In this document: in pieces, positions 1 through 64,000 of the stretch
Layout of the letters: each line of letters begins with the position of its first letter
Position numbering within the stretch: position 1 is the stretch's first letter
Source: an uncultured Candidatus Saccharibacteria bacterium
GTDB taxonomy: Bacteria > Patescibacteriota > Minisyncoccia > Phycocordibacterales > WO2-35-19
Direction: 5' to 3'
NCBI GenBank assembly: GCA_964534305.1
Contig: CAZHPR010000001.1
Location: 26,944-90,943, forward strand
Length of the DNA stretch: 64,000 nucleotides
Translations under genes and position numbers: made by a program
Notes under the pieces: generated by a model
Told to the model about the DNA's origin: nothing
Database searches by the model: none
What the model saw: the letters and a program-made list of their open reading frames with translations, nothing else

Positions 1-91
1 CGTCCATAACCGAGATAGATCTTTCTATAACTGACTCAAAGAGGAGGTTGCCTATCCTCTCTATATACTTTTCTTGTTCCTCGCTATCCAT
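1..91 (-). CDS. Partial CDS (N-terminal 30 codons, MDSEEQEKYIERIGNLLFESVIERSISVMD...) that runs off the left edge; function unknown
   Basis: ATG at 91 on the minus strand with an open frame to position 1; too short to judge. Confidence 0.2.
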   Translation of the reverse strand, partial: MDSEEQEKYIERIGNLLFESVIERSISVMD

Positions 92-153
92 AGAGGTCAG
101 GCCGAAATCTTCTGCTATTTTGTTTTTTAGATTATTGTCCAATTTTTTGTTTT

Positions 154-3100
154 TTAGGCTACCATTTTCATAGGAGATTTTATATTTGAGACACCTTGGC
201 TGTGCTTCTCCATAACAAACCTACCAAGTCTCTTTGTGAAGTCTGCAACGTTCTCATTTTCATAAGGCTTTACATTGCCGTCTGTCATTTCGATAAGACC
301 CAAGAGTTGATCTCCGAATTCCTTATGCTTTGCTGATTTTGCAAGTTCGGAAACTACGTTTGGTGGCAACTTGGTATCAGCAGAATCATCTGTAAAGTAT
401 TTTATCACCTCATTCGCTGATAGTCCCTTCATTAATCCCCAGTCTTTTGTATTTGCTCCAATAACCTTACGTAGTCCAAGAAATCCCTCACTACCATAAG
501 CCCTCTGGATATCATTATTAAACGCTCTCTCTACTGCTGTATCCAAGCTTGAAAGGTCTCCTCCGTTATTTATGTTTCTTATCAAGTTATTTGTATCCCC
601 TCTCATTGTCCTGAGCGTATCAGGATTTATAATTCCCCTATTTGACGGCTCTACTATTTTTGAATCCCTCTCTAATTGTTCCAATCTCCCTCTCGCATTC
701 CTTATCTCATCTTCTAACACCTCCCTTTGAGGAAAAGCTCTATTATCTTGCAGTGAACCAGTTTTATTTCTAATCTCTTCTTCGATAAGTTTTTCTACTT
801 CACTTTGCAAACCATCAATCTTTTTCGATGTCCCTAGTACATCATCAATAACATCCACCCTACCACCAGGACCTGTATAATTATCTTTTACATAATTTAC
901 AGAATTTTTAAGCTCCAATATTTTATCTTCAAGAACCTTGATTCTATCAATGTCCACACCGAGTTCTCTTAGTTGGTTTATCTTTTCACTTATCCTGTCT
1001 ATTTTTTCTAAAGAACCACTCATAAAGGCGGCTCTCTCAGTTTCAGAAAAAATGCCTTTGTTTGATACAGGCGAATCTTCGATATCAGAAGATAGTGTTT
1101 TTGGTATTTCTGAAGGTTCTGGAGTCACTTTGTAAGAGTTTTCTATCTCTGTAGCTCTCTGTACCTCTTGGGCTTCTAGTTCAGGACTCATTCTCTCTGC
1201 TCTTGATATAACTTTTTCAAATTCAGCCTTGTCGTCAAAAGCCTCTGATAAATCAACTGGTTTGCCAACTTCAAGTTTTACACCATATTTAGGATCGGCT
1301 TCAAAGCCAAATTTCTCTGGAGAATTCAAAATCTTATTAGAATAGTAAGCCAATACGTTATTTTTCTGACCAACAGAAAGGGCAGCAAACCTTTCATTAT
1401 TCAAAAGAGCTTCTCTTGTAATGCCCCAAAGAGACCCCTCTTTTGGCACATTTTGCAACATAGCTTCTTTATAATTTGCACCGAACATTTCTTGCAAATC
1501 TACCGAGTCAGCATTTTCTGTAATCTCCGGCTTTACAGCTTCCACAGGTCTCATTTTTGGAACCTCAGTCGATTCTGAAGGAGCAGTTTTGGGTTTAACT
1601 AAATTTTCTGCAGCCCCTCCACCAGTTCCACTGTAGTAACTATTAAATAGTCCACCAGATACAGCACTGGTAATTCCTCCAGCAAGAGCGGCCATACCAA
1701 TCTTTTTAAGATTTAGATTTCTTAATCTTCTATCGAACTCTTTTTCCAGTTCTTCTATTCTTTTACTTTTTTCTTCAACAGAACCCTCCGAGTCTTTTAT
1801 TTTTTGTTCTTCTTGCGTTTTCCATTCTTGCAACTGCTCAGGCTTTAGTATTTTATTTGAAAGACCCATACCAAAACCGCTACCAACAAAAGCTCCAATA
1901 CCTCTTGCTAATCTATATCCTCCTGCACTAACGGCAGCCCCTAATGTGCCAGTCGGCGCCGCAAAAGCAACTCCAGCTGCAATAAGAGAAAATATGGTTG
2001 TATTTAAAGCAAATCTCTGGCCTCTAGTAAGGCCCGCATACCACTTCATACTCTTAGTACCGAGTAGACCTCTAAAACTCTCTTTGGCTTTGTCTAGAAT
2101 ATTTTCACCTCTTGCTGCTTTTATAGACGCATTATAGGAATCATTCTCAGATTTCAATACCTTATACAGCTCATCATCAAACTTAGATTTGACCAACTTT
2201 TCTTGCTCTGGTGTGAGAGGTCCATATACTTCACTTCCTCTTATCTCTGCCCCTATTTGTTTTAGGAGCTCTTCTTTTTTTGAATTATATTCATCTTTCA
2301 GAACAAAGAAACTTTTACCTGTTTTACCACTATAGTTGTGAGTTAGAGCATCCATCTCAGCAAGCTCTGACCTTATACTAGAAAGTTCCTGCAAAATTCT
2401 TTCCTTTTCAGGATTTTGGACTGCCTGCTCAACGTTATCAGCAACTTCTTCCACATTACCCAACTGAGTAGCCTCGGGGGACTCTTCCACACTTTCAACC
2501 TGCGGTTCAACAGCGGTTTTATCTTTCAAATATGGCAAAACTGTATTCCTAATAGCATTTAAAATATCTTCTCCTGTATTTAAAAAACCAACATCTAGGG
2601 TATTTGCTTCCTCCATATAAACAGGAAACACAACCTCCTCACCTTTTGTAATAATCTTAAAATTAGAGTCTTTTAGGATCCTCCTTTCATTTTCTTCTAA
2701 GTCTTGCAGGGCGCCGTCTATTTCCACCTTAAGATCATATTCTTCGGTAGACTTTTTTGGATCGTAATTGGATAAATCCACTCTTCCAAATTCAATCCCA
2801 TTGTTTTTTGGTTCCCTCAAGCCTTCCCGATCTTGATCCAACTGAGTAGACCCCAGTAATTCTCCCATGTTTTCAGCTTGCGGTTCAACAGCAGGCTTAT
2901 CCAAAATCGGATCTTCTTGAGACACACCCTCTTCTACAACAACATCTTGTTTTTCTTGAGGGGTGCTATTTTTAACTAATAATTTTTCCTCTTTTAAAAT
3001 TGGGATGACTGTATCCGTAACATATTGGTATATGTGTGTAGGCTCAGCATCAGCTCTTATTGTTAGCACCTTCTCAGATTCATCATAAACCGCAGAATTC

Positions 3101-3720
3101 ATCGCCCCCTCAACCAATCTTATTTTTATACCTTGAAAAAAATCTTTGATCTCTTTTTGAGTCTTCATTACTAAAGCCCTAAAAGCACGCGCGATATTGT
3201 CGTATGCTTTTATCTTTTCTTGCTCACTGAGATTTGTAAAATCCTCCCCTCTTATCAGCTCTATATTATTCCCAGTACTAGAAAAAACTCCTGCCAAATT
3301 TCTCACAGCACTAGCCAAACTAGTTGATTCTGGAGATACTGCGTTACTTAAGCTTACTACATCAAAACCCAATACAGGCTTTACTGGTCTCGGAACAGCA
3401 ACCTCACTTTGCTGAGTCCCACCAGGAATTTTGCTCTCTAGAGTTTCTGGTGCCTCTAAACCAATAGTATCTTGCGCTTGTTTAGCTTGTTTAGCTTGTT
3501 CTGCTCTTTCCAAAACTGTATTAGCCCACTTGCCTCTTTTGCTATGAGTTGTTTCTTTTTGATCAGGTACAACCTCGCCTTCATTCTCAGATATCCATTT
3601 CTTTTTATCACCAAGAGACCAGTTTTCAAAATTTTCTGGTCTTGAAGGTGTCTCATTACCATAGGTTTCTCCAAAATTAATCTCGCTAGTTGCCATGTTG
3701 AATTTAATTATAGAACACAA
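154..3720 (-). CDS. Giant hypothetical protein (1188 aa), acidic and coiled-coil rich, with internal repeats and two glycine-zipper-like hydrophobic segments
   Basis: Long uninterrupted ORF. Gly/Ala-rich hydrophobic stretches (AAGVAFAAPTGTLGAAVSAGGY...GAFVGSGFGMGL; GMAALAGGITSAVSGGLF) are flanked by Lys/Glu-rich coiled-coil-like sequence. No recognisable catalytic motif. Confidence 0.5.
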   Translation of the reverse strand: MCSIIKFNMATSEINFGETYGNETPSRPENFENWSLGDKKKWISENEGEVVPDQKETTHSKRGKWANTVLERAEQAKQAKQAQDTIGLEAPETLESKIPGGTQQSEVAVPRPVKPVLGFDVVSLSNAVSPESTSLASAVRNLAGVFSSTGNNIELIRGEDFTNLSEQEKIKAYDNIARAFRALVMKTQKEIKDFFQGIKIRLVEGAMNSAVYDESEKVLTIRADAEPTHIYQYVTDTVIPILKEEKLLVKNSTPQEKQDVVVEEGVSQEDPILDKPAVEPQAENMGELLGSTQLDQDREGLREPKNNGIEFGRVDLSNYDPKKSTEEYDLKVEIDGALQDLEENERRILKDSNFKIITKGEEVVFPVYMEEANTLDVGFLNTGEDILNAIRNTVLPYLKDKTAVEPQVESVEESPEATQLGNVEEVADNVEQAVQNPEKERILQELSSIRSELAEMDALTHNYSGKTGKSFFVLKDEYNSKKEELLKQIGAEIRGSEVYGPLTPEQEKLVKSKFDDELYKVLKSENDSYNASIKAARGENILDKAKESFRGLLGTKSMKWYAGLTRGQRFALNTTIFSLIAAGVAFAAPTGTLGAAVSAGGYRLARGIGAFVGSGFGMGLSNKILKPEQLQEWKTQEEQKIKDSEGSVEEKSKRIEELEKEFDRRLRNLNLKKIGMAALAGGITSAVSGGLFNSYYSGTGGGAAENLVKPKTAPSESTEVPKMRPVEAVKPEITENADSVDLQEMFGANYKEAMLQNVPKEGSLWGITREALLNNERFAALSVGQKNNVLAYYSNKILNSPEKFGFEADPKYGVKLEVGKPVDLSEAFDDKAEFEKVISRAERMSPELEAQEVQRATEIENSYKVTPEPSEIPKTLSSDIEDSPVSNKGIFSETERAAFMSGSLEKIDRISEKINQLRELGVDIDRIKVLEDKILELKNSVNYVKDNYTGPGGRVDVIDDVLGTSKKIDGLQSEVEKLIEEEIRNKTGSLQDNRAFPQREVLEDEIRNARGRLEQLERDSKIVEPSNRGIINPDTLRTMRGDTNNLIRNINNGGDLSSLDTAVERAFNNDIQRAYGSEGFLGLRKVIGANTKDWGLMKGLSANEVIKYFTDDSADTKLPPNVVSELAKSAKHKEFGDQLLGLIEMTDGNVKPYENENVADFTKRLGRFVMEKHSQGVSNIKSPMKMVA

Positions 3721-3896
3721 GACTAAAAGCGCAATTATAAATGTAGAAAGAGGTTCGCTTGACAGCCGAAACTCTCGGGTGTATAATGGTTCTAATACTG
3801 AATGATAGACACTCGCCTACCCGCGAGATTTTTCTTTTCAATTTTTGTATTATTTCGTATTAATTCGTTAATTTATTCATCTAATTTTCTAATAAA

Positions 3897-5051
3897 ATGT
3901 TTGATCTAAAGGTTATAAATTCGGTCCTTGCCCAATTAGAAGAGGAGCGAGGCATCGCCAGAGAAAAGGTCCTTGAGGCAATCGAGGCTGCTTTGGCAAC
4001 AGCTTACAAAAAGGAGTACGGCAAAAAAGGCCAGATAATAAAGGCAAAATTTGATCTAAACACTGGCGCAGTAGAGATGGAACAGGTAAAGATCGTGGTA
4101 GACGAGTCAAAGGTATTTATGGACAAAGAGTCTTACCAAGAGGCAATCCAAACCGCAGAAGAAACTGACGACGAGAGAGTATTGTTCAACCCAGAACACC
4201 ACATACTTTTGGAGGATGCCAAGAGAATAAAGAGAGACGCCGCAATAGGAGATGAAATCGTATTCCCTATTGAATCAAAAGGAGATTATGGCCGCATAGC
4301 ATCGCAGACAGCAAAGCAGGTTATTATGCAAAAAATAAGAGAAGCCGAGAGAGGTTCTGTACTCAAAGAATTTGGTGAGCGAGAAGGAGAAATAGTATCA
4401 GGAACAGTACAAAGAATAGAACGAGGCAATATATTTGTAGACGTTGGTAGAGCTGTCGGTATATTACCTTATGAAGAGCAGATCCCTGGAGAGAGATTTT
4501 CTCAAGGAGAAAGAGTTAGAGCTTATCTATACAAAGTGGAGGACGGCCCAAAGGGAGTCGCTCTGCGTCTATCTCGTTCTCATCCAAAATTCCTTGTAAA
4601 GCTTTTTGAAAACGAAGCTCCAGAACTTGCCGCTGGGACAATAGAGATAAGAGCTGTCGCAAGAGAGGCCGGCTCCAGGTCAAAGGTCGCCGTCTTTAGC
4701 AACGATACTTACATAGATCCAGTAGGATCTTTGGTTGGTCAGAGGGGCGTTAGGGTTGCAACAGTTACAAGCGAGCTTGGCGGAGAAAAGATCGATGTAA
4801 TAGAATGGTCCGACGATATAAAGACATTTATAGAAGACTCTCTCTCTCCTGCAAAGATAATATCTGTTGATATAGATGAAGAAAACAGACAGGCAAAGGT
4901 TGTTGTTTCTGAGGATCAGCAGTCTCTAGCTATCGGTAAAGGAGGCCAAAATGTTCGCCTTGCAGCAAAGCTTACCGGTTGGAGGATTGATATCAGCTCA
5001 ATAGCCGGCAAAGATCTTGGTAGCGCAGAAGGAGAGGTAGAATTATCCTAA
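3897..5051 (+). CDS. nusA: Transcription termination/antitermination factor NusA
   Basis: NusA N-terminal domain followed by S1 and tandem KH regions (…IGKGGQNVRLAAKLTGWRIDI…). Confidence 0.9.
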   Translation: MFDLKVINSVLAQLEEERGIAREKVLEAIEAALATAYKKEYGKKGQIIKAKFDLNTGAVEMEQVKIVVDESKVFMDKESYQEAIQTAEETDDERVLFNPEHHILLEDAKRIKRDAAIGDEIVFPIESKGDYGRIASQTAKQVIMQKIREAERGSVLKEFGEREGEIVSGTVQRIERGNIFVDVGRAVGILPYEEQIPGERFSQGERVRAYLYKVEDGPKGVALRLSRSHPKFLVKLFENEAPELAAGTIEIRAVAREAGSRSKVAVFSNDTYIDPVGSLVGQRGVRVATVTSELGGEKIDVIEWSDDIKTFIEDSLSPAKIISVDIDEENRQAKVVVSEDQQSLAIGKGGQNVRLAAKLTGWRIDISSIAGKDLGSAEGEVELS

Positions 5052-5144
5052 TTATTCTAATTAACCTAATCCCCAAAAATTGAATTTGAAAGATTAGTCA
5101 TTTTTTAGAATAATTAGAGAAATTATAAATTAGAATAATTTAAT

Positions 5145-5672
5145 ATGAACTTATGGCATGAAATAGATCCTGGCAATAAAGAGAGAATGACAGTTATTGT
5201 AGAAATCAACAAAGGATCAAAAAATAAATACGAAATAGACAAAAAGACGGGCCTAATCGCTCTGGACAGAGCTGCGCATACCGCTCAGGACTTCCCTTTT
5301 GACTATGGCTTTGTACCTCAGACACTCTGGCACGACAATGACCCTCTTGATGTGATCCTACTTACTACCTACCCATTACTACCTGGAGTAATGGTACACG
5401 CAAGACCGGTCGCTATTATGAATATGATTGATGGAGGCGACGCGGATGACAAAATAATCGCAGTACCATGTGAAGACCCGAGATGGGACGAGATAAAAGA
5501 TCTTTCTGATCTAAACAAGCATACACTCAAAGAAATAGAGCACTTCTATTCAACTTACAAAAAACTTCAGAACAAAGTAGTTGAGGTGCACGGGTTTAAA
5601 GGCAAGCAAGACGCCGAAAAAGCTTTTGAAGAGAGCCTTGAAATCTACAAAAAGAAGTACAAAAATGCTTAA
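5145..5672 (+). CDS. ppa: Inorganic pyrophosphatase
   Basis: Family I PPase motifs (…DPLDVIL…, DGGDADDKIIAV). Confidence 0.9.
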   Translation: MNLWHEIDPGNKERMTVIVEINKGSKNKYEIDKKTGLIALDRAAHTAQDFPFDYGFVPQTLWHDNDPLDVILLTTYPLLPGVMVHARPVAIMNMIDGGDADDKIIAVPCEDPRWDEIKDLSDLNKHTLKEIEHFYSTYKKLQNKVVEVHGFKGKQDAEKAFEESLEIYKKKYKNA

Positions 5673-5679
5673 ACACAAA

Positions 5680-5710
5680 AACCCCTTCCACAAAAAGGGG
5701 TTTTTGTTTT
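5680..5710 (+). terminator. Rho-independent terminator after ppa
   Basis: CCCCTTccacaaaAAGGGG hairpin followed by TTTTTGTTTT. Confidence 0.7.
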
Positions 5711-5781
5711 CTATATTAGTAGTACAATTCTAGTTGTACGGTTATGATCTTTAGAAATTAATTATTAAAAAAATAAATAAA

Positions 5782-6501
5782 ATGAAAAACTCAAAATTAA
5801 AAATAATTTCAGCTATGGTGCTAGGTGCGTTGATGCTACCGATTGTCTCTAGCGCACAGACAACCACTCCGGTAAAAAACAGAGAGGAAGTAAAGGCTCA
5901 AATAGAGCAGAGGAAGCAGGAGATGGAAGAAAAAAGAGAAGAATTAAAAAACGAGTTTGAACTAAAAAAACAAGAATTTGAGGCGAAGAGAGAACAGATA
6001 AAGCAGGAGATGGAACTAAAAAAGGAGGAGATAAAACAAAAGGTAGAAGAGAGAAAGCAGTTAGTAGATAGCAAAATAGAAGAAAGGCTGTCAAACTTCG
6101 TAGAGAAACTTGAAAAAAGATTTAATTCTGCGATAGAAAGATTGGAAGTATTGGTAACTAGGATAGAGTCTAGAATAGCAAAGATGGATGAAGAAGATAT
6201 AGACACAACAAAGGCTAAGGGATTGCTGGCTGAAGCCAAGACAAAAATAGCAACCGCAAAGACAAGTGTAGCCGCAATAAGCACAAAAGCAGACGAGGTA
6301 CTTGCGGGAGATACAAAAGCTCTATACCCAGAGCTTAAGGAAGCAGTAGAAAAGGCAAAAAATGATATAAAAGAGGCTCATGCTGCTCTAGTAAAGGTAG
6401 TGAGTGAGCTAAAACCTGGATTCTATAAGAGTCGAGATGGTAAAATGTCTACCACCACCCCTTCAACATCAACAACCACTGCTACGACAACATCAAATTA
6501 A
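5782..6501 (+). CDS. Secreted coiled-coil protein with a Thr-rich C-terminus (hypothetical)
   Basis: N-terminal signal peptide (MKNSKLKIISAMVLGALMLPIVSSAQ), heptad-like K/E repeats, C-terminal TTTPSTSTTTATTTSN. Confidence 0.5.
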   Translation: MKNSKLKIISAMVLGALMLPIVSSAQTTTPVKNREEVKAQIEQRKQEMEEKREELKNEFELKKQEFEAKREQIKQEMELKKEEIKQKVEERKQLVDSKIEERLSNFVEKLEKRFNSAIERLEVLVTRIESRIAKMDEEDIDTTKAKGLLAEAKTKIATAKTSVAAISTKADEVLAGDTKALYPELKEAVEKAKNDIKEAHAALVKVVSELKPGFYKSRDGKMSTTTPSTSTTTATTTSN

Positions 6502-6521
6502 CAAAATAATCAAAAAATAAA

Positions 6522-6833
6522 ATGGACACTTTTAACCCAAACCAAATGCCTCCTATGAGCGGGATGGAACCACAGAAAAAATCTTCTGGCCCACTTATAG
6601 CGGTAATAATAATACTTGCTCTAATAGTTATTGGAGGGTTGTACTTCCTAAAAGAGAAGATGGCTAGAGACACTTATGTCCCACCACAGGAAGACTCTGT
6701 CACACAGGAGCTACAGGCGCAAAGCACCTCCGATGATCTAAACAGCATTGAAGCTGATCTAAACGCAACAGATGTGGACAACCTAGATCAAGGAGCTTCT
6801 GTTATCCAAGCAGAGATAGAGTCTCAGATTTAA
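6522..6833 (+). CDS. Small single-pass membrane protein (hypothetical)
   Basis: One hydrophobic helix (LIAVIIILALIVIGGLYFL) followed by an acidic tail. Confidence 0.4.
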   Translation: MDTFNPNQMPPMSGMEPQKKSSGPLIAVIIILALIVIGGLYFLKEKMARDTYVPPQEDSVTQELQAQSTSDDLNSIEADLNATDVDNLDQGASVIQAEIESQI

Positions 6834-6854
6834 AAAATTACCAAAAAGGAAACA

Positions 6855-6886
6855 AAGCCCCGCCTTACGGCGGGGCTTTGTTTGAT
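6855..6886 (+). terminator. Rho-independent terminator
   Basis: AAAGCCCCGCCttacGGCGGGGCTTTGTTTG. Confidence 0.7.
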
Positions 6887-6918
6887 TAGTTTTTGTGTTT
6901 ATTGTAGACTTTGAAGCC

Positions 6919-7986
6919 ATGAGTCAATATAAACTAAAAACAAATAAGCTGCCAAAAGGAGAAATTGAGATAGAGGGAGAGATAGACTCTTCCCTACTTC
7001 TTGAAGCACGAAAAAAAGCATTAAAAAAGATTGGCCAAGATGTTGAGGTTGACGGATTTCGCAAAGGAAATGTGCCAGAGAAAATAATCATAGATAAATT
7101 TGGAGAATCTTTCATCATGGAAGAGGCGGCTGAAATACTTCTTCAAGAACACTACCCTCTTATAGTTAAAGAGATGGACCTAGACACCATAGGTAGACCA
7201 AATATTTCTATAACAAAATTGGCCTTGGGCAATCCGCTCCAGTTCAAAATAAAAACAGCAACCCTACCAGAAATAAAACTCCCTGATTACAAAAAGATTG
7301 CGAAAGAAAAAAACTCAAAAAAAATTGAGATCCCGGAAGTTACCGAAAAGGAAATTGATGAGATACTACTACAGATAAGAAAAAATAAAGCTCATTTTGA
7401 CTGGCATAAATCAAATCCAAAAGAAGATGGCCACAACCATCCTGATTTTGAAAAAGAAGAAAATCTTCCAGTCTTAGATGACCAGCTTGCAAAAGAAGCG
7501 GGAAACTTTAAGGATCTTGCCGAGATGAAAGAAAAGATAAAAGAGAATATAAAAAAAGACAAAGAACTTAGGGAAGTAGAAAAAAGAAGGGGTGAAATAA
7601 TCGACGCCCTTGTAAAAGAAACTGATTTTGAGGTACCAGACATTTTGGTAGAGGCGGAAGTTTCAAAATATATGGCACAAATGCAAGACGATATAGAGAG
7701 AGCTGGGGGCAAGTTTAGCGAGTATCTATCACACATAAAGAAAACTGAAGATGATCTGAGGAAGGAGTGGCGAGAGCCGGCTGAAAATAAAGCAAAGGTA
7801 CAGCTTATATTCAACAAAATTGCCGAGACAGAAAAGTTGGAACCAAACAAAGAAATCCTAGAAAATGAAGTAAAACACTTGCTAGAACATTACCCAAATT
7901 CTAGCGAAGAAAACGCTCGTATCTACGTTTCTACTATTCTCCTCAACAGCGAAGTCCTCAAACTCCTAGAGAACCAAAAGGCTTAA
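6919..7986 (+). CDS. tig: Trigger factor with ribosome-binding N domain and C domain but no recognisable PPIase domain
   Basis: N-terminal GFRKGNVP signature and a tig-clpP neighbourhood. No FKBP-like segment is seen. Start is probably MSQYKL at 6919 rather than the ORF-track start at 6895. Confidence 0.75.
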   Translation: MSQYKLKTNKLPKGEIEIEGEIDSSLLLEARKKALKKIGQDVEVDGFRKGNVPEKIIIDKFGESFIMEEAAEILLQEHYPLIVKEMDLDTIGRPNISITKLALGNPLQFKIKTATLPEIKLPDYKKIAKEKNSKKIEIPEVTEKEIDEILLQIRKNKAHFDWHKSNPKEDGHNHPDFEKEENLPVLDDQLAKEAGNFKDLAEMKEKIKENIKKDKELREVEKRRGEIIDALVKETDFEVPDILVEAEVSKYMAQMQDDIERAGGKFSEYLSHIKKTEDDLRKEWREPAENKAKVQLIFNKIAETEKLEPNKEILENEVKHLLEHYPNSSEENARIYVSTILLNSEVLKLLENQKA

Positions 7987-8679
7987 GGCGGCGATGGCGG
8001 CGGTTTCGGCGCGCAAAACAAGAGAACCCAGAGAATACACTTGGGCTTCTTTTTGTTTAAATAGATCTAACTCCTTTGGAGACCAGCCACCTTCAGGCCC
8101 GATGAATAAGTTTACAGACTCCAGATTATAGTTTTCAGTTCCCCTCTTCTTTGCAAGGAGAGGGGTTAGGGGTGAGGTAGAAGAAGGCTCCAATATAATC
8201 ACCCCTCCTTCTGTTTCCTCAATACTATCTGCTAACTGCTTAATGCTATTTATCTCCGGTACATCAGCTCTGCCGCACTGCTCGCTTGCCTCTATCGCAA
8301 TCCTCTTTGCTCTTTCAAGGTTAAAACCTTTTTTCTCACTTCTTTCTGAAAGGATTGGAATTATTTTTGAGACCCCAAGTTCTGTCGCCTTTTCTATCAC
8401 CAGCTCAAGGTTATCTTTTTTTATCAAAGAAATATAAAGACTAATTTTATTTTTAGGGACCACTCCCCCTCTCTCTTCTAAGAGTCTCACCCAAGCTTCT
8501 CGATTGTTTATTGTTTCTATAACGTATAGGTATTCGCTCCCCCTACCGTCAAAGAGGACAACCTCGCTCCCAACATTGTATCTAAAGACACTTCTCCACT
8601 GGTGCATCAAATCTCTATCCTGCAACAGGGTCCTATCGCTACCTAAATCCTTTTTTATATAAAACCTATGTAGTCGCAT
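7966..8679 (-). CDS. rsmE: 16S rRNA (uracil1498-N3)-methyltransferase RsmE carrying a 15-aa in-frame repeat-element insertion
   Basis: RsmE family motifs (…LFIGPEGGWSPKE…, N-terminal PUA-like domain). The STSPLTPLLAKKRGT segment is encoded by the palindromic element at 8139-8183. Confidence 0.8.
   Translation of the reverse strand: MRLHRFYIKKDLGSDRTLLQDRDLMHQWRSVFRYNVGSEVVLFDGRGSEYLYVIETINNREAWVRLLEERGGVVPKNKISLYISLIKKDNLELVIEKATELGVSKIIPILSERSEKKGFNLERAKRIAIEASEQCGRADVPEINSIKQLADSIEETEGGVIILEPSSTSPLTPLLAKKRGTENYNLESVNLFIGPEGGWSPKELDLFKQKEAQVYSLGSLVLRAETAAIAALSLLVL
8139..8183. repeat. G+C-rich palindromic element (solo copy) inserted in frame within rsmE
   Basis: GTTCCCCTCTTCTTTGCAAGGAGAGGGGTTAGGGGTGAGGTAGAA. 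The same 45-bp unit is also at 11931-11975. Confidence 0.85.
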
Positions 8680-8728
8680 AACTACCCAATACTAGCGCAA
8701 ATTTGAAAATTGTGCTATACTAATTGGT

Positions 8729-9322
8729 ATGAAAAACACAAAAAATTCAATATTGGTCCCTACCGTTATAGAAAAGGTGCCCGGAGGAGAAAGAGCCTTT
8801 GATATATACTCTCGTCTACTTAAAGAGAGGATAATATTCCTAGGTGGTCCGATAGAAGACACAATGGCAAACCTAATAATCGCCCAGCTTCTGTTTCTCC
8901 AGAGTGAGGATCCAAAGAAAGACATTTCTATCTACATAAACTCTCCCGGAGGATCGGTAACTTCAACCCTCGCAATTATAGACACTATGAACTTTATAAA
9001 GCCAGATGTGTCTACTGTTTGCGTCGGTATTGCAGCTTCGGGTGCCGCGATGGTGCTTTCCGCTGGTAAGAAAGGAAAGAGACTTATACTTCCAAACGCA
9101 GAAGTCATGATTCACCAGCCACTTGGTGGAGCCGAGGGACAAGCAACAGATATTGCAATAACCGCAAAACACATACTAAAGACCAAGGACAGGCTAAACA
9201 AAATGCTCGCAGACAACACAGGAAGACCGCTTTCTCAAATAGAGAAGGACGTAGAGAGAGACTTCTTTATGGACAGCGAAGAAGCCAAAAGATACGGAAT
9301 TATAGACAAGGTAATCTCATAA
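8729..9322 (+). CDS. clpP: ATP-dependent Clp protease proteolytic subunit
   Basis: ClpP Ser-His-Asp context (…[14 protein letters not shown]…, HQPLGG). Confidence 0.9.
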
Positions 9323-9336
9323 ATCTATAAAATTTA

Positions 9337-9380
9337 GCAAGACCCGCCTCAAAAAGGCGGGTCTTGCTAAAAAGTGTTAT
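9337..9380 (+). terminator. Rho-independent terminator after clpP
   Basis: GCAAGACCCGCCtcaaaaaGGCGGGTCTTGC followed by an A/T-rich tail. Confidence 0.75.
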
Positions 9381-9543
9381 TCTTTGTATACTTATAGTAT
9401 TAATATTTAATTCAAAGTGATTTTGTTTTCCGAAAGACTTTATCGATAGAAAATCCAAAAACAAATAAAATATGTTTAAAATATACAAAAACAGAAATAC
9501 TGAACAAAAAAGTGTAAAAGAAAACACAGTCACTCGTTAGAAC

Positions 9544-11073
9544 ATGTCATTAAAAATAGTAATACTTCTAGCTGGATTCTCGGCTCTGATCGGGATCGCT
9601 TTTGGGTATTTCCTTAGATGGATAATATCCTTAGGCCAGAGAGGTTCGGTTGAGCTTCGAATAAAGCAGATGGAACTCCATGCAAGAGAGGAGGCAAAGA
9701 AGATAGTTGAAGAGGCTGAGACAAAAGCAGAAGAAACCCAAAAAGAGATCCGGGCGGAAATAAAAGAAAAGGAAGATAAGTTCAAAAAGACTGAAGATAG
9801 GCTTATCAAGAAAGAAGAGTTTTTGGACAAGAGACAGGTAGATATAGATAAGGAAATAGAACAAATAAAAGAAAAGGTTGCTGAAGTAAAGGCAATCAGA
9901 GAAAAGGCAGAGCAAATAGAAAAACAAAAGTACGAAGAACTACAAAAGGTTGCAAATATGTCTGAGGAGGACGCCAAGAGAGAACTCTTAAATCTTGTAG
10001 AGAGAAGATCTGAAGAAGATTTTATGGTTAGGATGCAAAAATTAGAGCAACAAGGCACAGAGAAGATGGAAAAGAGGGCCAAAGAAATACTCACAACCTC
10101 TATACACAGACTAGCAAATGCTGTTTCCTCTGATGTGTTTTCTACCAGCGTAGAGATACCGTCAGATGAGATAAAGGGCAAAATAATCGGAAAAGAAGGT
10201 AGGAATATAAAAGCCTTTGAGAGAGCGAGCGGAGTTGAGGTTATTGTAGATGATACCCCAGGACTTATAACCATATCTTCTTATGACCCAGTAAGGAGGC
10301 AGGTTGCCAGAATGGCCCTCGAAAACCTTATCTCTGATGGAAGGATCCAACCTGCAAAGATAGAAGAGATGGTTGAAAAAGCAAAGCAGGATATAAACAA
10401 AATAATAAAAGAGAAGGGTGAACAAGCGGCATATGAATGTGGAGTTTTCAATTTAGACCCTAGAATCTTGGCGATTCTCGGCAGACTACACTTCCGTACT
10501 TCTTATGGCCAAAATGTGCTCCAACACTCAATTGAGATGTCGCACGTGGCAGGAATGATCGCTGAGGAGATCGGAGCTAATGTACCTATCGCAAAGGCAG
10601 GGGCCCTACTCCATGACATAGGCAAGGCAGTCGATCACGAAATCGCCGGCACTCACGTAGAGATCGGTAGAAGGATCTTGCAAAAATTTGGAGCGGATCC
10701 ACTCATCATAAAAGCAATGGAAGCTCATCACGGTGAATATCCTTATGAGACTCTGGAGTCTTATATTGTCCAAGCAGCCGATGCAATCTCTGGTGCAAGA
10801 CCGGGAGCAAGAAGAGACAGTGTAGAAAATTATTTGAAACGTCTCGGCGAGCTAGAAACAATTGCAACTTCCTTCAAGGGAGTAGACAAGGCTTATGCTC
10901 TACAGGCCGGCAGAGAAGTAAGAGTATTTGTAACCCCATCTGAAGTTACCGACCTCGAAGCAAGGAACATCGCTCGCGACATTGCAACAAGAATAGAAAA
11001 CGAACTCAAATACCCAGGAGAAATCAAAGTCCTCGTCATCCGCGAGTCTAGAAATATCGAATTTGCAAGATAG
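9544..11073 (+). CDS. rny: Ribonuclease Y
   Basis: N-terminal TM segment, coiled coil, KH domain (IGKEGRNIKAFE) and HD domain (LLHDIGKAVDHE). Confidence 0.9.
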   Translation: MSLKIVILLAGFSALIGIAFGYFLRWIISLGQRGSVELRIKQMELHAREEAKKIVEEAETKAEETQKEIRAEIKEKEDKFKKTEDRLIKKEEFLDKRQVDIDKEIEQIKEKVAEVKAIREKAEQIEKQKYEELQKVANMSEEDAKRELLNLVERRSEEDFMVRMQKLEQQGTEKMEKRAKEILTTSIHRLANAVSSDVFSTSVEIPSDEIKGKIIGKEGRNIKAFERASGVEVIVDDTPGLITISSYDPVRRQVARMALENLISDGRIQPAKIEEMVEKAKQDINKIIKEKGEQAAYECGVFNLDPRILAILGRLHFRTSYGQNVLQHSIEMSHVAGMIAEEIGANVPIAKAGALLHDIGKAVDHEIAGTHVEIGRRILQKFGADPLIIKAMEAHHGEYPYETLESYIVQAADAISGARPGARRDSVENYLKRLGELETIATSFKGVDKAYALQAGREVRVFVTPSEVTDLEARNIARDIATRIENELKYPGEIKVLVIRESRNIEFAR

Positions 11074-11109
11074 GATAAAGTGTTGTAGTATCCAACCGGA
11101 GGTTATTCC

Positions 11110-11634
11110 GTGACTAGTGAAGAACGATGTTCCATTTTGGAAGATGCCTACGAGGTGTTTTTCAAGGCAATGATGTCTGGATATGCTGGAAACAGCAATC
11201 GGGCAGTCAAAACAACAACAAACAATGGATGCACCAAAAAGGTGGAATACACCGAGGGTGATTACACCGTCACTGACACTTGGCACACACACCCAGAATC
11301 AGACAAATCGTCTGGGTCAACCCTGATCATCTTCCAAGGTAAGCCAGTTTGGTGGGTGTCATACTTTGGGAGCTACCCAAAGGAAGTGATTCCATTCCTG
11401 AAAGAGACTCTCAGGGAAACATACGGAAAAAACAATTTCATCGGCGGGCGTGGACCGACAGATTTTGTCAAAGATCAGTACTGGTACAAAAACTGTCCGA
11501 GACTATCACCGGGCGGCGATTTTACTGAATTCTGTGATTTCGCTGGTTCGGAAGCGATTTACAGAAACACAAACTTTGAAGGTCCCGGCGAGATGATTGG
11601 TTACCATCATTATCATGGTCATTCTATGATCTGA
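11110..11634 (+). CDS. Hypothetical protein in a G+C-rich island (GTG start, His-rich C-terminus HHYHGHSMI)
   Basis: GGAGG Shine-Dalgarno-like motif 7 nt upstream of the GTG. Codon and G+C usage differ from the surrounding genes. No confident family assignment. Confidence 0.4.
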   Translation: MTSEERCSILEDAYEVFFKAMMSGYAGNSNRAVKTTTNNGCTKKVEYTEGDYTVTDTWHTHPESDKSSGSTLIIFQGKPVWWVSYFGSYPKEVIPFLKETLRETYGKNNFIGGRGPTDFVKDQYWYKNCPRLSPGGDFTEFCDFAGSEAIYRNTNFEGPGEMIGYHHYHGHSMI

Positions 11635-11660
11635 CCACCATCACCGGACACACAATACCT

Positions 11661-11693
11661 AGGCGCGACCGCAGGTCGCGCCTTTGCTTTTTC
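11661..11693 (+). terminator. Rho-independent terminator
   Basis: GGCGCGACCgcaGGTCGCGCC followed by TTTGCTTTTT. Confidence 0.7.
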
Positions 11694-11739
11694 ATACAGA
11701 ACCCCCCCTTAACAAATCTAAAAGTAACCCGTTTTTCTT

Positions 11740-11779
11740 CCCTCCCCTGATCAAGGGGAGGGTTGGGTGGGGTTATTCC
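11740..11779. repeat. Palindromic element variant (solo copy) directly after the stop codon of the MBL ribonuclease gene
   Basis: CCCTCCCCTGATCAAGGGGAGGGTTGGGTGGGGTTATTCC. The hairpin loop resembles the 17609 element and the tail resembles the main family. Confidence 0.7.
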
Positions 11780-11788
11780 AAGATGGGG

Positions 11789-13237
11789 TTAATCCAAAAA
11801 GTATTCCTTACCGGGTTCGGGATAAATTGCTTCTATATCTAAGTACTCACGGATGCGTTGAGAGAGAAAGAGCGAAGAACGCGGTTCACCCATGATAGTA
11901 AAAACTTTTTTGAGAGAGTGTTGTTGTGTGGTTCCCCTCTCCTTTGCAAGGAGAGGGGTTAGGGGTGAGGTAGAACCTTCCGAAGCCTCCTCGACAAACT
12001 CCACCAAATTATCAGAATCTTTGTGTGAAGAGTAACCCTTTATTGTCTCTATCTTTGCTCTTACTTTTATTTTTTGACCATTTATCTTGACCTCACTCTT
12101 GCCGTCCTCAAGAGCCCGGCCCAAGCTACCCAGAGTTTGATACCCAACAAGGAGGAGGGTGTTTTTGTGATCGTCCAAAATATCAGCTTCATGAGCCAAA
12201 ACCCTCCCCCCTTCAGACATACCAGAGCCAGCAATTATTATCTTCGGGCCACCTTTTTTTATAACAGACTTACTTTCTTCAAAACCGTCTACAATATTGA
12301 GGCCAGGAAAATCAAATATGTTATCGCCCCTTTTTATCTCTTCTTGTACTTCCTTTTTAAAATCAGTTGCGTATTTTTTATAGATGTTTGTTACTTTTAT
12401 AGCCAGTGGAGAATCAAGATAGACAGGGACTTTCTCTATCTCCCCATCTTCTATCATGTTGTTTAGTTCGTACAGCATTACCTGAGTCCTTTCTATAGAA
12501 AAAGCTGGTATAACAATGGTTCCACCCCTCTTTATCCCCTCTTGGATCACCCCCTTAAACCTCTCTCTTCTTTCTTCTTTACTCTCATGATTTCTATCTC
12601 CATAAACACTCTCCATAACAATATAATTTGCTCCTTCTGGAATTTCTGTATCCGGTAATAATGGCGAAGGAGAATTGCCCAAATCTCCTGTAAAGGAAAT
12701 CTTGCGTACTTCATTCAAATCGAAAGATCCATAAGAAATATTTATTATGGCAGAACCGAGTATATGGCCAGCATTTTGCATATCTATCTTTATATCTTTA
12801 CCTAGGTTTATTGTTTGATTGTAATCGCAACCCTCCCACAAAGACATCGTTTTTTCTATATCCTTCTCTTCATAGAGATTTTTGTCGCGATGCCTAGACC
12901 TAAAAACTTTAAGAGCATCTAGGAGCATTGGCCTTGCAAGCTCCAGGGTTTCCTTTGTTGAAATTATTTTTCCACCAAAGCCCTCTCTCACAAGCTTTGG
13001 TATTTTGCCAATATGATCCATATGAGCATGAGTCACCAGTAGAAAATCAAAAGAAGACGGGTCGTATTTGAATGGCTCAAAGTTTTTTAGTTCATCATTG
13101 AAACTACCCTGGAGCAGACCACAATCAACCATAATCTTTGTACCAGCATAAAGAAATTCTATGTTTGCACCGGTTGCGGTCCCTACCCCACCCCAAAAAA
13201 TTAGTTTTGCATTTTTATCTTTATTTTGTTGACTCAT
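11789..13237 (-). CDS. MBL-fold beta-CASP ribonuclease (RNase J / CPSF-like) carrying a 15-aa in-frame repeat-element insertion
   Basis: HxHxDH motif (VTHAHMDHIG) and a beta-CASP-like central region. The C-terminal segment STSPLTPLLAKERGT is encoded by the element at 11931-11975. Confidence 0.7.
   Translation of the reverse strand: MSQQNKDKNAKLIFWGGVGTATGANIEFLYAGTKIMVDCGLLQGSFNDELKNFEPFKYDPSSFDFLLVTHAHMDHIGKIPKLVREGFGGKIISTKETLELARPMLLDALKVFRSRHRDKNLYEEKDIEKTMSLWEGCDYNQTINLGKDIKIDMQNAGHILGSAIINISYGSFDLNEVRKISFTGDLGNSPSPLLPDTEIPEGANYIVMESVYGDRNHESKEERRERFKGVIQEGIKRGGTIVIPAFSIERTQVMLYELNNMIEDGEIEKVPVYLDSPLAIKVTNIYKKYATDFKKEVQEEIKRGDNIFDFPGLNIVDGFEESKSVIKKGGPKIIIAGSGMSEGGRVLAHEADILDDHKNTLLLVGYQTLGSLGRALEDGKSEVKINGQKIKVRAKIETIKGYSSHKDSDNLVEFVEEASEGSTSPLTPLLAKERGTTQQHSLKKVFTIMGEPRSSLFLSQRIREYLDIEAIYPEPGKEYFLD
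11931..11975. repeat. G+C-rich palindromic element (solo copy) inserted in frame within the MBL ribonuclease gene
   Basis: GTTCCCCTCTCCTTTGCAAGGAGAGGGGTTAGGGGTGAGGTAGAA. Confidence 0.85.
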
Positions 13238-13664
13238 TTTGAGTTAAAATATTTTTGTCGTCGATGCCAATCTCTTTTATGTAAGCATACAGACAGGCTG
13301 ATATTGCACCTAGAGTATCCATAACAATATCTAGTGAGGTATCAAACGGATATTCCAAATCGTTTACATCTGTTGATCCTACAAGGAGTTCAAACATCTC
13401 CCACAAAACGCCAACAAATATAACCGACAAAATAGAAACAATTAAAAAATCTTTTAGCTTCCTGTTTTTGGGTTCAAAAAAACCTGAATAAAAATATAAC
13501 CAGAGGAAAAGCACAGCAACCCAAGCACCCCCAAGAAAGTGAACCAAGCTATCAAACTCACTCAGCGTCCAGTAAAGATAAAACTTTATTGCGAGCAGAT
13601 TTAGTACAGCAACAACAAACAACAAATAAAACAGTTCTCTAAAAAGTGGTTTTCTTATCATCAT
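13221..13664 (-). CDS. Small polytopic membrane protein (hypothetical)
   Basis: Four hydrophobic helices. Overlaps the 5' end of the MBL gene by 17 nt. Confidence 0.4.
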   Translation of the reverse strand: MMIRKPLFRELFYLLFVVAVLNLLAIKFYLYWTLSEFDSLVHFLGGAWVAVLFLWLYFYSGFFEPKNRKLKDFLIVSILSVIFVGVLWEMFELLVGSTDVNDLEYPFDTSLDIVMDTLGAISACLYAYIKEIGIDDKNILTQNESTK

Positions 13665-13702
13665 TTGATTTTAACATATAAAATTTTGCCAAACTCCCTA
13701 GA

Positions 13703-13734
13703 ATGCAAAAACCTGCAGGAGCAGGTTTTTGCAT
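13703..13734. other. Perfect 14-bp-arm palindrome (ATGCAAAAACCTGC agga GCAGGTTTTTGCAT), bidirectional terminator-like, not next to any gene end
   Basis: Seen directly in the sequence. Lies at the edge of a G+C-rich island. Confidence 0.5.
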
Positions 13735-13940
13735 TAGGACCGCCCGGCATATATTCCCTAATTGAAAAATATTAGGTGGGTGGCCTCGACCATAATTCTT
13801 CTGAACGAATTAACGCTCATCTTATTATGGAAAGTTAGCCTCCCTGAATATGTGCAACTTAGAAAAATATCCGAGTGATCCTCCCTCTATTATACCAAAC
13901 TTCATCATATTGCTTTTATTGACTAAATGTGTAATATGGT

Positions 13941-14570
13941 TTGCAGTTAGCTCTTATCACAATCAGCTTGAAAGGAGGCGGCATGTCCGTCCTAATGCAA
14001 CTCCTGGGCGGGGTATTCTACCTCCTCCAGAAAATATTTCTCTCAGTCGCTGAACGCACAGAGCGAGAAAATCCAACCAACAAGAAATGGCGGATCTGGT
14101 CTTGGGTCGTATACCTCATGGGACTACCGCCGTGGGTCATAATCTTCGTCTTGCACCGTAATTGGATAGCGGCTGCTTTGGAAGCTAGTGGCGCTCCCTC
14201 AATGATTTTAGGTCTTGTAGTGGCCATCCGCGGCAAGGGCAAGAAGCCAAAGTGGCTTGATTACATTTCGCTCGTTGCGATTTTCTTGGGACTCGGATAC
14301 AGTCTCTATGACTTCCGAGGTATCACCACTTGGAACCAGGTCCTTGAGATCGGTATTGTGGTTGGTTTCCTCGTTGGCACATACCAACTTGCTCATGAAA
14401 GACCAGACGGATATCTCTGGTACATCCTAATGTGCGGTTCAAATACTGCACTCATGCACGTCCAACACTATCCGTGGCTAGTTGCCCAACAGATAGTGTC
14501 CCTCGTCTTCATCTTCGATGCGTACTTTGCGCAACGCGCAAAGTCTCAACCCGAAACAAAAGAGGGTTAG
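13941..14570 (+). CDS. Trp-rich polytopic membrane protein in a G+C-rich island. A PnuC-like transporter is a weak possibility. Start is probably the internal Met at 13983
   Basis: Multiple TM helices. G+C is clearly above the flanking DNA. Confidence 0.35.
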   Translation: MQLALITISLKGGGMSVLMQLLGGVFYLLQKIFLSVAERTERENPTNKKWRIWSWVVYLMGLPPWVIIFVLHRNWIAAALEASGAPSMILGLVVAIRGKGKKPKWLDYISLVAIFLGLGYSLYDFRGITTWNQVLEIGIVVGFLVGTYQLAHERPDGYLWYILMCGSNTALMHVQHYPWLVAQQIVSLVFIFDAYFAQRAKSQPETKEG

Positions 14571-14595
14571 CCTCTTCCATATGTTCATCAACACA

Positions 14596-14640
14596 AAAGC
14601 CGCGCTGGCCACAAACCAGCGCGGCTCTTCATTTATTTTT
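14596..14640. terminator. Bidirectional rho-independent terminator between the 13941 gene and ndk
   Basis: AAAGCCGCGCTGGccacaaaCCAGCGCGGCT flanked by A-run and T-run. Confidence 0.75.
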
Positions 14641-14646
14641 AAAAAA

Positions 14647-15252
14647 TTATTCCAAGATTCCGTCGAGGTTTACATCATAAAGAATTTGCTCTTGTACCAG
14701 ACGATAATTAACAATCTCCTTTTCATCAAACCAGAGTTTTACCTCCTTTTCTGCGTCCTCTTTAGTACCAGAAGCGTGTATCAGGTTCCTTACCGACCTG
14801 CCATCAGTATCCGCCATTAAATACGAATCCAGCACAAAGTCACCCCTTATAGTACCAATATCCGAATTCCTCGGTTCTGTACCTCCTGTGATCTTGCGCA
14901 CTACATCCACTGCATGCGCTCCCTGCCAGACCATTGCGACAACCGGCCCGCTTGTCATATATTTTTTGAGTTTCTGCATTACTATCTTTGTTATCTCAAG
15001 CGGATCTCTTGATGGCGGTTCTTCTCCGGCTTCCAGAGCAGCCTTTATCCTCTTCTCACCTGTCTTCCTACCCCACTCTGGGTCAATGTTATAGTGTCTT
15101 TCAACAAAATCTTCAGTTGGTACAACCATCTTGATACCAACCATCTTAAGCCCTACCCTTTCATATCTTTTTATAATTTCTCCGATGAGAGTTCTCTGTA
15201 CCCCATCGGGTTTTATTACAATAAGTGTTTTTTCATTTTTTGGATGAGACAT
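14647..15252 (-). CDS. ndk: Nucleoside diphosphate kinase with a C-terminal extension
   Basis: NDK active-site region (…NLIHASG…) and N-terminal TLIVIKPDGVQR. Confidence 0.9.
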   Translation of the reverse strand: MSHPKNEKTLIVIKPDGVQRTLIGEIIKRYERVGLKMVGIKMVVPTEDFVERHYNIDPEWGRKTGEKRIKAALEAGEEPPSRDPLEITKIVMQKLKKYMTSGPVVAMVWQGAHAVDVVRKITGGTEPRNSDIGTIRGDFVLDSYLMADTDGRSVRNLIHASGTKEDAEKEVKLWFDEKEIVNYRLVQEQILYDVNLDGILE

Positions 15253-15296
15253 AGTTTAAAAGTTAAAAAGGCGCAAGTTGGAAAGTCTAATACAAA

Positions 15297-15641
15297 CTAC
15301 AAAGCACGTATAAACCCCGCTAGCATTTTTGATATATCCACCGATAATAGATACATTCTATCGTAATCTACCTTAGAAATATAACCCAACTCAAGTCCTA
15401 ATTGCAACATAGAACGTACTTCACCACACGATCCTTTGGAAATGTATAGAAACCTGGACAGTTCTTTATTACCCTTTCTTTCAAATCCCTCTGCAATATT
15501 ATTCATCACGGAAACAGCAGCTCTCTGTATTTGGTCTCTAAAACCATAATCCTTACTACTAGAAAAAATCTTATACGTAATGACACTCAATTCTTTTGCT
15601 TTCTGCCAAGCTTTTATTTCTTCAAAAGATTTGATCGTCAT
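15297..15641 (-). CDS. Four-helix-bundle protein (23S rRNA intervening-sequence protein family)
   Basis: Characteristic …NIAEGF.R…EL.RFL.IS.GSC.E… signature. Confidence 0.8.
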   Translation of the reverse strand: MTIKSFEEIKAWQKAKELSVITYKIFSSSKDYGFRDQIQRAAVSVMNNIAEGFERKGNKELSRFLYISKGSCGEVRSMLQLGLELGYISKVDYDRMYLLSVDISKMLAGFIRAL

Positions 15642-15657
15642 ACAATTTTATAGTTTT

Positions 15658-16362
15658 CTAATCTTCATTTCTCACCGCAATAAATACTTTTGGTTCTGTA
15701 TCTATGATTGCATCTCGGATTTCTGGAAACTTATCACCTCTCTGAATCTTTTCTGATAATTCAACGATATCTCCATCGTAGGGATAAACAAATGCATCAC
15801 AAGAAAAATCACCCATGGGCACACGAGTTGTTTGTTCTGGAAGTTCCTCAATTATGTAATCAGCGAGTCTAAAAATCTCACTTTCCGAAAATGTTCTCGG
15901 ACTAGTTTCTTTTGTGATTGCTTTCTTAACAATTGATTGTAGGTAACTCTTAAATTCCTCATTTTTATGGTAGAAATCATATAAGAATTTGACCTTTAAT
16001 TTGAAAGTGTTATTGGCAATTACACTCCATTTAACATAATGGATTCTGGATATTTCCTCTGGAGAAAAAGTCTTCTCAACTTCTTGCCTAACTTGTTCTA
16101 GCAAATCTGTTCCTAACTGCTCGGCCATTTGTAAGGCTTTCTCATATTTAATTCTTTTTCTGACCTCAAGGTTTATTGCATGAATAGAATCTGCAACATA
16201 CACAATTACGTTTTCACGAGTATACAAAAGAGACCACCGAATTAACTCTATTATATTTTCTACTGTAAACCATTTATTACCAAGACTAATACCGACACCG
16301 ATGTTGTATTTCTTGGCTTCTAAATCTTCTACTGTTCCTCCTCTAATTTTATACAGCTGCAT
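15658..16362 (-). CDS. Candidate tRNA-dependent cyclodipeptide synthase (CDPS, AlbC-like)
   Basis: Size is about 234 aa. Motifs line up with the AlbC family: IGVGISLGNKWFT matches IGISAGNSYFS, VIVYVADSIHA matches VVYVDTHID, DYIIEELP matches NYVLAEAP (catalytic Tyr/Glu), and VYPY matches CYH. This comparison is from memory of the family, not a database search. Confidence 0.5.
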   Translation of the reverse strand: MQLYKIRGGTVEDLEAKKYNIGVGISLGNKWFTVENIIELIRWSLLYTRENVIVYVADSIHAINLEVRKRIKYEKALQMAEQLGTDLLEQVRQEVEKTFSPEEISRIHYVKWSVIANNTFKLKVKFLYDFYHKNEEFKSYLQSIVKKAITKETSPRTFSESEIFRLADYIIEELPEQTTRVPMGDFSCDAFVYPYDGDIVELSEKIQRGDKFPEIRDAIIDTEPKVFIAVRNED

Positions 16363-16373
16363 ACATCCACGTA

Positions 16374-17150
16374 CTATTTAGTCAAAATTATTATTTTCCC
16401 ATCATAACCGACGGCGACGGTGTGCTCGAAGTGAGCAGAGAGAGATTTGTCTGCCGTTCGATAGGTATAACCATCAGAGAGCTTTTTTATTTCACGGCTG
16501 CCGAGAGAAAACATCGGCTCGATCGCAATCACAAGCCCCGGACGAAGCTCTGGTCCTTCTCCTCTCTTGGCCCGATTAGGAACAAAAGGTTCTTCATGCA
16601 CACTGTAGCCGACCCCGTGGCCCGAGAGACCTTCTACAACCCCAAAACCATGCCTTATCGCAACTTCCATAACAGCAGCTCCAATATCACCTATATGTCC
16701 CCCGACTCTCATCGCCGCAATCCCTTTGTTTAAAGCTTCTTTGGTTGCACTCACAAGCTCCTCTGATTTTTTATCAACCCTGCCGACAGGCACAGTAATT
16801 GCCGCATCTGTTATAAGGCCCTTGTAAGTAAGGCCGAGATCAAGGGTCACAATATCTCCTTCAAAAAGGATCTTGCCCCCTCCCTCGTTTGGTATCCCGT
16901 GTACAATCTCTTCATTGATGGAGACACAAAGAGAAGCTGGATAAGGTCTCTTTGCATCCATTGGTTGATAACCAAAAAATGATGCGACTCCCCCAGCCTC
17001 GTCTATGAGCTTTTCGGCGTAAGCATTTAGTTCATCTGTTTTGACACCAGGGAACACCTTCTTTGCAACCTCACGCAAAATACGAGCATGGATCGCTCCA
17101 CCCTCTTTCATAATTTCTATTTCTTCTTCTGTTTTGTATCTGATACCCAT
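16374..17150 (-). CDS. map: Methionine aminopeptidase type I
   Basis: MetAP metal-ligand motifs (…HGIPN…, …FEHTVAV…). Confidence 0.9.
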   Translation of the reverse strand: MGIRYKTEEEIEIMKEGGAIHARILREVAKKVFPGVKTDELNAYAEKLIDEAGGVASFFGYQPMDAKRPYPASLCVSINEEIVHGIPNEGGGKILFEGDIVTLDLGLTYKGLITDAAITVPVGRVDKKSEELVSATKEALNKGIAAMRVGGHIGDIGAAVMEVAIRHGFGVVEGLSGHGVGYSVHEEPFVPNRAKRGEGPELRPGLVIAIEPMFSLGSREIKKLSDGYTYRTADKSLSAHFEHTVAVGYDGKIIILTK

Positions 17151-17199
17151 TGGGCTAAATATAGCATTATTATTTTATTTATAAACCCCCTCCGGCTTA

Positions 17200-17635
17200 A
17201 AGCCACCTCCCCCTTAATCAGGGGGAGGAAACACCCCACCCATCACAAATTATTTCTTATTTTTAAAATTACTTCCTCCACCCCATTATCAATCTCTTTA
17301 TTCCAAAACCTTAAAGTCTTATACCCCAAGTCTTCCATAAACAACTGTCTTACCCTGTCATACTCTTTATTTTGATTGTGAATTTCTCCGTCAATTTCGA
17401 TAACTAATTTTTTCTCTGGACAAAAGAAATCAACTACATAACCTCCAATACTATGCTGTCTCCTAAATTTCACCCCCAACTGACTACGTCTCAAATACCA
17501 CCAAATTTTATTCTCTTGCGGAGTTGGGTTTCTTCTAAGTTCCTTTCTATGCTCCCGGAGGCTGTATAGATTATGCAACTTCTTCATAACGATAAGTAGC
17601 AGTTTTTTCTTTCCCCTGATTAAGGGGAAAGTGGC
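17200..17635. mobile_element. Small cassette of one DUF559 endonuclease gene flanked by about 30-bp inverted repeats, inserted between adk and map
   Basis: Left arm AAGCCACCTCCCCCTTAATCAGGGGGAGGAAA (17200-17231). Right arm TTTCTTTCCCCTGATTAAGGGGAAAGTGGCC (17605-17635) is its imperfect reverse complement. Confidence 0.55.
17243..17587 (-). CDS. DUF559 (Vsr-like, PD-(D/E)xK) endonuclease-domain protein
   Basis: …ENKIWWYLRRSQLGVKFRRQHSIGGYVVDFFCPEKKLVIEIDG…LRFWN… The ORF-track start at 17638 reads through the right inverted repeat. The Met at 17587 is the more likely start. Confidence 0.8.
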   Translation of the reverse strand: MKKLHNLYSLREHRKELRRNPTPQENKIWWYLRRSQLGVKFRRQHSIGGYVVDFFCPEKKLVIEIDGEIHNQNKEYDRVRQLFMEDLGYKTLRFWNKEIDNGVEEVILKIRNNL

Positions 17636-17652
17636 CAAAGGCCGATAGGGGT

Positions 17653-18243
17653 TTACAGGTTTATTTTTTCTAATATCTCCCTATGCACATCTTCTATTGG
17701 TTGTTCACCATTTATTTCTACAAATTTGTAGTAAGGATTTGATTTAAAATGTTCTAGCGCAGGCTTTACACTCTTTTCGTACCATTCCATTCTTCTTTTT
17801 ATCTCTTCTGATTTATCATCCACCCTCCCCCTCTCCTCAAGCCTTTCAGTTGCCCATTCTGGGGAAACAAGAATTGAGATTATAGTAGGATTCTCTCTCT
17901 TATAAAACTGGAGCGCCGTATCCAAGATCCAAGCCTCATGCACCTTCCTTGATATACCATCTATTACCAAATGCTCACTCCCCGTCATATTATCAACAAA
18001 GAATTGTGACCAAAGCCATATCGGAAGAAATTCTGGCATAAGCCCGCCCGAATCAATAACCTCCTTGGTTTTCTTTGCAGAAAAAGAATCCTGTTTTGCA
18101 AATTCTCGTAGTTTGCCTCCAGTTTCTAGGTACAAAACTTTCTTTTCTGGATCAACTTGCTCTAACTTTTCTATAAGCAATTTTGCCTGTGTACCCTTAC
18201 CAGAACCAGAAGGACCAAAAAATATAAATGTTTGAGGATTCAT
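17653..18243 (-). CDS. adk: Adenylate kinase
   Basis: P-loop GPSGSGKGTQ. Confidence 0.9.
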   Translation of the reverse strand: MNPQTFIFFGPSGSGKGTQAKLLIEKLEQVDPEKKVLYLETGGKLREFAKQDSFSAKKTKEVIDSGGLMPEFLPIWLWSQFFVDNMTGSEHLVIDGISRKVHEAWILDTALQFYKRENPTIISILVSPEWATERLEERGRVDDKSEEIKRRMEWYEKSVKPALEHFKSNPYYKFVEINGEQPIEDVHREILEKINL

Positions 18244-18338
18244 AATTTTAGATTTAAGATTTATAAAGTAAGAATAATAGGAAAGGTAGTTGATAGCAAG
18301 CCCAGAATTTTCTTAAATCTAGATTCTTGAATCTGCCC

Positions 18339-19610
18339 CTAGTATTCCCTAGCAGAAATCTGAGCGTCCAATTTTTTGAGTAGATCAATGACGACTGAAA
18401 CAACGATCAAGAGACCAGTTCCACCGATGGCCACAGCGTTAATACCGGTGAGCGCTTGTATCACAAGCGGCAAGACAGCAATAAGTCCCAAGAAGAGCGC
18501 CCCGATAAGAGTCAGTCTAAAAAGTATTTTAGCAATATGAGAAGACGTAGAAGGCCCTGGTCTTACACCGGGTATAAAGGCACCACTTCTTTGCAAATTC
18601 TTCGATATAGAATCTGGATCAAATGTAACAGCCGTATAGAAATAAGTGAATACAAACACCAACAGGAAGTAAGCTATCGCATAAAATAGCTGATCAGAAA
18701 GGAAAGACAGTATAGATGAAGAGACCTTTTGTATCAGAGCGTTACTAGAGTTTGCCAAGAATCTTACAATCATTTGTGGGAAAAGTAGGATAGAAAGAGC
18801 AAAGATTATCGGCATCACACCAGCCTGATTTACACGTAGTGGCAAGTATGTTGATACTCCACCATAAACCTTGTTACCCCTTACCTGCTTTGCATAGGTA
18901 ACTGGTATCGGCCTCTCTGCCTCTGTTATAACAACCACACCCCAGATAACCAAAACCGCAGCCGCAATAAATCCAAGATAAGAAGGGAGCATCGAGACAT
19001 CAAACGAAAGGAGTAGCCTACTAACAGCAGACGGTAGCGCAGAGACTATACCAGCAAATATGATGAGCGAAACACCGTTACCGATACCAAACTCAGTTAT
19101 AAGCTCTCCAAGCCACATAAGAAGAAGTGAACCGGCTGATATTACTATTAGGTTTGTAGCAAGTTCAAAAGTAGAAAGTCTTGCAAGTATTCCCTGGTTC
19201 TGAAGAAGGACTATAAAGCTGAAGCCCTGTATCAGAGCAAGTGGTACGGTGAGCAATCTTGAGTACTGAGTAAACTTCCTTCTACCAACCTCCCCGTCTT
19301 CTTGATACATCTCTTTTAGTCTTGGGAACATAACGGTAAGCAGCTGCATTATGATTGAAGCAGTAATATAAGGAGAAACACCGAGCATTATTATGGAAAG
19401 ATTTGATAAGCCACCTCCAGAAAATATGTTTAGCAGACCGAAGAAATCATTACCAGATATAAACTGTTCTAGACGGATTGGATCAATGCCTGGTATAGGT
19501 ATAACAGCCATAACACGAAAGATAGCAAGAACAACCAGAGTAAAGATTATTCTGTTTCTCAAAACACTATCCCCCCAAACGAGCTTTATTTTGTGAAAGA
19601 AAGAATTCAT
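18339..19610 (-). CDS. secY: Preprotein translocase subunit SecY
   Basis: Ten TM helices, SecY signature, and position after rplO. Confidence 0.9.
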   Translation of the reverse strand: MNSFFHKIKLVWGDSVLRNRIIFTLVVLAIFRVMAVIPIPGIDPIRLEQFISGNDFFGLLNIFSGGGLSNLSIIMLGVSPYITASIIMQLLTVMFPRLKEMYQEDGEVGRRKFTQYSRLLTVPLALIQGFSFIVLLQNQGILARLSTFELATNLIVISAGSLLLMWLGELITEFGIGNGVSLIIFAGIVSALPSAVSRLLLSFDVSMLPSYLGFIAAAVLVIWGVVVITEAERPIPVTYAKQVRGNKVYGGVSTYLPLRVNQAGVMPIIFALSILLFPQMIVRFLANSSNALIQKVSSSILSFLSDQLFYAIAYFLLVFVFTYFYTAVTFDPDSISKNLQRSGAFIPGVRPGPSTSSHIAKILFRLTLIGALFLGLIAVLPLVIQALTGINAVAIGGTGLLIVVSVVIDLLKKLDAQISAREY

Positions 19611-19626
19611 TTATTTTTTAAGAGTA

Positions 19627-20067
19627 CTACTCTATATTACCACCTAGGGCAATTATTGCCTTGCTTGCACCCTCAGAAACCAAAACGCCTTTTATAGTAA
19701 GCTTCTTTTTAAGCTCACCACTTGCAAGTATTTTTATAGTAGGGTTCTTGCCACTCACTGTAGTTATAAGACCTTTTTCAGTTAGAGTCTTTGGAGAAAC
19801 AACATCACCCGCCGAAAAATTCTTCTCCAAGAGAGAAAGGTTTATAGCGACATTGTCCTTCTGTATAGATTTTAGAGAATTCTTACCTCTACCTCTTAGC
19901 TTTGGTATTCGCTTTATGATATCTCTGAGTTCTGGTCTCTTTTTTCTTCCGCTTCTTGCGTTTTGTCCCTTTGTCCCTCTACCAGAAGTTTTGCCCTTAA
20001 CACCGCCGCGACCGACTCTCATCTTTTTCTTATTTGCTTTATTCTTTTTTAGATTATTTAACTGCAT
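19627..20067 (-). CDS. rplO: 50S ribosomal protein L15
   Basis: …RVGRGGVKGKTSGRG… signature. Confidence 0.9.
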   Translation of the reverse strand: MQLNNLKKNKANKKKMRVGRGGVKGKTSGRGTKGQNARSGRKKRPELRDIIKRIPKLRGRGKNSLKSIQKDNVAINLSLLEKNFSAGDVVSPKTLTEKGLITTVSGKNPTIKILASGELKKKLTIKGVLVSEGASKAIIALGGNIE

Positions 20068-20076
20068 ATTTTTGTT

Positions 20077-20682
20077 TTATGCTCTTATCTTTGCAAGCGC
20101 TTTTATTGTTGCTCTTGCTATGTTTAGCTTGTTTTTTGATCTAGAAAGTATCTTGGTTGATACCTCTTTCACCCCAGCAAGCTCCAAGACTGTCCTCACA
20201 GAACTTCCAGCAACAACTCCTTTACCTGGAGCTGGCATTATAACAACACTTGAGCTTGAGTACTTTGCTTCCACCTGATGAGGTATAGAAGATTTTTTGT
20301 TTAGGTTTATTTGGACCATGTTCTTCTTTGCATCCCTAACCGCTTTTTCTACTGCGATTGGAGTGTCTCCTGCCTTGCCAAGACCAACTCCGACCCGACC
20401 CTTTCTGTCTCCCACCACGATAGCCGCACTAAAGCTAAACCTTCTTCCTCCTGATACCACTCTGGTCACTCTCCTGATGCTTATAAGTTTGTTGTCAAAC
20501 TCCTGTCTTACTTTTTCTGGTCTCCTAGATGGCTTTCTCTCATTCTTTCTCTTTTCAAATCTTTTTTTGCCAGAAACAGCTGTGTTTTCTGAAACATTTT
20601 CTTCAGATACAGAATCAACAACCGGAGATTCATCGATTACTCCTTCATCAACTTTTATTTCTTTTTCGTTTAGATCTGACAT
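20077..20682 (-). CDS. rpsE: 30S ribosomal protein S5 with an acidic N-terminal extension of about 60 aa
   Basis: …RVTRVVSGGRRFSF… S5 core. Only 9 bp separate it from rplO, leaving no room for an rpmD (L30) gene. Confidence 0.9.
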   Translation of the reverse strand: MSDLNEKEIKVDEGVIDESPVVDSVSEENVSENTAVSGKKRFEKRKNERKPSRRPEKVRQEFDNKLISIRRVTRVVSGGRRFSFSAAIVVGDRKGRVGVGLGKAGDTPIAVEKAVRDAKKNMVQINLNKKSSIPHQVEAKYSSSSVVIMPAPGKGVVAGSSVRTVLELAGVKEVSTKILSRSKNKLNIARATIKALAKIRA

Positions 20683-20694
20683 ATATTATTTTTA

Positions 20695-21042
20695 TTAAAA
20701 CTTAAGACCGGCTTCTCTTGCACCATCTGCCATAGAAGCAATCGATCCAGTATACAAATATCCACCCCTATCAAAGACTGCTACCTCTATACCTTTTGAT
20801 TTTGCAATTTCTGCTATTTTTTTGCCTGCCTCAAAGGCTCTTTCTTTATTTGTTTTTGCTTTACTTCCCTTTGTGGTAGCAAAAGCAAGAGTTTCGCCCT
20901 TTGTATCGTCTACAAGCTGAGCATTTACGTACTTGTTTGATCTAAATACAGAGAATCTAGGTTTAACAGAAGTACCAAAAACCTTAGCTCTGATTCGCTT
21001 CCTTCTCCTGTCTCTTTGATTTTTTTTGATTTTGGTATCCAT
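20695..21042 (-). CDS. rplR: 50S ribosomal protein L18
   Basis: L18 family sequence and conserved order. Confidence 0.9.
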   Translation of the reverse strand: MDTKIKKNQRDRRRKRIRAKVFGTSVKPRFSVFRSNKYVNAQLVDDTKGETLAFATTKGSKAKTNKERAFEAGKKIAEIAKSKGIEVAVFDRGGYLYTGSIASMADGAREAGLKF

Positions 21043-21063
21043 GTTCTTTAGTAATTAGAAATT

Positions 21064-21597
21064 TTATACACTCTTCTTACCTTCCTTTCTTCTGATAACT
21101 TCTCCCTCGTATCTAAATCCTTTGCCTTTGTAAGGTTCTGGCTTCTTGAGGCTTCTTACCTTAGCTGCAAAGCTTCCGACATCCTCCTTATTGATACCTG
21201 TTATTGTTATTATATTCTTTTCAGCGGTAGCGGTTATACCATCAGGGATTGCGACCTCAACAAGATGTGAGAATCCTAGCGCTAATACCAGTTTGTTTGC
21301 CTTGACCTCTGACTTGAAACCAACACCCTCAAGGATAAGTTTTTTCTGAAATGGAGTGTTTACACCCTGTATCATATTTTTGATATGAGAAGCATATGTT
21401 CCCCAGAGAGCGGCGTTTTGCTTGTTTTCTTTTTCTGGCAAGAAAGAGATGTGGCTACCATCAATAGTTATCTTTATTCCCGGTCTAAAAAGTCTCTCTA
21501 GAGACCCCTTTGGCCCCTTTACTGTAACAAAATTATTAGCAACAGTTACTTCTGTGTTTGCTGGTATGTCTATTCCTTTTTTACCAATTCTACTCAT
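21064..21597 (-). CDS. rplF: 50S ribosomal protein L6
   Basis: L6 family sequence and conserved order. Confidence 0.9.
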   Translation of the reverse strand: MSRIGKKGIDIPANTEVTVANNFVTVKGPKGSLERLFRPGIKITIDGSHISFLPEKENKQNAALWGTYASHIKNMIQGVNTPFQKKLILEGVGFKSEVKANKLVLALGFSHLVEVAIPDGITATAEKNIITITGINKEDVGSFAAKVRSLKKPEPYKGKGFRYEGEVIRRKEGKKSV

Positions 21598-21639
21598 TTT
21601 ATTTGTTATGATTTTTGTGTATTCGTGTGATTTGTAGGT

Positions 21640-22035
21640 TTACCATATATTAAACAGAACTTCTCCACCCAGATTTTCTTTCTTTGCATCAGCATCAGCC
21701 ATTATGCCTTTCGGAGTAGAGAGTACGTGCATACCATAACCACCTCTATACTTTTTGAGGTTCTTTGCCTTTTCATAAATCCTCTTTGATGGCTTTGATA
21801 TTCTTTTTACGTCTCTTATCTTTGGGCTTCCGTCCTTTTCGTATAAAAGAGTTATGTTTAAGAATTTCAGTGTTTCTCCTTTTGTCTTTTTTGATATAGC
21901 ACCAACAAAACCCTTATTAGAAAGTATTTCTGCTATTGCAGATTTCATTTTTGAAAAAGGCACCGAAACGCTACCTCTACCAGCAGCTCCGGCATTCTTG
22001 ATTCTTATTAAAAAGTCTCCTATTGGATCAGTCAT
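21640..22035 (-). CDS. rpsH: 30S ribosomal protein S8
   Basis: S8 family sequence and conserved order. Confidence 0.9.
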   Translation of the reverse strand: MTDPIGDFLIRIKNAGAAGRGSVSVPFSKMKSAIAEILSNKGFVGAISKKTKGETLKFLNITLLYEKDGSPKIRDVKRISKPSKRIYEKAKNLKKYRGGYGMHVLSTPKGIMADADAKKENLGGEVLFNIW

Positions 22036-22102
22036 ATTTTTCGAGGCAGTTTCGAGTTTGGCTCTGACCCTTCGCTTTGCTCAGGATCTCGCTTCGCTCG
22101 AC

Positions 22103-22288
22103 TTACCAAGATGATTTTTTAACTCCTGGGATTCTTCCTTCGTTTGCAAGTTCCCTGAAGCAGATTCTGCAAAGACCGAAATCTCTGATATAAGCCCTCT
22201 TTCTGCCACATTTGAAGCAGCGATTAACAGCCCTAGTGCTAAACTTAGGCGTTTTTTGGGATCTTGCGATTACTGATTTCTTTGCCAT
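22103..22288 (-). CDS. rpsZ: 30S ribosomal protein S14 type Z (zinc-binding)
   Basis: 61 aa with a C…C…C…C zinc-ribbon ([20 protein letters not shown]). Confidence 0.9.
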
Positions 22289-22419
22289 CTTTACTTTATA
22301 AAATGCCCATACCAGGGCAACCCTAATAACCTATCAGATATATAAAAAAGAGTCAATGGCGTTAATTAAAAATAGGAAACACTCAAATAATATGTTAGTC
22401 TTGCCGGCAGGAGGCTGGA

Positions 22420-22638
22420 ATGAAAAGGCTGCTCGAAGTGATACAGGAAGAAGTAAAGAGGGACCCACTGGGTTATACGGTCAGCTTAGTGACTCTAATA
22501 GCTTGCTTTGCACTGTACCAAGACGTTAGAGGGCTGATGCCTTGGTACCTGTTCGTAGTAGCTTGTATCATTGGTCTTTCTGTGGGTCTTATTCTTGTTG
22601 TATTTGTCATAAAAAAAATACTCGAGAAGACGGACTAA
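22420..22638 (+). CDS. Small two-TM membrane protein (hypothetical)
   Basis: Hydrophobic profile only. Confidence 0.3.
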   Translation: MKRLLEVIQEEVKRDPLGYTVSLVTLIACFALYQDVRGLMPWYLFVVACIIGLSVGLILVVFVIKKILEKTD

Positions 22639-22671
22639 CCACAAAAAGACTGTTCCGCAAACATGACACCT

Positions 22672-22703
22672 GACCCCGCCACGGCGGGGTCATTCCTTAT
22701 TTA
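22672..22703 (+). terminator. Rho-independent terminator
   Basis: GACCCCGCCacgGCGGGGTC followed by ATTCCTTATTT. Confidence 0.65.
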
Positions 22704-22753
22704 TAAATACTTATATAGAAAAAGGTTTGGCACTGTGATAACCTAATTAAGTT

Positions 22754-22843
22754 GGAGACGTGGCTGAGCTGGTCGAAAGCGCCTCACTGCTAACGAGGTA
22801 GGCCCTTTAAAAGGTCTCGAGGGTTCGAATCCCTCCGTCTCCG
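22754..22843 (+). tRNA. tRNA-Ser (anticodon GCU), class II with a long variable arm
   Basis: Manual fold: acceptor GGAGACG/CGTCTCC, anticodon loop CTGCTAA, long variable arm, T-loop GGTTCGAATCC. No encoded CCA. Confidence 0.8.
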
Positions 22844-23026
22844 CAGGAGCCAAAAAGCTAAGAGCTTTTTGGAGGAGCAAGTGCTTTGAATAGCACTTGC
22901 GTGGGGATTCGAAGACCTTTTGAGACTAAAATTGATTTTAAGAAAATTTTAGCCAAAAGGTGTACTGAAACTGTAAGTTTCGAAATTCCTTACACCTTAC
23001 CCAAATTAGTTTGCTATAATAGCCAT

Positions 23027-23311
23027 ATGAAATCAATAATAGGAAGTAAATATTTTGCGCTAGTTGTTGTTGCAATCGTTTTTGTAGCTGGAGCATTTTT
23101 GTACATAAACAACCCCGATCCAGTAGAATATGAGGGTGAAGAAGAGATTGTCTGTACTCAGGATGTGCTCCTATGTCCTGACGGATCTTATGTCGGGAGA
23201 GAAGGTAAAGACTGCCAGTTCAAAGCCTGCCCTCCCCCTCCGGAAGGTACACAGTTTGAAGACGGCACCATAGAGAGTGGAGATAATAATATTTCTATTC
23301 CTGAAAATTAA
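23027..23311 (+). CDS. Small secreted Cys- and Pro-containing protein (hypothetical). Start is probably the internal Met with a signal-like segment
   Basis: MKSIIGSKYFALVVVAIVFVAGAFL followed by Cys-rich acidic sequence. Confidence 0.3.
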   Translation: MKSIIGSKYFALVVVAIVFVAGAFLYINNPDPVEYEGEEEIVCTQDVLLCPDGSYVGREGKDCQFKACPPPPEGTQFEDGTIESGDNNISIPEN

Positions 23312-23696
23312 TTTCAAAAGGATACATCCCCATACTACAAGTCCCTTTGAGGACAGAGACTTTTGGGATACCCAAATCTATTTCTACAACACCAGTGGGT
23401 GGGAGGCTTTGGCTAATATCCATCTTTGGTATCCTAACAGAAGAAGAACAGTCAAAGGTGTTCTTGGTTTCCATCTTTAATATGGTAGGAATGCCAGCCT
23501 TGGCATAAGTTTTTCTAGGACTAAACCCTCCTTTTGCTTTTATTTCTATAATTTGTTTACCTTGATCAACAAAAACGTTTTGAACAGGCTCATTATATTC
23601 CGATGTTTTGTTATTTGGATCACCCCCAGAACTTAAAATAAAATACGCAAGCAAAGAAAACACAGAAAGCATTATAATTAGAGTAGATATTTTCAT
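23295..23696 (-). CDS. Cupredoxin-like secreted protein, probably copper binding
   Basis: Signal peptide and a C…C.MGM motif (GTCSMGMY). It sits next to a copper ATPase module. Confidence 0.45.
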   Translation of the reverse strand: MKISTLIIMLSVFSLLAYFILSSGGDPNNKTSEYNEPVQNVFVDQGKQIIEIKAKGGFSPRKTYAKAGIPTILKMETKNTFDCSSSVRIPKMDISQSLPPTGVVEIDLGIPKVSVLKGTCSMGMYPFEINFQE

Positions 23697-23717
23697 CTTG
23701 GTATTATAATAATTTGA

Positions 23718-24749
23718 TTAAAAATTAAAAACTGGAGGCAAGAGATCTATAACGACCAGACTATTTATTATATTGAATATAGAAAACAAGATAACAATAA
23801 TCCCAGCGGTCTTGAAAAACACTCCTTTCTTTGAATTGTTTTTTATACTAAAAGAACTAAAGCTTACAAGAGCCAGTATCGGTAAAGTACCCAGAGCAAA
23901 AATAAGCATAGTGAGGCCCCCCTTTAAGAAACTCGCGGTGGTTAGGGTGTAAAATTGCATTGACTGAGTAAAACCGCAGGGCAAGAAGAATGTGGCAATA
24001 CCTAAGATTATAGGAGTCACAGAGTGATTATAATTTGAAATATTGTGCGCATATTTACCTACTGATTTTGGGATAGATAATTGTAGTTTTTTTGCCCAAG
24101 GAAATACCTCAAGAAGATTTATACCGAGAATAAGCATAACTAACCCGACCAATAAGCTGAGTAAAAATGTTGCAAACGGAGAAAGTGTAAAGGCTGAACC
24201 AAGCATACCAATAACCCCACCGAGAAAAAAGAAAGAGACAATTCTACCTATATGGAACATCAACTGTGGTTTTAGGCTGTTTTGTTCTTTTGCAAATGTT
24301 GCTGACACAGAAAGCAGAAGTCCGCCCACAACAGCCATACAAGAAGATAGTGAAGCGACAATACCGATAGCAAATACCGTGCCATAACCAACGTTAGAAG
24401 CATCTACAAAATTTACAATACCCACCTTTTGAAGAAAAATAAAAAGGAAAGCAAAAAGAAGTGCAAACGGAACTGCCAACTTAAACTCTGACCAATTTGC
24501 CTTTTTGAGCTCCTTTTCTACGGATAATTTATAACCATAACCCTCTATAAGAGCAGAGAGTTTTTCTGCAACACTAGATGGCGAGAGGTTACCAAAATCT
24601 CCAGAAACTTCGAGCGTATTTGAGGAAAGATTTGCTTCAGCCCGATTTACAGCCGGAGACTCCTTTGTTTTACTTTCTATAAGTACTACACAAGAAGCAC
24701 AGTGCATCCCATGAACATGAAATATATATTTTTTATTTTTTTCTTGCAT
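23718..24749 (-). CDS. HMA-domain (MxCxxC) protein fused to a polytopic membrane domain (DsbD_2/TauE-like); putative heavy-metal transporter
   Basis: N-terminal GMHCASCVVLIE heavy-metal-associated motif, about 8 TM helices, conserved Cys in the membrane part. Confidence 0.55.
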   Translation of the reverse strand: MQEKNKKYIFHVHGMHCASCVVLIESKTKESPAVNRAEANLSSNTLEVSGDFGNLSPSSVAEKLSALIEGYGYKLSVEKELKKANWSEFKLAVPFALLFAFLFIFLQKVGIVNFVDASNVGYGTVFAIGIVASLSSCMAVVGGLLLSVSATFAKEQNSLKPQLMFHIGRIVSFFFLGGVIGMLGSAFTLSPFATFLLSLLVGLVMLILGINLLEVFPWAKKLQLSIPKSVGKYAHNISNYNHSVTPIILGIATFFLPCGFTQSMQFYTLTTASFLKGGLTMLIFALGTLPILALVSFSSFSIKNNSKKGVFFKTAGIIVILFSIFNIINSLVVIDLLPPVFNF

Positions 24750-24755
24750 ATAATT

Positions 24756-27071
24756 TTAATTTAATTTTTTTGTTTTTATTCTAAGAGAATTGACCACCAC
24801 AGAAACACTTGAAAGAGCCATCGCAAACCCAGCAAATACAGGACTAAGCAACCAACCAAAGATCGGATAGAACACTCCCGCCGCAAGAGGGATCCCTACA
24901 ATATTGTAGATAAAGGCCCAAAAAAGATTTTGTTTTATACCCCGCATCGTTATCTTTGAAAGTTTTATTGATTTTACCAACTTTGATATATCGCCATGCA
25001 AAAGAGTTATCCCTGCTGACTCTATTGCAACATCAGTACCAGTGCCCATAGCAATTCCGATATCAGCCTGAGCCAGGGCCGGTGCATCGTTTACTCCATC
25101 CCCTGCCATGGCAACTATCCTACCCTCAGATTGAAGCTCTTTTATTTTTGATAATTTATCTTGAGGCAAAACGTTTGCAACAACCTGATCAATACCGACA
25201 CTTGAAGCGATATACTCCGCCGTCTTCTTATCATCTCCGGTAAGCATAACCACCTTTATTCCAATTTTGTGGAGATCCTTTATTGCGTCTTTTGATTCTG
25301 GTTTGACCTTGTCTGCAACCATCACAAAACCCAATAATTTCTCTTTGGTAGCAAACAAAACTGGAGTCTTACCTTGCTCTGTAAAAGCTTCCAGATCTGG
25401 TAAGTCAAGGTTTGTGAGTAAACTCTTTACAAACCTGACACTACCAACATAATAATCAACGCCTTCAATATTCGCCTTGACACCCTTTCCTTCAATATTC
25501 TCAAAATTAGATACTTCTTTTACTTCTAAACAAGTCTCTCCTGCATAGTTTACAATTGCATTAGCAATTGGATGTTCTGATTTTTTCTCAATAGAAGCAA
25601 TCAATGATACGAATTTATCATCTTCCAAATCAGATAAATTTTTTGTATCAACAACAACCGGCTTTCCCAAAGTGATTGTCCCTGTTTTATCAACAACAAC
25701 AGTATCAACTTTATGAAGCTTTTGGAGTGTAGTGGCATCTTTGATCAGAATACCCTCCCTAGCTCCCTTACCCACCCCGACAATTATGGCAGTTGGTGTC
25801 GCAAGACCAAGCGCACAAGGACAAGCAATAACAAGGACACTAACAAAAGAAACAACTCCGAAAGAAAAGGCTTGTGAAAAACCAAGATATTGTGTGCCCA
25901 ACAAAATCCAAACCGCCAAAGAAAGAGTAGCGATAACCAACACAGTAGGTACAAAAACGCTAGATATCTTGTCTGCAAGGGCCTGAATCGGTGCCCTACT
26001 ACCCTGGGCATTTTCTACCATCGTTATTATCTGAGAAAGAAGAGTTTCTTTTCCTATCTTTGTTGCTTTAAAAATAAAATGGCCATTAGTATTTAGCGTG
26101 CCGGAGACAACACTGTCTCCAACATTTTTTTCTATTGGTATTGGCTCTCCTGTAACCATTGATTCGTCAACAAAAGAATGGCCCTCCACAATATTTCCAT
26201 CAACTGGTATCTTTGCTCCTGGCTTTACTACGATACTATCACCAAGAATTACTTCGTTTATAGAAACTTCTTTTTCTTGGCCATCACGGACAACAATAGC
26301 GGTTTTTGCTTGAAGATTTAGGAGTTTTTCTATAGCATCTCCAGTTTTTAACTTTGATCTAGCTTCAAGATATTTTCCGAGAGTTATAAAAGTTATAACC
26401 ACAATTGTTATGTCATAATAAGTATATTCAACGTTTAAAAAAGGCCTCAAAGTTTCTTCAAAAGCTGAGACGACAAAACTGTAAACATAAGCTGTTAGTG
26501 TTCCTATGCCAATTAAAGTGTCCATATTCGCCTTGCCATAACGCAAAAAACGGTAAATACCAACAAGATATGGTTTACCGACTACAAAAAGAATATAGGT
26601 AGCTATAACCGGCAATAGATGATGAAAAAATTCACTTAAGACATCCCCCATCATTGGAACAAGTTCGTATTTTGATAGAATCTCCCAAAACATTATAAAA
26701 ACAGCAATAATACTTAGAAAAACTGAGGAAAAAACTTTGGATCTCATTTCTTCTATCTCTTTAATTTTTTCTGCCTTTGATTGGTTTAGTCCGAGGTGTT
26801 TTGCATGCTCTTCTTCGCTCATACCTGCCTGTGCAGACAGGCCCATATCTTCGGCACTCTGCCCATAAAGAGAATAGCCCAGCGGCTCTATTTTTTTAGA
26901 GAGTTGCAAGAGATCTACTTTTTTGTGATCAAAAGAAATTTTTGCACTTTCTGTCGCATAATTAACCTCAGCCGAATTTACACCAGAAGTTTTTTTGAGA
27001 GTATCTTCTATTATGCTTGCACAAGAAGCGCAGTGCATACCTTTTACTTTATAAGTTTTTTGGTTATCCAT
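24756..27071 (-). CDS. copA: Copper-translocating P1B-type ATPase
   Basis: N-terminal HMA domain ([12 protein letters not shown]), CPC motif in TM6 ([11 protein letters not shown]), DKTGTIT phosphorylation site, [10 protein letters not shown]. Confidence 0.9.
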
Positions 27072-27091
27072 TTTAAAAAATTATCTTGTAA

Positions 27092-27358
27092 TTAACTTAC
27101 CTTCTTTAGACGATAGACTTCTAATATCTCTTTTGTTGCCTTAGAGCTATCACCCTTTTTTATCTGTGGAATAACACAAGAATTGAGATGGTTTTCCATA
27201 ATCGCGTCTTCTATCGCAGAGAGAGCTCTTCTGGCAGCGGATGATTGGGTGATTATATCTACACAATAAACACCTTTTTCGGTCATATCTTGGAGACCTC
27301 TTATCTGGCCTTCTATTATCTTTAGTCTGCGCATTATCCTTGATTTTGGTGTGATCAT
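27092..27358 (-). CDS. csoR: CsoR/RcnR-family metal-sensing transcriptional repressor
   Basis: DUF156-type sequence with the conserved C…H…C ligand pattern (…VYCVDIITQ…NHLNSC…). Confidence 0.8.
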   Translation of the reverse strand: MITPKSRIMRRLKIIEGQIRGLQDMTEKGVYCVDIITQSSAARRALSAIEDAIMENHLNSCVIPQIKKGDSSKATKEILEVYRLKKVS

Positions 27359-27375
27359 AATACTTTTTATATTTT

Positions 27376-27424
27376 AATCTTTAATCTTTAATCTTTAATC
27401 TTTAATTTTTAATTTTTAATTTTT
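27376..27424. repeat. Heptanucleotide tandem repeat (AATCTTT)x4 followed by (AATTTTT)x3 in the csoR/recG divergent intergenic region
   Basis: Direct reading. Period 7, seven units. Confidence 0.85.
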
Positions 27425-27457
27425 ATTTCTAATCTCTAATTTCGTATTTTATATATT

Positions 27458-27474
27458 ATACCCCCTGGGGGTAT
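27458..27474. promoter_or_regulatory. Candidate CsoR operator: perfect G+C-rich palindrome ATACCCCC-T-GGGGGTAT
   Basis: Resembles the TACCC…GGGTA pseudo-palindromes bound by CsoR-family repressors. About 100 bp upstream of csoR. Confidence 0.55.
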
Positions 27475-27540
27475 TGTCAACAAGGAGGTGTTTATAAGCC
27501 TGTATCAAACAAATCAATTGTTATACTATTCTTTATACGT

Positions 27541-29712
27541 ATGCCTATCCAAAAAGAAATAAAAATTACCGAACAAACCCCCATAGAAAACTTGTTTAGA
27601 CTCTCCCCTTTTCAAAAAAAGTCTCTCCAGTCAATGGGAATAAAAAACGTACTATCTCTACTCAGATATTTTCCAAGACAATATGAATCACCAAATAGTA
27701 TAAAAGCAATAGAATACATATTGCCTGGAGAAAACGCGGTTATATTTGGAAAGATTAAACACACAAAAGCTAGAAAAACATTTAGGAGTAGAGTGGCAAT
27801 TACAGAAGCAGAAATAGAAGACGCTTCCGGAAAGGTAAAGGCAATTTGGTTCAACCAGCCTTATATATCAAAGATGTACGGGGAAGGAGAGGAAGTAAGA
27901 ATAGAAGGCAAGGTTTCAGAAAAAAATGGAGTTCTCTGCTTTTCAAACCCCAAGATAGAAAAGCTGGGAGAGAAAATGGTGGGCGCTGGAGGGTCGCTCT
28001 TTGGGCCAGAATCTGACCATTTTTTAAATCCAATTTATAGAGAGAGCCGGAATATCTCGTCCAACTGGATACACCACTCGATCCAAAAGATTTTTAAAAG
28101 TGGCATCCTTGAGACATTAGAGGACCCAATACCCGAAGATATTTTAAAAAAATACAACCTACCAAAACTCAAGACAGCACTTATATGGATACACACCCCC
28201 AAAAAACTAGAAGACAGCGAGGTGGCAAAAAAGAGGTTTGCCTTTGAAGAAATCTTTCTGATTCAGCTAGATCGTCAAAGAGAAAGACTGATGGCAAAAA
28301 AAGAAAAATCTTTCAAAATAGAAAAAACAAATACTGATATAGAAAATTTTATAAAATCATTCCCCTTCCCTCTTACTTCTGCGCAAAACAAAACCTTGGA
28401 TACAGTTTTGCAAGATTTTAAAAAGGGAGAACCAATGTCTAGACTCCTCGAAGGAGATGTGGGGAGTGGCAAGACTGCCGTCGCCGCAAGTGCTGCCTAT
28501 GCGGCGATTTCAACCCCACCACCCGAGAGAAAGTATGGAGCGCTACAAGTCGCCTACATGGCACCAACAGAGATACTTGCCGAACAACACTTTGAATCCT
28601 TTATAGAATACTTTGCAAAATACAACATCCAGATAGGGTTGCTCACAAGTAGCGGCGCAAAAAAGTTTCCTTCTAAAATAAATAAGGGTTGGACCAAAAT
28701 ATCCAAACCTCAACTACTCAAATGGGTAGAAACCGGAGAAATACCGATACTTATAGGCACCCACTCACTTATACAGAAAAAGGTGAAGTTCAAAAATCTA
28801 GCTTTTATAATCATAGATGAGCAACACCGCTTTGGAGTAAAGCAAAGAATGGAACTCCGCAAAAAACACGATATAGTACCGCACCTTCTATCGATGACAG
28901 CAACCCCAATCCCCCGCACCTTGGCACTAACCATCTTCGGAGACCTTGACCTCTCAGTCCTAGACGAACTTCCTCCGGGCAGGAAACCAGTAGAGACAAA
29001 AATAGTTTTGCAAAACGAAAGAAAAGCAACTTATGAAAAGGTAAGAGCAGAGTTAAAGACTGGTAGGCAGGCCTATGTAATATGCCCAAGGATAGACCCG
29101 TCTGATCCAAATAACGAATTCGCAATAAATACAAAGTCAGTAAAAGAAGAAGCTGAAAGTCTAAAAAAAATATTCCCAGAATTCAAGGTAGCTCTTCTTA
29201 CCGGCAAAATGAGTCCAAAAGAAAAAGAAGACACAATGCGAGACTTCAAGGACGGCAAGTATAATATTTTGGTTGCTACTTCTGTGATCGAGGTTGGAGT
29301 AAATGTACCAAACGCCACGACAATAATAATAGAAAATGCCGAACGCTTCGGTCTGGCCCAGCTCCATCAGCTCCGCGGTAGAGTCCTAAGAAGCTCCTAC
29401 AAACCATATTGTTATGTCTTTGCAGACACACAATCAAAAACAAGCCTTGATAGACTAAAGTCTTTTGCTTCTTCGAGCAATGGATTTTTGCTAGCAGAAG
29501 CAGATTTGAAACAGAGAGGGGCGGGCAATCTCCTAAGCGGCAAACAATGGGGAGTATCCGACATTGCCATGGAAGCACTAAAAAATATCAAGATGGTAGA
29601 GGCCGCGAGAGAAGAGGCGGTAAGAATAGTAGAAAATGATTTTGATTTAGATAACTATCCCCTCTTACACAACTTGGTTGTAAAAAAAGAAAAACAAATC
29701 CATTTGGAGTAG
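27541..29712 (+). CDS. recG: ATP-dependent DNA helicase RecG
   Basis: Wedge/OB region followed by DEAD-box helicase motifs (GDVGSGKT, DEQHRFG) and RecG C-terminal domain. Confidence 0.9.
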   Translation: MPIQKEIKITEQTPIENLFRLSPFQKKSLQSMGIKNVLSLLRYFPRQYESPNSIKAIEYILPGENAVIFGKIKHTKARKTFRSRVAITEAEIEDASGKVKAIWFNQPYISKMYGEGEEVRIEGKVSEKNGVLCFSNPKIEKLGEKMVGAGGSLFGPESDHFLNPIYRESRNISSNWIHHSIQKIFKSGILETLEDPIPEDILKKYNLPKLKTALIWIHTPKKLEDSEVAKKRFAFEEIFLIQLDRQRERLMAKKEKSFKIEKTNTDIENFIKSFPFPLTSAQNKTLDTVLQDFKKGEPMSRLLEGDVGSGKTAVAASAAYAAISTPPPERKYGALQVAYMAPTEILAEQHFESFIEYFAKYNIQIGLLTSSGAKKFPSKINKGWTKISKPQLLKWVETGEIPILIGTHSLIQKKVKFKNLAFIIIDEQHRFGVKQRMELRKKHDIVPHLLSMTATPIPRTLALTIFGDLDLSVLDELPPGRKPVETKIVLQNERKATYEKVRAELKTGRQAYVICPRIDPSDPNNEFAINTKSVKEEAESLKKIFPEFKVALLTGKMSPKEKEDTMRDFKDGKYNILVATSVIEVGVNVPNATTIIIENAERFGLAQLHQLRGRVLRSSYKPYCYVFADTQSKTSLDRLKSFASSSNGFLLAEADLKQRGAGNLLSGKQWGVSDIAMEALKNIKMVEAAREEAVRIVENDFDLDNYPLLHNLVVKKEKQIHLE

Positions 29713-29755
29713 AATATTGAATCTAGTAAAAAATGAGGTATACTCTATTCTATTA

Positions 29756-29830
29756 ACCGCCCTTAGCTCAGTTGGTTAGAGCACAGAGCTTATACCTCTG
29801 GGGTCCTAGGTTCGAATCCTAGAGGGCGGA
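29756..29830 (+). tRNA. tRNA with anticodon UAU (tRNA-Ile2-type, AUA-reading)
   Basis: Manual fold: acceptor CCGCCCT/AGGGCGG, D-arm GCTC…GAGC, anticodon stem CAGAG/CTCTG with loop CTTATAC, T-arm CTAGG-TTCGAAT-CCTAG. No encoded CCA. Confidence 0.7.
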
Positions 29831-29870
29831 CAAGCGTTAGAAAAAACTCAAATACTTGTGACGACAAACA

Positions 29871-30368
29871 CTATGAGTTTGCGAGAGCGCAAGTTGTATC
29901 GGTTGCACCAAAGTTTGCCCAGGTGATTTGTCTAGAGACGCCAGTACTATCTACACACCATCCTAAAGCTGAGCTGCTTCGAAGCTGCACAGCAATAACA
30001 TAAGCAGAAGCACTTGAAACACACTTTGCCGCAGTAGCGGCATTTTGGCCGCTTTTGGCAACAGCATCGTCTATGTATTGTTGAACAGCAGTATCAGAAA
30101 ACCCGCCAGCAACAGCCCCTCCACAGTTTGCTGTATAAGCCTGGACACCATAACTATTCGGGGTTTGGCTTCCATAATAAAGCTCCATTGCAGCTCTAAG
30201 CCCAGAAATATTAGACTTTATAGCAGAATCAGTTGCTCTCGTTCTTGATTGATTGAGAGAGACGAGAACAATAGAAGAAAGAACACCAATAATAGCAATA
30301 ACTACCAATAACTCTATAAGAGTAAAGCCTTTCTTAGAATTTATCATATATATATGATACCTCCCCAC
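29871..30368 (-). CDS. Type IV pilin / pseudopilin (prepilin-type N-terminal cleavage/methylation domain)
   Basis: KKGFTLIELLVVIAIIGVL prepilin motif and a C-terminal disulfide-type domain (WCVDS…TTC). Confidence 0.8.
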   Translation of the reverse strand: MGRYHIYMINSKKGFTLIELLVVIAIIGVLSSIVLVSLNQSRTRATDSAIKSNISGLRAAMELYYGSQTPNSYGVQAYTANCGGAVAGGFSDTAVQQYIDDAVAKSGQNAATAAKCVSSASAYVIAVQLRSSSALGWCVDSTGVSRQITWANFGATDTTCALANS

Positions 30369-30404
30369 AATAAAACCGCCATCTTTTTATCCACAATAAA
30401 TTAT

Positions 30405-32318
30405 TTATGAAGAAGCCTCCTGAGCCCTTTTGGGTTGGATGCCGTTTGCAATAAGCATACTTTCAAATTCTTCTCTTTCTATAGTTTCCTTTTCTATGAG
30501 TCTCTTTGCGATCGCATCTAGAAGTGGTCTGTGATCATTTATTATTTTGTTTGCCTTTTCAAAAGCATCATTCATTATTTTAGAAACCTGTTGGTCTATC
30601 ATCGCCCCGACTTCTTCTGAATATTCCTTTTCGTTTACGCCCTTTCCAAAAAGTGGCCGGCCCCCAGAAGATTCTAGCGCAATAGGACCGAGGGTCTCAG
30701 ACATTCCATATTTTGTAACCATGTCCCTTGCCATTGCGGTAGATACTTGCAAATCATTTGATGGACCAGTCGTGATATCGCCAAAGACTATTTTTTCTGT
30801 CGCATAACCACCAAGCGACATCGCAATATCATCTAAAAACTCGTTTCTGCTTTGTAGCTTCCTATCTTCTATTGGAAGCTTGAGAGTATACCCCGCTGCC
30901 CTTCCACGAGATATGATAGAAATCTTGTGTACCGGATCAGCGAATGGCAAGACGCTCGCAACCAAAGCGTGCCCAGCTTCATGGTAAGCAGTTATTTCTT
31001 TCTCTTTATTTGAGAGTATATGACTTCTTCTTTCAGGACCAAGCATCACCTTTTCTATTGACCTGATAAGATCGTACTGAGAAATCTTGGTCCGGTTTTC
31101 TCTGGCAGCAAGGATCGCGCCCTCATTCATAAGAGAGTAGAGGTCAGCACCAGAAAATCCTGGTGTTCTCTCTGCAATTACAGAAAGGTTTACATCTTCG
31201 GCAAAAGGTTTCTCTTTTGAATGGATCCTGAGTATCTCTTCTCTGTCTCCCCTATCTGGCAAATCTATAGTGACCCGTCTATCAAACCTACCTGGACGAA
31301 GCAAGGCTGGGTCAAGTACGTCTGGCCTGTTTGTCGCCGCCATTATCACAAGCTTTTCGGTCGGTTCAAAGCCGTCCATCTCTACCAATATTTGATTGAG
31401 GGTTTGCTCTCTCTCATCATTGCCTCCGCCCAAGCCTCCCCCTCGCACTCTACCCACCGCGTCTATCTCATCTATAAAGATTATTGCTGGGCCAGTTTTC
31501 TTTGCCATCTGAAAAAGATCACGCACCCTAGAAGCTCCTACTCCCACAAACATTTCAACAAACTCAGAACCAGAAATAGAGAAGAAAGCAACGTTTGCCT
31601 CTCCTGCCACAGCCCGCGCGAGTAAGGTCTTGCCCGTACCCGGAGCTCCCATAAGGAGTATTCCCTTTGGAATTCTTGCTCCTATTTCAAAAAATTTCTT
31701 TGGATTTTTTAGAAAATCTACGATCTCAAGCAGTTCTTCCTTTGCTTCCTTGCAACCCGCCACATCCTTAAAGGTAACTCGCTTACTAGAATCATCTGGG
31801 CTTGTTATCCTTGCTCTTGATTGCCCAAAGGAGAAGGCTTGCATCCCAGCGCCCTTTATCTGTCTTGTCATCATATAAATAAATACCGCAATAAAGAGTA
31901 TTGGGAAAAGTATCGGAGAAAGGTTTATTATCCAAAACAACACCCCTCCTTCTTCTTTGACATCAACCTTTACTTTGCTCAACTCTTCTGGGGTTACTCC
32001 ATAAGCAAAGAGAGATTCAGAGATGTTTGAGGTGCCTTCTTTTTTGGAAGTTTTTGTACTATCGTCCAGAAACTTTGCTTCTATGCTTCCACCTTTGACC
32101 ACCATCTCCTTTACATTGCCCGCCCTCACCGAAGAAGCCAACTCTGAAATACTAACGACCTCTTTATTTTTGCTACCATCAAAAACTGAATAGAGCGAAA
32201 CTATAATCAGTATTATAAGTATGGTAGATACAAAGGTGCTAAAAAAAGAGTTACTAAACTTTGGACCGGAGGCATTTGAAGACCTCTTTTCTGTTTTTTT
32301 GTTGTGTGTTTTGGCCAT
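30405..32318 (-). CDS. ftsH: ATP-dependent zinc metalloprotease FtsH
   Basis: AAA+ Walker A GPPGTGKT, SRH, HEAGH zinc motif. Confidence 0.9.
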
Positions 32319-32370
32319 ATTTTTACTATTATAACATAAAAAATAACCATTTTGTGCTATTATTCTGGCT

Positions 32371-32814
32371 ATGAACCTAGTTCAAAATAAAAAGGCACAT
32401 TTTAATTATGAAATACTAGAAAAATACGAAGCAGGTATTGAGCTTTTGGGTTTTGAAGTAAAATCTCTAAAAGCTGGCCAGGGCTCACTAGAAGGCTCTT
32501 ATATAAAAATCCGCGGAGGAGAAGCCTTTGTTACCGGTATGAATATCCCGCCCTATCAAGTAAACAACACTCCAAAAGAATACGACCCCGCAAGAAGCCG
32601 CAAATTACTCCTTACAAAAAAAGAAATAGCGGAGCTAGAAAAAACGGAACAAAAGGCTGGATTGACAATAGTACCACTTTCGGTGTATAATAAGGGTAGA
32701 AAAATCAAGATAGAACTTGCTGTAGCTAAAGGCAAAAAGACTCATGACAAAAGAGAGACTACCAAGAAAAGAGAAGCAGATAGAGAGATTAGAAGAACTT
32801 TGAAAAATACATAG
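32371..32814 (+). CDS. smpB: SsrA-binding protein SmpB
   Basis: SmpB family N-terminus (…FNYEILEKYEAGIELLGFEVKSL…). Confidence 0.9.
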   Translation: MNLVQNKKAHFNYEILEKYEAGIELLGFEVKSLKAGQGSLEGSYIKIRGGEAFVTGMNIPPYQVNNTPKEYDPARSRKLLLTKKEIAELEKTEQKAGLTIVPLSVYNKGRKIKIELAVAKGKKTHDKRETTKKREADREIRRTLKNT

Positions 32815-32955
32815 TTGTCTACCAAAAATTCCCGAAAAGGAGTTGCGGAGCGAATAAAAATAAAATTTCAAAAGTCTGGCCGAAGCTTGCCCTCAAGCAA
32901 GCGAGGAGACCCGAGGACTTTTGCAAATTTTGATTTTTATGAGCGACTACTTTTC

Positions 32956-33373
32956 GGGGATGATCGGCCTAGACAATAAGAATATCTTTATAAATGCCAA
33001 AGAGAGCTGTGGTGACTCTTAAATCCGCCATAAATGATAACTGCAAACAAGGTTGTCACAAAAGCTAAGTCCGTTGCTTCTCCATACTTTGGGGTCAACG
33101 ATTTCGCTTTCGCTTACGTTAGAGCTTAATTAAGTTTCTTTCCTAAGCGACGCTATCCTTCTTATGTCTCATACGGAAGATCATGGTGTAATAAATTGAG
33201 GCTCTGGAAAATAGTTCTCCCCTATTTTCCGAAATGTTGGGAGATCGAAACTTTAGAATTTCGTCTGTTTGTATCTAGAGTTTTTAAATGGGCCTAGCCC
33301 AAAAAGCAGTCTATCTCTGGTAGAAATTTATAAAATACCTTATTGCATGCGCGTTCGATTCGCGCCATCTCCA
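32956..33373 (+). ncRNA. ssrA: tmRNA (SsrA)
   Basis: 5' GGGGAUGAUCGG… pairs with 3' …CAUCUCC-A. tRNA-like T-arm GCGCGTTCGATTCGCGC. Lies immediately downstream of smpB. Candidate tag frame ends in …FAFAYVRA-TAA. Confidence 0.7.
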
Positions 33374-33446
33374 CAAAATTAACGAGCGAACAAGGTGAGC
33401 GACTATAATTTTGTAGGACCCTGAGTTTATCGAAGGGTTTTTAATT

Positions 33447-34094
33447 GTGTCCTTACTTTCCAATAATGTTAAAATAAATAAAATGAAATTTATCAAATTT
33501 ATTTTTGTGGGTATTCTTGTAACACTAGCCGGAGAATACCAAATCAATATACTTATACACCAACTACCAGTTGAAAAATACCTGATGGTGTTTGTTGTCT
33601 ATTCTCTACTGGTAAGTATTTTTTACATTTTTGGAAAATTTTTGGATAAAAAATTTTTATCCGCAAAGGCTGACTTGATTTACTATTTTGTAGCAGGATT
33701 TGTAGGTCTTGCGTTTGAATGGTTTGTTATAGGAAATTCTTTATACGAAAACCCAAGTGCAAATCAAGCTGGTATGTTTTGTTGGTGGACAGCTGTATTT
33801 TTGATACCTAGAATATTTACCAAAACTTCTAATCCAGACTTAGAGATAGTAAAGAAAAAAATATACTACGTACTTATTCCCTACTCAATAATTTCATTAA
33901 TAATAGTCTCTCTAATTCCAGCAGACCCTGTTATGGCAAGAATTGCCGTTACTGCACTGGCTATGATATTTAGTTTTGTTTTTGTTAATTATTATTTGAT
34001 ACGTTATCTAATCTCACAAAACCCACACTTAAAGAAAAAGTTGACTTATTTCTATATAATTTTGGTTATACTAGCTCTCGTAAATTTATTTTGA
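33447..34094 (+). CDS. Polytopic membrane protein (hypothetical)
   Basis: Hydrophobic profile with 6 or more helices. Confidence 0.4.
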   Translation: MSLLSNNVKINKMKFIKFIFVGILVTLAGEYQINILIHQLPVEKYLMVFVVYSLLVSIFYIFGKFLDKKFLSAKADLIYYFVAGFVGLAFEWFVIGNSLYENPSANQAGMFCWWTAVFLIPRIFTKTSNPDLEIVKKKIYYVLIPYSIISLIIVSLIPADPVMARIAVTALAMIFSFVFVNYYLIRYLISQNPHLKKKLTYFYIILVILALVNLF

Positions 34095-34106
34095 TAGATT
34101 TAACAA

Positions 34107-35015
34107 ATGAATCTGTTTAAGAAAAAGATAAGAGTGGCGACGCACAATGGAAGCTTCCATGCTGACGAAGTGTTTGCTATCGCTACCCTCTTAATTTGGG
34201 CTGATAAAAAAGGCTTTAAATTAGATATAACAAGAACTAGGGATGAGTCGTTGCTCAGCGAAGCAGATATCGTTTTGGACGTAGGTAGTATTTATGACCC
34301 AGAAAAAAAGAGGTTTGATCATCATCAGAAGGATGGAGCGGGGGCACATGAAAACGGTATCCCCTATGCGTCCTTTGGCTTAATCTGGAAACATTTTGCA
34401 AAAGAAATCTGTAGTGAAGAAGTAGCGGAAGATATCGAAAAGAGACTCGTGCTACCCATAGACGGCAGAGACAACGGTATGAATATTACAAAAGCTTTGA
34501 GAGAAGACCTACTGGAATACACCTTATCAAAGGACATAATATCCGCATTCAGACCAACCTGGAAAAACCCGAACGATAATGACAAAAACTTTTTTGAAGC
34601 AGTTTCTTTTGCAAAGACACTTTTGGAAAAAGAAATAAGGAATTCGGCAGAGACAATAGAAGGAGAAAATATAGTAAGAGCAGAAATTGAAAAACAAAAA
34701 GAGCCGGAGATTCTCCTGCTTGAGCAAGATCTCCCTTGGGATTATGTAGTATCAAAGTTTAAAAATATAAAATGCGTTATCTACCCAGAGTCTGATCAAG
34801 ACGCTTGGTGCGCTGAGTTTACAAAGGACAACCCAAAAGATTTCACAACCAACCGAGGCGAATTTAACCCAGAATGGAAAGGTTTAAGAGATGAGGAGCT
34901 AAGAAGAGTAAGCGGAGTAGCGGGGGCAATCTTCTGTCATCGCGGTGGCTTCTTTGCCGTCGCAAAAACAAAAGAATCCGCTATTGAAATGGCTCTCCTA
35001 TCCCTAAAAAAATAA
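34107..35015 (+). CDS. MYG1/UPF0160-family metal-dependent protein hydrolase
   Basis: N-terminal …ATHNGSFHADEVFA… and …DHHQ… motifs. Confidence 0.7.
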   Translation: MNLFKKKIRVATHNGSFHADEVFAIATLLIWADKKGFKLDITRTRDESLLSEADIVLDVGSIYDPEKKRFDHHQKDGAGAHENGIPYASFGLIWKHFAKEICSEEVAEDIEKRLVLPIDGRDNGMNITKALREDLLEYTLSKDIISAFRPTWKNPNDNDKNFFEAVSFAKTLLEKEIRNSAETIEGENIVRAEIEKQKEPEILLLEQDLPWDYVVSKFKNIKCVIYPESDQDAWCAEFTKDNPKDFTTNRGEFNPEWKGLRDEELRRVSGVAGAIFCHRGGFFAVAKTKESAIEMALLSLKK

Positions 35016-36152
35016 TTAATTACAACTTGTATCTCCAATGGATAGCCCAGCAGAGATTGCTTGTGAGCTGCCATAAGAATCAACGCACCATAATCCTTTT
35101 GTATCTGGTAAAGTAGAATACATCGCATAAGACTGACCGCTTGATCGACACCCGACCATATTTTTAGCGATAAGATCTTTTATATAAGATATTATATTAT
35201 CATCTCCAAACATCCCCCCTGTACAACTATTAGTTACCACACCATAACTTCCTTTTTGGTTGTAGTAAATTTCTGCATACGCCCTGACTCCAGATAATTT
35301 GGACACTACATCATTGTTTGTAATAGAAACAGGAGGAATCTTTTCTTCATTACTACTTAACGACTTTAGAACAACTTTTTCTGTAATTGCACTTTTATCA
35401 AAATCTATAACAATCCTACCGTCCGCATTTTGTATATCAGACAATTTTGAACGATAGGGAGTAAAATCATCCATACCATATATTAGATCAATCCTATTAA
35501 CATCCACAGGTACCCATGTATGTAGAGAAACCTTCCTATCAGAGAGCGGTTCAATATTATAGCTTGAAAAAGGGACCGCCCCCAAAGAAGCGAGCCTTGC
35601 CACAACCTCTCCATTTCTTGATTCGTAATAAAGTATCTTTATTATGTCGCCAGTTACGTTAATTTTACTATTGTTTGAAACGTCTATATCAATACCGATT
35701 AAAGATTTGTTACTGGTTTCTGGATCAGAGGGATCATTGCTATAACACCCGGCAAGACGCACTAGATTTGTTACTTCTTGTGGAAAATTTTGAGAACAAC
35801 CAACAACTTCCAACCCCTCAACTCTAACAATTTTTGAAATAGAGAAATCTACACTAGGAAAAGCTTGCATTTGAAATTTACCCTTCTCAAGATCTTCAAC
35901 ATAACTAATAGAATATTTAGAATTTCTCTGGTCATAACTATTGTAATCAATGTTTTGCCCCTGCTCTACTAAACCTGTTGCTGTTTTATACTGATCCAAC
36001 TCTCTTTGTTTATTTAGAAGTTGAAGTAATAAATAAGCGACAGCCAAAATCACTGCAACAATCAAAATAACTAATAAAATTCTTGTACGTTTTGGATTAT
36101 TTGAAGAAGAGTTGGTCGTATTGATATTTTGAGGAGCTTGATCAGGGTTCAT
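35016..36152 (-). CDS. Membrane-anchored protein with a pilin-like C-terminal domain (hypothetical)
   Basis: N-terminal TM helix. C-terminus …SYAMYSTL…WCVDSYGSSQAIS…DTSC resembles the C-terminus of the 29871 pilin. Confidence 0.4.
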   Translation of the reverse strand: MNPDQAPQNINTTNSSSNNPKRTRILLVILIVAVILAVAYLLLQLLNKQRELDQYKTATGLVEQGQNIDYNSYDQRNSKYSISYVEDLEKGKFQMQAFPSVDFSISKIVRVEGLEVVGCSQNFPQEVTNLVRLAGCYSNDPSDPETSNKSLIGIDIDVSNNSKINVTGDIIKILYYESRNGEVVARLASLGAVPFSSYNIEPLSDRKVSLHTWVPVDVNRIDLIYGMDDFTPYRSKLSDIQNADGRIVIDFDKSAITEKVVLKSLSSNEEKIPPVSITNNDVVSKLSGVRAYAEIYYNQKGSYGVVTNSCTGGMFGDDNIISYIKDLIAKNMVGCRSSGQSYAMYSTLPDTKGLWCVDSYGSSQAISAGLSIGDTSCN

Positions 36153-36231
36153 AAAATATAGTTAGCGGCTAATATTAAAATTATACCAATAATTAAAATT
36201 TTAGCTGTAAGTCTTGGTACCAAAACAAACG

Positions 36232-36268
36232 AAAACCGCCCGGACGCTTGCGCGACCCGGGCGGGTTG
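36232..36268 (-). terminator. Rho-independent terminator for the 36328 gene
   Basis: On the minus strand: CCCGCCCGGGTCGCGCAAGCGTCCGGGCGG followed by TTTTCGTTTG. Confidence 0.6.
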
Positions 36269-36327
36269 TGAGAGACGATAGTTGGCTGCCTCTCAAAAGA
36301 ACATGTCCTGCCAACTCAGGATGAGGA

Positions 36328-36738
36328 TCAGGAGTCCTTCGGAACCCCTTCACCCAAGAAAAGAGCAGCGTACTCGGGGGTCAGGAAGTGATTGATGGCT
36401 TCCATTGGAGTCATCTCCCCCACCTCCTTGTACTTGTAGGGTTCAGCTCGGAATGTTGGATCCTTCGGATCCAACATCGAGCACACCGTCGCCGTACTCG
36501 ACGATTCCATCCTCTCTTCACAGGAGGGAACCCAAGCCCCTCGATCGTCCTTGAGCCACCCCTTCTCACAGAGGTAGGCTTCGGCTTCTTGTTCGGTCCC
36601 AAAGGGACCGACATATGGGGACGTAAATGCCATCCTCTCCTGATCATCGCCCTCCGAGAAGGGAGCGGCATGGTCAAACAGGGGGTCTCCCTTCTTGACC
36701 AACTCGCAAAGCGAACAAAAACTGACGAAGAACAACAT
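36328..36738 (-). CDS. Hypothetical protein in a strongly G+C-rich island
   Basis: Three overlapping ORFs exist here. This is the longest, and the terminator sits on its strand. No family assignment. Confidence 0.3.
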   Translation of the reverse strand: MLFFVSFCSLCELVKKGDPLFDHAAPFSEGDDQERMAFTSPYVGPFGTEQEAEAYLCEKGWLKDDRGAWVPSCEERMESSSTATVCSMLDPKDPTFRAEPYKYKEVGEMTPMEAINHFLTPEYAALFLGEGVPKDS

Positions 36739-36939
36739 GTAGGTTCCTCCCTTTCTTCCTATATTATAGCACCTTTTGGTTTTTGTGTCAAGAAAAATGG
36801 GGTGTTTTTGAGACGAGATTTACCAAAATATGGCTAAAAATAAGGGTATTATTGAAATAGCCGAGATTTTATAATCCCAGGTTTAATCCCATTTTAGGCC
36901 TATTTTTAGCCCTTTTACCTACTTTTGTCCTATTTTTGC

Positions 36940-38472
36940 CTATACCTGCACTTTTGGACGATAAGAGATAGCTTCTAGGATATGGTTTGGTGTTATCTCT
37001 AACGAGGACTCGAGGTCGGCAATGGTACGCGCCAGCTTGATTATACGGTGATAACTCCTCGCTGAGAGGTCTAAAGTTTTCGCAGACTTATTGAGTATTT
37101 CTTTTACTTCATTTGAAAGGCTTAGGATGGTTGCAATATCTCGTGCATTCATTTCTGAATTGGTATTTATATTCCTATTTAATTTAACAAATCTCTCTCG
37201 TTGTATTTCTCTTGCCCTTATTACCCTACTTCTAGCTGGCAAGCTCTCACTCTTCTCTGCCCTCTCGGTAAGCTTGTCATGATCTACTTTTGAGACTTCG
37301 GTCCAAATATCAATACGATCGATGATGGGTCCAGAAATTTTTCTTTTGTATCTCTCTATTTGCATCGCAGAACACCTACAAGACTTGCCTTTGATACCAA
37401 AGTTGCCACAGGGGCATGGGTTCATCGCCGCCACCAAGATAAAGTGTGCAGGGAACTTTACAGTACCTCTCGCTCTTGAGACGGAGACATTTCTTTCTTC
37501 GAGAGGTTCGCGCAAAGCTTCTATTGTTTTATTTTCAAATTCTGGAAACTCATCAAGAAAAAGTACCCCTTTGTGTGAAAGAGTGATTTCTCCCGGTTTT
37601 GGATTTGCTCCTCCACCAACGAGCGCAACATAGGAAGAAGTGTGATGTGGAGAACGAAAAGGTCTCTCGGTAACAAGCAGCCCGTCAAGAGCCCCCGCAA
37701 TAGAATGTATCTCTGTGACCTCCATTATTTCATTGAAAGAAAGTGGGGGTAGGATACTACGCAGAGCCTTCGCGAGCATGGTCTTGCCAGTACCCGGAGG
37801 GCCATAGAGAGCAATATTATGCCCGCCAGCAGCAGCGATCTCGAGGGCTCTCTTGGCAGACTCTTGGCCTTTTATATCGGAGAGATCAAACGATATGGAA
37901 TGATTTACTTTTATTTCTTGTTTTCTTTCTGGTTTTATTTTATCTCTGGATTCGTTGCTTTCTAGATGGGAAATTATTTCTCTTAGCGTCTCTGCTCCGA
38001 ATATAGCTACCCCATCAACCAAAGAGGCTTCTTTGCTATTTATCTTTGGTAAAAATATTTCTTTAAAACCTTCCTCCTTAGCCTTCCTAGCAAAGGCCAG
38101 GGCTCCCTTTATCGGACGAAGCGAACCATCCAAAGAAAGCTCTCCTAGGAAAATCTTTTTGTCTGATACAAAATTTATCTCTCCATCCGCAAGAAGATAA
38201 GCAAGTGCCATCGCAACATCAAGTCCCGAACCTTCTTTTTTGACCTCTGCTGGAGCGAGAGAAACAACAACTTTGTGGTTTTTGGATTTTGGAGATTCAA
38301 ATCCAGAATTTTTTATCGCAGCACTCACCCGATCTCTCGCCTCTTCGACAGCTTTGTCCGGAAGACCAACAATAGAAAACGAATGTAGACCCCGAGAGAG
38401 GTCTACCTCGACATCGACTATGTAAGGTTTGAGTAAAGAAGCTTGTGCACTATAAACCTTTGCGTATGACAT
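36940..38472 (-). CDS. comM: YifB/ComM-family Mg-chelatase-like AAA+ ATPase
   Basis: Lon-like N-terminal domain, Walker A GPPGTGKT, ChlI-type C-terminal domain. Confidence 0.85.
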   Translation of the reverse strand: MSYAKVYSAQASLLKPYIVDVEVDLSRGLHSFSIVGLPDKAVEEARDRVSAAIKNSGFESPKSKNHKVVVSLAPAEVKKEGSGLDVAMALAYLLADGEINFVSDKKIFLGELSLDGSLRPIKGALAFARKAKEEGFKEIFLPKINSKEASLVDGVAIFGAETLREIISHLESNESRDKIKPERKQEIKVNHSISFDLSDIKGQESAKRALEIAAAGGHNIALYGPPGTGKTMLAKALRSILPPLSFNEIMEVTEIHSIAGALDGLLVTERPFRSPHHTSSYVALVGGGANPKPGEITLSHKGVLFLDEFPEFENKTIEALREPLEERNVSVSRARGTVKFPAHFILVAAMNPCPCGNFGIKGKSCRCSAMQIERYKRKISGPIIDRIDIWTEVSKVDHDKLTERAEKSESLPARSRVIRAREIQRERFVKLNRNINTNSEMNARDIATILSLSNEVKEILNKSAKTLDLSARSYHRIIKLARTIADLESSLEITPNHILEAISYRPKVQV

Positions 38473-38476
38473 AGTT

Positions 38477-38839
38477 TTACATATGCTCTTTGCAAGTACG
38501 GGCGGCTGGGTTTGCTTCTAGTCTATCCCTCTCTATTGGCTTTCCATCTACTTCACAGAGACCATATCTCCCTTCTTCGATTTTTTTTAGAGCGTCCTTT
38601 ACTTCGTTGTATCTAATCTCAAGTTCACCGAGAACGGCTGAGTTTTCTTCATATTCTTCTATTTTATCAGCAACCTCACTTTCATCCGCACTGTCGGTGT
38701 CTAGATCAGCTGGCTCTGCTTCCCAATCCGTCTTTACATCAGGATTTTTCCTACCGACAAAGTTGAGTTCTTCTTCCAAACCCCTTAATTCTTCCTCTAA
38801 TTTGGACTTTAGGTCCTGTATGTTTATGTCTTGATTCAT
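38477..38839 (-). CDS. DksA/TraR-family zinc-finger protein
   Basis: Acidic coiled-coil N-terminus plus a C-terminal Cx2[CD]…Cx2[CH]-type finger (CEVDG…TCKEH). Confidence 0.6.
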   Translation of the reverse strand: MNQDINIQDLKSKLEEELRGLEEELNFVGRKNPDVKTDWEAEPADLDTDSADESEVADKIEEYEENSAVLGELEIRYNEVKDALKKIEEGRYGLCEVDGKPIERDRLEANPAARTCKEHM

Positions 38840-38861
38840 AGGAGTATTATATCACATTCTA

Positions 38862-39800
38862 CTATCTTATAACAGATCTGGAGGCAAATATTGAAGATAT
38901 TTCACCTATTGAATTTATACTACTCGATATGAGTACTGTGTTTTTATCCAAAAATGTATACACAATCACAGCTTCACCCCCATCTGTCAAAGCCCTAGTG
39001 TCTTTGTTCCTCACGATTACATCTTTCCAAACTGGATTTGTAATTATTTCCTGATCTTGGTCTAGGTCTGTTAGAACCTCTGCTTCGTTATTTTTTTCCA
39101 AGTCCTTTATTAAAAAGGAAAGATCTTTTTCTAGTGTAGCCTCCCACTCAAGCATCCCCGAAAAAGCTCTGCCAAAATCATTTACAGAGATAATTACAAA
39201 GTAGTCTGTATTGTTTTCATTTTTGATAGAACCAAGAAAAAATTCTTGACCCATAGTTCTTGTGATTGAACTCGGCGGAGTTGCTCCAACAAAAGAAAGA
39301 AAACTGCTTGTATTATCTATCGGAGCGCCGTTTATATCAGAAATCCTTATTGCCGTAACTCCATTACCAGAAGAGATCTTCTTTAGCTCTGAAGACAGCG
39401 TTTCCTTTGTAATATTTGCAAGTGAGAGCTCGCTGTTATAAGGAATTATTTCTTGCTTTATTACTATTGTCTGATCTTCTTTACCAAGAAAGTCAACCAC
39501 AAAGAAAACTGTAAGAGAACCAGCAAGAATGAGTAGGAGGCTCAAAACGATAGCTACAAAATTTATTCTAAAACCTTCACCCTTTTTGCTCTCTACCACC
39601 GCTTCTTCTCTTTCTTCCGCTCTTCTTTTTTCTTTTTCTTTTACGGCGATAGACGTCACTGATTCGTTCTTTTCTTTTATAAATTCAGCAACATCACCTT
39701 GATAGGTGCGCAAAGTCGGCAGAGGGCTCGCTTTGTGAAGCGCTCCGACTATATTGCCTTCTTTGTTCTCTGAGGTATTTGGATTATTTTCCTCATTCAT
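38862..39800 (-). CDS. Membrane-anchored hypothetical protein
   Basis: Single TM helix (FVAIVLSLLLILAGSLTVFFVV) after a charged N-terminus. Confidence 0.4.
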   Translation of the reverse strand: MNEENNPNTSENKEGNIVGALHKASPLPTLRTYQGDVAEFIKEKNESVTSIAVKEKEKRRAEEREEAVVESKKGEGFRINFVAIVLSLLLILAGSLTVFFVVDFLGKEDQTIVIKQEIIPYNSELSLANITKETLSSELKKISSGNGVTAIRISDINGAPIDNTSSFLSFVGATPPSSITRTMGQEFFLGSIKNENNTDYFVIISVNDFGRAFSGMLEWEATLEKDLSFLIKDLEKNNEAEVLTDLDQDQEIITNPVWKDVIVRNKDTRALTDGGEAVIVYTFLDKNTVLISSSINSIGEISSIFASRSVIR

Positions 39801-39812
39801 CTTTTTGATTGT

Positions 39813-41909
39813 TTATTTTTGTTTTATGAAATTTGGATCAGCGTCTTTTATAGAAAGCTTCATCCTCCCCTTTTCATCAACCCCCTTAACCACAACCGGG
39901 ACGACCATACCAACTGACAAATATTTTTCTGTGCGGTCTATCCTAAACGAAGCAATCTCAGATATGTGAACCAGACCATCGCTGTTTTTACCGAGCTTTA
40001 CTATTGCACCAAAATCAGCAACTCTCACCACTTCACCCATAAACTTATCTCCCGTTTTGTACTCTCTCACGATATCTTCTATTGAACTTCTAGCCTTCTC
40101 TGCGCCATCCTTCTCTCCAGTTATAAATATTGTACCATCTTCTTCTATATCTATCTCTACTCCAGTGTTATCTTTTATTTCATTTATAACCTTGCCGCCA
40201 GTACCGATCACCATTCCTATCTTGTCTGGATTTATCTTCATCGAAATTATTCTTGGTGCCCGAGGAGAAAGCTCTGCGCGAGGAGCCTTTATCTCACTTT
40301 CTAACAAATCAAGTATTTTCATTCTAGCCACTTTTGCTTTTTCAAAAGCTTCTTTGAGAACTTCAAGCGGTATACCGTCTACCTTTACATCCATTTGTAC
40401 CGCCGTGACCCCCTCTCTTGTCCCGGCAACTTTGAAGTCCATATCTCCGTGCTCATCTTCTGGGCCTTGGATATCAGTTAGAACTTTATACTTACCACCC
40501 ATAGACATGAGTCCAGAAGCAATACCCGCTACAGGCTTTTTTATCGGTACTCCAGCATCCAAGAGGGCAAGAGTAGAAGCGCATACAGAACCCATGGAAG
40601 TAGAGCCGTTGCTTGCAAGAGCTTCAGAAACAATCCTGATCGTATAAGGAAAATCTTCCTTGTTTGGTATCACCGGCAAAAGAGCCTTTTCTGCAAGAGC
40701 ACCATGCCCAACCATTCTTCTGTTTGTAGAACCGACCCTACCTACTTCTCCGGCAGAAAATGGTGGGAAGTTGTAATGATGCATAAATCTTTTGTTTACT
40801 TGAGTTTCCATACCATCTATCACCTGAGAATCTCCTGGAGCACCGAGAGTCAGAGCAGAAAAAATATGCGTCCCTCCTCGATAAAATATCCCTGAGCCAT
40901 GAAGCACCGAGGAGAGACCTCCAGCTTTTGCATACAAACTCCTAAGTTCATCAAAACCTCTACCATCTACTCGCCTGTTTTGTTCCAAAGAAACTTTATG
41001 TACAAAATCATTTACCGCCTCATGAAAAAGATTTCTGGCTACCCTCTTGTCATGCTCTGGGATCTGTTCACCGAGGAGTGCAAACCAGGCGTCTTCTATT
41101 TCATAAATCTTTGACTTGCCTACCGAACCGAGGATTTCAGGAAACCTTGGTTCAATATATTCTGAAAACAAATTTCTGACACTTTCTGGTACTTCTATAG
41201 GCTTTACTTCCTTCTTATTTTTACCAATTTCAGCTATTATCTTTTTTTGAAAATCTTCTATTTTTTTAAGCTCTTCGTTTGCTCTTTCTAGCGCTTTCAT
41301 CAGAACCTCTTCTCCAGCTTCATTTGCACCCACTTCTATCATATTTATAGCTCCGTTTTTGCCACAAGCAATAAGGTCAAGCTCGTAGTCAGGACTTTCC
41401 CTCTCTTCATAACTTGGGTTTACAATAAAGTCATCATTGCCCTTTAACTTACCAATCCTTACTCCGGATACCGGACCGTTCCAAGGAATATCTGAGACCC
41501 CAAGAGCAAGAGAAGAAGCCACTACTCCCAAAACATCTGGATCATACTTATCCAAAGAAAGTATTGTTATAACAACCTGAACTTCGTTTCGAAGATTGTT
41601 GTCAAAGAGAGGTCTGATCGTCCTATCTACTATTCTGCCAGAAAGTATCGCCTCGTCCGACGGTCTGCCCTCTCTCCTTATAAACCTGCTTCCGAGTATC
41701 TGCCCAGAAGCATAAAATCTTTCTTCGTACTCAACTGTAAGCGGAAAGTAGTCTAACTCTTTCTCCCCCTTGGACATCACAGCTGTTGCAAGCACCACAG
41801 TATCATCGAGGCGAAGCATCACCGAGCCGTGAGCGTTTTCTGCCAAATCACTGAACTCTGCTTCCATTTTTTGACCACCAATCTCAAAAGAATATTTCTT
41901 AGTTTGCAT
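39813..41909 (-). CDS. pnp: Polynucleotide phosphorylase
   Basis: Two RNase PH domains plus KH and S1 domains. Confidence 0.9.
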   Translation of the reverse strand: MQTKKYSFEIGGQKMEAEFSDLAENAHGSVMLRLDDTVVLATAVMSKGEKELDYFPLTVEYEERFYASGQILGSRFIRREGRPSDEAILSGRIVDRTIRPLFDNNLRNEVQVVITILSLDKYDPDVLGVVASSLALGVSDIPWNGPVSGVRIGKLKGNDDFIVNPSYEERESPDYELDLIACGKNGAINMIEVGANEAGEEVLMKALERANEELKKIEDFQKKIIAEIGKNKKEVKPIEVPESVRNLFSEYIEPRFPEILGSVGKSKIYEIEDAWFALLGEQIPEHDKRVARNLFHEAVNDFVHKVSLEQNRRVDGRGFDELRSLYAKAGGLSSVLHGSGIFYRGGTHIFSALTLGAPGDSQVIDGMETQVNKRFMHHYNFPPFSAGEVGRVGSTNRRMVGHGALAEKALLPVIPNKEDFPYTIRIVSEALASNGSTSMGSVCASTLALLDAGVPIKKPVAGIASGLMSMGGKYKVLTDIQGPEDEHGDMDFKVAGTREGVTAVQMDVKVDGIPLEVLKEAFEKAKVARMKILDLLESEIKAPRAELSPRAPRIISMKINPDKIGMVIGTGGKVINEIKDNTGVEIDIEEDGTIFITGEKDGAEKARSSIEDIVREYKTGDKFMGEVVRVADFGAIVKLGKNSDGLVHISEIASFRIDRTEKYLSVGMVVPVVVKGVDEKGRMKLSIKDADPNFIKQK

Positions 41910-42080
41910 AAATATAGACTACTTGTTTAATGAAAACATCTTATCACCAAAACTTCATTTTTTGAATTAAAATCCCTCGCTCTTTACAAACTCTCAAAAT
42001 ACTTGCAAAAGTAGATAAAATTGGTATAGTTTACGAGGAAGCAACAAGTCACAAGCTACTTCAAAACAAGGAGGCAAGAA

Positions 42081-42815
42081 TTGAGTACGATCGATCGTGA
42101 AATTTTGAGGCAACTTTCAATCTTACAATCGGAGCTAGCCCGCTATCTCGGAACATCACGACAAGCTGTGTGCGCTGGAATCAAACAAGGTAAGGATTAC
42201 CTCGACTCACGCCGTCTGCTTCAGCTCTATGATGCGCTTCATGCAAATGGTGACAGACGAGCAACTTTGGTTGCTAACCGCCTGAAGAATATCTACGGGT
42301 TAGAAGCAAATCCACCCACTCTAACTTCGACAATGCACGGTGATCCTGAATCCTTCCCACAAAGGTTTGAGGAGATGTGGGTTTTGGGAGATGAACTACT
42401 TGAACTCACTTCACCTCACTATGCCACCAGAATGCAAAAGCATTACGAGTCACCGAAAAAGACCCTGCTCTACTTTGTTAGTAGACCAGAGATCGGCGAC
42501 AGGCTAACACAACGCATAAAGCTGGAAGTAGGCCGACATAAACGAAGCGGCCAACAAACCGCCAAAATATGTATTCTGCTCTGCAATGCTGTCATGTTCA
42601 TGCCACACTTGATGATCTTTGATCCAATCAGTAATGAAGCTGAAGGGTACGTGAGAACGTCCAGAGGTTTCGTGAAAATGGATCAGGTGCTGACAAGTAT
42701 CATGGTGGCAAACTTCACTGTTGCAGGAGTCAGACCTTTTGGTAAAGAGGGTGCCATCTTGGCAAACGATGCTGGGTTTGGCGGTGTATCATTCAAGATC
42801 CTTCATCAGTTTTGA
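42081..42815 (+). CDS. HTH-domain protein (hypothetical) in a G+C-richer island
   Basis: N-terminal helix-turn-helix (LSILQSELARYLGTSRQAV). G+C above the flanks. Confidence 0.4.
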   Translation: MSTIDREILRQLSILQSELARYLGTSRQAVCAGIKQGKDYLDSRRLLQLYDALHANGDRRATLVANRLKNIYGLEANPPTLTSTMHGDPESFPQRFEEMWVLGDELLELTSPHYATRMQKHYESPKKTLLYFVSRPEIGDRLTQRIKLEVGRHKRSGQQTAKICILLCNAVMFMPHLMIFDPISNEAEGYVRTSRGFVKMDQVLTSIMVANFTVAGVRPFGKEGAILANDAGFGGVSFKILHQF

Positions 42816-42846
42816 CAAATCTTACCGCCCACGACGAGACACAAAA

Positions 42847-42875
42847 GGTCCGTTGGAGGGCGGACTTTTTTATAT
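42847..42875 (+). terminator. Rho-independent terminator
   Basis: GTCCGttggagggCGGAC followed by TTTTTTAT. Confidence 0.6.
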
Positions 42876-42935
42876 AAAAATTTTTAAGATGTAATTTGTT
42901 TTGAAATAGTGTATAAATCTAATAGGAGTAACCTT

Positions 42936-43034
42936 ATGTTTTGGAAACTGTTCGGCTGGGTATCTTACCAGATACTCAAGTTTTTTAACTGGTTAGGTTC
43001 CCGGAAGAAGAAATGGGCGCTGACCAAACAGTAA
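42936..43034 (+). CDS. Unannotated small ORF (32 aa, aromatic-rich then basic: MFWKLFGWVSYQILKFFNWLGSRKKKWALTKQ)
   Basis: AGGAG 8 nt upstream of the ATG. A hairpin plus T-run terminator (43035-43075) follows directly. Confidence 0.4.
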   Translation: MFWKLFGWVSYQILKFFNWLGSRKKKWALTKQ

Positions 43035-43090
43035 GGGCTGATCGCAAGATCAGCCCTTAACCATTTTATTATTTATGTGTTTTTTGTTTT

Positions 43091-43140
43091 CCTCCCCTCT
43101 CCTCTTGCAAGGAGAGGGGTTGGGGGTGAGGTAGATTATT
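43091..43140. repeat. Palindromic element (solo copy) abutting or overlapping the fusA stop codon
   Basis: CCTCCCCTCTCCTCTTGCAAGGAGAGGGGTTGGGGGTGAGGTAGATTATT. Confidence 0.8.
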
Positions 43141-45292
43141 TCCTAGCCTCTGCAATAGAAGCAGCAACGTTTGGAGGCACTATTGCATAGTGATCAAACT
43201 CAATGTTTGCATTACCCCTACCTTCTGTCATAGATCTGAGGCTTGTGACATACCCGAAGAGCTCTGCTAGAGGCACTTTTGCCCTCACAACCTTGAGCCC
43301 AGCCCTATCATCCATACCCTCAATACTACCTCGCTTGGAAGAAAGATAACCGGTAACATCGCCCATGAATTGTTCTGGGACAGTCACTTCAACTTTCATC
43401 ACCGGCTCTAGGATCACAGGTTTTGCTTTCTTGGCAGCTTCCTGAAAGGCTTGAGAAGCAGCAATCTTGTAAGCAATTTCAGAAGAGTCAACATCGTGGT
43501 AAGAACCGAAGGTTAGCTCACAAGAAACATCTGTCATCTTGTAGCCAGCGACAATACCTCTCTCCATTGCCTCCTTTACTCCCTTCTCAACAGCTGGGAT
43601 AAATTCTGCGGGGATAACACCTCCTTTGATAGAATCAATGAATTCAAACCCTTCATCTCGATGGACATTTTTTGGCAACTTAGCATCTGGGTTTTCTAGA
43701 GGTTGTAGCGGTTTTATATTTAGCTTGACGTGACCATACTGACCCTTACCTCCAGTTTGTTTGATATATTTTGTCTCTGCTTCTGCGGTACCGGTAATTG
43801 TCTCTTTATAAGCAACCTGTGGAGCACCAACATTTGCTTCAACATTAAACTCTCTCTTCATACGGTCTACAATAATGTCTAGGTGTAGCTCACCCATACC
43901 TTGTATAACGGTCTCTCCTGTTTCGCTATCCCCTTTTACTCTAAACGTCGGATCCTCATCCGAAAGCCTCCTGAGAGCGGTACCCATTTTCTCTTGGTCT
44001 GCCTTTGTCTTTGGTTCAATACGTAGCGAGATAACAGGCTCTGGGAAAACTATTGATTCCAGAACGATAGGGTTGTTTTCATCAGCAAAGGTGTGAGATG
44101 TTTTTGCATTCTTGAGTCCTACCGCTGCAGCAATTTCTCCAGCAAAAACCTTTTTAACTTCTTCTCTTTGATCAGCCTGGAGACGGACAATTCTTCCAAG
44201 TCTCTCCCTCTCTCCAGTGCTTGCATTGTATATATAAGATCCAGATTCAATTGTTCCAGAGTAAACTCTGAAGAAAGTTAGCTGACCAACAAAAGGGTCT
44301 GCTTGCAACTTGAAAGCAAGTGCTGAGAATGGCTCTTCATCACTAGGATGTCTCTCAATCTCTTCACCTGTCTTTGGATCAGTACCCTTTATAGCAGGGA
44401 TATCAAGCGGAGAAGGCAGGAAATCTACAACCGCATCGAGCACAAGCTGGACACCTTTGTTTTTAAGTGCTGAACCAGTAAAGACTGGGAATATTTTGTT
44501 CTCAACAACCGCCTTTCTGAGTATTTTTTTTAAGGTGCTTACATCTATTTCTTCCCCAGATAGATATTTGTTCATCGCCTCGTCATCATTCTCCACAATC
44601 CTCTCAACGAGTTCTGCTCTATACTTTTCGGCATCAGCTCTTAGGTTTTCAGGAAAAGCGATTTCTACAACATTGTCTCCCAACTTACCCTCAAAGCCAT
44701 AAGCTTTCATCAGCAAAAGGTCTACAACTCCTTCGTGCTTGTCTTCTTCTCCTATAGGTATTTGCATTCTTACTGCCTTTTTTGAAAGCCTTTTTAGAAT
44801 CGAGTCATACGACTTTTCAAAATTCGCCCCTGTTCTGTCTAGTTTGTTTATAAAACAAAGCCTAGGTACGTTTGCTTCTTCTGCGTATCTCCAGTTGGTT
44901 TCGGATTGAGGCTCCACCCCAGCAACACCATCAAAGACGCAGACCGCGCCGTCGAGCACTCTCATTGACCTCTTTACTTCTACAGTAAAGTCTATGTGTC
45001 CAGGAGTATCTATAATATTGAAACGATACTTATTCTCTTTTTTGTTTCTTTCTTCTGGAGAAAGGTAGGTAGGTCCCCAGAAACAGGTTATCGCAGCAGC
45101 TGTGATGGTGATACCTCTTTCTCTCTCCTGTTCCATCCAGTCTGTTGTCGTCTGTCCTTCGTGCACTTCACCTATTTTGTGTTGACTTCCGGTGTAGTAC
45201 AAAATTCTCTCGGAAGTTGTCGTCTTCCCTGCGTCAATATGGGCTATAATCCCAAAATTTCTAACTCTCTCTAGTGGATAATCACGTTGCAT
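43136..45292 (-). CDS. fusA: Elongation factor G
   Basis: G-domain [21 protein letters not shown]. Confidence 0.9.
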
Positions 45293-45411
45293 AATAAATT
45301 ATTAACTACTAACTATTTTAAATTTAACTAAACAAAACCCTGGACCACTCGATAAATAAATTGAACAAACTTATTCCAGACAAGCAGCCAGTAATTTTTG
45401 CTAAGCAAAAA

Positions 45412-45888
45412 TTACCAAGCAAAGTGAGCGAATGCCTTGTTTGCTTCTGCCATCTTGTGGACGTTTTCTCGTTTTTTGATCGCCTCGCTGGTACTGTCGT
45501 TTTTGCTTGCAAGTACAATCTCTTCTGCCAATTTTTGATGCATAGGCTTGCCCTTCTTGTTCCTCGCAGCATCGATAATCCACTTCATAGAAAGATACAT
45601 TCTTCTCTCTGGCCTTACCTCTCTAGGGACCTGATAGTTTGCGCCTCCAACCCTTCTAGACCTTACTTCTACTGTCGGACCAGTGTTCTTTAGGGCGGTA
45701 TCAAAAATTTCTATCGGATTCTCTACTTTTGCATCCTTTTTTATAAGGTCAAAAGCTTCGTAGACTATCTTTCTTGCGGCGTTCTTCTTGCCTCTTTCCA
45801 TACAATAGTTTATAAACTTCTCCACCTTTGTTGAATTGAAGTTTATATCAGGCTTTACGATATTTCTGTTTTTTACTTTTCTTCTCAT
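45412..45888 (-). CDS. rpsG: 30S ribosomal protein S7
   Basis: S7 family sequence; position rpsL-rpsG-fusA. Confidence 0.9.
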   Translation of the reverse strand: MRRKVKNRNIVKPDINFNSTKVEKFINYCMERGKKNAARKIVYEAFDLIKKDAKVENPIEIFDTALKNTGPTVEVRSRRVGGANYQVPREVRPERRMYLSMKWIIDAARNKKGKPMHQKLAEEIVLASKNDSTSEAIKKRENVHKMAEANKAFAHFAW

Positions 45889-45904
45889 GTTTTGTTTTTG
45901 TATT

Positions 45905-45950
45905 TTCCTCCCCTCTCTTAGATTAAGAGAGGGTTAGGGTGAGTTATTTT
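45905..45950. repeat. Palindromic element (solo copy) filling the rpsL-rpsG intergenic spacer
   Basis: CCTCCCCTCTCTTAGATTAAGAGAGGGTTAGGGTGAGTTATTTTTA. Confidence 0.8.
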
Positions 45951-46360
45951 TATGACTTGGGCTTCTTTACTCCATAACTAGATCTTGAGGTTCTTCTCTT
46001 ATCTACTCCAGCTGCATCCAGTCTTCCTCTTACAATTGTGTATCTAACTCCAATATCCTTCACTCTACCACCTCTTAGAGTCACAACTGAGTGCTCTTGC
46101 AAATTGTGCCCAATACCTGGGATATAAGCTGTAACCTCCATACCGTTTGTAAGACGAACCCTGGCTATCTTTCTAATAGCAGAGTTAGGCTTTCTTGGAG
46201 TCTTTGTTGTTACCTTTGTGCAAACCCCCTTCTTAAAAGGAGATGGGTAATATACTGGCTTATTTTTGAGCGTATTAAAACCACGAGCCAAAGCAACAGC
46301 CTTTGACTTCGTCTTTACTATCTTTCTTTTCTTTCTTACTAATTGATTTATTGTAGCCAC
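45948..46360 (-). CDS. rpsL: 30S ribosomal protein S12
   Basis: …[11 protein letters not shown]… S12 signature. Confidence 0.9.
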
Positions 46361-46427
46361 GTTTTTATTAAAAAATTTGCACTAAAAACAGCTCATTCGC
46401 TGCCTCAACAATCTAATATAAAGGCAA

Positions 46428-47039
46428 CTAAAATGCAAGCCCTGTAATAAGAGTAAACGACTTAAACACAATAGGGCTAAAAAATTGCCAAAAGAATGCA
46501 ACAAAAATAAACACCAAGAAAAAGCCGTATTGCTCCATATTTCTCCGCAATGATTCCATCTTTAGTGGCAAAAAGGCGAAAAGTATCTTTGAGCCATCGA
46601 GCGGAGGCACCGGGATCAGATTAAAAAATGCCAAAGTTAGGTTTATAAGGACAACAAAGCTAAGTACCGGAGTAATACTTGATATTTCTAAAGACCTTAT
46701 TATAAACCCAAATACAACTGCAATACCTATATTTGAAAGAGGACCAGCAAAGGCAACTAAAGCTTCCCCAAACCTCGCTGGCAGACCCCACCTTCTAGGG
46801 TCTAGGTTATAAGGATTGAATGGTACCGGTCTTGCCCAACCGACGATAAAGCCTCCAAGAAAATAACCTACAAGTGGCACAAGCACCGAACCAACCGGAT
46901 CAAGATGTTTTATTGGATTTAGAGTTAGCCTGTCTTGATATTTGGCTGTCGGGTCGCCGAGGGCCAAGGCTGCATAGCCATGCGCCACCTCATGGATAAC
47001 TACCGACATTATTAAAATTGCTACTACAAATAAAAACAT
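46428..47039 (-). CDS. Site-2-protease-like membrane zinc metalloprotease (M50-like, HExxH)
   Basis: HEVAHGYAA within a TM helix; several TM segments; …PLDGS…. Confidence 0.55.
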   Translation of the reverse strand: MFLFVVAILIMSVVIHEVAHGYAALALGDPTAKYQDRLTLNPIKHLDPVGSVLVPLVGYFLGGFIVGWARPVPFNPYNLDPRRWGLPARFGEALVAFAGPLSNIGIAVVFGFIIRSLEISSITPVLSFVVLINLTLAFFNLIPVPPLDGSKILFAFLPLKMESLRRNMEQYGFFLVFIFVAFFWQFFSPIVFKSFTLITGLAF

Positions 47040-47077
47040 TGCTTTTGTTATTACTATATGTTAGCATACTCTCCACT

Positions 47078-47320
47078 ATGGCAAGAAGTTGCGCAATAAC
47101 AGGAAAATCATCACAAGTCGGGGGCGGCTATAGCAACCGCACTCGTGCAACCCAGTTCAACCCAACTGGGTCTAGGAGGCGCTATGCCAATCTTCAGAAA
47201 AAGAAGGTTTTTGTGCCTGAACTCGGCAAATCTTTCAACCTTACCCTATCAGCCAAAGCCATCAAAACTATCCAGAAAAAAGGCGCCTTTGCCACTCTCA
47301 AAGACGCAGGGATAATATAG
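47078..47320 (+). CDS. rpmB: 50S ribosomal protein L28
   Basis: MARSCAITGK…NRTRATQFNP… L28 family sequence. The ORF-track start at 47018 overlaps the neighbouring gene, so the internal Met was chosen. Confidence 0.75.
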   Translation: MARSCAITGKSSQVGGGYSNRTRATQFNPTGSRRRYANLQKKKVFVPELGKSFNLTLSAKAIKTIQKKGAFATLKDAGII

Positions 47321-47383
47321 TAGCTAGCATCTAGCATTAAGTATCTAAGTAAAAGTCCTAAACCAAGGTTATTTTTTGTTTGT

Positions 47384-47428
47384 CCCCCTCTCTTAATTTA
47401 AGAGAGGGGTTAGGGGTGAGTTATTTTT
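47384..47428. repeat. Palindromic element (solo copy) that encodes the last 5 codons and the stop codon of the ComEC MBL-domain gene
   Basis: CCCCCTCTCTTAATTTAAGAGAGGGGTTAGGGGTGAGTTATTTTT. Confidence 0.85.
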
Positions 47429-48300
47429 AGATTTACCCCATCACTCTTGAAAATAATGCTACCAGAAGTATCAGTGCGGAGAGTTTTTATATTTAATTTC
47501 TCCAAGAGGGCTAGTACTTCTTGATGCGGATGACCGTAGCGATTGTCCTTACCACTAGAGACAACTGCATACTCCGGATTTACCGCTCTTACAAAATTAT
47601 CAGAACTAGAAGTTCTTGAGCCGTGATGTCCAAGTTTTAATACATCACTTTCTAGTCCCAAGGAGAGTCCTTGGGATCTATATTTGTTTACCAAATAATT
47701 TTCTATTGCACTCGGCGAATCTCCGGTAAGCAAAAATTCATTCTCGCCATAAACAAGACGAGCAACGATTGAGGCAGTATTTGTCTCCCACCCACTTACA
47801 TCTTTTTCTGGAAACAAGATTTCCAAAAATGCTCCCCCACCCAAATTGATTTGCATGCCAGCTCTTGCAAGAATCTTTTTTATTTTTCCTCCACTTTCTA
47901 ACTTGCCAACTTGCGTCTTTAAACTTTCATATATATCTGTATCCGACTCTACCCCGGGTTCCAAAAAAAGATCTACCTCATAATTCTCTAAAATATCAAC
48001 GAGTCCCCCCACATGATCCGCATCTGGATGAGTTGCAACAACAACATCAAGAGACCGATCATAAAACTTCATCACCTTAGAAATTTCTCGAAGTACCCCC
48101 CTCCCCACCCCACCATCAACAAGAACTTGGTTGCCTGAGGGAGACTCTATAAAAATGGCATCCCCTTGCCCAACGTCCAAAAAGGCAACCGTGAGCAGTC
48201 CTCTATTATTTCTGAGATCCAAAAAAACAAAGAGAGAAATTAGGATAGCGAGAATAAACAGGATGCTCACTAAGAGTCTAATTTTTAATTTTGAACTCAT
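47410..48300 (-). CDS. Stand-alone ComEC-type metallo-beta-lactamase domain protein
   Basis: N-terminal TM anchor followed by …VAFLDVGQGDAIFIE… and …ATHPDADHVGG… (the MBL part of ComEC). Confidence 0.7.
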   Translation of the reverse strand: MSSKLKIRLLVSILFILAILISLFVFLDLRNNRGLLTVAFLDVGQGDAIFIESPSGNQVLVDGGVGRGVLREISKVMKFYDRSLDVVVATHPDADHVGGLVDILENYEVDLFLEPGVESDTDIYESLKTQVGKLESGGKIKKILARAGMQINLGGGAFLEILFPEKDVSGWETNTASIVARLVYGENEFLLTGDSPSAIENYLVNKYRSQGLSLGLESDVLKLGHHGSRTSSSDNFVRAVNPEYAVVSSGKDNRYGHPHQEVLALLEKLNIKTLRTDTSGSIIFKSDGVNLKITHP

Positions 48301-48346
48301 ACATATATGATACTATTGTAGTAATTAAGAAACTAACAAAACCAAT

Positions 48347-48943
48347 ATGAAGCAGTTTGAAGCAAAACAATTCAACATAGGAGAACTAAAAGGAATATCA
48401 GCAAAAACAATAGAAGAACATCTGAAGCTTTACCAAGGATATGTAAAACACAGCAATTTAATCTTAGAAAAAATTGAGGAGCTCGCGATAGATGCTGAAA
48501 AAAATGCCTATGCCTTAGGAGAAGTACAGAGAAGATTTGGATTTGAATACAACGGAATGAGAAATCACGAAATTTATTTTGACTCTCTTTCTCTCGGAGC
48601 AAAAGAATTAGAAGAAGGAAGTAGATTCAAGGATCAAATAGAAAAAGATTTTGGGAGCTTCGACGGCTGGCTAAATAAATTTAAATCGATCGCCCTTACT
48701 CGAGGTATCGGTTGGGCAATTCTTTATTGGGACAGGAAAGACAAAAGGTTTCTAAACGCATGGATTGATGAACAACACCTAGGCCAACTTCAAGATTGTA
48801 CCCCAATCCTTGCGCTCGATATGTGGGAGCATTCTTTTGTTGCAGACTATGCGCCGAGCGGAAAGAAAAATTATGTCGAAGATTTCTTCATCAATTTAAA
48901 CTGGCAGAAAGTAGAAGAAAACTTTGCAATGGCTACCGAATAA
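48347..48943 (+). CDS. Fe/Mn superoxide-dismutase-family protein with a divergent N-terminal His cluster
   Basis: …NHEIYF… and …LDMWEHSF… match the SOD His81 and DxWEH regions. The N-terminal HHGKHH region is replaced by EEHLKLYQGY. Confidence 0.55.
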   Translation: MKQFEAKQFNIGELKGISAKTIEEHLKLYQGYVKHSNLILEKIEELAIDAEKNAYALGEVQRRFGFEYNGMRNHEIYFDSLSLGAKELEEGSRFKDQIEKDFGSFDGWLNKFKSIALTRGIGWAILYWDRKDKRFLNAWIDEQHLGQLQDCTPILALDMWEHSFVADYAPSGKKNYVEDFFINLNWQKVEENFAMATE

Positions 48944-48962
48944 AATTTGGTATTGCATAAGA

Positions 48963-48999
48963 AACAAAAACACCCAGAACCTACTGGGTGTTTTTGTTT
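48963..48999. terminator. Bidirectional terminator between the SOD-like gene and the ComEC membrane-domain gene
   Basis: AACACCCAGaacctaCTGGGTGTT flanked by A-run and T-run. Confidence 0.7.
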
Positions 49000-50435
49000 A
49001 GACGGTGAAACAAAAATCCAAAGCCAAAATAACAAAGGATAGCAACATAATACGGAAACACTCCAACTTTGAGTGTTGCAAAGGTAAGAGAGGAAGAATG
49101 CTCAACAACTTTTATGATTATCTCTGTGAGTGTGTACGAGAGTATTCCAAACGGCCAAGAGAGAATGGTAGAAAATATTCCGACAACAGAAGTTGTGAAT
49201 CCAAAAAACATAACCACGGGGATTATTGGTAATACCAAAGGATTAACAAAAAAAGAAATTATTGAAACTTGACCAGATAAATAAAGAAGCATCGGCAACA
49301 AAAATATCTGAACAGAAAAAGTTGTTGAGACAATTTCTCTAATACCAAATTTCTCCACAAAAATATTTTTTAATTTTGAGTTCAAAATAAAATTAGAAAC
49401 GAACGGACTAAAAACTATGAGGCCGAGAGTGGCGAGGAAAGATAATTGAAAAGACGGATCATCAAAGAGGATTGGTGGATTCCAAAGTATCATCAAAAAG
49501 GCAGCAACAAAGAGCGACCGCAGAGCACTCTCTGGTCTACCCAGATACTTTGCAAGTAGTGCAATAAGAGACATTATAATCGACCTTATTACCGTCGCAC
49601 CGAGCCCGACCATAACTCCAAACAAAATTACAAATACAGCACCAACAAAAAATCCTAAATTTCTTCTTCCAAGATAAGAAGCGAGATAGAGTAAAGCTGA
49701 AGCGACAATGGTTATATTGTAGCCAGAGAGAACAACTATATGGACAAGACCCACATCTCTAAATTTGTCGAGCAACTCTGTTCCTAGAGATTGCTTGGCA
49801 CCAAAAAGTAGGCCCGCCGCAAGAGAGGCATTGGGTTCTGGAACAACCTCTTTTATATTAGCAACCAAAAAATTTTTTATAGAAAATATTTTTTTGAAAA
49901 AACTATTACCGCTTTTTTCTAGAGTTATTTTGGGTTGATACAAAATAAAATGTATTTTGTCTTTTGCTAAGTAAGAAACATAATCAAATTCCAAACCTGT
50001 ATCTGTCGTAAAGTTTTTTGGTAGCGACAATTTACCAGAAATATTTACCCTGTCTCCATAGTCAAACTTGAGAGACCGAGAAGATACGACCAACACCCGA
50101 CTCTCCGAGTGATCAGGTTGCACCACATACCGATAGCTATCATCTCTCTCGTCTCTCTCTTCAACTATATTTGCTCCAAAGGATACTTCTTTACCCACAC
50201 TATTATAAAAATATGGATCTACCGTTGCAGCGGCAAAAAACATCCTGAGCAGTCCAACAAAAAACAATACCGAGATTATAAATAAATTTTTTGTTAAGTT
50301 TCTTTTATAAACAATTACAAAAAATAAGGAAACAAAAAATAACAAACCAAGAAACAATAAAAAGTATAAGTCCGGATTAAAATATTTTTGAAAAATTATA
50401 CCAACCAAAAAAGATATTACTGCGTAATATATCAT
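48981..50435 (-). CDS. comEC: ComEC/Rec2 membrane (DUF4131 + competence) domain protein lacking the MBL domain
   Basis: Many TM helices with a periplasmic OB-like insert. The MBL domain is encoded separately at 47410-48300. Confidence 0.7.
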   Translation of the reverse strand: MIYYAVISFLVGIIFQKYFNPDLYFLLFLGLLFFVSLFFVIVYKRNLTKNLFIISVLFFVGLLRMFFAAATVDPYFYNSVGKEVSFGANIVEERDERDDSYRYVVQPDHSESRVLVVSSRSLKFDYGDRVNISGKLSLPKNFTTDTGLEFDYVSYLAKDKIHFILYQPKITLEKSGNSFFKKIFSIKNFLVANIKEVVPEPNASLAAGLLFGAKQSLGTELLDKFRDVGLVHIVVLSGYNITIVASALLYLASYLGRRNLGFFVGAVFVILFGVMVGLGATVIRSIIMSLIALLAKYLGRPESALRSLFVAAFLMILWNPPILFDDPSFQLSFLATLGLIVFSPFVSNFILNSKLKNIFVEKFGIREIVSTTFSVQIFLLPMLLYLSGQVSIISFFVNPLVLPIIPVVMFFGFTTSVVGIFSTILSWPFGILSYTLTEIIIKVVEHSSSLTFATLKVGVFPYYVAILCYFGFGFLFHRLNKNTQ

Positions 50436-50926
50436 TCTTTAAACTTATATCCGGATTCATCTCCTTCGTATAGATCAATATGACTACCATCTGCCATGGT
50501 GGTTGCAATCTCGTCACACCTTTCGTTGAGTTCGTGCCCCGAGTGGCCGGCTACTTTTTTCCATTCTACATTTCTCTTTTGTGTCTCTAGAAGTAGCGTC
50601 TCCCATAAGTCTTGGTTCAAAACTGGATCTTTGCTTTTTGTCCGCCAACCATTTTTTTGCCAAGAATGTACCCACATTGTAATCCCCTTTATCAAATATT
50701 CAGAGTCTGAATAAATTTCTATTTCTGAGTTCTCTCCAGTACTCCTTAGGGATTCTATTGCGGCGATCATCTCCATCCTGTTGTTAGTCGTCCTCTCCTC
50801 CCTCCCCCCAAGTTCTTTGATCTGGATACTAGATGCTTGCTGCTCACTGCTTATTATTATAGCCCCCCATCCTCCCGGCCCCGGATTGCCCTTGGACGAC
50901 CCATCAGTGTAAATTCTAATTTTCAT
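50432..50926 (-). CDS. rnhA: Ribonuclease HI
   Basis: …IYTDGSSKGNPGPGGWG…, …E…D… catalytic residues, …VKGHSGHELNERCDE…. Confidence 0.85.
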   Translation of the reverse strand: MKIRIYTDGSSKGNPGPGGWGAIIISSEQQASSIQIKELGGREERTTNNRMEMIAAIESLRSTGENSEIEIYSDSEYLIKGITMWVHSWQKNGWRTKSKDPVLNQDLWETLLLETQKRNVEWKKVAGHSGHELNERCDEIATTMADGSHIDLYEGDESGYKFKE

Positions 50927-51202
50927 ACAAAAATATTATCACATAAATAATCTTCTTGGTCCCCCGTCCGCTTCGATAAGGCATCCAACAATCCTTATAT
51001 AAAAAATGGTTGCAAAAAATTATATTTGGGTTATAATCTTAAATGGAAAACTCAACAACCTTGATCTCTCGGTTTCCTGATCAAGAGGGGCTCGGAAGAA
51101 GAGCGTTCCATAATATAGAGAGATTCTATAGTATACACTACCCAAGTGGTAGTGACTTGGAAAAGGAAAAAGGCAGGTAGTCTCCAAACGGTGACCCTGC
51201 CT

Positions 51203-51889
51203 TTAATTTTTGCCCGAACCAAACGATCCGGAGAGACGGGAGCTGAACCATCGGCGCTCAGACCATCTGACCCTGATTTCCCTTTTCCACTTTTTGTTAA
51301 ACTCCTTCACTATCTCTTTGTGGACACGGGATTGAAATTCAGGAGAAATCTCTGCTGGTCTGTGAGTGTATCTCACCTCAAGTTCATGACGAACAAAACC
51401 AGAAACTCGGTACATATACCGATGCGGAAGAATCCACTGCCAAGCATCATGCTCAAGCAACTGGCTCAAATCCTGCGCCGGAAAAACAATGAAGTCCAAG
51501 GTCCACTTAAGGTATAGAGACTTGTTGCCCCTTGGAATACAGAGCTTCTCGCAGGCTTCGAGGAGAAATCTTATCCTGCTAAAAAAGTTCTGTTTTGCAA
51601 AACAACTCCTCGAGTCTCTAAAAAGATTGAGCCGAACCTGCTTAAATGTCTCCTGAAATTCGTACTTATCAGCAAACAACGACTCGTTTCCCAAAGAAAG
51701 ATCATGGTAGTGACTCAATGTCTTTTTGAATCGATATAAGGATACAACTATCATCCTCACATCATCATCGTCAAGCGAAAAGTCTGAGACCATCTTGCTT
51801 AGGATACGAGCCTCAGCAGAACTCATGCTGGCAACCATTGCTTCGTGAGAAACATTGGTGCCAACAAGCACATCGATCAATGTCTCCAC
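51203..51889 (-). CDS. Hypothetical protein in a G+C-richer island
   Basis: Long ORF with a terminator hairpin at 51164-51208. No family assignment. Confidence 0.35.
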   Translation of the reverse strand: METLIDVLVGTNVSHEAMVASMSSAEARILSKMVSDFSLDDDDVRMIVVSLYRFKKTLSHYHDLSLGNESLFADKYEFQETFKQVRLNLFRDSRSCFAKQNFFSRIRFLLEACEKLCIPRGNKSLYLKWTLDFIVFPAQDLSQLLEHDAWQWILPHRYMYRVSGFVRHELEVRYTHRPAEISPEFQSRVHKEIVKEFNKKWKREIRVRWSERRWFSSRLSGSFGSGKN

Positions 51890-51922
51890 GAAACACCTCC
51901 ATTTAAAACTATAACATTATTA

Positions 51923-53599
51923 CTAGAAAAAATCAACAATACGAAGGCGGACTTCTGGGTGATCACCACGCCAGAAAGATAACTCAATTTGAGCGCAAAC
52001 GTTGGTAGAAATGCCTTCTTTTAGACTATCCCCCCACGAATCAGGATTGGAGAAAAAGGAAATCGCCTTTACTGTCTTGCTTCCATCTCTAAGGGTAATC
52101 GAGAGGTGGTCTTTGTTCTTGCCAAACCGTTCTACCCTCTCTGGCAAAACGTTATAAAAAACAAACTTCGGCTTTTCGTTGCCGACCCCAAACGGCGCCA
52201 GTCTATTTATCATCTCAGCAGTTTGTATATTTACATCTTTTAGTCTCAGCTCAAGATCAACTATTTCCTCTGTTTCGGATTTTAATATATGAGTACCCGC
52301 CTCAACTAAGTTGCTTTCCAAATTATGAATGGCCTCTTCAGAAATTGAGAACCCACCAGAGAGTTTGTGACCACCAAATTCTATAAAACTTGTCTTTGTC
52401 CTCTCCATAAGGGCAACGAGATCTGTAGAACCATCTGATCGGCAAGAACCTTTTATCACCATACCGCTCTCCCTACCCCAAACAAAAACCGGTCTTTTGT
52501 ATTCTTCTGATATAGAGTTTGCAGCAAGTCCCAAAAGAGAAGGTCTCCAGTCTACATTGCCTACAACTATAACAGACTTCTCACCCTCACTTTCAAACCT
52601 ATTTTTTAAAGTATGTTTTATTTCTTTTACTATAGCAGCGACAATACCCTTTCTCTCATTGTTTAGTTTTTCAAGATGCTTTGCAATACCTTCCGCCTCT
52701 GCTTCATTCTCTACAACCAACAAATCAAAGGCGTCCCGAGGTTTACCCATACGAGAGGCAGCATTTATTCTAGGAGTTATGAGAAAACCGATATCATCTT
52801 CGTTTATATTTTTTGAATTTATATTGAGCGTTTTGTAGAGCTTTCTGAGCCCCGGACGCTTTGTCTTACCAAGTACTTTTAGCCCAAAGTGAGCCAGAGC
52901 TCTGTTTTCACCAAGAAGTGGTACCATATCAGAAAGGGTTGCAATACCAACTAAATCAAGCAACCACTTCTCCTGTCCTTCTTTAAGCAAACCTCTTTTT
53001 TTTATTAAAATTGCCTGAATTAATTTCCAAACAATCCCAGACCCACAAAGAAAATTTTCTGGATACTTTGAATCTGGCATCTTATGGTTCACTATTGCAA
53101 AAGCATCTGGCAATGACTCCCCGGCCTCGTGATGGTCTGTGATTATTACTTCTAGGCCCAACTTATTTACATGGTCTACCTCCTCGACATCTCTTATTCC
53201 GCAATCTACTGTTATCATAAGCTGGACTCCTGAACTTGCGATTTCTGCAACTCCTTCACTGTTTAAACCATAACCTTCTTCGTGCCGGTGAGGGATGTAG
53301 TTTATAAAATTATTAAATCCGATCAACTTAAAAAAATCATGGAGAAGAGCTCCTCCTGGAATACCGTCCGCATCATAATCACTCCAAATACAAATCTTTT
53401 GATTACTATCTATTGCAAAGATTATCCTATCAACCGCTCTTTCCATATCTGGCAAAAGAAACGGATCGTGTAGGTGGTCATCAAAGTCGGGGTTTAGAAA
53501 CTTACTTTTCTGCTCTGCGGTTTCTATCCCTCGGTTATACAGAAGTTGATCCACCAAGTCTGTGTATTTGCTTTCTTTGACTGAGTATTTTTTTGGCAT
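51923..53599 (-). CDS. recJ: Single-stranded-DNA-specific exonuclease RecJ
   Basis: DHH motifs (…ITDHHEAG…) and DHHA1 domain. The ORF-track N-terminal 112 codons look spurious, so the start was set at the Met at 53599. Confidence 0.8.
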   Translation of the reverse strand: MPKKYSVKESKYTDLVDQLLYNRGIETAEQKSKFLNPDFDDHLHDPFLLPDMERAVDRIIFAIDSNQKICIWSDYDADGIPGGALLHDFFKLIGFNNFINYIPHRHEEGYGLNSEGVAEIASSGVQLMITVDCGIRDVEEVDHVNKLGLEVIITDHHEAGESLPDAFAIVNHKMPDSKYPENFLCGSGIVWKLIQAILIKKRGLLKEGQEKWLLDLVGIATLSDMVPLLGENRALAHFGLKVLGKTKRPGLRKLYKTLNINSKNINEDDIGFLITPRINAASRMGKPRDAFDLLVVENEAEAEGIAKHLEKLNNERKGIVAAIVKEIKHTLKNRFESEGEKSVIVVGNVDWRPSLLGLAANSISEEYKRPVFVWGRESGMVIKGSCRSDGSTDLVALMERTKTSFIEFGGHKLSGGFSISEEAIHNLESNLVEAGTHILKSETEEIVDLELRLKDVNIQTAEMINRLAPFGVGNEKPKFVFYNVLPERVERFGKNKDHLSITLRDGSKTVKAISFFSNPDSWGDSLKEGISTNVCAQIELSFWRGDHPEVRLRIVDFF

Positions 53600-53622
53600 A
53601 AAAAAGATGATACCATAATGCC

Positions 53623-54003
53623 ATGAATAACTGCATTTTTTGCAAAATAGTAAAAAAAGAGATACCAGCCCATATTGTCTACGAAGACAATAATTTCTTG
53701 GCCTTTCTTGATATAAACCCAACTTCTCCTGGACATGTACAAGTAATTCCCAAAGAGCATCACAGATGGGTTTGGGACGTTCCAAATATCGGTGAATATT
53801 TCGAAATAGTAAGAAAAATAGCAAAGGCACAACAAAAAGCCTTTGGTACAGATTGGATACTTTCAAAAATAGTCGGTGAGGATGTAGAGCACGCCCACAT
53901 CTGGGTCTTTCCTGGCTCGTCGGCAGGCGGACCAAACAAAGAAATAAAAGCAGATCTCAAAGATTTTGAAACAAACAAAAATAAAATTATAGAGAATTTA
54001 TAG
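53623..54003 (+). CDS. HIT-family (histidine triad) protein
   Basis: …CIFCKI… N-terminus and HxHxHxx motif (HAHIWVF). Confidence 0.85.
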   Translation: MNNCIFCKIVKKEIPAHIVYEDNNFLAFLDINPTSPGHVQVIPKEHHRWVWDVPNIGEYFEIVRKIAKAQQKAFGTDWILSKIVGEDVEHAHIWVFPGSSAGGPNKEIKADLKDFETNKNKIIENL

Positions 54004-54020
54004 TGATTTCTTTTTTATTT

Positions 54021-54983
54021 TTAATCTAACGCTTCGATTCCAGGGAGGGTCCCATTGGCAAGGAAGTCGAGCATGGCGCCGCCAGCAGTCGAGACGAAGG
54101 TAAATTTGTCTTCTATATTAAGTTCTTTGATAGCCGAGAGAGTATCTCCACCGCCCACTATCACCTCCACTTTTTCATGTAATTCTGCTAGTCCTTGGGC
54201 AAGGGCTTTGGTCCCCTCAGTATATCCATTTTCATAATTACCCAAAGGGCCGTTCCACAAAACAAATTTAGAGACTCTCGCCTTTTCTAAAATAAGATCA
54301 ACAGTTGGCAAATCGGCATCGAGAGCTGAGTAATCACAGAGAGGAAAAAATATTTTAGGATTGGAAGAAAGTTTGGGGTCTTTCGAAGCCGGTAGAGCAA
54401 GAGTGCCCCCAACAAACACTACATCCGCAATATCTAAAAACTTTTCTAAAAGTGGAATCTTGGTCTCAAGTTTTGCACCACCAAGTATAAACAGAAATGG
54501 GTGGAGCGGATTAAAGGCTTTTGAAAGATTCTCTACTTCTTTCATAAAATTTATTCCTGCATACTTTTCACTCATAAAATTTGGTACTCCCACTACTGAA
54601 GCATGGCTTCGGTGAGAAACCGAAAACGCTTCATTAACATAAATCTCCCCCTGAGCAGCGAGCTCTTTTGCAAAACTTTCATCGTTTTCTTCTTCTCTAC
54701 TATCTATTCTTAGATTTGGCAAAAATTCTACGTGTGTTTTTAAAATAGGAAATTTGTTTTTTGCATATTCAAAAACCGGATCCATAGATTCTCCTGCCCT
54801 ACCAAAATGGCTCATCAAAACAACCTTGCCATTATTATCCAGTATATATTTTATTGTTTCTAATGAGGCAAAAATCCTTGAATCATCAGAAACCCTACCG
54901 TTTTTATCTACTGGCACATTCCAATCAACTCGGAGTAATACCCTTTTACCATCAAAATTTTTGACTGAAGTTATTGGCTTCAT
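54021..54983 (-). CDS. pgk: Phosphoglycerate kinase (compact, 320 aa)
   Basis: N-terminal …KRVLLRVDWNVPVD…DDSRI…S…TI… PGK signature. Confidence 0.8.
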   Translation of the reverse strand: MKPITSVKNFDGKRVLLRVDWNVPVDKNGRVSDDSRIFASLETIKYILDNNGKVVLMSHFGRAGESMDPVFEYAKNKFPILKTHVEFLPNLRIDSREEENDESFAKELAAQGEIYVNEAFSVSHRSHASVVGVPNFMSEKYAGINFMKEVENLSKAFNPLHPFLFILGGAKLETKIPLLEKFLDIADVVFVGGTLALPASKDPKLSSNPKIFFPLCDYSALDADLPTVDLILEKARVSKFVLWNGPLGNYENGYTEGTKALAQGLAELHEKVEVIVGGGDTLSAIKELNIEDKFTFVSTAGGAMLDFLANGTLPGIEALD

Positions 54984-55063
54984 ACTTTATATTTTAGCAG
55001 ATTAATAACTCACCCCCTATCCCCCTCTCTTACAACAAGAGAGGGGGGACCAAAAAATACAAT

Positions 55064-55624
55064 CTATTTCTGATTAAAATACTCTGGAATCTCATTTGCT
55101 TTAATAATAATCCTGTTTGGGAACATATTTCGTAGCTCATCCACCAAGGGATAAAATTTTGTGTTAACCACTAAAGATCCTACATTAATTTTAAACAAAC
55201 CTGTTTCGTCTGGTCTTTGTGGTTTTCCACCTGGAAATGGGTTGTCTTTTTCTAAAACAACTAAAAAATTACACTGGGTCATAAATCCTCCAAACATACC
55301 GCCTAATTTTCCAACGTCTCCTTTTATTCCACCATTTGAAAGAATGTTCAGAGCTGCTGTTACCCATTCAAGGTCTCTACCCCTAGTAATTCCGTGTGCC
55401 AAATAATTATTTAAAACTTCTGTTGGTATATCTCTCAGATAATAGTCAATGGCATTTTGATACCTTTCGGTTGCAAAAGGAGGATTCCATCCGTTTACAT
55501 CTTGATTAGCTTGAGCTGTTATTTCGGCATCGTATTTTTCAAGTAGCTCCTGAGCCACTTTCTCAGATTCCCCAAAAGGGACGAATTCTTGTTTTGGTTG
55601 TGGGTTTTGTGGTTGATTTTCCAT
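55064..55624 (-). CDS. Hypothetical protein (cargo gene of the cassette)
   Basis: ORF only. Gly-rich central segment. No family assignment. Confidence 0.4.
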   Translation of the reverse strand: MENQPQNPQPKQEFVPFGESEKVAQELLEKYDAEITAQANQDVNGWNPPFATERYQNAIDYYLRDIPTEVLNNYLAHGITRGRDLEWVTAALNILSNGGIKGDVGKLGGMFGGFMTQCNFLVVLEKDNPFPGGKPQRPDETGLFKINVGSLVVNTKFYPLVDELRNMFPNRIIIKANEIPEYFNQK

Positions 55625-55647
55625 ATTATCCAGGCCGCTAATTATTC

Positions 55648-55998
55648 TTATAATTTTAATTCTGTACTTCTTCTGATATTTTCTAAAACTTTATCCAAGT
55701 TGTTTAAAATATCATTATTCCAAAATCTTATAGTTCTTATATCTTTATCTTTTAAAAAGTCCTCGCGTTCTTGGTCGTATTCTACAGCACTTTTATGTTG
55801 TTCACCATCTAGTTCTATCGCAAGTCTTTTTTCTGCACAAAAGAAATCTAGTATATACGGGCCTGCACTATATTGTCTTAAAAATTTTAAATTGTTTACT
55901 TGTCTGTTCCTAATTTTTGACCAAAGGAGTCTTTCTGCTTCAGTTTGATTTGACCTGAGTTCACGTCGTCGCTCTAGTTGGTTTTGGTCGTTATACAT
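55648..55998 (-). CDS. DUF559 (Vsr-like) endonuclease-domain protein
   Basis: …EAERLLWSKIRNRQVNNLKFLRQYSAGPYILDFFCAEKRLAIELDGEQH…IRFWNN… Start set at the ATG at 55998; the ORF-track TTG start reads into the repeat. Confidence 0.85.
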   Translation of the reverse strand: MYNDQNQLERRRELRSNQTEAERLLWSKIRNRQVNNLKFLRQYSAGPYILDFFCAEKRLAIELDGEQHKSAVEYDQEREDFLKDKDIRTIRFWNNDILNNLDKVLENIRRSTELKL

Positions 55999-56171
55999 AT
56001 TTGTATGATTCCGGTTTCCCCCTTGTTGTAAGGGGTGAGAATGCGCAGTATTCGCAAGACTTTTTGAGATATTTTTATGCAATTAAAATATCCAAAAAGT
56101 GTACAGTCCTTGTAAGGGATTAGGGGGGTTATTCCCCCTATCTTGTTGTAAGAGAGGGGTTAGGGGGTGAG

Positions 56172-56939
56172 TTATTTTACATCCACACTTTTCAAAATTT
56201 CTGGAAACTCTTCTTTTTTTAGTGAAGCATGACCAACAAGAAATCCTTCTACATTACCGTAGTCTATTATGGCTCTAGCATTCGGGGCCTCAACAGCAGC
56301 TCCATAGAGGATACGCACAGAAGAAGCAATATCTTTACCAAACAATTCACCCAAAGATTTTCTGATAAAAAGGACTGTCTCGTGTATATCAGTTGGACTC
56401 ATTGCTTCTCTATAAGATTTTCCTATCGTCCAGACCGGCTCATAGGCGATAATAAGTCCCAACATATATTTCTTTTGTAAGCCGGAGATAGAATTTTTAA
56501 GTTGTTCTTTTAAGAACTCGAGATGACTTCCTTCTCTATCTCTAACACTTTCCCCGATACACAGGATTGGAGTAAGACCAGCTTCAAACACTGACTCTAA
56601 TTTTTTGTTTATTATTTTATTATCCTCACCCATTGCCCTCCTCTCAGAGTGCCCGACCAAAACAAACCTAACTCCCAAATCTTTGAGCATTTGATTGCTC
56701 ACTTCCCCAGTAAAGGCGCCCTTTTCTTCAAAATACGAGTTTTGTGCTGTAATAAATAGATTTTTAGGTCTGCTTATTTTTGACAACAGCCCAAGATACA
56801 CAAAAGGAGGAGCGACCAAAACCTCTGTATTTTTGAGTACTGAGGCGGTCTTTTTTGTAAAATTAAATATACTTTTTGCTTCTTCAAGAGAACTCGGGTT
56901 CATCTTCCAATTTGCTATAACTATATTTTTCTTTTTCAT
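56172..56939 (-). CDS. tpiA: Triosephosphate isomerase
   Basis: …IANWKMN… and …VGHSERR… motifs. Its stop codon lies inside the right inverted repeat. Confidence 0.9.
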   Translation of the reverse strand: MKKKNIVIANWKMNPSSLEEAKSIFNFTKKTASVLKNTEVLVAPPFVYLGLLSKISRPKNLFITAQNSYFEEKGAFTGEVSNQMLKDLGVRFVLVGHSERRAMGEDNKIINKKLESVFEAGLTPILCIGESVRDREGSHLEFLKEQLKNSISGLQKKYMLGLIIAYEPVWTIGKSYREAMSPTDIHETVLFIRKSLGELFGKDIASSVRILYGAAVEAPNARAIIDYGNVEGFLVGHASLKKEEFPEILKSVDVK

Positions 56940-56984
56940 AATCGCATTATAACAATAAAAACAAAAAGCGGGGATAGCGGTTTT

Positions 56985-58460
56985 TTACAGGACCTCTTGC
57001 CAAGAAATTATTTCATATTGATCAGAAGTTAGTGGGAATGAAGGAGGTGGACCATATAACAAATTTGCATCATATATAATGTCTCTGTTTTGGTAACCAG
57101 TGCCATCGGTATAAGCAAATCCATATCTTAAGTTTGTCGCAATCATTCCATACAAAGTCAGACTGTTTCGTATGTGATAAGGCGAGCAATCAGATTCATA
57201 ATAATACCTACCCACCCTACCATTCTGAGAAACAAGGGCTGCATCAATACGCAAATTTGTATCAGAAACAAGACCGACGTTTAAATTACCTTGCGATATA
57301 AGAGCAATAACATCGGTACCATCATAGTTTGTATAGGTGAGGTCATTGTTAACTGTAAGTTGTGGTCTTGTGGCCGGATTATCTGGAAATCTTCCTACCG
57401 CAATAGTTACCCTAGCACTATCAATACTTCCTTCTACCCAAAGATTGTCTTCAACAAAAATTAATCCATTCGCAGGAATCGGATAAGTACCAACGTTGAC
57501 AGTGTTGTTTACACTCCAAATACCCCAACCTGTCTGTCCTGCAGTATTATCACAATTATTGTCAGTATACTGAGAGGTTACCCTACGAATATTGAAGGTA
57601 TCATCTGTGTTTAAGGTTATCCTATAACCTTGAGATCCTGAGGCCGCAAAATACCTTCCGTTTGCCTGTGCCTCAGCCTTTATACTAGACAAATTATTTG
57701 TAAGACCGGTAAAATCAACTGCTGGTACCGGAAACTGTCTACCCACCTCGAAGACATCTGTCCTATTTGGTACCGGGTTTGTAGGCGGCGCCTCAAGTGG
57801 CCTAAAAGAATTATTCACCCCAACAGAAGGAGGAGCGTTTATATGAGTGTGAACAGCAAATTCATTGCCTCCGGTATGATCTGGATCGTCGTAAGAAGTT
57901 TGGGCACTAGTTATAAGATTATGAGCAAGCCCATCAAACCTTATGCCCCTATTTGAATGAATCGGACCAAAAACCTCTGTTCCCTCTCCAAACCTCATCA
58001 CATCATTTGCAGCAACAGCGTATTTTGCAAGAGAAGGTATCGCAAGCTCCACCTTTATAGTACGACTTATTGAAGAGTTCGCTGGTGTGCCGGTTGATTC
58101 TATTGTCACCTTTGTAGATCCCGTTATTGGTGGAATTATATTCAGACTATACTCTCCAACCAAGTTACCGTCCTTATCAAAAACCTGATGCACATATGGC
58201 CCCGGAGCACCGGTACCATCCTCATAATCAGTCTTGTCATGAGCGAGATGCCACCTATAATAATCAATCCCCGACTCGGCAAGTTGTATCGCCTTCTCTC
58301 TTGTAAGTAGTTGTCTGTTGGCTTCTACTGTTGTTTTGGTCCAGTTCATCAAACCGCCCATTATAATTATGGCGACCGCAGAAAATATTATTATCGGAAT
58401 AAGCAGCTCCCCTTTCTTATACTTTAGATTTAAGATTTTAGATTTAAGATTATTTTTCAT
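56985..58460 (-). CDS. Type IV pilus minor-pilin-like protein (PilX-like N-terminus)
   Basis: N-terminal hydrophobic anchor (LLIPIIIFSAVAIIIMGGL), large beta-rich C-terminal part, and position in the pilin operon. Confidence 0.45.
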   Translation of the reverse strand: MKNNLKSKILNLKYKKGELLIPIIIFSAVAIIIMGGLMNWTKTTVEANRQLLTREKAIQLAESGIDYYRWHLAHDKTDYEDGTGAPGPYVHQVFDKDGNLVGEYSLNIIPPITGSTKVTIESTGTPANSSISRTIKVELAIPSLAKYAVAANDVMRFGEGTEVFGPIHSNRGIRFDGLAHNLITSAQTSYDDPDHTGGNEFAVHTHINAPPSVGVNNSFRPLEAPPTNPVPNRTDVFEVGRQFPVPAVDFTGLTNNLSSIKAEAQANGRYFAASGSQGYRITLNTDDTFNIRRVTSQYTDNNCDNTAGQTGWGIWSVNNTVNVGTYPIPANGLIFVEDNLWVEGSIDSARVTIAVGRFPDNPATRPQLTVNNDLTYTNYDGTDVIALISQGNLNVGLVSDTNLRIDAALVSQNGRVGRYYYESDCSPYHIRNSLTLYGMIATNLRYGFAYTDGTGYQNRDIIYDANLLYGPPPSFPLTSDQYEIISWQEVL

Positions 58461-59107
58461 AAGTTGTCTTTCAGATTACGCAAAGTTACTTGGCTCACTA
58501 CTATTATAAGGCCTGGCAATTTGTTTATATCTTTTTCTATTGGGACACTTATCCTGATATGCCTCACAGCTGGTATATTTATCGGAAAAGTAAGAGGTGA
58601 ACTTGTGCCAGAATAATTTTGGTCATAGTAATCAAATATCGGAGTAGTTGTTGGTTGAATATCTCTTATCAATGTAGAGACTACTTCGTTTGCTGGGTTG
58701 TAAGTCAAAGGTGATCCAGAGGGTTTTGTAACACCTTTTTTAAAAGTAGTACCTTGCAAGAAGTATCTGATCTGTTCCTTGTTTGCGTCACTGTCTATAT
58801 TGCTAAAGAAGGTAATAGAAGAGGTACTGACAGACGCTATTGGGTAAGCTCCGAGGCTTGATGGAGAAGTGCTTCGAAGCTCTTTGACCATTGTTTTCAA
58901 GACTCTTCTGCCATCAGTCTGCGCGTTTAAGTTGGCACCGGCTGTAGAGTTTATAGAAAATATGTCTTGACCAAATTGCAAAACAACCAAAAATATTCCT
59001 CCGGCAATAGCAACAGTGACAACTACTTCGGCCAAGCTAAATCCCGCGTTATTTTTTAATCCATTCATTTTTCTCAGGATCTCTGATTTGTAATTTATAA
59101 TTTTCAT
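58457..59107 (-). CDS. Prepilin-type N-terminal-domain protein (minor pseudopilin)
   Basis: GFSLAEVVVTVAIAGGIFLVV prepilin cleavage/methylation motif. Confidence 0.65.
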   Translation of the reverse strand: MKIINYKSEILRKMNGLKNNAGFSLAEVVVTVAIAGGIFLVVLQFGQDIFSINSTAGANLNAQTDGRRVLKTMVKELRSTSPSSLGAYPIASVSTSSITFFSNIDSDANKEQIRYFLQGTTFKKGVTKPSGSPLTYNPANEVVSTLIRDIQPTTTPIFDYYDQNYSGTSSPLTFPINIPAVRHIRISVPIEKDINKLPGLIIVVSQVTLRNLKDNL

Positions 59108-59110
59108 TTT

Positions 59111-60901
59111 TTATATTGGCGACATTAAAACATCAACCTCTTGCCAAGCACTATCTATTGTTACCGGTAAACTCTGATTAACAAATCCCGGAGCGGATAC
59201 ATCCAAAGAGTAGCCACCGTTTGATAGTGATCCGAAATTTACTTGACCTGGTGGTATGCAGGAAGAAGAGAAAGAAATAATAAAATCAGAAACATTTGGA
59301 GTGTAGGATTGGTCGGCAGTAGAAAGAAACATTTTGTATCTTATATATCTATCACCGTTATGGACTCCGTTTATATTGTTGTTAGAAATTGTATAAAAAG
59401 TTGAAGCAGTACCATCAGGACCCTTAAAATCCCAAGTTGTAGTTGCGGTATTATCTATAGATGTTGCTATTTGGAATCTAACACTGTTTGGTCCTGATTG
59501 TAGAGGCTGATCTGTTGGAACAATATCGACCCTGCTCCAATTAGAAGAGGTGCCCGTATCAAATATAGAAGAAGTGATCTCACCACTTAAAACATAATTG
59601 CCCAGAGAATTAAGCAGCTTTAGCTCTCCAGCAGGGTTTGATATTTCTATATTTCCATCTTGATTATCAAACCTAGTCGAATCAACAAAGTTTGTTTGAC
59701 CACTACCACCAGACCAATCAGTCTGCCTCAAAAATCCCCTATCGGTCTCTAGTGTACCAACACCAGAAAGAGTGACGGAGGCGCCGGATATAGGTAGACT
59801 AGTTGCTACATCTTTAACCTTTACCAACAAAATATTTGGACTCTTGTCAGAAACTGAGATATCTACACTCTGCACCGAATCGGGCAAAACAGAGAGCGCA
59901 CCAACGGGATTCGTCCCAGCAGAATAAAAACCTCCAGTTAGAGAGAAAGATAAAGAATCCCACTCAACACCAGAAATATTTCTAAGACCAGAGGTGTCGG
60001 TACTGCCACTATAAGACCATTTGTAGATATTTGGACTTGTCCCAATAAGTTTGGTCCCTCTTATACTAAGCGGTACGTTAGGGACGACTTCACAAAAATT
60101 ATTTATCGTTCTTATGTTCAAGCTGCTTGTCTTGTCTATAACAAAAGAATTCTGAGTTACCTGCTGCAACACAACAGTTGAATCAGGGTTGGTTGGGTTT
60201 GGATTTGATACAGAAGAAGCATAGGTACGATCTGAAGTAAACCCGAGTTTACTAACAATAATATTGTAAGCATTTATTCCAGGTACAGCATCAACGATAT
60301 CCAGAGAACCTTGGTTGTTTGTTGTTTCGTCTATATATATCCCCTGACTACTATTTGTAACCTGAACTCTTGCTTGAGGAACCGGGTTACCATTGGCATC
60401 AAATACCTTTATAAAAAGGGCTCCATTGGTTGACGCTGTCTCCAAATTTTTTGGAGCAATGTGACCGGTTGCCACCATCTCTTGTGGGTCTTTACATGAA
60501 GTACAGGCAATGGAGACCTCAAAAAGCTTGTAATCAGCAGGTGAAAGATCATTTGGAGAGCCACCAATAGTACCATCAAAAGGGTCATCAACATTCCTAA
60601 CCGTTCTTGTTATCAAGAATGTTCTCCCATCTCTAACAACCGTCGATGTAGCAGAGAGGACCCCAGACGGAATACCGCCGATTATACCGACTGAACTAAA
60701 CGGCAAATTACGAGCGATTTCAAATTGTTCATTTATAAGATCAGCACTCGTAACCTTCTCTCTAGAAACGGCTATCAATCTATTTAAAGAGAAAAAACCT
60801 TGATAGACAGAAATCGCAATAACAGAAAATATACTAGCGGCAATTATAACCTCTATAAGAGACATCCCGTCTGAATTATATTTTAGATTTTTAAATTTCA
60901 T
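59111..60901 (-). CDS. Large prepilin-type N-terminal-domain protein (minor pilin or tip-adhesin-like)
   Basis: GMSLIEVIIAASIFSVIAISV prepilin motif followed by about 550 aa of beta-rich Ser/Thr/Asn-rich sequence. Confidence 0.55.
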   Translation of the reverse strand: MKFKNLKYNSDGMSLIEVIIAASIFSVIAISVYQGFFSLNRLIAVSREKVTSADLINEQFEIARNLPFSSVGIIGGIPSGVLSATSTVVRDGRTFLITRTVRNVDDPFDGTIGGSPNDLSPADYKLFEVSIACTSCKDPQEMVATGHIAPKNLETASTNGALFIKVFDANGNPVPQARVQVTNSSQGIYIDETTNNQGSLDIVDAVPGINAYNIIVSKLGFTSDRTYASSVSNPNPTNPDSTVVLQQVTQNSFVIDKTSSLNIRTINNFCEVVPNVPLSIRGTKLIGTSPNIYKWSYSGSTDTSGLRNISGVEWDSLSFSLTGGFYSAGTNPVGALSVLPDSVQSVDISVSDKSPNILLVKVKDVATSLPISGASVTLSGVGTLETDRGFLRQTDWSGGSGQTNFVDSTRFDNQDGNIEISNPAGELKLLNSLGNYVLSGEITSSIFDTGTSSNWSRVDIVPTDQPLQSGPNSVRFQIATSIDNTATTTWDFKGPDGTASTFYTISNNNINGVHNGDRYIRYKMFLSTADQSYTPNVSDFIISFSSSCIPPGQVNFGSLSNGGYSLDVSAPGFVNQSLPVTIDSAWQEVDVLMSPI

Positions 60902-60908
60902 CCAAAAA

Positions 60909-62117
60909 TTATTTTATGGCATCAACAAGCGAGTATGTTGGCAAAAGCATTGCAATTGCAAAGAGACCCACTGCGATACCTATAAATATCATAAGTATTG
61001 GTTCTATTATGGTAGAAAGATCCTTGGTCTTTTGATCAACCTCCGCTTCATAAAAATCGGCTATATTGTCTAGCATATCTGTCACCTTTCCGGTCTCCTC
61101 ACCAACTGCAAGCATCTCACTCACAAATATTGGGTATAGATTAAAGGGTTTGGATAAACACTCAGAAAGTAATTCTCCTGTTTGAACTCTTTTGGTAGCT
61201 CCTTGAATAATTGCCTTAAAATAATGGTTTCTTAGAACTCCAGCGGTTATATCAAGGGCTGAAACTATATCCACCCCAGACGATATAAGAGAAGATAGGG
61301 TACGAGATGTTCTAGCAGCGTTGACTTCTCTAGTCATCGTACCAATAACTGGCAGATGAAGAAAAACAAAATCAGCAATATTCTTACCTCTCTTGGTTTT
61401 TAAGAAACTTGTGACACCAAATATAACCGCGACCGCAACCCCGAAGTTTATAAGCAAATTGTTTCTAATAAAATCACTTATCGCAATAATTATCCTTGTT
61501 GGTAAGGGCAGGTTTATATTCAGTCCTCTAAAAGTTTCGGTGAGAGTCGGCACCATATAAATCATAAGCAGGATACCCATTACAATCATAAGACTGATTA
61601 TTATGGAGGGATACATCATTGCCCCCTTTATTTTTTTGGTCAATTGACTTGATTTTTCTAGCTGACTTGCTACAACTCGCAACGAAAAAGAAAGCTTACC
61701 AGATTCTTCGCCTGCCTTAACCATCGAAACAAATATATCAGAGAAAATATCTTTATAGCTCTCCATTGCCTTGGATAGAGTATCTCCTTTGTTTATAGAA
61801 TCATAAAGCCCTTGGAGGACCGAAACAAATTTTTTATTCTTTGACTGTTTCTGCATGATGCTTATCGCCCTTGAAACAGAGAGACCAGCATCTATCATAA
61901 CCGCCAAATTTTTGGCAAAAGATATCACTTCTTGCGCCTTAACCCTTTTTAGAAAAGAGAAATTTAGAGATATTTTTCTACCAGAAACCTCTTCAACCGA
62001 GACAACGGTTGCCAGGTTTTTGCGCACCGCAAGGTAAAGCTCCTGTTTATTCTCAAATTCTCTTGTCTCTTCGTATTCTTTACCGTCCTTTATTGCTTTA
62101 TATTTGTACAACGACAT
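60909..62117 (-). CDS. pilC: Type IV pilus assembly platform protein PilC (GspF family)
   Basis: Two T2SS-F repeats and three TM helices. Confidence 0.85.
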   Translation of the reverse strand: MSLYKYKAIKDGKEYEETREFENKQELYLAVRKNLATVVSVEEVSGRKISLNFSFLKRVKAQEVISFAKNLAVMIDAGLSVSRAISIMQKQSKNKKFVSVLQGLYDSINKGDTLSKAMESYKDIFSDIFVSMVKAGEESGKLSFSLRVVASQLEKSSQLTKKIKGAMMYPSIIISLMIVMGILLMIYMVPTLTETFRGLNINLPLPTRIIIAISDFIRNNLLINFGVAVAVIFGVTSFLKTKRGKNIADFVFLHLPVIGTMTREVNAARTSRTLSSLISSGVDIVSALDITAGVLRNHYFKAIIQGATKRVQTGELLSECLSKPFNLYPIFVSEMLAVGEETGKVTDMLDNIADFYEAEVDQKTKDLSTIIEPILMIFIGIAVGLFAIAMLLPTYSLVDAIK

Positions 62118-62235
62118 AAATAGAAAATTAATTTTCTATTTAATTATATCAGTATAAAAAAATTTTTTTATAGAATATGTAAATAACTCACCCCCTGCCC
62201 CCTCTCTTACAACAAGAGAGGGGGTAAGAAAAAAA

Positions 62236-62610
62236 TTACTCAGGTCTGCAATATATCTCTAATCTAATATCACTCGGATCATCAAACCAGATAAATTCTT
62301 TATCACCATACTTATCAATTTTGATTCCGCTGTTTTTTATACCTACTTTATTTAAAACTCTCTCGAGTTCTCTTAATTCCTCTCCTGTTTTTACTCCAAA
62401 AGCCAAATGGTTCAAACTGGTTTTGTCTTTATCTGATTTTTCGTATTCTCCATAAGGCAGACCAAAAAATATTTTGGTTTCTCCAATTTTGTAAGCAACC
62501 TGATTTTTATCTTGATAGTCTGGTTTACCAAGAAAAGAAGAATAGAATTTTTCTGTCTTCTCAATGTTCTTAACTATCAAAACTATGTGGTCTATATATT
62601 TAGGGTGCAT
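62236..62610 (-). CDS. VOC-family (glyoxalase/bleomycin-resistance/dioxygenase) protein
   Basis: …IDHIVLIVKNIEKTEKFY… N-terminal beta-alpha-beta-beta-beta module. Confidence 0.7.
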   Translation of the reverse strand: MHPKYIDHIVLIVKNIEKTEKFYSSFLGKPDYQDKNQVAYKIGETKIFFGLPYGEYEKSDKDKTSLNHLAFGVKTGEELRELERVLNKVGIKNSGIKIDKYGDKEFIWFDDPSDIRLEIYCRPE

Positions 62611-62614
62611 ATTT

Positions 62615-62968
62615 TTATAGTTTATTTTTTAAAGAATTTTCTATTATAACTTTCAAAACTCCTTCAATATCTTTTACTACTTCATTATTCCAAAATCTTA
62701 TAGTTCTTATATCTTTATCTTTTAAAAAGTCCTCGCGTTCTTGGTCGTATTCTACAGCACTTTTATGTTGTTCACCATCTAGTTCTATCGCAAGTCTTTT
62801 TTCTGCACAAAAGAAATCTAGTATATACGGGCCTGCACTATATTGTCTTAAAAATTTTAAATTGTTTACTTGTCTGTTCCTAATTTTTGACCAAAGGAGT
62901 CTTTCTGCTTCAGTTTGATTTGACCTGAGTTCACGTCGTCGCTCTAGTTGGTTTTGGTCGTTATACAT
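62615..62968 (-). CDS. DUF559 (Vsr-like) endonuclease-domain protein, second near-identical copy
   Basis: Identical to the 55648 copy except for the C-terminal 20-25 residues. Confidence 0.85.
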   Translation of the reverse strand: MYNDQNQLERRRELRSNQTEAERLLWSKIRNRQVNNLKFLRQYSAGPYILDFFCAEKRLAIELDGEQHKSAVEYDQEREDFLKDKDIRTIRFWNNEVVKDIEGVLKVIIENSLKNKL

Positions 62969-63141
62969 ATTTGTATGATTCCGGTTTCCCCCTTGTTGTA
63001 AGGGGTGAGAATGCGCAGTATTCGCAAGACTTTTTGAGATATTTTTATGCAATTAAAATATCCAAAAAGTGTACAGTCCTTGTAAGGGATTAGGGGGGTT
63101 ATTCCCCCTATCTTGTTGTAAGAGAGGGGTTAGGGGGTGAG

Positions 63142-64000
63142 TTATTCCGAAACCACCCTGAGCACTTCCTCAATTGTTGTCAATCCTTGAGCAGCCTTGA
63201 AGATACCATCTTCCATCATGGTGAGCATCCCCTCTTTTTTTGCTTGCAGTTCTATATCTTCAGTTGTTCCGCCTTTGATAATTATATCCTTGATCGCACT
63301 TGAAACGTTGAGCACCTCATAGATACCAACTCTACCCTTAAAACCCTCCTCACCCACATCTTTGTTTGGTTTGTAAAAAGGTACGTTTTTCCATTCGTCT
63401 TTATTTCCTATTATTTTCTCTTCTTTCAAAGCCTTGAGTACTCTGTCCATATCAATAACCTTTGCAATGGAATCAACCTCGGCTTGAGTAAGGTAGTGTT
63501 TCTCACCTCGATCTACCAACTTTCTTACCAATCTCTGACCGATAACAACATCAAGAGTTGAGATCATGAGAAATGGCTCTACCTTCATATCTATAAGTCT
63601 AGGCACAGCACCAGCCGCTGAGTTGGTGTGTAAAGTAGAGAGAACCAGGTGTCCAGTAAGAGAAGCGTTGATAGCAAGAGAGGCGGTCTCATTGTCTCTA
63701 ATCTCTCCAACCATTATGATATCCGGGTCCTGTCTCACAAGAGTACGGAGTCCGGCTGCAAAGGTAAGACCTATTTCAGGCTTAACCTGAGTCTGATTAA
63801 CTCTTTTCATCTGGTATTCAATCGGATCTTCAATAGTAGAAATATTTACGTCTGGAACATTTAAGATATCAAGCATTGTATAGAGGGTGGTGGACTTTCC
63901 GCTTCCAGTAGGACCAGTTGTAAGTACCATACCGGTTGTGTGCTGCAAAGCCTTGTGCAAAACATCAAGACCTTCTCCATGAAAACCAAGGGCTTCTAGA
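63142..64000 (-). CDS. pilB: Type IV pilus assembly ATPase PilB/GspE, C-terminal ATPase domain; the gene continues beyond the window end
   Basis: Walker A GPTGSGKSTT, Asp box, Walker B and His box of GspE-family ATPases. Its stop codon lies inside the right inverted repeat of the cassette. Confidence 0.8.
   Translation of the reverse strand, partial: LEALGFHGEGLDVLHKALQHTTGMVLTTGPTGSGKSTTLYTMLDILNVPDVNISTIEDPIEYQMKRVNQTQVKPEIGLTFAAGLRTLVRQDPDIIMVGEIRDNETASLAINASLTGHLVLSTLHTNSAAGAVPRLIDMKVEPFLMISTLDVVIGQRLVRKLVDRGEKHYLTQAEVDSIAKVIDMDRVLKALKEEKIIGNKDEWKNVPFYKPNKDVGEEGFKGRVGIYEVLNVSSAIKDIIIKGGTTEDIELQAKKEGMLTMMEDGIFKAAQGLTTIEEVLRVVSE

Follow-up and report, generated by a model that had tools for sequence, protein, structure and literature searches.

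An in-frame repeat in rsmE of a Patescibacteria genome with BoxC-type architecture, and related motifs flanking DUF559 genes

Introduction

The repeats most similar to the element described here are the Escherichia coli 'TM_ECO' motifs of Holder et al. 2015 (PMC4666352), earlier named BoxC and PIT; the lineage of names runs from Bachellier in the 1990s through Hoyne and Maher (2000) to the 2015 study. The consensus is CCCTCNCCC-N3-6-GGGNGAGGG-N3-GGGNGAGGG, and copies with the linker TTA are designated 'type A'. Strain K-12 carries 23 copies, which are 'always intergenic'. A TM_ECO single-stranded oligonucleotide formed a triplex in vitro, but tests on duplex DNA and in vivo gave no sign of one. 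The motifs were associated with local indels and genomic instability, and showed no tie to transposons, phages or plasmids (all PMC4666352). As far as an earlier study is cited in the same paper, PIT elements in E. coli have no promoter or terminator activity.

Other short repeats share single properties with the element. REP sequences and REPINs are dispersed, short, structured solo repeats that are accompanied by RAYT (TnpA_REP), a small nuclease gene between inverted copies. Rickettsia palindromic elements (RPEs) are about 100-150 bp long, are known only from Rickettsia and relatives and are not known to have a three-arm mirror architecture. BoxC-type repeats have, to our knowledge, no accepted origin, function or mobilising factor, and their origin has been unknown since the 1990s.

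Nuclease genes can themselves be selfish. Vsr-like homing endonucleases of the I-Bth0305I family are found in introns, inteins and 'fractured genes' (PMC3239194, PMC2677866). DUF559 proteins, which are Vsr-like PD-(D/E)xK endonucleases, were among the genes enriched for flanking inverted repeats in Milman et al. 2023. Here we describe a repeat inside the rsmE gene of a Patescibacteria genome of 39% G+C. The whole stretch of DNA that was analysed, 64,000 nucleotides, is called the window.

Results

A 45-nt repeat unit lies in frame within rsmE

An original prediction, made from the sequence of the window alone, had placed a 45-bp palindromic element in frame inside rsmE at 8139-8183. The 237-aa ORF at this site was identified as RsmE by Pfam (Methyltrans_RNA, 4e-45; PUA_4, 3e-8). 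It contains an in-frame 45-nt repeat unit that encodes residues 166-180 and is composed as follows.

7966-8679, minus strand: rsmE, 16S rRNA U1498 methyltransferase, SPOUT family (Pfam, homologues, alignment, AlphaFold model, solved relatives)
8138-8182, G-rich strand on plus: solo three-arm repeat in rsmE, in frame, minus-strand reading STSPLTPLLAKKRGT
8138-8140: lead GTT
8141-8149: pyrimidine arm CCCCTCTTC
8150-8156: loop TTTGCAA (7 nt)
8157-8165: purine arm GGAGAGGGG
8166-8168: linker TTA
8169-8177: mirror third arm GGGGTGAGG
8178-8182: tail TAGAA

The bounds were set by comparison with a second in-frame copy, which lies in another gene and is 98% identical over 45 nt.

11931-11975, plus strand: second solo copy, in frame in a beta-CASP/metallo-beta-lactamase RNase gene (11789-13237, minus strand), read STSPLTPLLAKERGT

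Thus the prediction of a repeated element that keeps the reading frame was borne out, and its position had to be moved by one base. Searching the window for the 25-mer with up to three mismatches returned two copies, compared with none in 100 shuffles. The sense-strand RNA hairpin of the rsmE copy, which has one T/G mismatch, was scored at -13.8 kcal/mol (Watson-Crick folding only), and that of the beta-CASP copy at -23.5 kcal/mol. A tryptic RsmE peptide across the insert would span ...SSTSPLTPLLAK.

The same element, with both junctions as in the window, was present in an independent JGI metagenome contig (L001). The rsmE element is therefore real and not an assembly artefact, and the in-frame repeat is confirmed as genuine.

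The tail of the palindrome is a third arm

The predicted description as a palindrome plus tail was accurate as to the sequence, which reads CCCCTCTTCTTTGCAAGGAGAGGGG at 8141-8165 followed by TTAGGGGTGAGGTAGAA at 8166-8182. It was incomplete as to the architecture. The element runs from a pyrimidine arm over a loop to a purine arm, and after a TTA linker a G-rich arm repeats the purine arm in mirror order, so that the apparent tail is a third arm and the unit is no plain palindrome. Aligned antiparallel, GGAGAGGGG and GGGGTGAGG gave G·G, G·G, A·A, G·G and T·A, followed by four further G·G. In the rsmE copy all of the purine-motif triads (9/9) are of allowed types (G·G, A·A, T·A). Arms of other subtypes differ in sequence and keep the mirror relation (AAGAGAGGGG/GGGGTGAGTT, AGGGGAGG/GGTGGGGT and AAGGGGGA/AGGGGGTT). 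A structure-rule scanner whose only requirements are a purine arm preceded by its hairpin partner and followed by a mirror arm detected 12 motifs in the window, whereas 20 shuffles gave none.

Because the third arm mirrors the purine arm, the rsmE element was placed in the BoxC/PIT/triplex-motif class. Judged by its sequence, it has the intrastrand-triplex architecture of E. coli BoxC/PIT/'TM'; only the hairpin was scored, and the triplex is inferred. The window family and BoxC/PIT/TM_ECO both consist of a 9-nt pyrimidine arm, a short loop, a 9-nt purine arm, a 3-nt TTA linker and a 9-nt mirror G-rich arm, and have the core GAGAGGG-TTA-GGGTGAG in common. Both are multi-copy, with conserved stems, variable loops, occasional inverted pairs and an association with local indels. 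In contrast to TM_ECO, the window arms GGAGAGGGG/GGGGTGAGG extend by one more triad to either side of the linker, and the loop, at 7 nt, exceeds the 3-6 nt of TM_ECO. The literal E. coli consensus had no match in the window, even when the two G-rich arms alone were searched with 2 mismatches. Since the architecture is that of TM_ECO but the literal consensus is unmatched, the window motifs are, at the level of sequence, a sister variant and not members of the strict E. coli family. Neither is intergenic location a property of the window family, as the rsmE and beta-CASP copies lie within ORFs, whereas the K-12 copies are 'always intergenic'. The host, a Patescibacteria genome of low G+C content, also differs from E. 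coli.

A G-quadruplex was rejected as the underlying structure: although the G-runs would permit one, the bases covary by the mirror (triplex) rule. A known RNA family was rejected likewise, since Rfam at gathering thresholds matched only two tRNAs and the tmRNA in the window.

With the three-arm rule met, a chance palindrome in ordinary loop sequence, or a chimera of the assembly, can be set aside. Nothing more than the variable length of the RsmE loop speaks for such an origin. It is refuted by the 98% identical 45-mer in another gene, with no matches in shuffles, by the recurrence of element and junctions in the independent L001 contig, and by the three-arm rule itself, and we give it practically no weight.

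The element is an insertion in a variable loop of RsmE

The search for RsmE homologues found 7203 proteins, and the closest came from Patescibacteria (the records name Zambryskibacteria and Paceibacterota). Among 30 aligned homologues, strong variation in length was confined to the segment from '...vFDPSG' to 'lFIGPEGG'. The distance from QCGR to GPEGG had its mode at 48-49 aa (49/120 homologues, ~40%), compared with 56 in the RsmE of the window. Since about 40% of the 120 relatives have a loop that is 7-8 residues shorter, the segment was interpreted as an insertion. This was compared at the DNA level in six syntenic contigs (L001-L006) with the gene order beta-CASP, RNase Y, ClpP, RsmE, trigger factor. 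The rsmE element was absent from the close relatives L002 and L006. In L005, a related element was found at the same downstream junction, and this rsmE keeps the full-length loop in addition to a 15-aa insert. In the window lineage, the 15-aa insert is present and about seven adjoining loop residues have been lost as well, which leaves a net gain of 7-8 aa.

The 15 residues that had been predicted as an addition to the protein are thus present as an insert, but they do not amount to a net gain of 15 over the most frequent loop length. Element-free and shorter forms at both the protein and the DNA level support an in-frame insertion, and among the RsmE orthologues compared no repeat-free relative was found to have unrelated DNA coding for a comparable stretch of 15 aa. 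The location in a variable segment was also predicted correctly; the insert lies between the strand that ends in ...ILEP and the strand that leads to the GPEGG block. In the AlphaFold model of RsmE (mean pLDDT 85) these are strands 159-163 and 188-193, and the confidence drops to pLDDT 58-59 over residues 171-190. The segment of the insert is therefore a low-confidence stretch in the model, and the same segment varies among solved RsmE structures in the alignment.

The RsmE proteins of the window and of L001 are 70% identical. The element is conserved between the two, and the insertion is therefore old. At the nucleotide level, the element matches at 41/44 positions, whereas the rsmE DNA on either side of it is 64% identical (binomial P = 9e-6). 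This sequence comparison suggests that the element is either constrained at the nucleotide level or homogenised against other copies.

The RsmE loop of related genomes carries different motifs. Type A is found in the window and in L001, a type B-like motif in L005 and a type C motif in L004, and L003 has an unrelated palindrome; the cases that bear a motif were confirmed by the scanner. Opposite-strand versions were recognised at the protein level (PSPLPLGEGAEGEV, PPNPLPQGEGAGGGV) in the homologues P0010, P0113, P0071 and P0054, and P0084 has two motifs. As far as can be read from these sequences, the RsmE loop is a hot spot for BoxC-type subtypes in both orientations. The beta-CASP site parallels it: the window has type A there, L005 a diverged motif and L006 none.

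Solo copies are found mostly at the 3' ends of genes

Besides the two type A copies, which are 3.8 kb apart, the window contains four further solo motifs.

11741-11773, plus strand: other subtype, CCTCCCCT-GATCA-AGGGGAGG-GTTG-GGTGGGGT, just 3' of the beta-CASP stop codon
43092-43136, plus strand: adjoining the fusA stop codon (43136-43138)
45897-45952, plus strand: in the rpsL-rpsG spacer
47382-47426, plus strand: over the 3' end of a metallo-beta-lactamase gene (47410-48300, minus strand)

Most solo copies are located directly at gene 3' ends, and in the last of these motifs the TTA linker is the stop codon of the gene. All six solo copies (6/6) have the same orientation relative to their genes.

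This shared orientation and the location at gene 3' ends, together with the higher conservation of the element than of the flanking coding DNA between the window and L001, would fit a function in cis. The hairpin or DNA structure could pause transcription or translation, stabilise the transcript or separate the folding of the two RsmE domains, or the peptide itself could be functional. We consider this improbable. Many close relatives do without the element, or carry unrelated elements or the opposite orientation in the same loop, and the stem of the rsmE copy is weakened compared with that of the beta-CASP copy (-13.8 vs -23.5 kcal/mol). Hairpins on the mRNA strand are followed by A-rich rather than U-rich sequence and PIT elements in E. 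coli, so far as the cited account goes, lack terminator and promoter activity; a terminator was rejected on the same grounds.

Motifs flank DUF559 genes in inverted pairs

The remaining six of the 12 window motifs form inverted pairs around the three DUF559 genes (3/3), with the third arms pointing outward. These genes were found by tblastn with in-frame cassette domains and confirmed by Pfam (PF04480, E about 1e-33).

55648-56082, minus strand: DUF559 (Vsr-like PD-(D/E)xK endonuclease) gene (tblastn, Pfam)
56133-56176, plus strand: motif beside this gene, overlapping the tpiA stop codon
55003-55050, minus strand: far motif of this gene, beyond an unassigned 186-aa ORF
62615-63052, minus strand: second DUF559 gene (tblastn, Pfam)
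63102-63146, plus strand: motif beside the second gene, overlapping the stop of a T2SSE ATPase gene
62185-62234, minus strand: far motif of the second gene, beyond a glyoxalase-like ORF
17243-17638, minus strand: third DUF559 gene (tblastn, Pfam)
17185-17227 (minus) and 17609-17651 (plus): divergent long-linker motifs flanking the third gene

A TTA just beyond the third arm is the stop codon of tpiA, and likewise of the T2SSE ATPase gene. In two of the three window copies, unrelated ORFs separate the DUF559 gene from its far motif. The tracts 62682-63146 and 55712-56176 are 100% identical over 465 nt; one end coincides with the outer boundary of the third arm and the other falls inside the DUF559 ORF. 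None of the DUF559 genes within the window is flanked by type A, the subtype of the rsmE copy.

For an unbiased set, five DUF559 loci were chosen by protein similarity alone, including one of a Deltaproteobacterium at 60% G+C. Each of these independent loci (5/5) had motifs on either side of the gene, no more than about 100 nt away, and the mirror rule was obeyed although the arms differed in sequence between loci. The opposite, inward arrangement was seen at loci L146 and L149. Conversely, 8 of the 120 motif-found loci listed have a DUF559 gene within 300 nt, as read from their coordinates. In E. coli K-12, BoxC copy no. 9 lies about 170 nt downstream of ycjD, a DUF559 gene, and a partial hairpin overlaps the ycjD stop codon. 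The ycjD region is present in 3,377 of 5,426 E. coli genomes. Sampled E. coli entries with ycjD had more BoxC-type matches than those without, a crude comparison that is confounded by phylogeny. Flanking of DUF559 has not been reported for TM_ECO. The motifs thus flank DUF559 genes in a regular inverted geometry, including beside ycjD, which is new and goes beyond the findings of Holder et al.

In four cases, a motif lies 20-30 residues upstream of an in-frame DUF559 domain: two in LeuRS, one in chorismate synthase and one in MetH. The LeuRS cassettes (L025, L108) read motif-DUF559-motif in frame; those in MetH and chorismate synthase (AroC) are also in frame, with the motif seen on the upstream side. 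The L025 cassette occupies the site of a solo hairpin peptide in L108, and both proteins have further solo motif peptides. The comparison of the two LeuRS proteins fits a relation between cassette and solo copy. The closest solved structure to the window DUF559 protein is 3HRL, an endonuclease-like protein. The residues DF...E-x-DG..H are conserved in the window protein aligned with 3HRL and in the four in-frame cassette domains that were inspected.

Several described types of element were excluded with these data. A MITE was rejected, as there is no target-site duplication and no terminal repeat pair and the solo copy is a single hairpin with one tail; inspection by eye of the sequences flanking the rsmE, beta-CASP and fusA copies gave neither direct repeats nor a common flanking target sequence. 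An element borne by an intein or intron was rejected because 45 nt are too short for a Hint domain or a self-splicing RNA and Rfam gave no support. In the longer cassettes DUF559 was the sole Pfam domain found, without a Hint domain. Recombination between the two hairpins of a cassette would leave tails on both sides and was rejected as the source of the solo copy, since the rsmE copy is one-tailed. Two-tailed hairpins are present in some cyanobacterial and Chloroflexota loci.

The repeats could also have spread without a dedicated enzyme. A non-B structure (hairpin or triplex) would stall replication, template switching or gene conversion would copy the repeats, and the adjacency to DUF559 would reflect shared permissive spots or use of the motif as a landing site by DUF559. 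The tie of the motifs to local indels and instability (Holder et al., PMC4666352) agrees with such a process, as do the deletions beside the element and the subtype replacement at one site in the RsmE loop, the type A copies that are 98% identical at a distance of 3.8 kb, which fits gene conversion, and the arrangements around DUF559, which are not uniform. However, simple fold-back copying cannot make a mirror repeat, the two-sided flanking at 5/5 and 3/3 loci, plus ycjD, is hard to obtain by co-accumulation, and one of the duplicates stops exactly at the motif terminus. Enzyme-free spread is judged unlikely but remains a serious rival, and a stronger candidate than a function in cis.

Near-identical units occur across phyla

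The pattern GAGAGGGGTTRGGGGTGAG was used to scan one genome per species (596 Gb), for which we estimated a chance expectation of ~9 matches. At least 120 genome stretches matched. Among the matches listed were Chloroflexota, Bacteroidota, Planctomycetota, Cyanobacteria, Acidobacteriota, Verrucomicrobiota and Patescibacteria, as well as Alpha-, Beta- and Gammaproteobacteria. By sequence, the units in these listed matches are near-identical across many phyla, a spread that likewise goes beyond the account of Holder et al. The pyrimidine arm, which is outside the search pattern, was found upstream in 110 of the 132 copies among the matches listed. One base outside the core, these 132 listed copies had G-G in 122, A-T or A-A in 7 and another combination in 3; two bases outside, the counts were G-G 74, A-T 26 and other 32. 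Thus, in the 132 copies among the matches listed, the bases flanking the core covary as the triplex rule predicts.

Many of the cross-phylum copies among the matches listed are located within long open frames. Host genes confirmed by Pfam in low-G+C genomes were Dus, LigA (NAD-dependent DNA ligase), CN_hydrolase, ResB/CcsA and an FAD oxidase. Motifs in frame inside housekeeping genes of gene-dense, low-G+C genomes (Patescibacteria, Bacteroidota) are a new observation. A metagenome scan with a subtype-specific 24-mer returned 14 loci, mostly of a different tandem repeat; one of them (L131) has a cassette in MetH.

Discussion

Our preferred explanation, which we hold to be probable rather than certain, is that the 45 bp in rsmE are a solo BoxC-type repeat in a permissive loop, a non-autonomous derivative of DUF559-associated units; the mechanism of mobilisation is inferred. 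In an ancestor of the window lineage, a copy would have entered this permissive surface loop or been copied into it, and it is translated as 15 loop residues rich in Pro, Leu and Lys. The repeat can survive inside genes because its G/C-rich arms contain almost no stop codons. The arms, with few stops in either orientation, are predicted to encode linkers rich in Pro, Gly, Ser and Leu. Selection in a gene-dense genome would leave only those copies that lie in tolerant loops or at the extreme 3' ends of genes, and the persistence of such copies alone would explain where the motifs are found in the window.

One possibility is that small selfish units exist whose core is a DUF559 (Vsr-like) endonuclease, with the repeats as their cis elements. 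This is inferred, as is the proposal that DUF559 nicks or cuts the DNA within or close to the motif, or else at target sites; no such activity has been shown. Copy-repair of the nicks or breaks could then spread or homogenise the repeats, again by inference. By analogy, solo copies would relate to the DUF559 units as REP sequences do to RAYT. Hence DUF559 units may be what spreads BoxC-type repeats, but no mobilisation step was observed. Against mobilisation by DUF559, there is no target-site duplication, the arrangements are mixed, unrelated ORFs intervene in two of the window copies, type A flanks none of the DUF559 genes of the window, Holder et al. saw no tie to mobile elements, and the 465-nt tract does not define the end of the mobile unit that lies away from the motif. 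High conservation of the element could also arise by gene conversion among copies without a dedicated enzyme.

A wider reading is more tentative, and we would not put it at an even chance. Here, BoxC/PIT repeats in general would be the cis-acting ends and solo derivatives of cross-phylum DUF559 selfish elements that insert in frame into essential genes without splicing. The solo forms, of 35-45 nt, would do the same. The stop-free repeats, coding for Pro and Gly, would act as linkers and give rise to hypervariable loops such as that of RsmE.

The described systems agree with the window family in part. As in REP/REPIN and RAYT, there are dispersed short structured solo repeats and a small nuclease gene between inverted copies. 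RAYT is an HUH Y1 transposase, whereas the flanked protein here is the Vsr-like PD-(D/E)xK protein DUF559, and no HUH Y1 (IS200/IS605-like) transposase was present as the repeat-flanked gene in the window or in the fetched loci. A mirror third arm is found in the window repeat and not in REP, and REPs are extragenic. With Rickettsia palindromic elements the window repeat shares in-frame insertion into conserved protein genes, added surface peptides and the lack of a known transposase. It differs in its length of 45 bp, its Patescibacteria host, as assigned by the RsmE homologues, and its architecture. The two are not known to be related in sequence. The parallel to RPEs that the original prediction had drawn is fair as an analogy, in that both are in-frame repeats in conserved genes. 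On the whole, its reading as a repeat inserted in a variable loop is supported, and what it missed is the cross-phylum family, the BoxC class and the tie to DUF559. Compared with the I-Bth0305I family, a Vsr-fold nuclease again appears as a selfish gene, and the LeuRS, MetH and AroC cassettes are embedded in essential genes. Unlike in these homing systems, there is no intron or intein splicing apparatus and the cassette appears to be translated through in the host protein. Flanks made of triplex-type repeats, and an element in rsmE without any nuclease, also set the present case apart from them.

In the literature, no paper was found that ties DUF559 to BoxC-type repeats (GGGTGAGGG) or describes in-frame copies. 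Most subscription journals were not covered, so that a prior description cannot be excluded. In summary, a known repeat class is found in an undescribed context, in frame and in Patescibacteria, and the DUF559 geometry is the most interesting lead. In-frame motifs make particular protein loops hypervariable, and inserts of this kind can lead to errors when Patescibacteria proteins are aligned or annotated or have their structure predicted. If the link to the nuclease is functional, it would provide a testable candidate for the spreader of BoxC-type repeats and would define a selfish element that lives inside proteins without splicing.

In-frame DUF559 cassettes in host genes

Whole, stop-free cassettes of the Vsr-like PD-(D/E)xK endonuclease domain DUF559 were found in frame inside host genes at four loci, which come from Bacteroidota and a metagenome contig (L-numbers denote loci from other genomes or metagenomes).

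L025:6925-7407, cassette in LeuRS
L108:3231-3632, cassette in LeuRS, at a site other than that in L025
L033:2-346, cassette in chorismate synthase
L131:3855-4308, cassette in MetH

None of the four cassettes carried intein or intron features. The LeuRS cassettes of L025 and L108 bear three-arm repeats on both sides. For the chorismate synthase cassette, which is cut off by the end of the locus, a repeat was seen upstream only; the same holds for the MetH cassette, where the repeat is present as two tandem copies. In the LeuRS comparison, a solo hairpin peptide of L108 lies at the exact site of the L025 cassette.

Duplication, tandem arrays and the E. coli ycjD region

The window contains a duplicated tract of 465 nt (55712-56176 and 62682-63146; 100% identity), comprising a repeat motif and most of a DUF559 ORF. 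The identical stretch runs precisely to the third arm's outer end and no further; the TTA at that point provides the stop codon of both tpiA and a T2SSE ATPase gene. Tandem repeats were detected at three loci, among them arrays of the three-arm motif with periods of 39-42 nt.

L042:2841-2943
L087:3548-3700, enclosed by an open frame of 762 aa
L129:941-1344

A tandem repeat of 129 nt with GAGAGGGGTTAGGGGTGAGGTAGA at its end adjoins a DUF559 gene. In E. coli K-12 (NC_000913.3, 1351195-1351760; L141), BoxC/TM copy no. 9 lies about 170 nt downstream of the DUF559 gene ycjD, and a partial hairpin overlies the ycjD stop codon. A survey of complete E. coli genomes (n = 5,426) showed the ycjD region in 3,377. 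Among the sampled rows only, genomes without it had fewer BoxC-type matches.

Solo motifs and the RsmE loop

All six solo motifs of the window have their G-rich strand on the plus strand.

8143-8178, +
11741-11773, +
11936-11971, +
43096-43132, +
45911-45944, +
47386-47421, +

The genes that enclose or adjoin them are on the minus strand in all six cases, and the mRNA therefore always has the C-rich complement. Given a sample of six, such uniform orientation is only suggestive.

Other features of the window include two RNA genes.

29757-29831, tRNA-Ile, anticodon TAT
32956-33374, tmRNA with an unusually long tag of 28 residues, ANKVVTKAKSVASPYFGVNDFAFAYVRA

The genes for trigger factor (6895-7986, plus strand) and rsmE (7966-8679, minus strand) are convergent, with a 3'-end overlap of 21 nt (7966-7986).

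In L002-L005, four contigs from different samples, about 70 nt (rsmE codons about 140-165) directly upstream of the variable loop are nearly 100% identical, and the N-terminal halves of the proteins differ. At the sequence level, this combination indicates putative mosaic recombination around the loop. The same loop is occupied in relatives by peptides derived from A+T-richer palindromes (L003:570-650; proteins P0009, P0030, P0044, P0063 and P0066), such as ELKAKSLE...SSKLK and NHESRIMNH...SLHNS. These peptides suggest that, besides the three-arm type, further small repeat families may also live in frame.

Follow-up and report, generated by a model that had tools for sequence, protein, structure and literature searches.

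A 45-nt repeat in frame in two patescibacterial housekeeping genes belongs to the BoxC/PIT/TM family, whose motifs also flank DUF559 nuclease genes

Introduction

How does nearly the same stretch of 45 nucleotides come to be read in frame within two unrelated conserved genes? Such a unit was noted in a gene for a beta-CASP metallo-beta-lactamase (MBL) nuclease within a stretch of 64 kb, which is referred to as the window. The first-pass annotation suggested that only in-frame, tolerated insertions survive or, alternatively, that the element has a preferred coding phase or the peptide has a function.

The unit is no new kind of element; it belongs to the described BoxC/PIT/TM family of repeats. 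The name BoxC goes back to Bachellier et al. and PIT to the Maher laboratory (2000), both as cited by Holder et al. 2015 (NAR 43:10126, PMC4666352). The latter paper gives a consensus and 23 Escherichia coli sequences, for example CCCTCTCCCTTGAGGGAGAGGGTTAGGGTGAGGGT, and reports CD and NMR evidence of a single-strand triplex, DMS footprinting in vivo in which no triplex was detected, and an absence of mobility genes around the E. coli copies, the motif being 'always located intergenically' in this species. The origin of these repeats has been unexplained since the 1990s. The 45-nt unit is very probably a solo repeat of BoxC/PIT/TM type translated in a permissive loop, and the motif pairs that bound DUF559 genes hint at how such repeats spread.

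The in-frame copies and their host genes

The search for the 45-mer with up to two mismatches gave two matches in the window, 8137–8181 and 11930–11974, and none in 100 shuffles. The maximal unit common to both copies (11931–11975 and 8138–8182) is identical at 44 of 45 positions with a single C/T change, which bears out the annotated near-identical unit in a second gene, in the same frame and orientation (Table 1). Codons 11974..11930 of the beta-CASP gene, offset by one base from the unit, and codons 8181..8137 of rsmE, both on the minus strand, encode peptides that are identical at 14 of 15 residues (E to K), because the C/T difference is non-synonymous. The hosts are indeed unrelated and both copies are in frame, but the annotated identity of the 15-aa peptide holds only to this extent. 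The insert, including EGSTSPLTPLLAKERGTTQQ, is presumably translated, as the frame is intact. The peptide STSPLTPLLAKERG was compared at the loops of the host genes in orthologues.

Table 1. Coordinates of the motifs, host genes and DUF559 cassettes in the window
Feature	Position	Strand	Details
Host gene 2: RsmE, 16S rRNA m3U1498 methyltransferase, 237 aa	7966..8679	-	insert loop immediately before GPEGG motif
Second in-frame copy, in rsmE	8137..8182	-	STSPLTPLLAKKRGT; core 8141–8179, one G.T wobble in stem
Solo motif	11740..11774	+	CCCTCCCCTG atc AAGGGGAGGG tt GGGTGGGGTT; intergenic, 15 nt 3' of beta-CASP stop codon
Host gene 1: beta-CASP metallo-beta-lactamase nuclease, 482 aa	11789..13237	-	Pfam Lactamase_B, Beta-Casp, RMMBL
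45-nt repeat unit in frame in the beta-CASP MBL nuclease gene	11930..11975	-	codons STSPLTPLLAKERGT
Triplex-motif core, G-rich strand	11934..11972	+	Y arm CCCCTCTCCTT, loop tgc, R arm AAGGAGAGGGG, linker tta, third segment GGGGTGAGGTA
DUF559 cassette 3	17184..17653	-	motif 17184–17228(-), DUF559 gene 17243..17638(-), motif 17609–17653(+)
Solo motif near fusA (EF-G)	43094..43133	+	2 nt from fusA stop codon (43136–43138)
Solo motif, GGG/GGG variant	45911..45945	+	between rpsL (S12) and next gene
Solo motif over 3' end of MBL-fold gene 47410..48300	47385..47422	+	overlaps gene end
DUF559 cassette 1	55007..56173	-	motif 55007–55048(-), ORF 55064..55624, DUF559 gene 55648..56082, motif 56135–56173(+)
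DUF559 cassette 2	62185..63143	-	motif 62185–62224(-), glyoxalase-like ORF 62236..62610, DUF559 gene 62615..63052, motif 63105–63143(+)

The closest solved structure for the beta-CASP nuclease is the RNase TTHA0252 of T. thermophilus. The insert corresponds to residues 422–436, between the helix 408–423 and the strand 444–448, and the alignment to PDB 2dkf stops at residue 416. In the AF2 model pLDDT falls to 54–63 at the insert only and is about 90 in the flanks; on this prediction, the insert occupies a surface loop that is permissive and has little order.

Both inserts are located in loops that are hypervariable among orthologues, short in many relatives and occupied by other variants of the triplex motif in others. 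Among 120 beta-CASP orthologues, 54 have a loop of 4–12 aa at this place and others contain different repeat variants, so that comparison with orthologues confirms the unit as an insertion of a dispersed repeat. In Paceibacterial orthologues the motif is found at both loops nearly always in one orientation, a bias unexpected under a purely random insertion-plus-filter model. The RsmE of a distant lineage (L104, 31% identity) also has the motif in this loop, reversed in orientation. DUF559 is absent from the beta-CASP and RsmE loops in all orthologues of either host gene. Neither host gene is covered by the near-identical contig L279, which therefore provides no allele lacking the 45-nt inserts.

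The proposal that only in-frame, tolerated insertions survive is therefore retained in part. That the observed copies are in frame and tolerated in permissive loops is supported, but since three of the six frames of the unit are fully open, identity of frame in two genes is weak evidence by itself. An unsystematic look for split genes in the 64 kb and related loci showed no disrupted gene carrying the motif.

Anatomy of the motif

The anatomy of the motif was derived here from covariation, independently of Holder 2015. The core at 11934–11972 forms 11 of 11 Watson–Crick pairs and 11 of 11 triads. In the purine-motif triad code (G.G-C, A.A-T, T.A-T), its third segment mirrors the purine arm; consequently, single-stranded DNA can fold into a hairpin with the tail in the major groove. 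Triplex formation would be expected from the triad code taken together with the data of Holder et al. on related sequences, and such folding may, to judge by the sequence, also take place in vivo. The calculated free energy of the hairpin is -12.2 kcal/mol as DNA and -20.4 kcal/mol as RNA in a folding model that represents hairpins only; no shuffle matches these values.

The length of the G-run covaries between the purine arm and the tail (GGG/GGG, GGGG/GGGG, GGGGG/GGGGG), and where the arms are asymmetric, the tail is mirrored rather than directly repeated, for example, GGGGAGGG to GGGTGGGG and AAAGAAGGGG to GGGGAAGATT. The code was tested on 370 unique Y/R hairpins that lack the search pattern, with a triad-code threshold of at least 90%. 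The third segment fits the code in 70 hairpins, compared with 0 for the 5'-side control, 20 for the direct-repeat code, and a mean of 18 and a maximum of 28 for permuted tails. Six beta-CASP orthologues examined at the DNA level contain at the loop either no motif or lineage-specific motifs, each of which obeys the code.

Other readings of the tail were rejected. The asymmetric arms speak against Watson–Crick pairing of the tail, as an alternative partner, with the pyrimidine arm, and against a tail that directly repeats the purine arm (20 hairpins fit the direct code, 70 the mirror code). Shine–Dalgarno/anti-SD mimicry, a telomere-like TTAGGG and a G-quadruplex were dropped because mirror covariation accounts for the tail; the NMR data of Holder et al. 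also argue against a quadruplex.

Since the arms are homopurine and homopyrimidine, stop codons are impossible within them on either strand. The unit comprises 15 codons and so yields a linker peptide of Pro/Ser/Thr/Leu and Lys/Glu/Arg/Gly, which is a by-product and no selected module.

Distribution of the motif

Three-block motifs were found 12 times in the window and never in 10 shuffles; two are inside ORFs, one overlaps a stop codon and nine are intergenic. The solo motif at 11740..11774 is of the same variant as the in-frame insert of one beta-CASP orthologue (P0004). The last codons and the TAA stop of the MBL-fold gene 47410..48300 are supplied by the motif tail and linker; accordingly, ribosomes appear to read into the motif.

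In the metagenome and viral collections, the matches of the 19-mer core are at least as many as those listed, and the motif core is present in at least six phyla. Intragenic motifs across phyla are read in at least three C-strand frames as well as in G-strand frames, and in both orientations. There is thus no universal coding phase, and the preferred phase suggested by the first-pass annotation is not supported. All intragenic copies found have a length that is a multiple of three and are stop-free in the host frame. The repeat matches no Rfam family at the gathering threshold, where tmRNA and two tRNAs were the only matches. A literature search with the literal strings GGAGAGGGGTT and GGGGTGAGGT returned only unrelated eukaryotic papers.

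DUF559 cassettes

Inverted pairs of motifs with tails pointing outward surround DUF559 genes in three of three cases in the window; the flanked genes match the Pfam families PF04480 (DUF559) and PF18741. Cassette 1 is located between pgk and tpiA; its DUF559 gene has a probable ATG at 55998, and its ORF 55064..55624 has no match in Pfam. Cassette 3, both motifs of which have a 12-nt mini-hairpin in loop 2 and whose DUF559 gene encodes 131 aa, splits adk and map, genes that overlap (ATGA) in relatives. For cassette 2, one allele pair provides filled/empty evidence, the only one for the cassettes: contig L279, 97–98% identical, is devoid of exactly 62190–63142 (953 bp), a segment bounded by the motif tails. 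The L279 junction has 5–6 nt of microhomology (GAGTT), so that insertion is indistinguishable from deletion.

The association extends beyond the window. DUF559 homologues picked by protein alone are motif-flanked in four of four cases, and 17 of 18 DUF559 domains in 1.18 Mb of sequence have a motif within 400 bp. In E. coli, TMECO no. 9 is located 168 bp downstream of ycjD in the expected orientation. In other phyla, DUF559 is fused in frame to LeuRS, UvrB, MetH and GlgB through two triplex motifs, which are presumably translated. The frame is continuous through both flanking motifs in fusions of the UvrB/LeuRS/GlgB type, and Pfam detected in the fusion ORFs host domains and DUF559/MTES_1575 only, with no intein or intron domain. 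DUF559 scores of the UvrB, LeuRS and GlgB ORFs and the three window genes range from E 1e-27 to 1e-37. Free-standing DUF559 genes carry the label 'leucyl-tRNA synthetase' in one source.

Most motifs are solo: among the matches listed, DUF559 was found nearby at 2 of 120 viral loci and about 12 of 143 genome and metagenome loci. The link to the nuclease may therefore hold for a subset only; alternatively, landing may be favoured at the motif, which would then be no part of the element. No consistent signal of target-site duplication was detected at the cassettes, L153 or the L279 junction; the dinucleotides flanking the three window cassettes are AT/AT, AT/AT and TA/TA, and those in L153 are unmatched. 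Terminal inverted repeats, which together with a target-site duplication would frame the short non-coding body of a MITE (miniature inverted-repeat transposable element), are a property of the inverted motif pairs and cassettes, whereas the solo 45-nt unit has none of its own.

Origin of the insertions

One candidate explanation, to which we give slightly less than an even chance, assigns the BoxC/PIT/TM repeats to a selfish DUF559 (Vsr-like) element that is widespread, has these repeats as its structured terminal inverted repeats and can insert in essential genes without an intron or intein. The motif would be the terminal structure of this DUF559-driven element, whose ends, stop-free in most frames, could be translated as flexible linkers; an in-frame insertion in a loop would then consist either of the nuclease domain or of a solo end, the 45-nt unit being an example. 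On this view, solo copies would be remnants or non-autonomous derivatives of the element that the nuclease has either moved in trans or abandoned. They may have spread by repair of nuclease-induced breaks or through single-stranded DNA intermediates, and the nuclease possibly recognises the folded single-stranded triplex or a conserved purine–purine mismatch in the stem. The role of DUF559 as the mobilising agent is suggested by its association with the motif pairs.

A different history, one ancient insertion per loop inherited vertically and converted to the current variants of each genome (concerted evolution), is rather doubtful. All motif-bearing Paceibacterial beta-CASP orthologues examined have the same orientation with C-strand reading; L144 and L146 have homologous flanks (AGAAGGAAAAAAAGGATTGAAGAGG) and motifs that differ by coordinated changes in all three segments; and the window copies agree at 44 of 45 positions despite unrelated host genes, all of which speaks for this history. 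It does not fit the interleaving, by similarity, of the 54 short-loop orthologues with insert-bearing ones, the varying distance from conserved codon to motif (6–15 nt on the left, 21–30 nt on the right) or the reversed motif in the distant RsmE. Moreover, the kind of insert in RsmE does not follow the similarity of the host proteins: P0125 (70% identity) has approximately the insert of the window, whereas P0122–P0124 (77–80%) have other inserts. Selection of the encoded peptide as a linker, binding or localisation module recruited to several proteins, with the DNA repeat secondary, is very improbable. The peptide does recur in two proteins, and those loops contain comparable P-rich/KERG peptides in relatives, but loop peptides vary widely (STSPPTPLLAKERG, NTPPNPPLGQGREG, NNAPQPPLILRGG) while the DNA retains hairpin and triad complementarity. 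What is conserved and covaries is thus the DNA triplex code and not the peptide, this DNA is also frequent between genes, elsewhere it is translated in further frames and orientations, and the insert region is predicted with low confidence; the peptide function considered by the first-pass annotation is accordingly disfavoured.

The GC-rich 'byp' elements of Magnusiomyces mitochondria are bypassed by the ribosome, and a similar bypass, or removal from RNA as in an intron-like element, would leave the insert untranslated. The GC-rich hairpin, stable as RNA (-20 kcal/mol) within an AT-rich gene, would suit this reading, which is nevertheless scarcely credible, as removal requires neither the multiple-of-three length nor the stop-free host frame of all intragenic copies, and one copy gives the stop codon of 47410..48300. 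It is also improbable, if less so, that the motif is a host signal (a terminator, an mRNA stabiliser, or a replication or recombination signal) beside which DUF559 merely lands. The motif has no U-tract after the hairpin and occurs in both orientations relative to transcription, and PIT elements were without promoter or terminator activity according to Holder et al. (citing their ref 41); on these grounds an intrinsic terminator was rejected. A location inside enzyme loops would be unexpected for a host signal, and tails-out inverted pairs at DUF559 genes and a cassette-sized indel are typical of element ends, even though the 3' end of a gene is no more than a few nt away from most window copies, several of which overlap the stop codon, and copies in other genomes are mostly solo.

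If the reading of the unit as an in-frame BoxC/PIT/TM repeat linked to DUF559 holds, a repeat family regarded as intergenic for 30 years would live inside essential genes of streamlined Patescibacteria, a second, independent case of the Rickettsia palindromic element phenomenon, and its tolerance would have a simple sequence reason, the stop-free arms. DUF559 (YcjD in E. coli) would be the first candidate mobilising gene for BoxC/PIT elements, and the conservation and patchy distribution of the motifs would become bench-testable in E. coli. The inserts would also lengthen loops, give spurious similarity of unrelated proteins and already have contaminated annotation, as in the free-standing DUF559 genes labelled 'leucyl-tRNA synthetase'.

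Comparison with known systems

Similar to Vsr-like homing endonucleases (Dassa et al. 2009, PMC2677866; the VSR/DUF559 family, PDB 3r3p, in PMC3424549), the cassettes contain small Vsr-fold genes that invade conserved housekeeping sites and are also free-standing, with hairpins adjoining the ORF. A Vsr-fold ORF in or beside conserved genes is characteristic of the cassettes, not of the 45-nt unit itself. Homing endonucleases are found in group I introns, split inteins and fractured genes, whereas DUF559 here is fused in frame, and the Pfam matches and continuous frame of the fusions show no intron or intein that would restore the host product.

REP/REPIN-RAYT systems (e.g. PMC3116915) share GC-rich hairpins, mostly extragenic, that occur as singlets and inverted doublets in lineage-specific variants, and a nuclease gene of single-copy type that is itself repeat-flanked. 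In contrast, the flanked gene here encodes a DUF559/Vsr-like PD-(D/E)XK nuclease and not an IS200/IS605-type HUH tyrosine transposase, the motif has a mirror third strand, and copies are present inside genes. No RAYT gene was found among the proteins scanned, which included part of the window ORFs. A REP with 5' GTAG was rejected: the ...GAGGTAGA variant alone has GTAG, on its 3' side, and GTTAT is present instead in other copies.

The Rickettsia palindromic elements (RPE; Ogata et al. 2000, as summarised in PMC10969869) are repeats of about 100–150 bp in Rickettsia and relatives. According to that summary, they too are dispersed palindromic repeats in frame in unrelated functional genes that encode a peptide segment at fold-compatible positions, but are described without a triplex third segment or nuclease gene. 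The 45-nt unit of Patescibacteria works like an RPE and is not one, being set apart by size, architecture and host as described there.

With BoxC/PIT/TM repeats the unit shares a C-rich arm, a short loop, a G-rich arm, a TTA second loop ('type A' of Holder) and a second G-rich triad arm, the core words GAGAGGG, TTAGGG and GTGAGG, and many dispersed copies, often in inverted pairs, with a patchy multi-phylum distribution. It has the three blocks of class II, with a stem within 6–15 nt and at most one mismatch (full pairing and triads at 11934–11972, one G.T wobble at 8141–8179), and short loops, tgc and tta, within the range of 3–6 nt for the first and about 3 nt for the second; the frequency of the motifs in the window agrees with a dispersed multicopy repeat. 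The strict TMECO consensus, CCCTCNCCC N3-6 GGGNGAGGG N3 GGGNGAGGG, searched as a regular expression, has 0 matches in the window and 0 in the 45-mer: TMECO arms are CCCTCNCCC, and those found here are CCCCTCTCC(TT); the unit varies in sequence within the broader G/C-rich class and is no TMECO proper. The differences from the described repeats are the two in-frame copies in housekeeping genes, the stop codon supplied to one gene and the pairs around DUF559; in-frame copies in housekeeping genes and inverted motif pairs flanking DUF559 genes are new relative to the searchable literature.

Two in-frame copies of the 45-nt unit

The 45-nt unit has two matches in the window (8137-8181 and 11930-11974, with at most two mismatches; none in 100 shuffles), and the largest unit common to both copies, 11931-11975 against 8138-8182, is identical at 44 of 45 positions. 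One copy lies in the gene of a 482-aa protein with the domains Lactamase_B, Beta-Casp and RMMBL, the other in rsmE. The two copies have one orientation and, as the first-pass annotation states, one reading frame; its single C/T difference was also found, but not its identical 15-aa peptide, since the C/T change turns E to K. Three of the six frames of the unit are open throughout, and the shared frame in two genes is therefore weakly informative.

Coordinates and composition of the features
Feature	Position or locus	Strand	Sequence or content
In-frame copy 1	codons 11974..11930	-	STSPLTPLLAKERGT; within ORF 11789..13237 (beta-CASP)
In-frame copy 2	codons 8181..8137	-	STSPLTPLLAKKRGT; within ORF 7966..8679 (RsmE methyltransferase)
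Pyrimidine arm of 45-nt unit		+	CCCCTCTCCTT
First loop of 45-nt unit	between pyrimidine and purine arms	+	tgc
Purine arm of 45-nt unit		+	AAGGAGAGGGG; complementary to pyrimidine arm
Linker of 45-nt unit		+	tta
Third segment of 45-nt unit		+	GGGGTGAGGTA
Motifs with mini-hairpin nested in second loop	17184-17228, 17609-17653; also L153, L154, L158		
DUF559 cassettes	17184-17653, 55007-56173, 62185-63143		
In-frame DUF559 composites	L018		UvrB
	L006, L021, L029		LeuRS
	L126		GlgB
	L037, L011		MetH
tmRNA	32956-33376		
tRNAs	22754-22843, 29757-29830		

Triplex motif architecture and its copies in the window

The unit belongs, as a solo copy with intact arms, to a family of triplex motifs. As DNA its hairpin is predicted at -12.2 kcal/mol, as RNA at -20.4, values equalled by no shuffle, and the third segment mirrors the purine arm: each G faces a G, and each A faces an A or a T. 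This mirror relation is the purine-motif triad code, which was derived here from motif variants, independently of the description by Holder et al. Among the window motifs, G-run lengths of arm and tail covary (3/3, 4/4, 5/5), and a distal GG to AA change in the arm is accompanied by GG to TT in the tail; asymmetric arms in related genomes are mirrored, not repeated (GGGGAGGG/GGGTGGGG, AAAGAAGGGG/GGGGAAGATT, GGGAGAGGGAGGGG/GGGGAGGGTGAGGG). Of 370 unique pyrimidine/purine hairpins that lack the search pattern, 70 are followed directly 3' by a code-compliant third segment (at least 90% match), as against none for the mirrored 5' flank, 20 for a direct-repeat code, and a mean of 18 and maximum of 28 in 500 permutations of the tails.

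The linker of solo copies is 2-4 nt, in contrast to the nested mini-hairpin near DUF559 genes; such mini-hairpins, 12-19 nt long (e.g., tGGCCaaaGGCC), are often nested in the second loop of DUF559-adjacent motifs in Patescibacteria. Stem position 6 repeatedly has a purine-purine mismatch: CCCCTATCTT/AAGAGAGGGG in window motifs 56135-56173 and 63105-63143; the 'mm' types of E. coli, including the copy adjacent to ycjD, have the mismatch CCCTCGCCCC/GGGGAGAGGG at this position. Because Vsr-type nucleases recognise mismatches, a role in nuclease recognition might be imagined, as pure speculation.

A three-block finder detected 12 triplex motifs in the 64-kb window (none in 10 shuffles), of which two are the in-frame copies; the census of the source genome covers these 64 kb and about 9 kb of a near-identical strain. 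Motif 47385-47422 provides the final codons and TAA stop of the MBL-fold gene 47410..48300, whose terminus ...KITHP* comes from the motif tail with the TTA linker read as TAA (47410-47430). The terminal GTTA of the tail overlaps the stop codons of tpiA (56172-56174), T2SSE (63142-63144) and adk (17653-17655), the fusA stop codon lies 2 nt past its adjacent motif, and motif 11740-11774 lies 15 nt past the beta-CASP stop codon. The G-rich strand is + in all six solo window copies, and local genes are on the - strand. GC skew is negative nearly throughout positions 1-64000, and almost all genes there are on the - strand.

Insertion into loops of the host proteins

In the beta-CASP protein, the unit is a frame-preserving insertion in a disordered loop. 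The AlphaFold model (mean pLDDT 89, pTM 0.90) falls to pLDDT 54-63 only at residues 421-440, a stretch flanked by helix 408-423 and strand 444-448; T. thermophilus RNase TTHA0252, the best-matching solved structure, can be aligned as far as residue 416, just ahead of the insert. Comparison with orthologues lacking the insert, which the first-pass annotation had proposed, points to a permissive loop: among 120 orthologues from Paceibacterota, Zambryskibacteria and other Patescibacteria, the loop that joins the helix ending in EFVE to the strand KVFVIMGE measures 4-39 aa and is at most 12 aa in 54 (e.g., EKVAP-KKVF). Peptides at this loop in other orthologues include STSPPTPLLAKERGE, NNSPLTPLLLQERGT, NTPPNPPLGQGREG, NNAPQPPLILRGG and NNPPNPPYIKGG. 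Of six orthologues compared as DNA, five carry a lineage-specific motif, each true to both pairing codes, and the sixth (L151) has no triplex motif at the loop.

The RsmE loop preceding GPEGG behaves in the same way in the orthologue alignment; on L104, an unrelated low-GC contig, an RsmE of 31% identity has a motif in this loop in the opposite orientation, which reads PLSFGEGLGVR. The distance from motif to conserved codon shifts by several codons among beta-CASP orthologues, and in RsmE orthologues the insert type does not track host-protein similarity; on these grounds, we read the alignments as suggesting turnover within a tolerant loop rather than one fixed site. Further recurrent peptides in the two loops (SEDGERSRTM, TSPGLRLDLSSTEERQGKQT, ESLELKAKSLE, LHNSYFINHNS) resemble translated copies of other repeat families, and thus the loops appear to gather several kinds of repeat. 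The beta-CASP orthologue P0008 (L150, 10001-11455) contains in-frame triplex motifs at three positions, near codons 157, 377 and 423, with more motifs right after its stop codon.

Distribution and reading frames

The 25-mer core was found in 23 species representatives, belonging to Ignavibacteria, Bacteroidota, Chloroflexota, Cyanobacteria and four Patescibacteria groups, while the 19-mer core is common in metagenome and IMG/VR viral collections (at least 120 viral loci, L159-L278). Its presence in viral contigs may point to a route of spread between phyla, or to host DNA in proviruses.

Frames were surveyed on low-GC loci, which are unlikely to contain long spurious ORFs. Pfam-confirmed genes with an internal motif encode UvrB, GlgB, RsmE and GH106 rhamnosidase; LeuRS also has one, identified from the ORF reading, as Pfam matched only the DUF559 insert in the submitted fragment. 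The intragenic readings differ (TSPLTPLL.KERG, YLTPNPSP.ERG, PHPQPLS.GEG, PLSFGEGLGVR, SPLL.RGVGGEV), which means that several frames and both orientations are in use; the preferred coding phase offered as an alternative by the first-pass annotation is not supported by these loci as a universal rule. All-purine and all-pyrimidine codons are never stops, so that only the loops can close a frame, and a frame shut by a TTA linker becomes open with TTG.

DUF559 cassettes and fusions

DUF559 cassettes in the source genome have members of the same motif family as their inverted ends. All three window DUF559 genes have an inverted motif pair with third segments outward, and two of the cassettes contain a second ORF, one of 186 aa without assigned function and one glyoxalase-like, of 124 aa. 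An HMM search over 1.18 Mb, that is, all DNA collected for this analysis, found a strict motif within 400 bp of 17 of 18 DUF559 domains, usually in the order motif (C-strand sense), DUF559, motif (G-strand sense), with third segments outermost; the motifs of the 18th, window gene 17243..17638, have a 12-nt nested loop-2 hairpin and surface once longer linkers are allowed. Four DUF559 homologues picked by protein similarity alone have an upstream motif in all cases and a downstream motif in three. In E. coli K-12 (NC_000913; L152), the DUF559 gene ycjD (1351407-1351760, -) has TMECO no. 9 (1351204-1351239, -), one of Holder's triplex motifs, 168 bp downstream in the expected cassette orientation. 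Upstream, ycjD has a different palindrome, 45 nt long. The literature search revealed no paper connecting DUF559 or YcjD with BoxC/PIT.

At least one cassette is an indel between near-identical strains. Contig L279, which comes from a different sample and shares 97-98% identity with the window, has a T2SSE-T2SSF spacer of 71 bp (at 9545), versus 953 bp in the window (62190-63142). The insert consists of motif, DUF559, glyoxalase-like ORF and motif, and its boundaries are the motif tails; the L279 junction shows GAGTT microhomology and, against window 62190-63142, no clear target duplication. Over its first 324 nt, the inserted copy matches the DUF559 copy next to tpiA in L279 with 100% identity. 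In three relatives adk overlaps map (ATGA); in the window a 470-bp cassette and a 33-nt spacer lie between the two genes.

Long ORFs with two inverted motifs in other phyla proved to be housekeeping genes whose two motifs enclose a DUF559 domain (PF04480, Vsr-like) in frame. Pfam confirmed DUF559 in L006, L018, L021 and L126 as well as the UvrB and GlgB host domains; LeuRS and MetH were identified, and DUF559 recognised in L011, L029 and L037, by translation reading and HMM search. Such essential enzymes, with translated motifs on both sides of DUF559, occur in Bacteroidota, Saccharibacteria and unassigned contigs; no intein or intron domain was detected in them, and the three LeuRS genes have two different insertion sites. 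Free-standing DUF559 proteins of 116-129 aa (P0250, P0254, P0263, P0269, P0285, P0355) are named 'leucyl-tRNA synthetase' by one source, a label presumably transferred from LeuRS genes with the in-frame insert.

Possible mechanism and alternatives

A homing function is established or predicted for Vsr-like nucleases (PMC2677866, PMC3424549). The motif would fold into a hairpin-triplex as single-stranded DNA during replication or repair, and the DUF559 nuclease would make or process breaks, spreading cassettes and solo ends. A solo end could reach a loop by trans-mobilisation, by gene conversion between copies or as a cassette remnant, and its translation would then yield a passenger linker. 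The window cassettes, the compared loci and the L279 junction show no consistent target duplication. The nuclease link may hold for only part of the family, since most motifs elsewhere are solo: DUF559 occurs in two of 120 viral loci among the matches listed, each about 130 bp from the motif.

An ancient insert maintained in step by concerted evolution is a serious sub-hypothesis; the near-identity of the two copies speaks for it, the shifting motif positions among orthologues against it. Selection of the encoded peptide is poorly supported: the two hosts share the peptide save for one residue, which would favour it, but the motif is read in other frames and orientations in other genes. Bypass or splicing of the insert is also poorly supported. 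A host signal independent of DUF559 is likewise poorly supported: the motifs at several stop codons would favour it, but promoter or terminator activity is reported absent in the E. coli repeats (PMC4666352), and inverted motif pairs bracket DUF559 genes with their third segments outward.

Comparison with BoxC/PIT/TM repeats

BoxC repeats of E. coli were renamed PIT elements by the Maher laboratory and later TM/TMECO (PMC4666352). The TM consensus is CCCTCNCCC N3-6 GGGNGAGGG N3 GGGNGAGGG, with TTA as the second loop of type A (Holder et al. 2015, PMC4666352). A single strand forms a triplex by CD and NMR, and DMS in vivo detected no TM triplex (PMC4666352). The motif is linked to local instability and was counted at 3610 copies across 262 proteobacterial genomes, and cyanobacteria are rich in G/C-rich triplex motifs; in E. 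coli it is 'always located intergenically', with neither transposase nor integrase nearby (PMC4666352). The 45-nt unit shares the architecture of these repeats but lies outside the strict TMECO consensus and, judged by sequence, is best described as a variant of the known BoxC/PIT/TM kind in a new setting.

Follow-up and report, generated by a model that had tools for sequence, protein, structure and literature searches.

Does the open reading frame at positions 15,658 to 16,362 of this 64,000-nucleotide stretch of DNA (the window) encode a genuine tRNA-dependent cyclodipeptide synthase (CDPS) and, if so, from which aminoacyl-tRNAs would the enzyme draw, what would it make, and in what genomic setting does it reside? 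Motifs in the sequence had led to the original prediction of an AlbC-type CDPS equipped with the catalytic Ser, Tyr, and Glu, a view that profiles, sequence, structure, and individual residues have borne out. The 234-codon ORF was recovered exactly as proposed, on the minus strand and beginning with an ATG start codon. It is intact and full length, and its first methionine is at least 90% conserved, with the start aligned to those of its homologs.

15658..16362, minus strand: CDPS gene, 234 aa, XYP subfamily, ParcuCDPS-like clade (from the ORF, profiles, PDB match, AlphaFold2, and Foldseek)

The Pfam search that had been proposed as a check placed the 234-residue protein above the gathering score of the CDPS profile (PF16715; 36.2 versus 27 bits), and the NCBIfam model for tRNA-dependent cyclodipeptide synthases (TIGR04539) returned 54.2 bits versus a cut-off of 45. 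A phmmer search of the PDB matched seven entries with E-values near 1e-64, all of which are ParcuCDPS (the wild type, 7QB8, and six point mutants, including the Y189F variant 7QAW). The ParcuCDPS match spans residues 1-231 (E = 3e-64), and the wild-type enzyme shares 46% identity and 70% positives with the window CDPS across an alignment containing a single 2-residue gap. Structure prediction, likewise proposed as a check, gave a CDPS fold: the AlphaFold2 model, built from an alignment of 120 family sequences, has a mean pLDDT of 96.6 and a pTM of 0.92, and exhibits the class-Ic aaRS-like Rossmann fold of CDPSs. When this model was compared with the PDB by Foldseek, the top seven matches were the ParcuCDPS entries (TM 0.83-0.86 by query and 0.90-0.91 by target), of which 7QB8 was the best (0.86/0.91), and the top 50 were all CDPSs, including AlbC, YvmC, and Rv2275, with E-values down to 1e-23. 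The profile and PDB matches are far beyond chance, and of the 309 stop-free stretches of 60 aa or more that the window contains, a single one carries a motif of the form G[IV]SxGNx[WY]F. The evidence of profiles, sequence, structure, and residues thus identifies the protein as a genuine tRNA-dependent cyclodipeptide synthase.

The residues expected to carry out catalysis and to line the two substrate pockets (P1 and P2, for the first and second aminoacyl side chains) were located by alignment with ParcuCDPS. Residue numbers in the window CDPS match those of ParcuCDPS one to one up to residue 151 and are greater by 2 thereafter. Conservation was counted in an alignment of 121 CDPS family sequences.

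16267..16293, minus strand: GISLGNKWF, residues 24-32, with P1 residue G24, the nucleophile S26 (AlbC S37), N29 (AlbC position 40, the 'X' of XYP), and W31 (alignment)
16189..16206, minus strand: IVYVAD, residues 53-58, with the His-selecting P1 residue Y55, P1 residue A57, and D58, predicted to form a Ser/Asp dyad with S26 (alignment)
15910..15933, minus strand: P2 helix, residues 144-151, with I144, K147, A148, and K151 (ParcuCDPS F144, E147, W148, and K151; alignment mapping)
15832..15858, minus strand: YIIEELPEQ, residues 169-177, with catalytic Y169 and E173 (AlbC Y178 and E182) and P1 residues E176 and Q177 (ParcuCDPS E174 and L175; alignment)
15769..15792, minus strand: FVYPYDGD, residues 191-198, with P1 residue F191 (ParcuCDPS Y189), catalytic Y193 with P194, and P2 residues Y195, G197, and D198 (ParcuCDPS Y193, T195, and R196; alignment)

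Two of the three motifs on which the original prediction was built are present as described, at residues 24-32 (GISLGNKWF) and 169-175 (YIIEELP); the third, V[IV]YV[AD][DT], fails literally because the sequence reads IVYVAD, which fits if [IV] is allowed at the first position. Six positions (S26, W31, D58, Y169, E173, and P194) are invariant in all 121 family sequences, and four more are nearly so: N29 (117), Y55 (119), E176 (116), and Y193 (119). The complete Ser/Tyr/Glu/Tyr catalytic set is therefore retained, and the residues required by ParcuCDPS (S26, D58, Y167, and E171, together with Y191, which corresponds to AlbC Y202) are found as S26, D58, Y169, E173, and Y193. Mutagenesis of ParcuCDPS has established that S26, D58, Y167, and E171 are needed, has demonstrated the role of S26, and has shown that D58A and D58N are inactive (PMC7613923). 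In the ParcuCDPS clade, a shifted beta3 strand sets D58 beside the catalytic Ser, and the alpha3/alpha4 helix is kinked at a glycine (PMC7613923); both D58 and this clade's G84 are conserved in the window CDPS, as judged from the alignment. Comparison with the two CDPS subfamilies, alignment with which had been suggested as a further check, assigns the protein to the XYP rather than the NYH (AlbC) subfamily, because Tyr-Pro occupies AlbC positions 202-203 (Y193-P194) and N29 at AlbC position 40 is allowed as 'X'.

Comparison with characterized CDPSs places the window enzyme closest to ParcuCDPS, which is CDPS 90 from Parcubacteria bacterium RAAC4_OD1_1 and which in Escherichia coli yields cyclo(His-Pro) (44%) and cyclo(His-Glu) (56%) (Gondry et al. 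2018, PMC5816076); the same enzyme was later crystallized and engineered (Sutherland et al. 2022, PMC7613923). At 230 and 234 aa, respectively, the two proteins are collinear, both come from Parcubacteria/CPR hosts, and they have in common the catalytic set, the XYP signature, and the P1 core of Y55, W112, and E174 (ParcuCDPS numbering). They differ at three P1 positions (A24G, L175Q, and Y189F) and at most of P2. Other XYP enzymes of known structure (Nbra-CDPS, 5MLQ; Rgry-CDPS, 5MLP; Fdum-CDPS, 5OCD; CglO-CDPS, 6Y4B) display the same Rossmann-type fold, the Ser/Tyr/Glu/Tyr set, and a Pro after the second catalytic Tyr, but are only 13-19% identical to the window CDPS, with TM values of 0.5-0.7. 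AlbC of Streptomyces noursei (3OQV/4Q24), the NYH archetype, belongs to the same enzyme family and uses the same catalytic mechanism, with S37, Y178, E182, and Y202 as the equivalents of S26, Y169, E173, and Y193. However, it is 18% identical (TM 0.62; direct sequence match weak, E 0.025), carries His rather than Pro after Y202, and is encoded alongside a cyclodipeptide oxidase in a biosynthetic cluster; the window CDPS gene, by contrast, stands alone.

The presence of a CDPS in a reduced genome had been thought unusual, a notion that does not hold given that ParcuCDPS was characterized in 2018 (PMC5816076) and that the family is large. A word-indexed search recovered at least 254 clusters at 90% identity among 500 candidates, almost all of them 229-234 aa in length; where sources are named, they are given as tRNA-dependent cyclodipeptide synthase or as Parcubacteria, Zambryskibacteria, or Patescibacteria, and the named clusters are nearly all Patescibacterial. 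An exhaustive profile search of 1.84 billion representatives yielded 652 clusters at E<=1e-3, 247 at E<=1e-10, and 85 at E<=1e-30. The window SecY is approximately 80% identical to SecY of metagenome-assembled genomes labeled Candidatus Zambryskibacteria, 'Parcubacteria group', or 'Patescibacteria group', which places it with Zambryskibacteria-like Parcubacteria; there is no rRNA in the window. The remaining window genes are ordinary bacterial housekeeping and CPR-typical ones, such as those for NusA, trigger factor, RNase Y, FtsH, PNPase, EF-G, RecG, RecJ, ComEC, a T2SS/T4P F protein, and PGK. Enzymes of the ParcuCDPS type have already been assayed and crystallized from a related CPR bacterium, and the window gene is a further member of this group that will not surprise specialists.

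The reading that we consider highly probable is that of an active, stand-alone XYP enzyme of the ParcuCDPS clade that would use the cell's own aminoacyl-tRNAs to make a product predicted to be cyclo(His-X). The only characterized relative behind this mechanism is ParcuCDPS, at 46% identity. By analogy with that enzyme, a first aminoacyl-tRNA, most likely His-tRNA(His), would insert its side chain into P1 (G22, G24, Y55, A57, W112, E176, Q177, and F191), and S26, activated by D58, would take over the aminoacyl group. The side chain of a second aminoacyl-tRNA would then be accommodated in P2 (I144, K147, A148, K151, Y195, G197, and D198) to generate a dipeptidyl-enzyme, and Y169, E173, and Y193 would assist the cyclization that releases a 2,5-diketopiperazine. 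Candidate roles for this product are those of a signal, an antimicrobial, or a metal ligand. Expression of the enzyme would accompany that of the housekeeping genes behind which, in this lineage, its gene has been inserted.

For the prediction of substrates, we mapped the published pocket motifs of CDPS 90, P1 = GAYAWELY (His) and P2 = FEWKYTR (Pro/Glu) (Table 2 of PMC5816076), onto ParcuCDPS residues 22, 24, 55, 57, 112, 174, 175, and 189 and residues 144, 147, 148, 151, 193, 195, and 196, respectively. The P1 motif of the window CDPS is GGYAWEQF, identical to that of ParcuCDPS at 5 of 8 positions. In ParcuCDPS, Y55 is the main contact to His, and both E174A and E174H abolish the use of this amino acid (PMC7613923). 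Of the P1 residues that select His, Y55 and E176 (E174 in ParcuCDPS) are kept, and Y189 has become F191. This last position is Tyr in 77, Phe in 32, and Leu in 5 of the 121 family sequences, and it is Phe in all 14 members of the window enzyme's own close clade (at least 68% identity). The substitution appears to be coupled to that at residue 177: Phe occupies position 191 in 18 of the 22 sequences with Gln at 177, and Gln is found in none of the 77 sequences with Tyr, although these counts ignore phylogeny. We infer from this pattern that Q177 and F191 together may relocate a polar group within P1 while keeping the pocket polar. Across the family as a whole, P1 is conserved as GGYAWE-x-[Y/F], and P2 is variable.

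Because three of eight P1 residues differ, and because every single P1 mutant of ParcuCDPS, including Y189F, gave less cyclo(His-Pro) (PMC7613923), the use of His by the window CDPS is likely rather than certain. These same observations lend some weight to a different reading, in which the enzyme is active but A24G, L175Q, and Y189F have shifted P1 away from His and toward, for example, Gln, Asn, Phe, or Leu. Combinations of Y55V, E174L, and Y189L that render the ParcuCDPS P1 pocket more hydrophobic do result in the use of Leu or Phe (PMC7613923). That switch, however, required the loss of E174 and/or Y55 and was not achieved by Y189F alone (PMC7613923), and the window CDPS conserves both Y55 and E176, which influence the selection of His most strongly. 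Moreover, its F191 is paired with a new polar Gln at an adjacent P1 position, such that the pocket would stay polar. We therefore regard a P1 pocket shifted off His as doubtful.

The second pocket bears on whether the window CDPS is instead a functional equivalent of ParcuCDPS that makes cyclo(His-Pro) and cyclo(His-Glu). ParcuCDPS is the closest characterized enzyme, and the P1 core of Y55, W112, and E176 is conserved. In addition, P2 is a shallow and promiscuous pocket in CDPSs (PMC7613923), which allows one and the same residue to be accommodated by different P2 motifs, and no common P2 motif has been found among Pro-using enzymes (Gondry et al., PMC5816076). Nevertheless, the P2 motif of the window CDPS, IKAKYGD, is identical to FEWKYTR at only 2 of 7 positions, and charge is reversed at two sites, where R196 and K194 of ParcuCDPS are replaced by D198 and D196. 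The positive charge of the ParcuCDPS P2 has been linked by its authors to the acceptance of Glu (PMC7613923). ParcuCDPS is itself an outlier in this pocket, with T195 and R196 where the family consensus is Gly at 195 and Glu or Asp at 196. Production of the same two cyclodipeptides consequently seems unlikely to us, and the identity of X is not transferable from ParcuCDPS, since P2 differs. Pocket motifs also predict the products of XYP enzymes less reliably than those of NYH enzymes (73% versus 91%; Gondry et al., PMC5816076). The likely product thus remains cyclo(His-X), in which His is assigned with moderate confidence and X is left without a confident assignment.

Far less credence can be given to the idea that the gene is an inactive relic, or that it encodes a CDPS-fold protein with some other activity (for instance, one that hydrolyzes aminoacyl-tRNAs or passes the aminoacyl group to a different acceptor). 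Many metagenome-derived XYP CDPSs are inactive in E. coli, but this has been attributed to tRNA mismatch or to wrong start codons (Gondry et al., PMC5816076). Truncated or frameshifted CDPS copies do occur in four of the related loci described below (L003, L062, L076, and L077). The window ORF, on the other hand, is undamaged and starts where its homologs do, it retains every catalytic residue at positions that are invariant or nearly so across the family, and its high-confidence AlphaFold2 model adopts the CDPS fold. A very improbable relic aside, the window CDPS is probably active.

CPR bacteria are generally considered to rely on hosts for many of their metabolites, and the proposal that the substrates are host-derived aminoacyl-tRNAs, which has this dependence in its favor and no support from the sequence, is scarcely credible, given that the window encodes ribosomal proteins, EF-G, SecY, tRNAs, and tmRNA, that related CDPS-bearing genomes encode aminoacyl-tRNA synthetases, and that the CDPS N-terminus does not resemble a signal peptide but begins with a conserved beta-strand (MQLYKIRGG). 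The translation genes of the window include those for tRNA-Ser and tRNA-Ile, and genes for PheRS and a ThrRS-like synthetase adjoin the CDPS gene in the genomes of relatives. Since the organism encodes its own translation system, the substrates would be the cell's own aminoacyl-tRNAs, and the contribution of a host could at most be the amino acids.

The CDPS gene is embedded in a co-oriented run of minus-strand genes that encode, in order, S8-L6-L18-S5-L15-SecY-Adk-DUF559-Map-CDPS-4HB-NDK (4HB, four-helix-bundle protein) and that is followed by a hairpin. Pfam and NCBIfam matches uphold the earlier naming of map, a four-helix-bundle protein gene, and ndk as its neighbors.

16374..17150, minus strand: map, methionine aminopeptidase (Peptidase_M24, E 5e-44), directly upstream of the CDPS gene with an 11-nt gap
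15297..15641, minus strand: gene for a four-helix-bundle protein (23S rRNA IVP; PF05635, E 9e-33; TIGR02436, E 5e-31), 16 nt downstream of the CDPS gene
14647..15252, minus strand: ndk (PF00334, E 1e-39; Pfam), the last gene of the co-oriented run
14598..14626, no strand assigned: GC-rich hairpin of 11 bp that lies immediately after ndk in the space between convergent genes (scan for terminator-like sites)

The hairpin is the only strong terminator-like site in the region from 14400 to 20200 and is likely to mark the end of the transcription unit. A scan of this same region for promoters and terminators produced counts at the level expected by chance, and we therefore infer co-transcription of the CDPS gene with map and ndk from the short gaps that separate map from CDPS, CDPS from the four-helix-bundle gene, and the latter from ndk (11, 16, and 44 nt, respectively). 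Positioned 11 nt behind map in an array of ribosomal-protein, secY, adk, map, and ndk genes, the CDPS gene is thus probably expressed with these housekeeping genes. The statement that no tailoring enzymes are adjacent holds over a larger distance: no cyclodipeptide oxidase, P450, 2OG oxygenase, methyltransferase, or prenyltransferase that might act on the product is encoded within approximately 10 kb on either side, where we find housekeeping genes, the four-helix-bundle gene, and genes for DUF559, a membrane protein, and an RsmE-type rRNA methyltransferase. The GC content of the CDPS gene is 34.3% (GC3 28%), compared to 46.6% for map and 42.6% for ndk, and the CDPS, four-helix-bundle, and DUF559 genes are all AT-richer (34-36% GC). 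This composition is consistent with accessory insertions, but housekeeping genes frequently have a higher GC content in any case.

Loci of relatives set this position in context. In one such locus (L010), whose CDPS is 77% identical, the order is SecY-Adk-Map-CDPS-SET-x-NDK-DUF2238-betaCASP-RNaseY-ClpP; the junction between map and the CDPS gene is shared with the window, and a SET-domain gene is present in place of that for the four-helix-bundle protein. A Zambryskibacteria-like contig with an 80%-identical SecY has the order SecY-Adk-Map-NDK-DUF2238-betaCASP, without a CDPS, and a Zambryskibacteria CDPS that is 57% identical resides elsewhere, between genes for a P-type ATPase and a SAM methyltransferase. 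In other relatives, including some with CDPSs that are 77-81% identical, the gene follows rpoC, a Ham1-type NTPase gene, or pheT, or it lies beside a GNAT gene or a CsoR-CopA cassette. Placement of the CDPS gene behind map is a lineage-specific insertion, and the four-helix-bundle gene is a variable accessory rather than a conserved partner of the CDPS.

This variability extends across the family. We fetched 71 further metagenome loci, located the CDPS gene in each, and clustered the 347 ORF proteins encoded within 5 kb on either side in 42 non-redundant family loci. No conserved partner or tailoring gene emerged, as no neighbor family is present in more than 5 of these 42 loci. The most recurrent neighbors are a P-type ATPase gene (5 loci) and the map/adk/secY/ndk set (3-4 loci), which recurs through shared synteny; class-I SAM methyltransferase and GNAT genes are sporadic across the CDPS loci. 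In most loci, the CDPS gene is situated a few tens of bases from an upstream gene on the same strand.

A SET-domain gene, confirmed by Pfam, lies 1-14 nt downstream of the CDPS gene in four loci (L010, L033, L037, and L050), which corresponds to 4 of the 25 loci with a same-strand downstream neighbor. These four loci have unrelated flanks and CDPSs that share only 46-53% identity with one another, which suggests that the two genes form a conserved pair in part of the CDPS family. There is no SET gene in the window, and nothing about such a pair was found in the literature that we searched.

Genes related to copper also occur near some CDPS genes. A CopA/HMA-DsbD/cupredoxin cassette is located approximately 7 kb from the window CDPS, a copper cassette sits directly beside the CDPS gene in one relative (L012), and a P-type ATPase gene falls within 5 kb of the CDPS gene in 5 of the 28 longer loci. 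Such proximity may be due to chance.

The members of the close clade represent a natural Y189F/L175Q variant of P1 combined with a P2 unlike that of the characterized enzyme. They offer a cheap and well-defined target with which to widen the short list of His-incorporating CDPSs, which would be of interest for biocatalysis. No study of cyclodipeptide physiology in CPR bacteria was found in the literature searched, and the family-wide survey of context (a stand-alone gene, variable in position, with an occasional SET partner) provides a starting point for such work. A more speculative scenario, and one that we consider distinctly improbable, is that a mobile, stand-alone Patescibacterial CDPS gene time and again lands directly behind housekeeping genes, that its product is a new type of His-diketopiperazine, and that either the enzyme works in some lineages with a SET methyltransferase, as a novel kind of tailoring or partner enzyme, or the product serves in copper handling, the latter role being proposed because CopA cassettes neighbor CDPS genes. 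If this were true, the second residue of the diketopiperazine would be one not yet seen with characterized CDPSs, and the SET partnership or the copper role would, for the first time, assign a physiological function to a natural product of ultra-small, episymbiotic bacteria.

Two further associations were considered and rejected. A link to defense systems received no PADLOC match for either the CDPS or the four-helix-bundle protein, and the nuclease-domain matches of the DUF559 protein were weak. The four-helix-bundle gene is Avd-like, and a connection to diversity-generating retroelements (DGRs) or other retroelements was likewise set aside, as no template/variable repeat pair is present between positions 12000 and 20000. 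The gene for DUF559, located between adk and map, gives the impression of a small element that has been inserted, because it is missing from the adk-map junction of two related loci (L010 and L015). In the window, it is flanked by imperfect inverted repeats of 50 nt, the palindromic core of which occurs three times in the window compared to an expected 0.08.

A gene encoding a SET domain (PF00856) lies 1-14 nt 3′ of the cyclodipeptide synthase (CDPS) gene, and on the same strand, in four of 25 loci whose CDPS resembles the crystallised Parcubacteria enzyme ParcuCDPS. These SET-domain genes are as follows, with coordinates internal to each locus.

L010, 6702-7091, same strand as the CDPS gene, PF00856
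L033, 5814-6308, same strand as the CDPS gene, PF00856
L037, 8506-8970, same strand as the CDPS gene, PF00856
L050, 654-1169, same strand as the CDPS gene, PF00856

Because the CDPSs of these four loci share only 46-53% identity with one another and the flanking genes are unrelated, this arrangement suggests that CDPS and SET form a conserved pair, of which a literature search returned no report. No SET domain was detected in the window upon searching its six-frame translation with the SET profile. The SET gene of L010, which is of a divergent type, occupies the position that in the window is held by the four-helix-bundle gene.

15297-15641, minus strand, four-helix-bundle protein of the 23S rRNA intervening-sequence protein family (PF05635 / TIGR02436)

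Despite this family assignment, the window contains no rRNA. The protein has no PADLOC match, and no repeat pair typical of a diversity-generating retroelement was seen near its gene.

Some family loci align with the CDPS over no more than its N-terminal 65-170 residues, at 47-68% identity.

L076, 8001-8195, partial CDPS copy
L077, 960-1154, partial CDPS copy
L062, 8001-8312, partial CDPS copy
L003, 6001-6504, partial CDPS copy

These copies are apparently truncated or frameshifted, so in some lineages the CDPS gene appears to be undergoing decay.

Between adk and map lies a further gene, flanked by 50-nt inverted repeats (17182-17231 and 17606-17655) that are 78% complementary.

17243-17638, minus strand, DUF559 (Vsr-like endonuclease domain) gene

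Their palindromic core, CCCCTGATTAAGGGG, is present three times in the window, against 0.08 copies expected, with one further site at 11744-11758. The adk-map junctions of L010 and of L015, a Zambryskibacteria-like locus, lack the DUF559 gene, which therefore resembles a small insertion or mobile element. The sole strong terminator-like structure within 14400-20200 is a perfect 11-bp GC-rich hairpin (14598-14626; nine GC pairs), which separates the convergent ndk and membrane-protein (13941-14570) genes.

A copper-handling cassette is encoded approximately 7 kb from the CDPS gene, on the same strand.

23295-27071, minus strand, CopA P-type ATPase with HMA, HMA+DsbD_2 membrane protein and cupredoxin-like protein

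In the CDPS-bearing locus L012, an equivalent cassette (6768-10771), preceded by a CsoR-type repressor, directly adjoins the CDPS gene, and a P-type ATPase lies within 5 kb of CDPS in 5 of the 28 longer family loci. This proximity may be due to chance; that His-diketopiperazines serve as metal ligands is speculation.

Four large ORFs in the window lack any Pfam match at E≤1e-5; proteins of this sort are typical of CPR genomes.

154-3720, minus strand, 1188 aa
35016-36152, minus strand, 378 aa
38862-39800, minus strand, 312 aa
56985-58460, minus strand, 491 aa

The window also carries the following RNA genes.

22754-22844, tRNA-Ser(GCT)
29757-29831, plus strand, tRNA-Ile, anticodon TAT (UAU)
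32956-33376, tmRNA

Most bacteria decode AUA with a lysidine-containing CAU tRNA rather than with a UAU tRNA-Ile.
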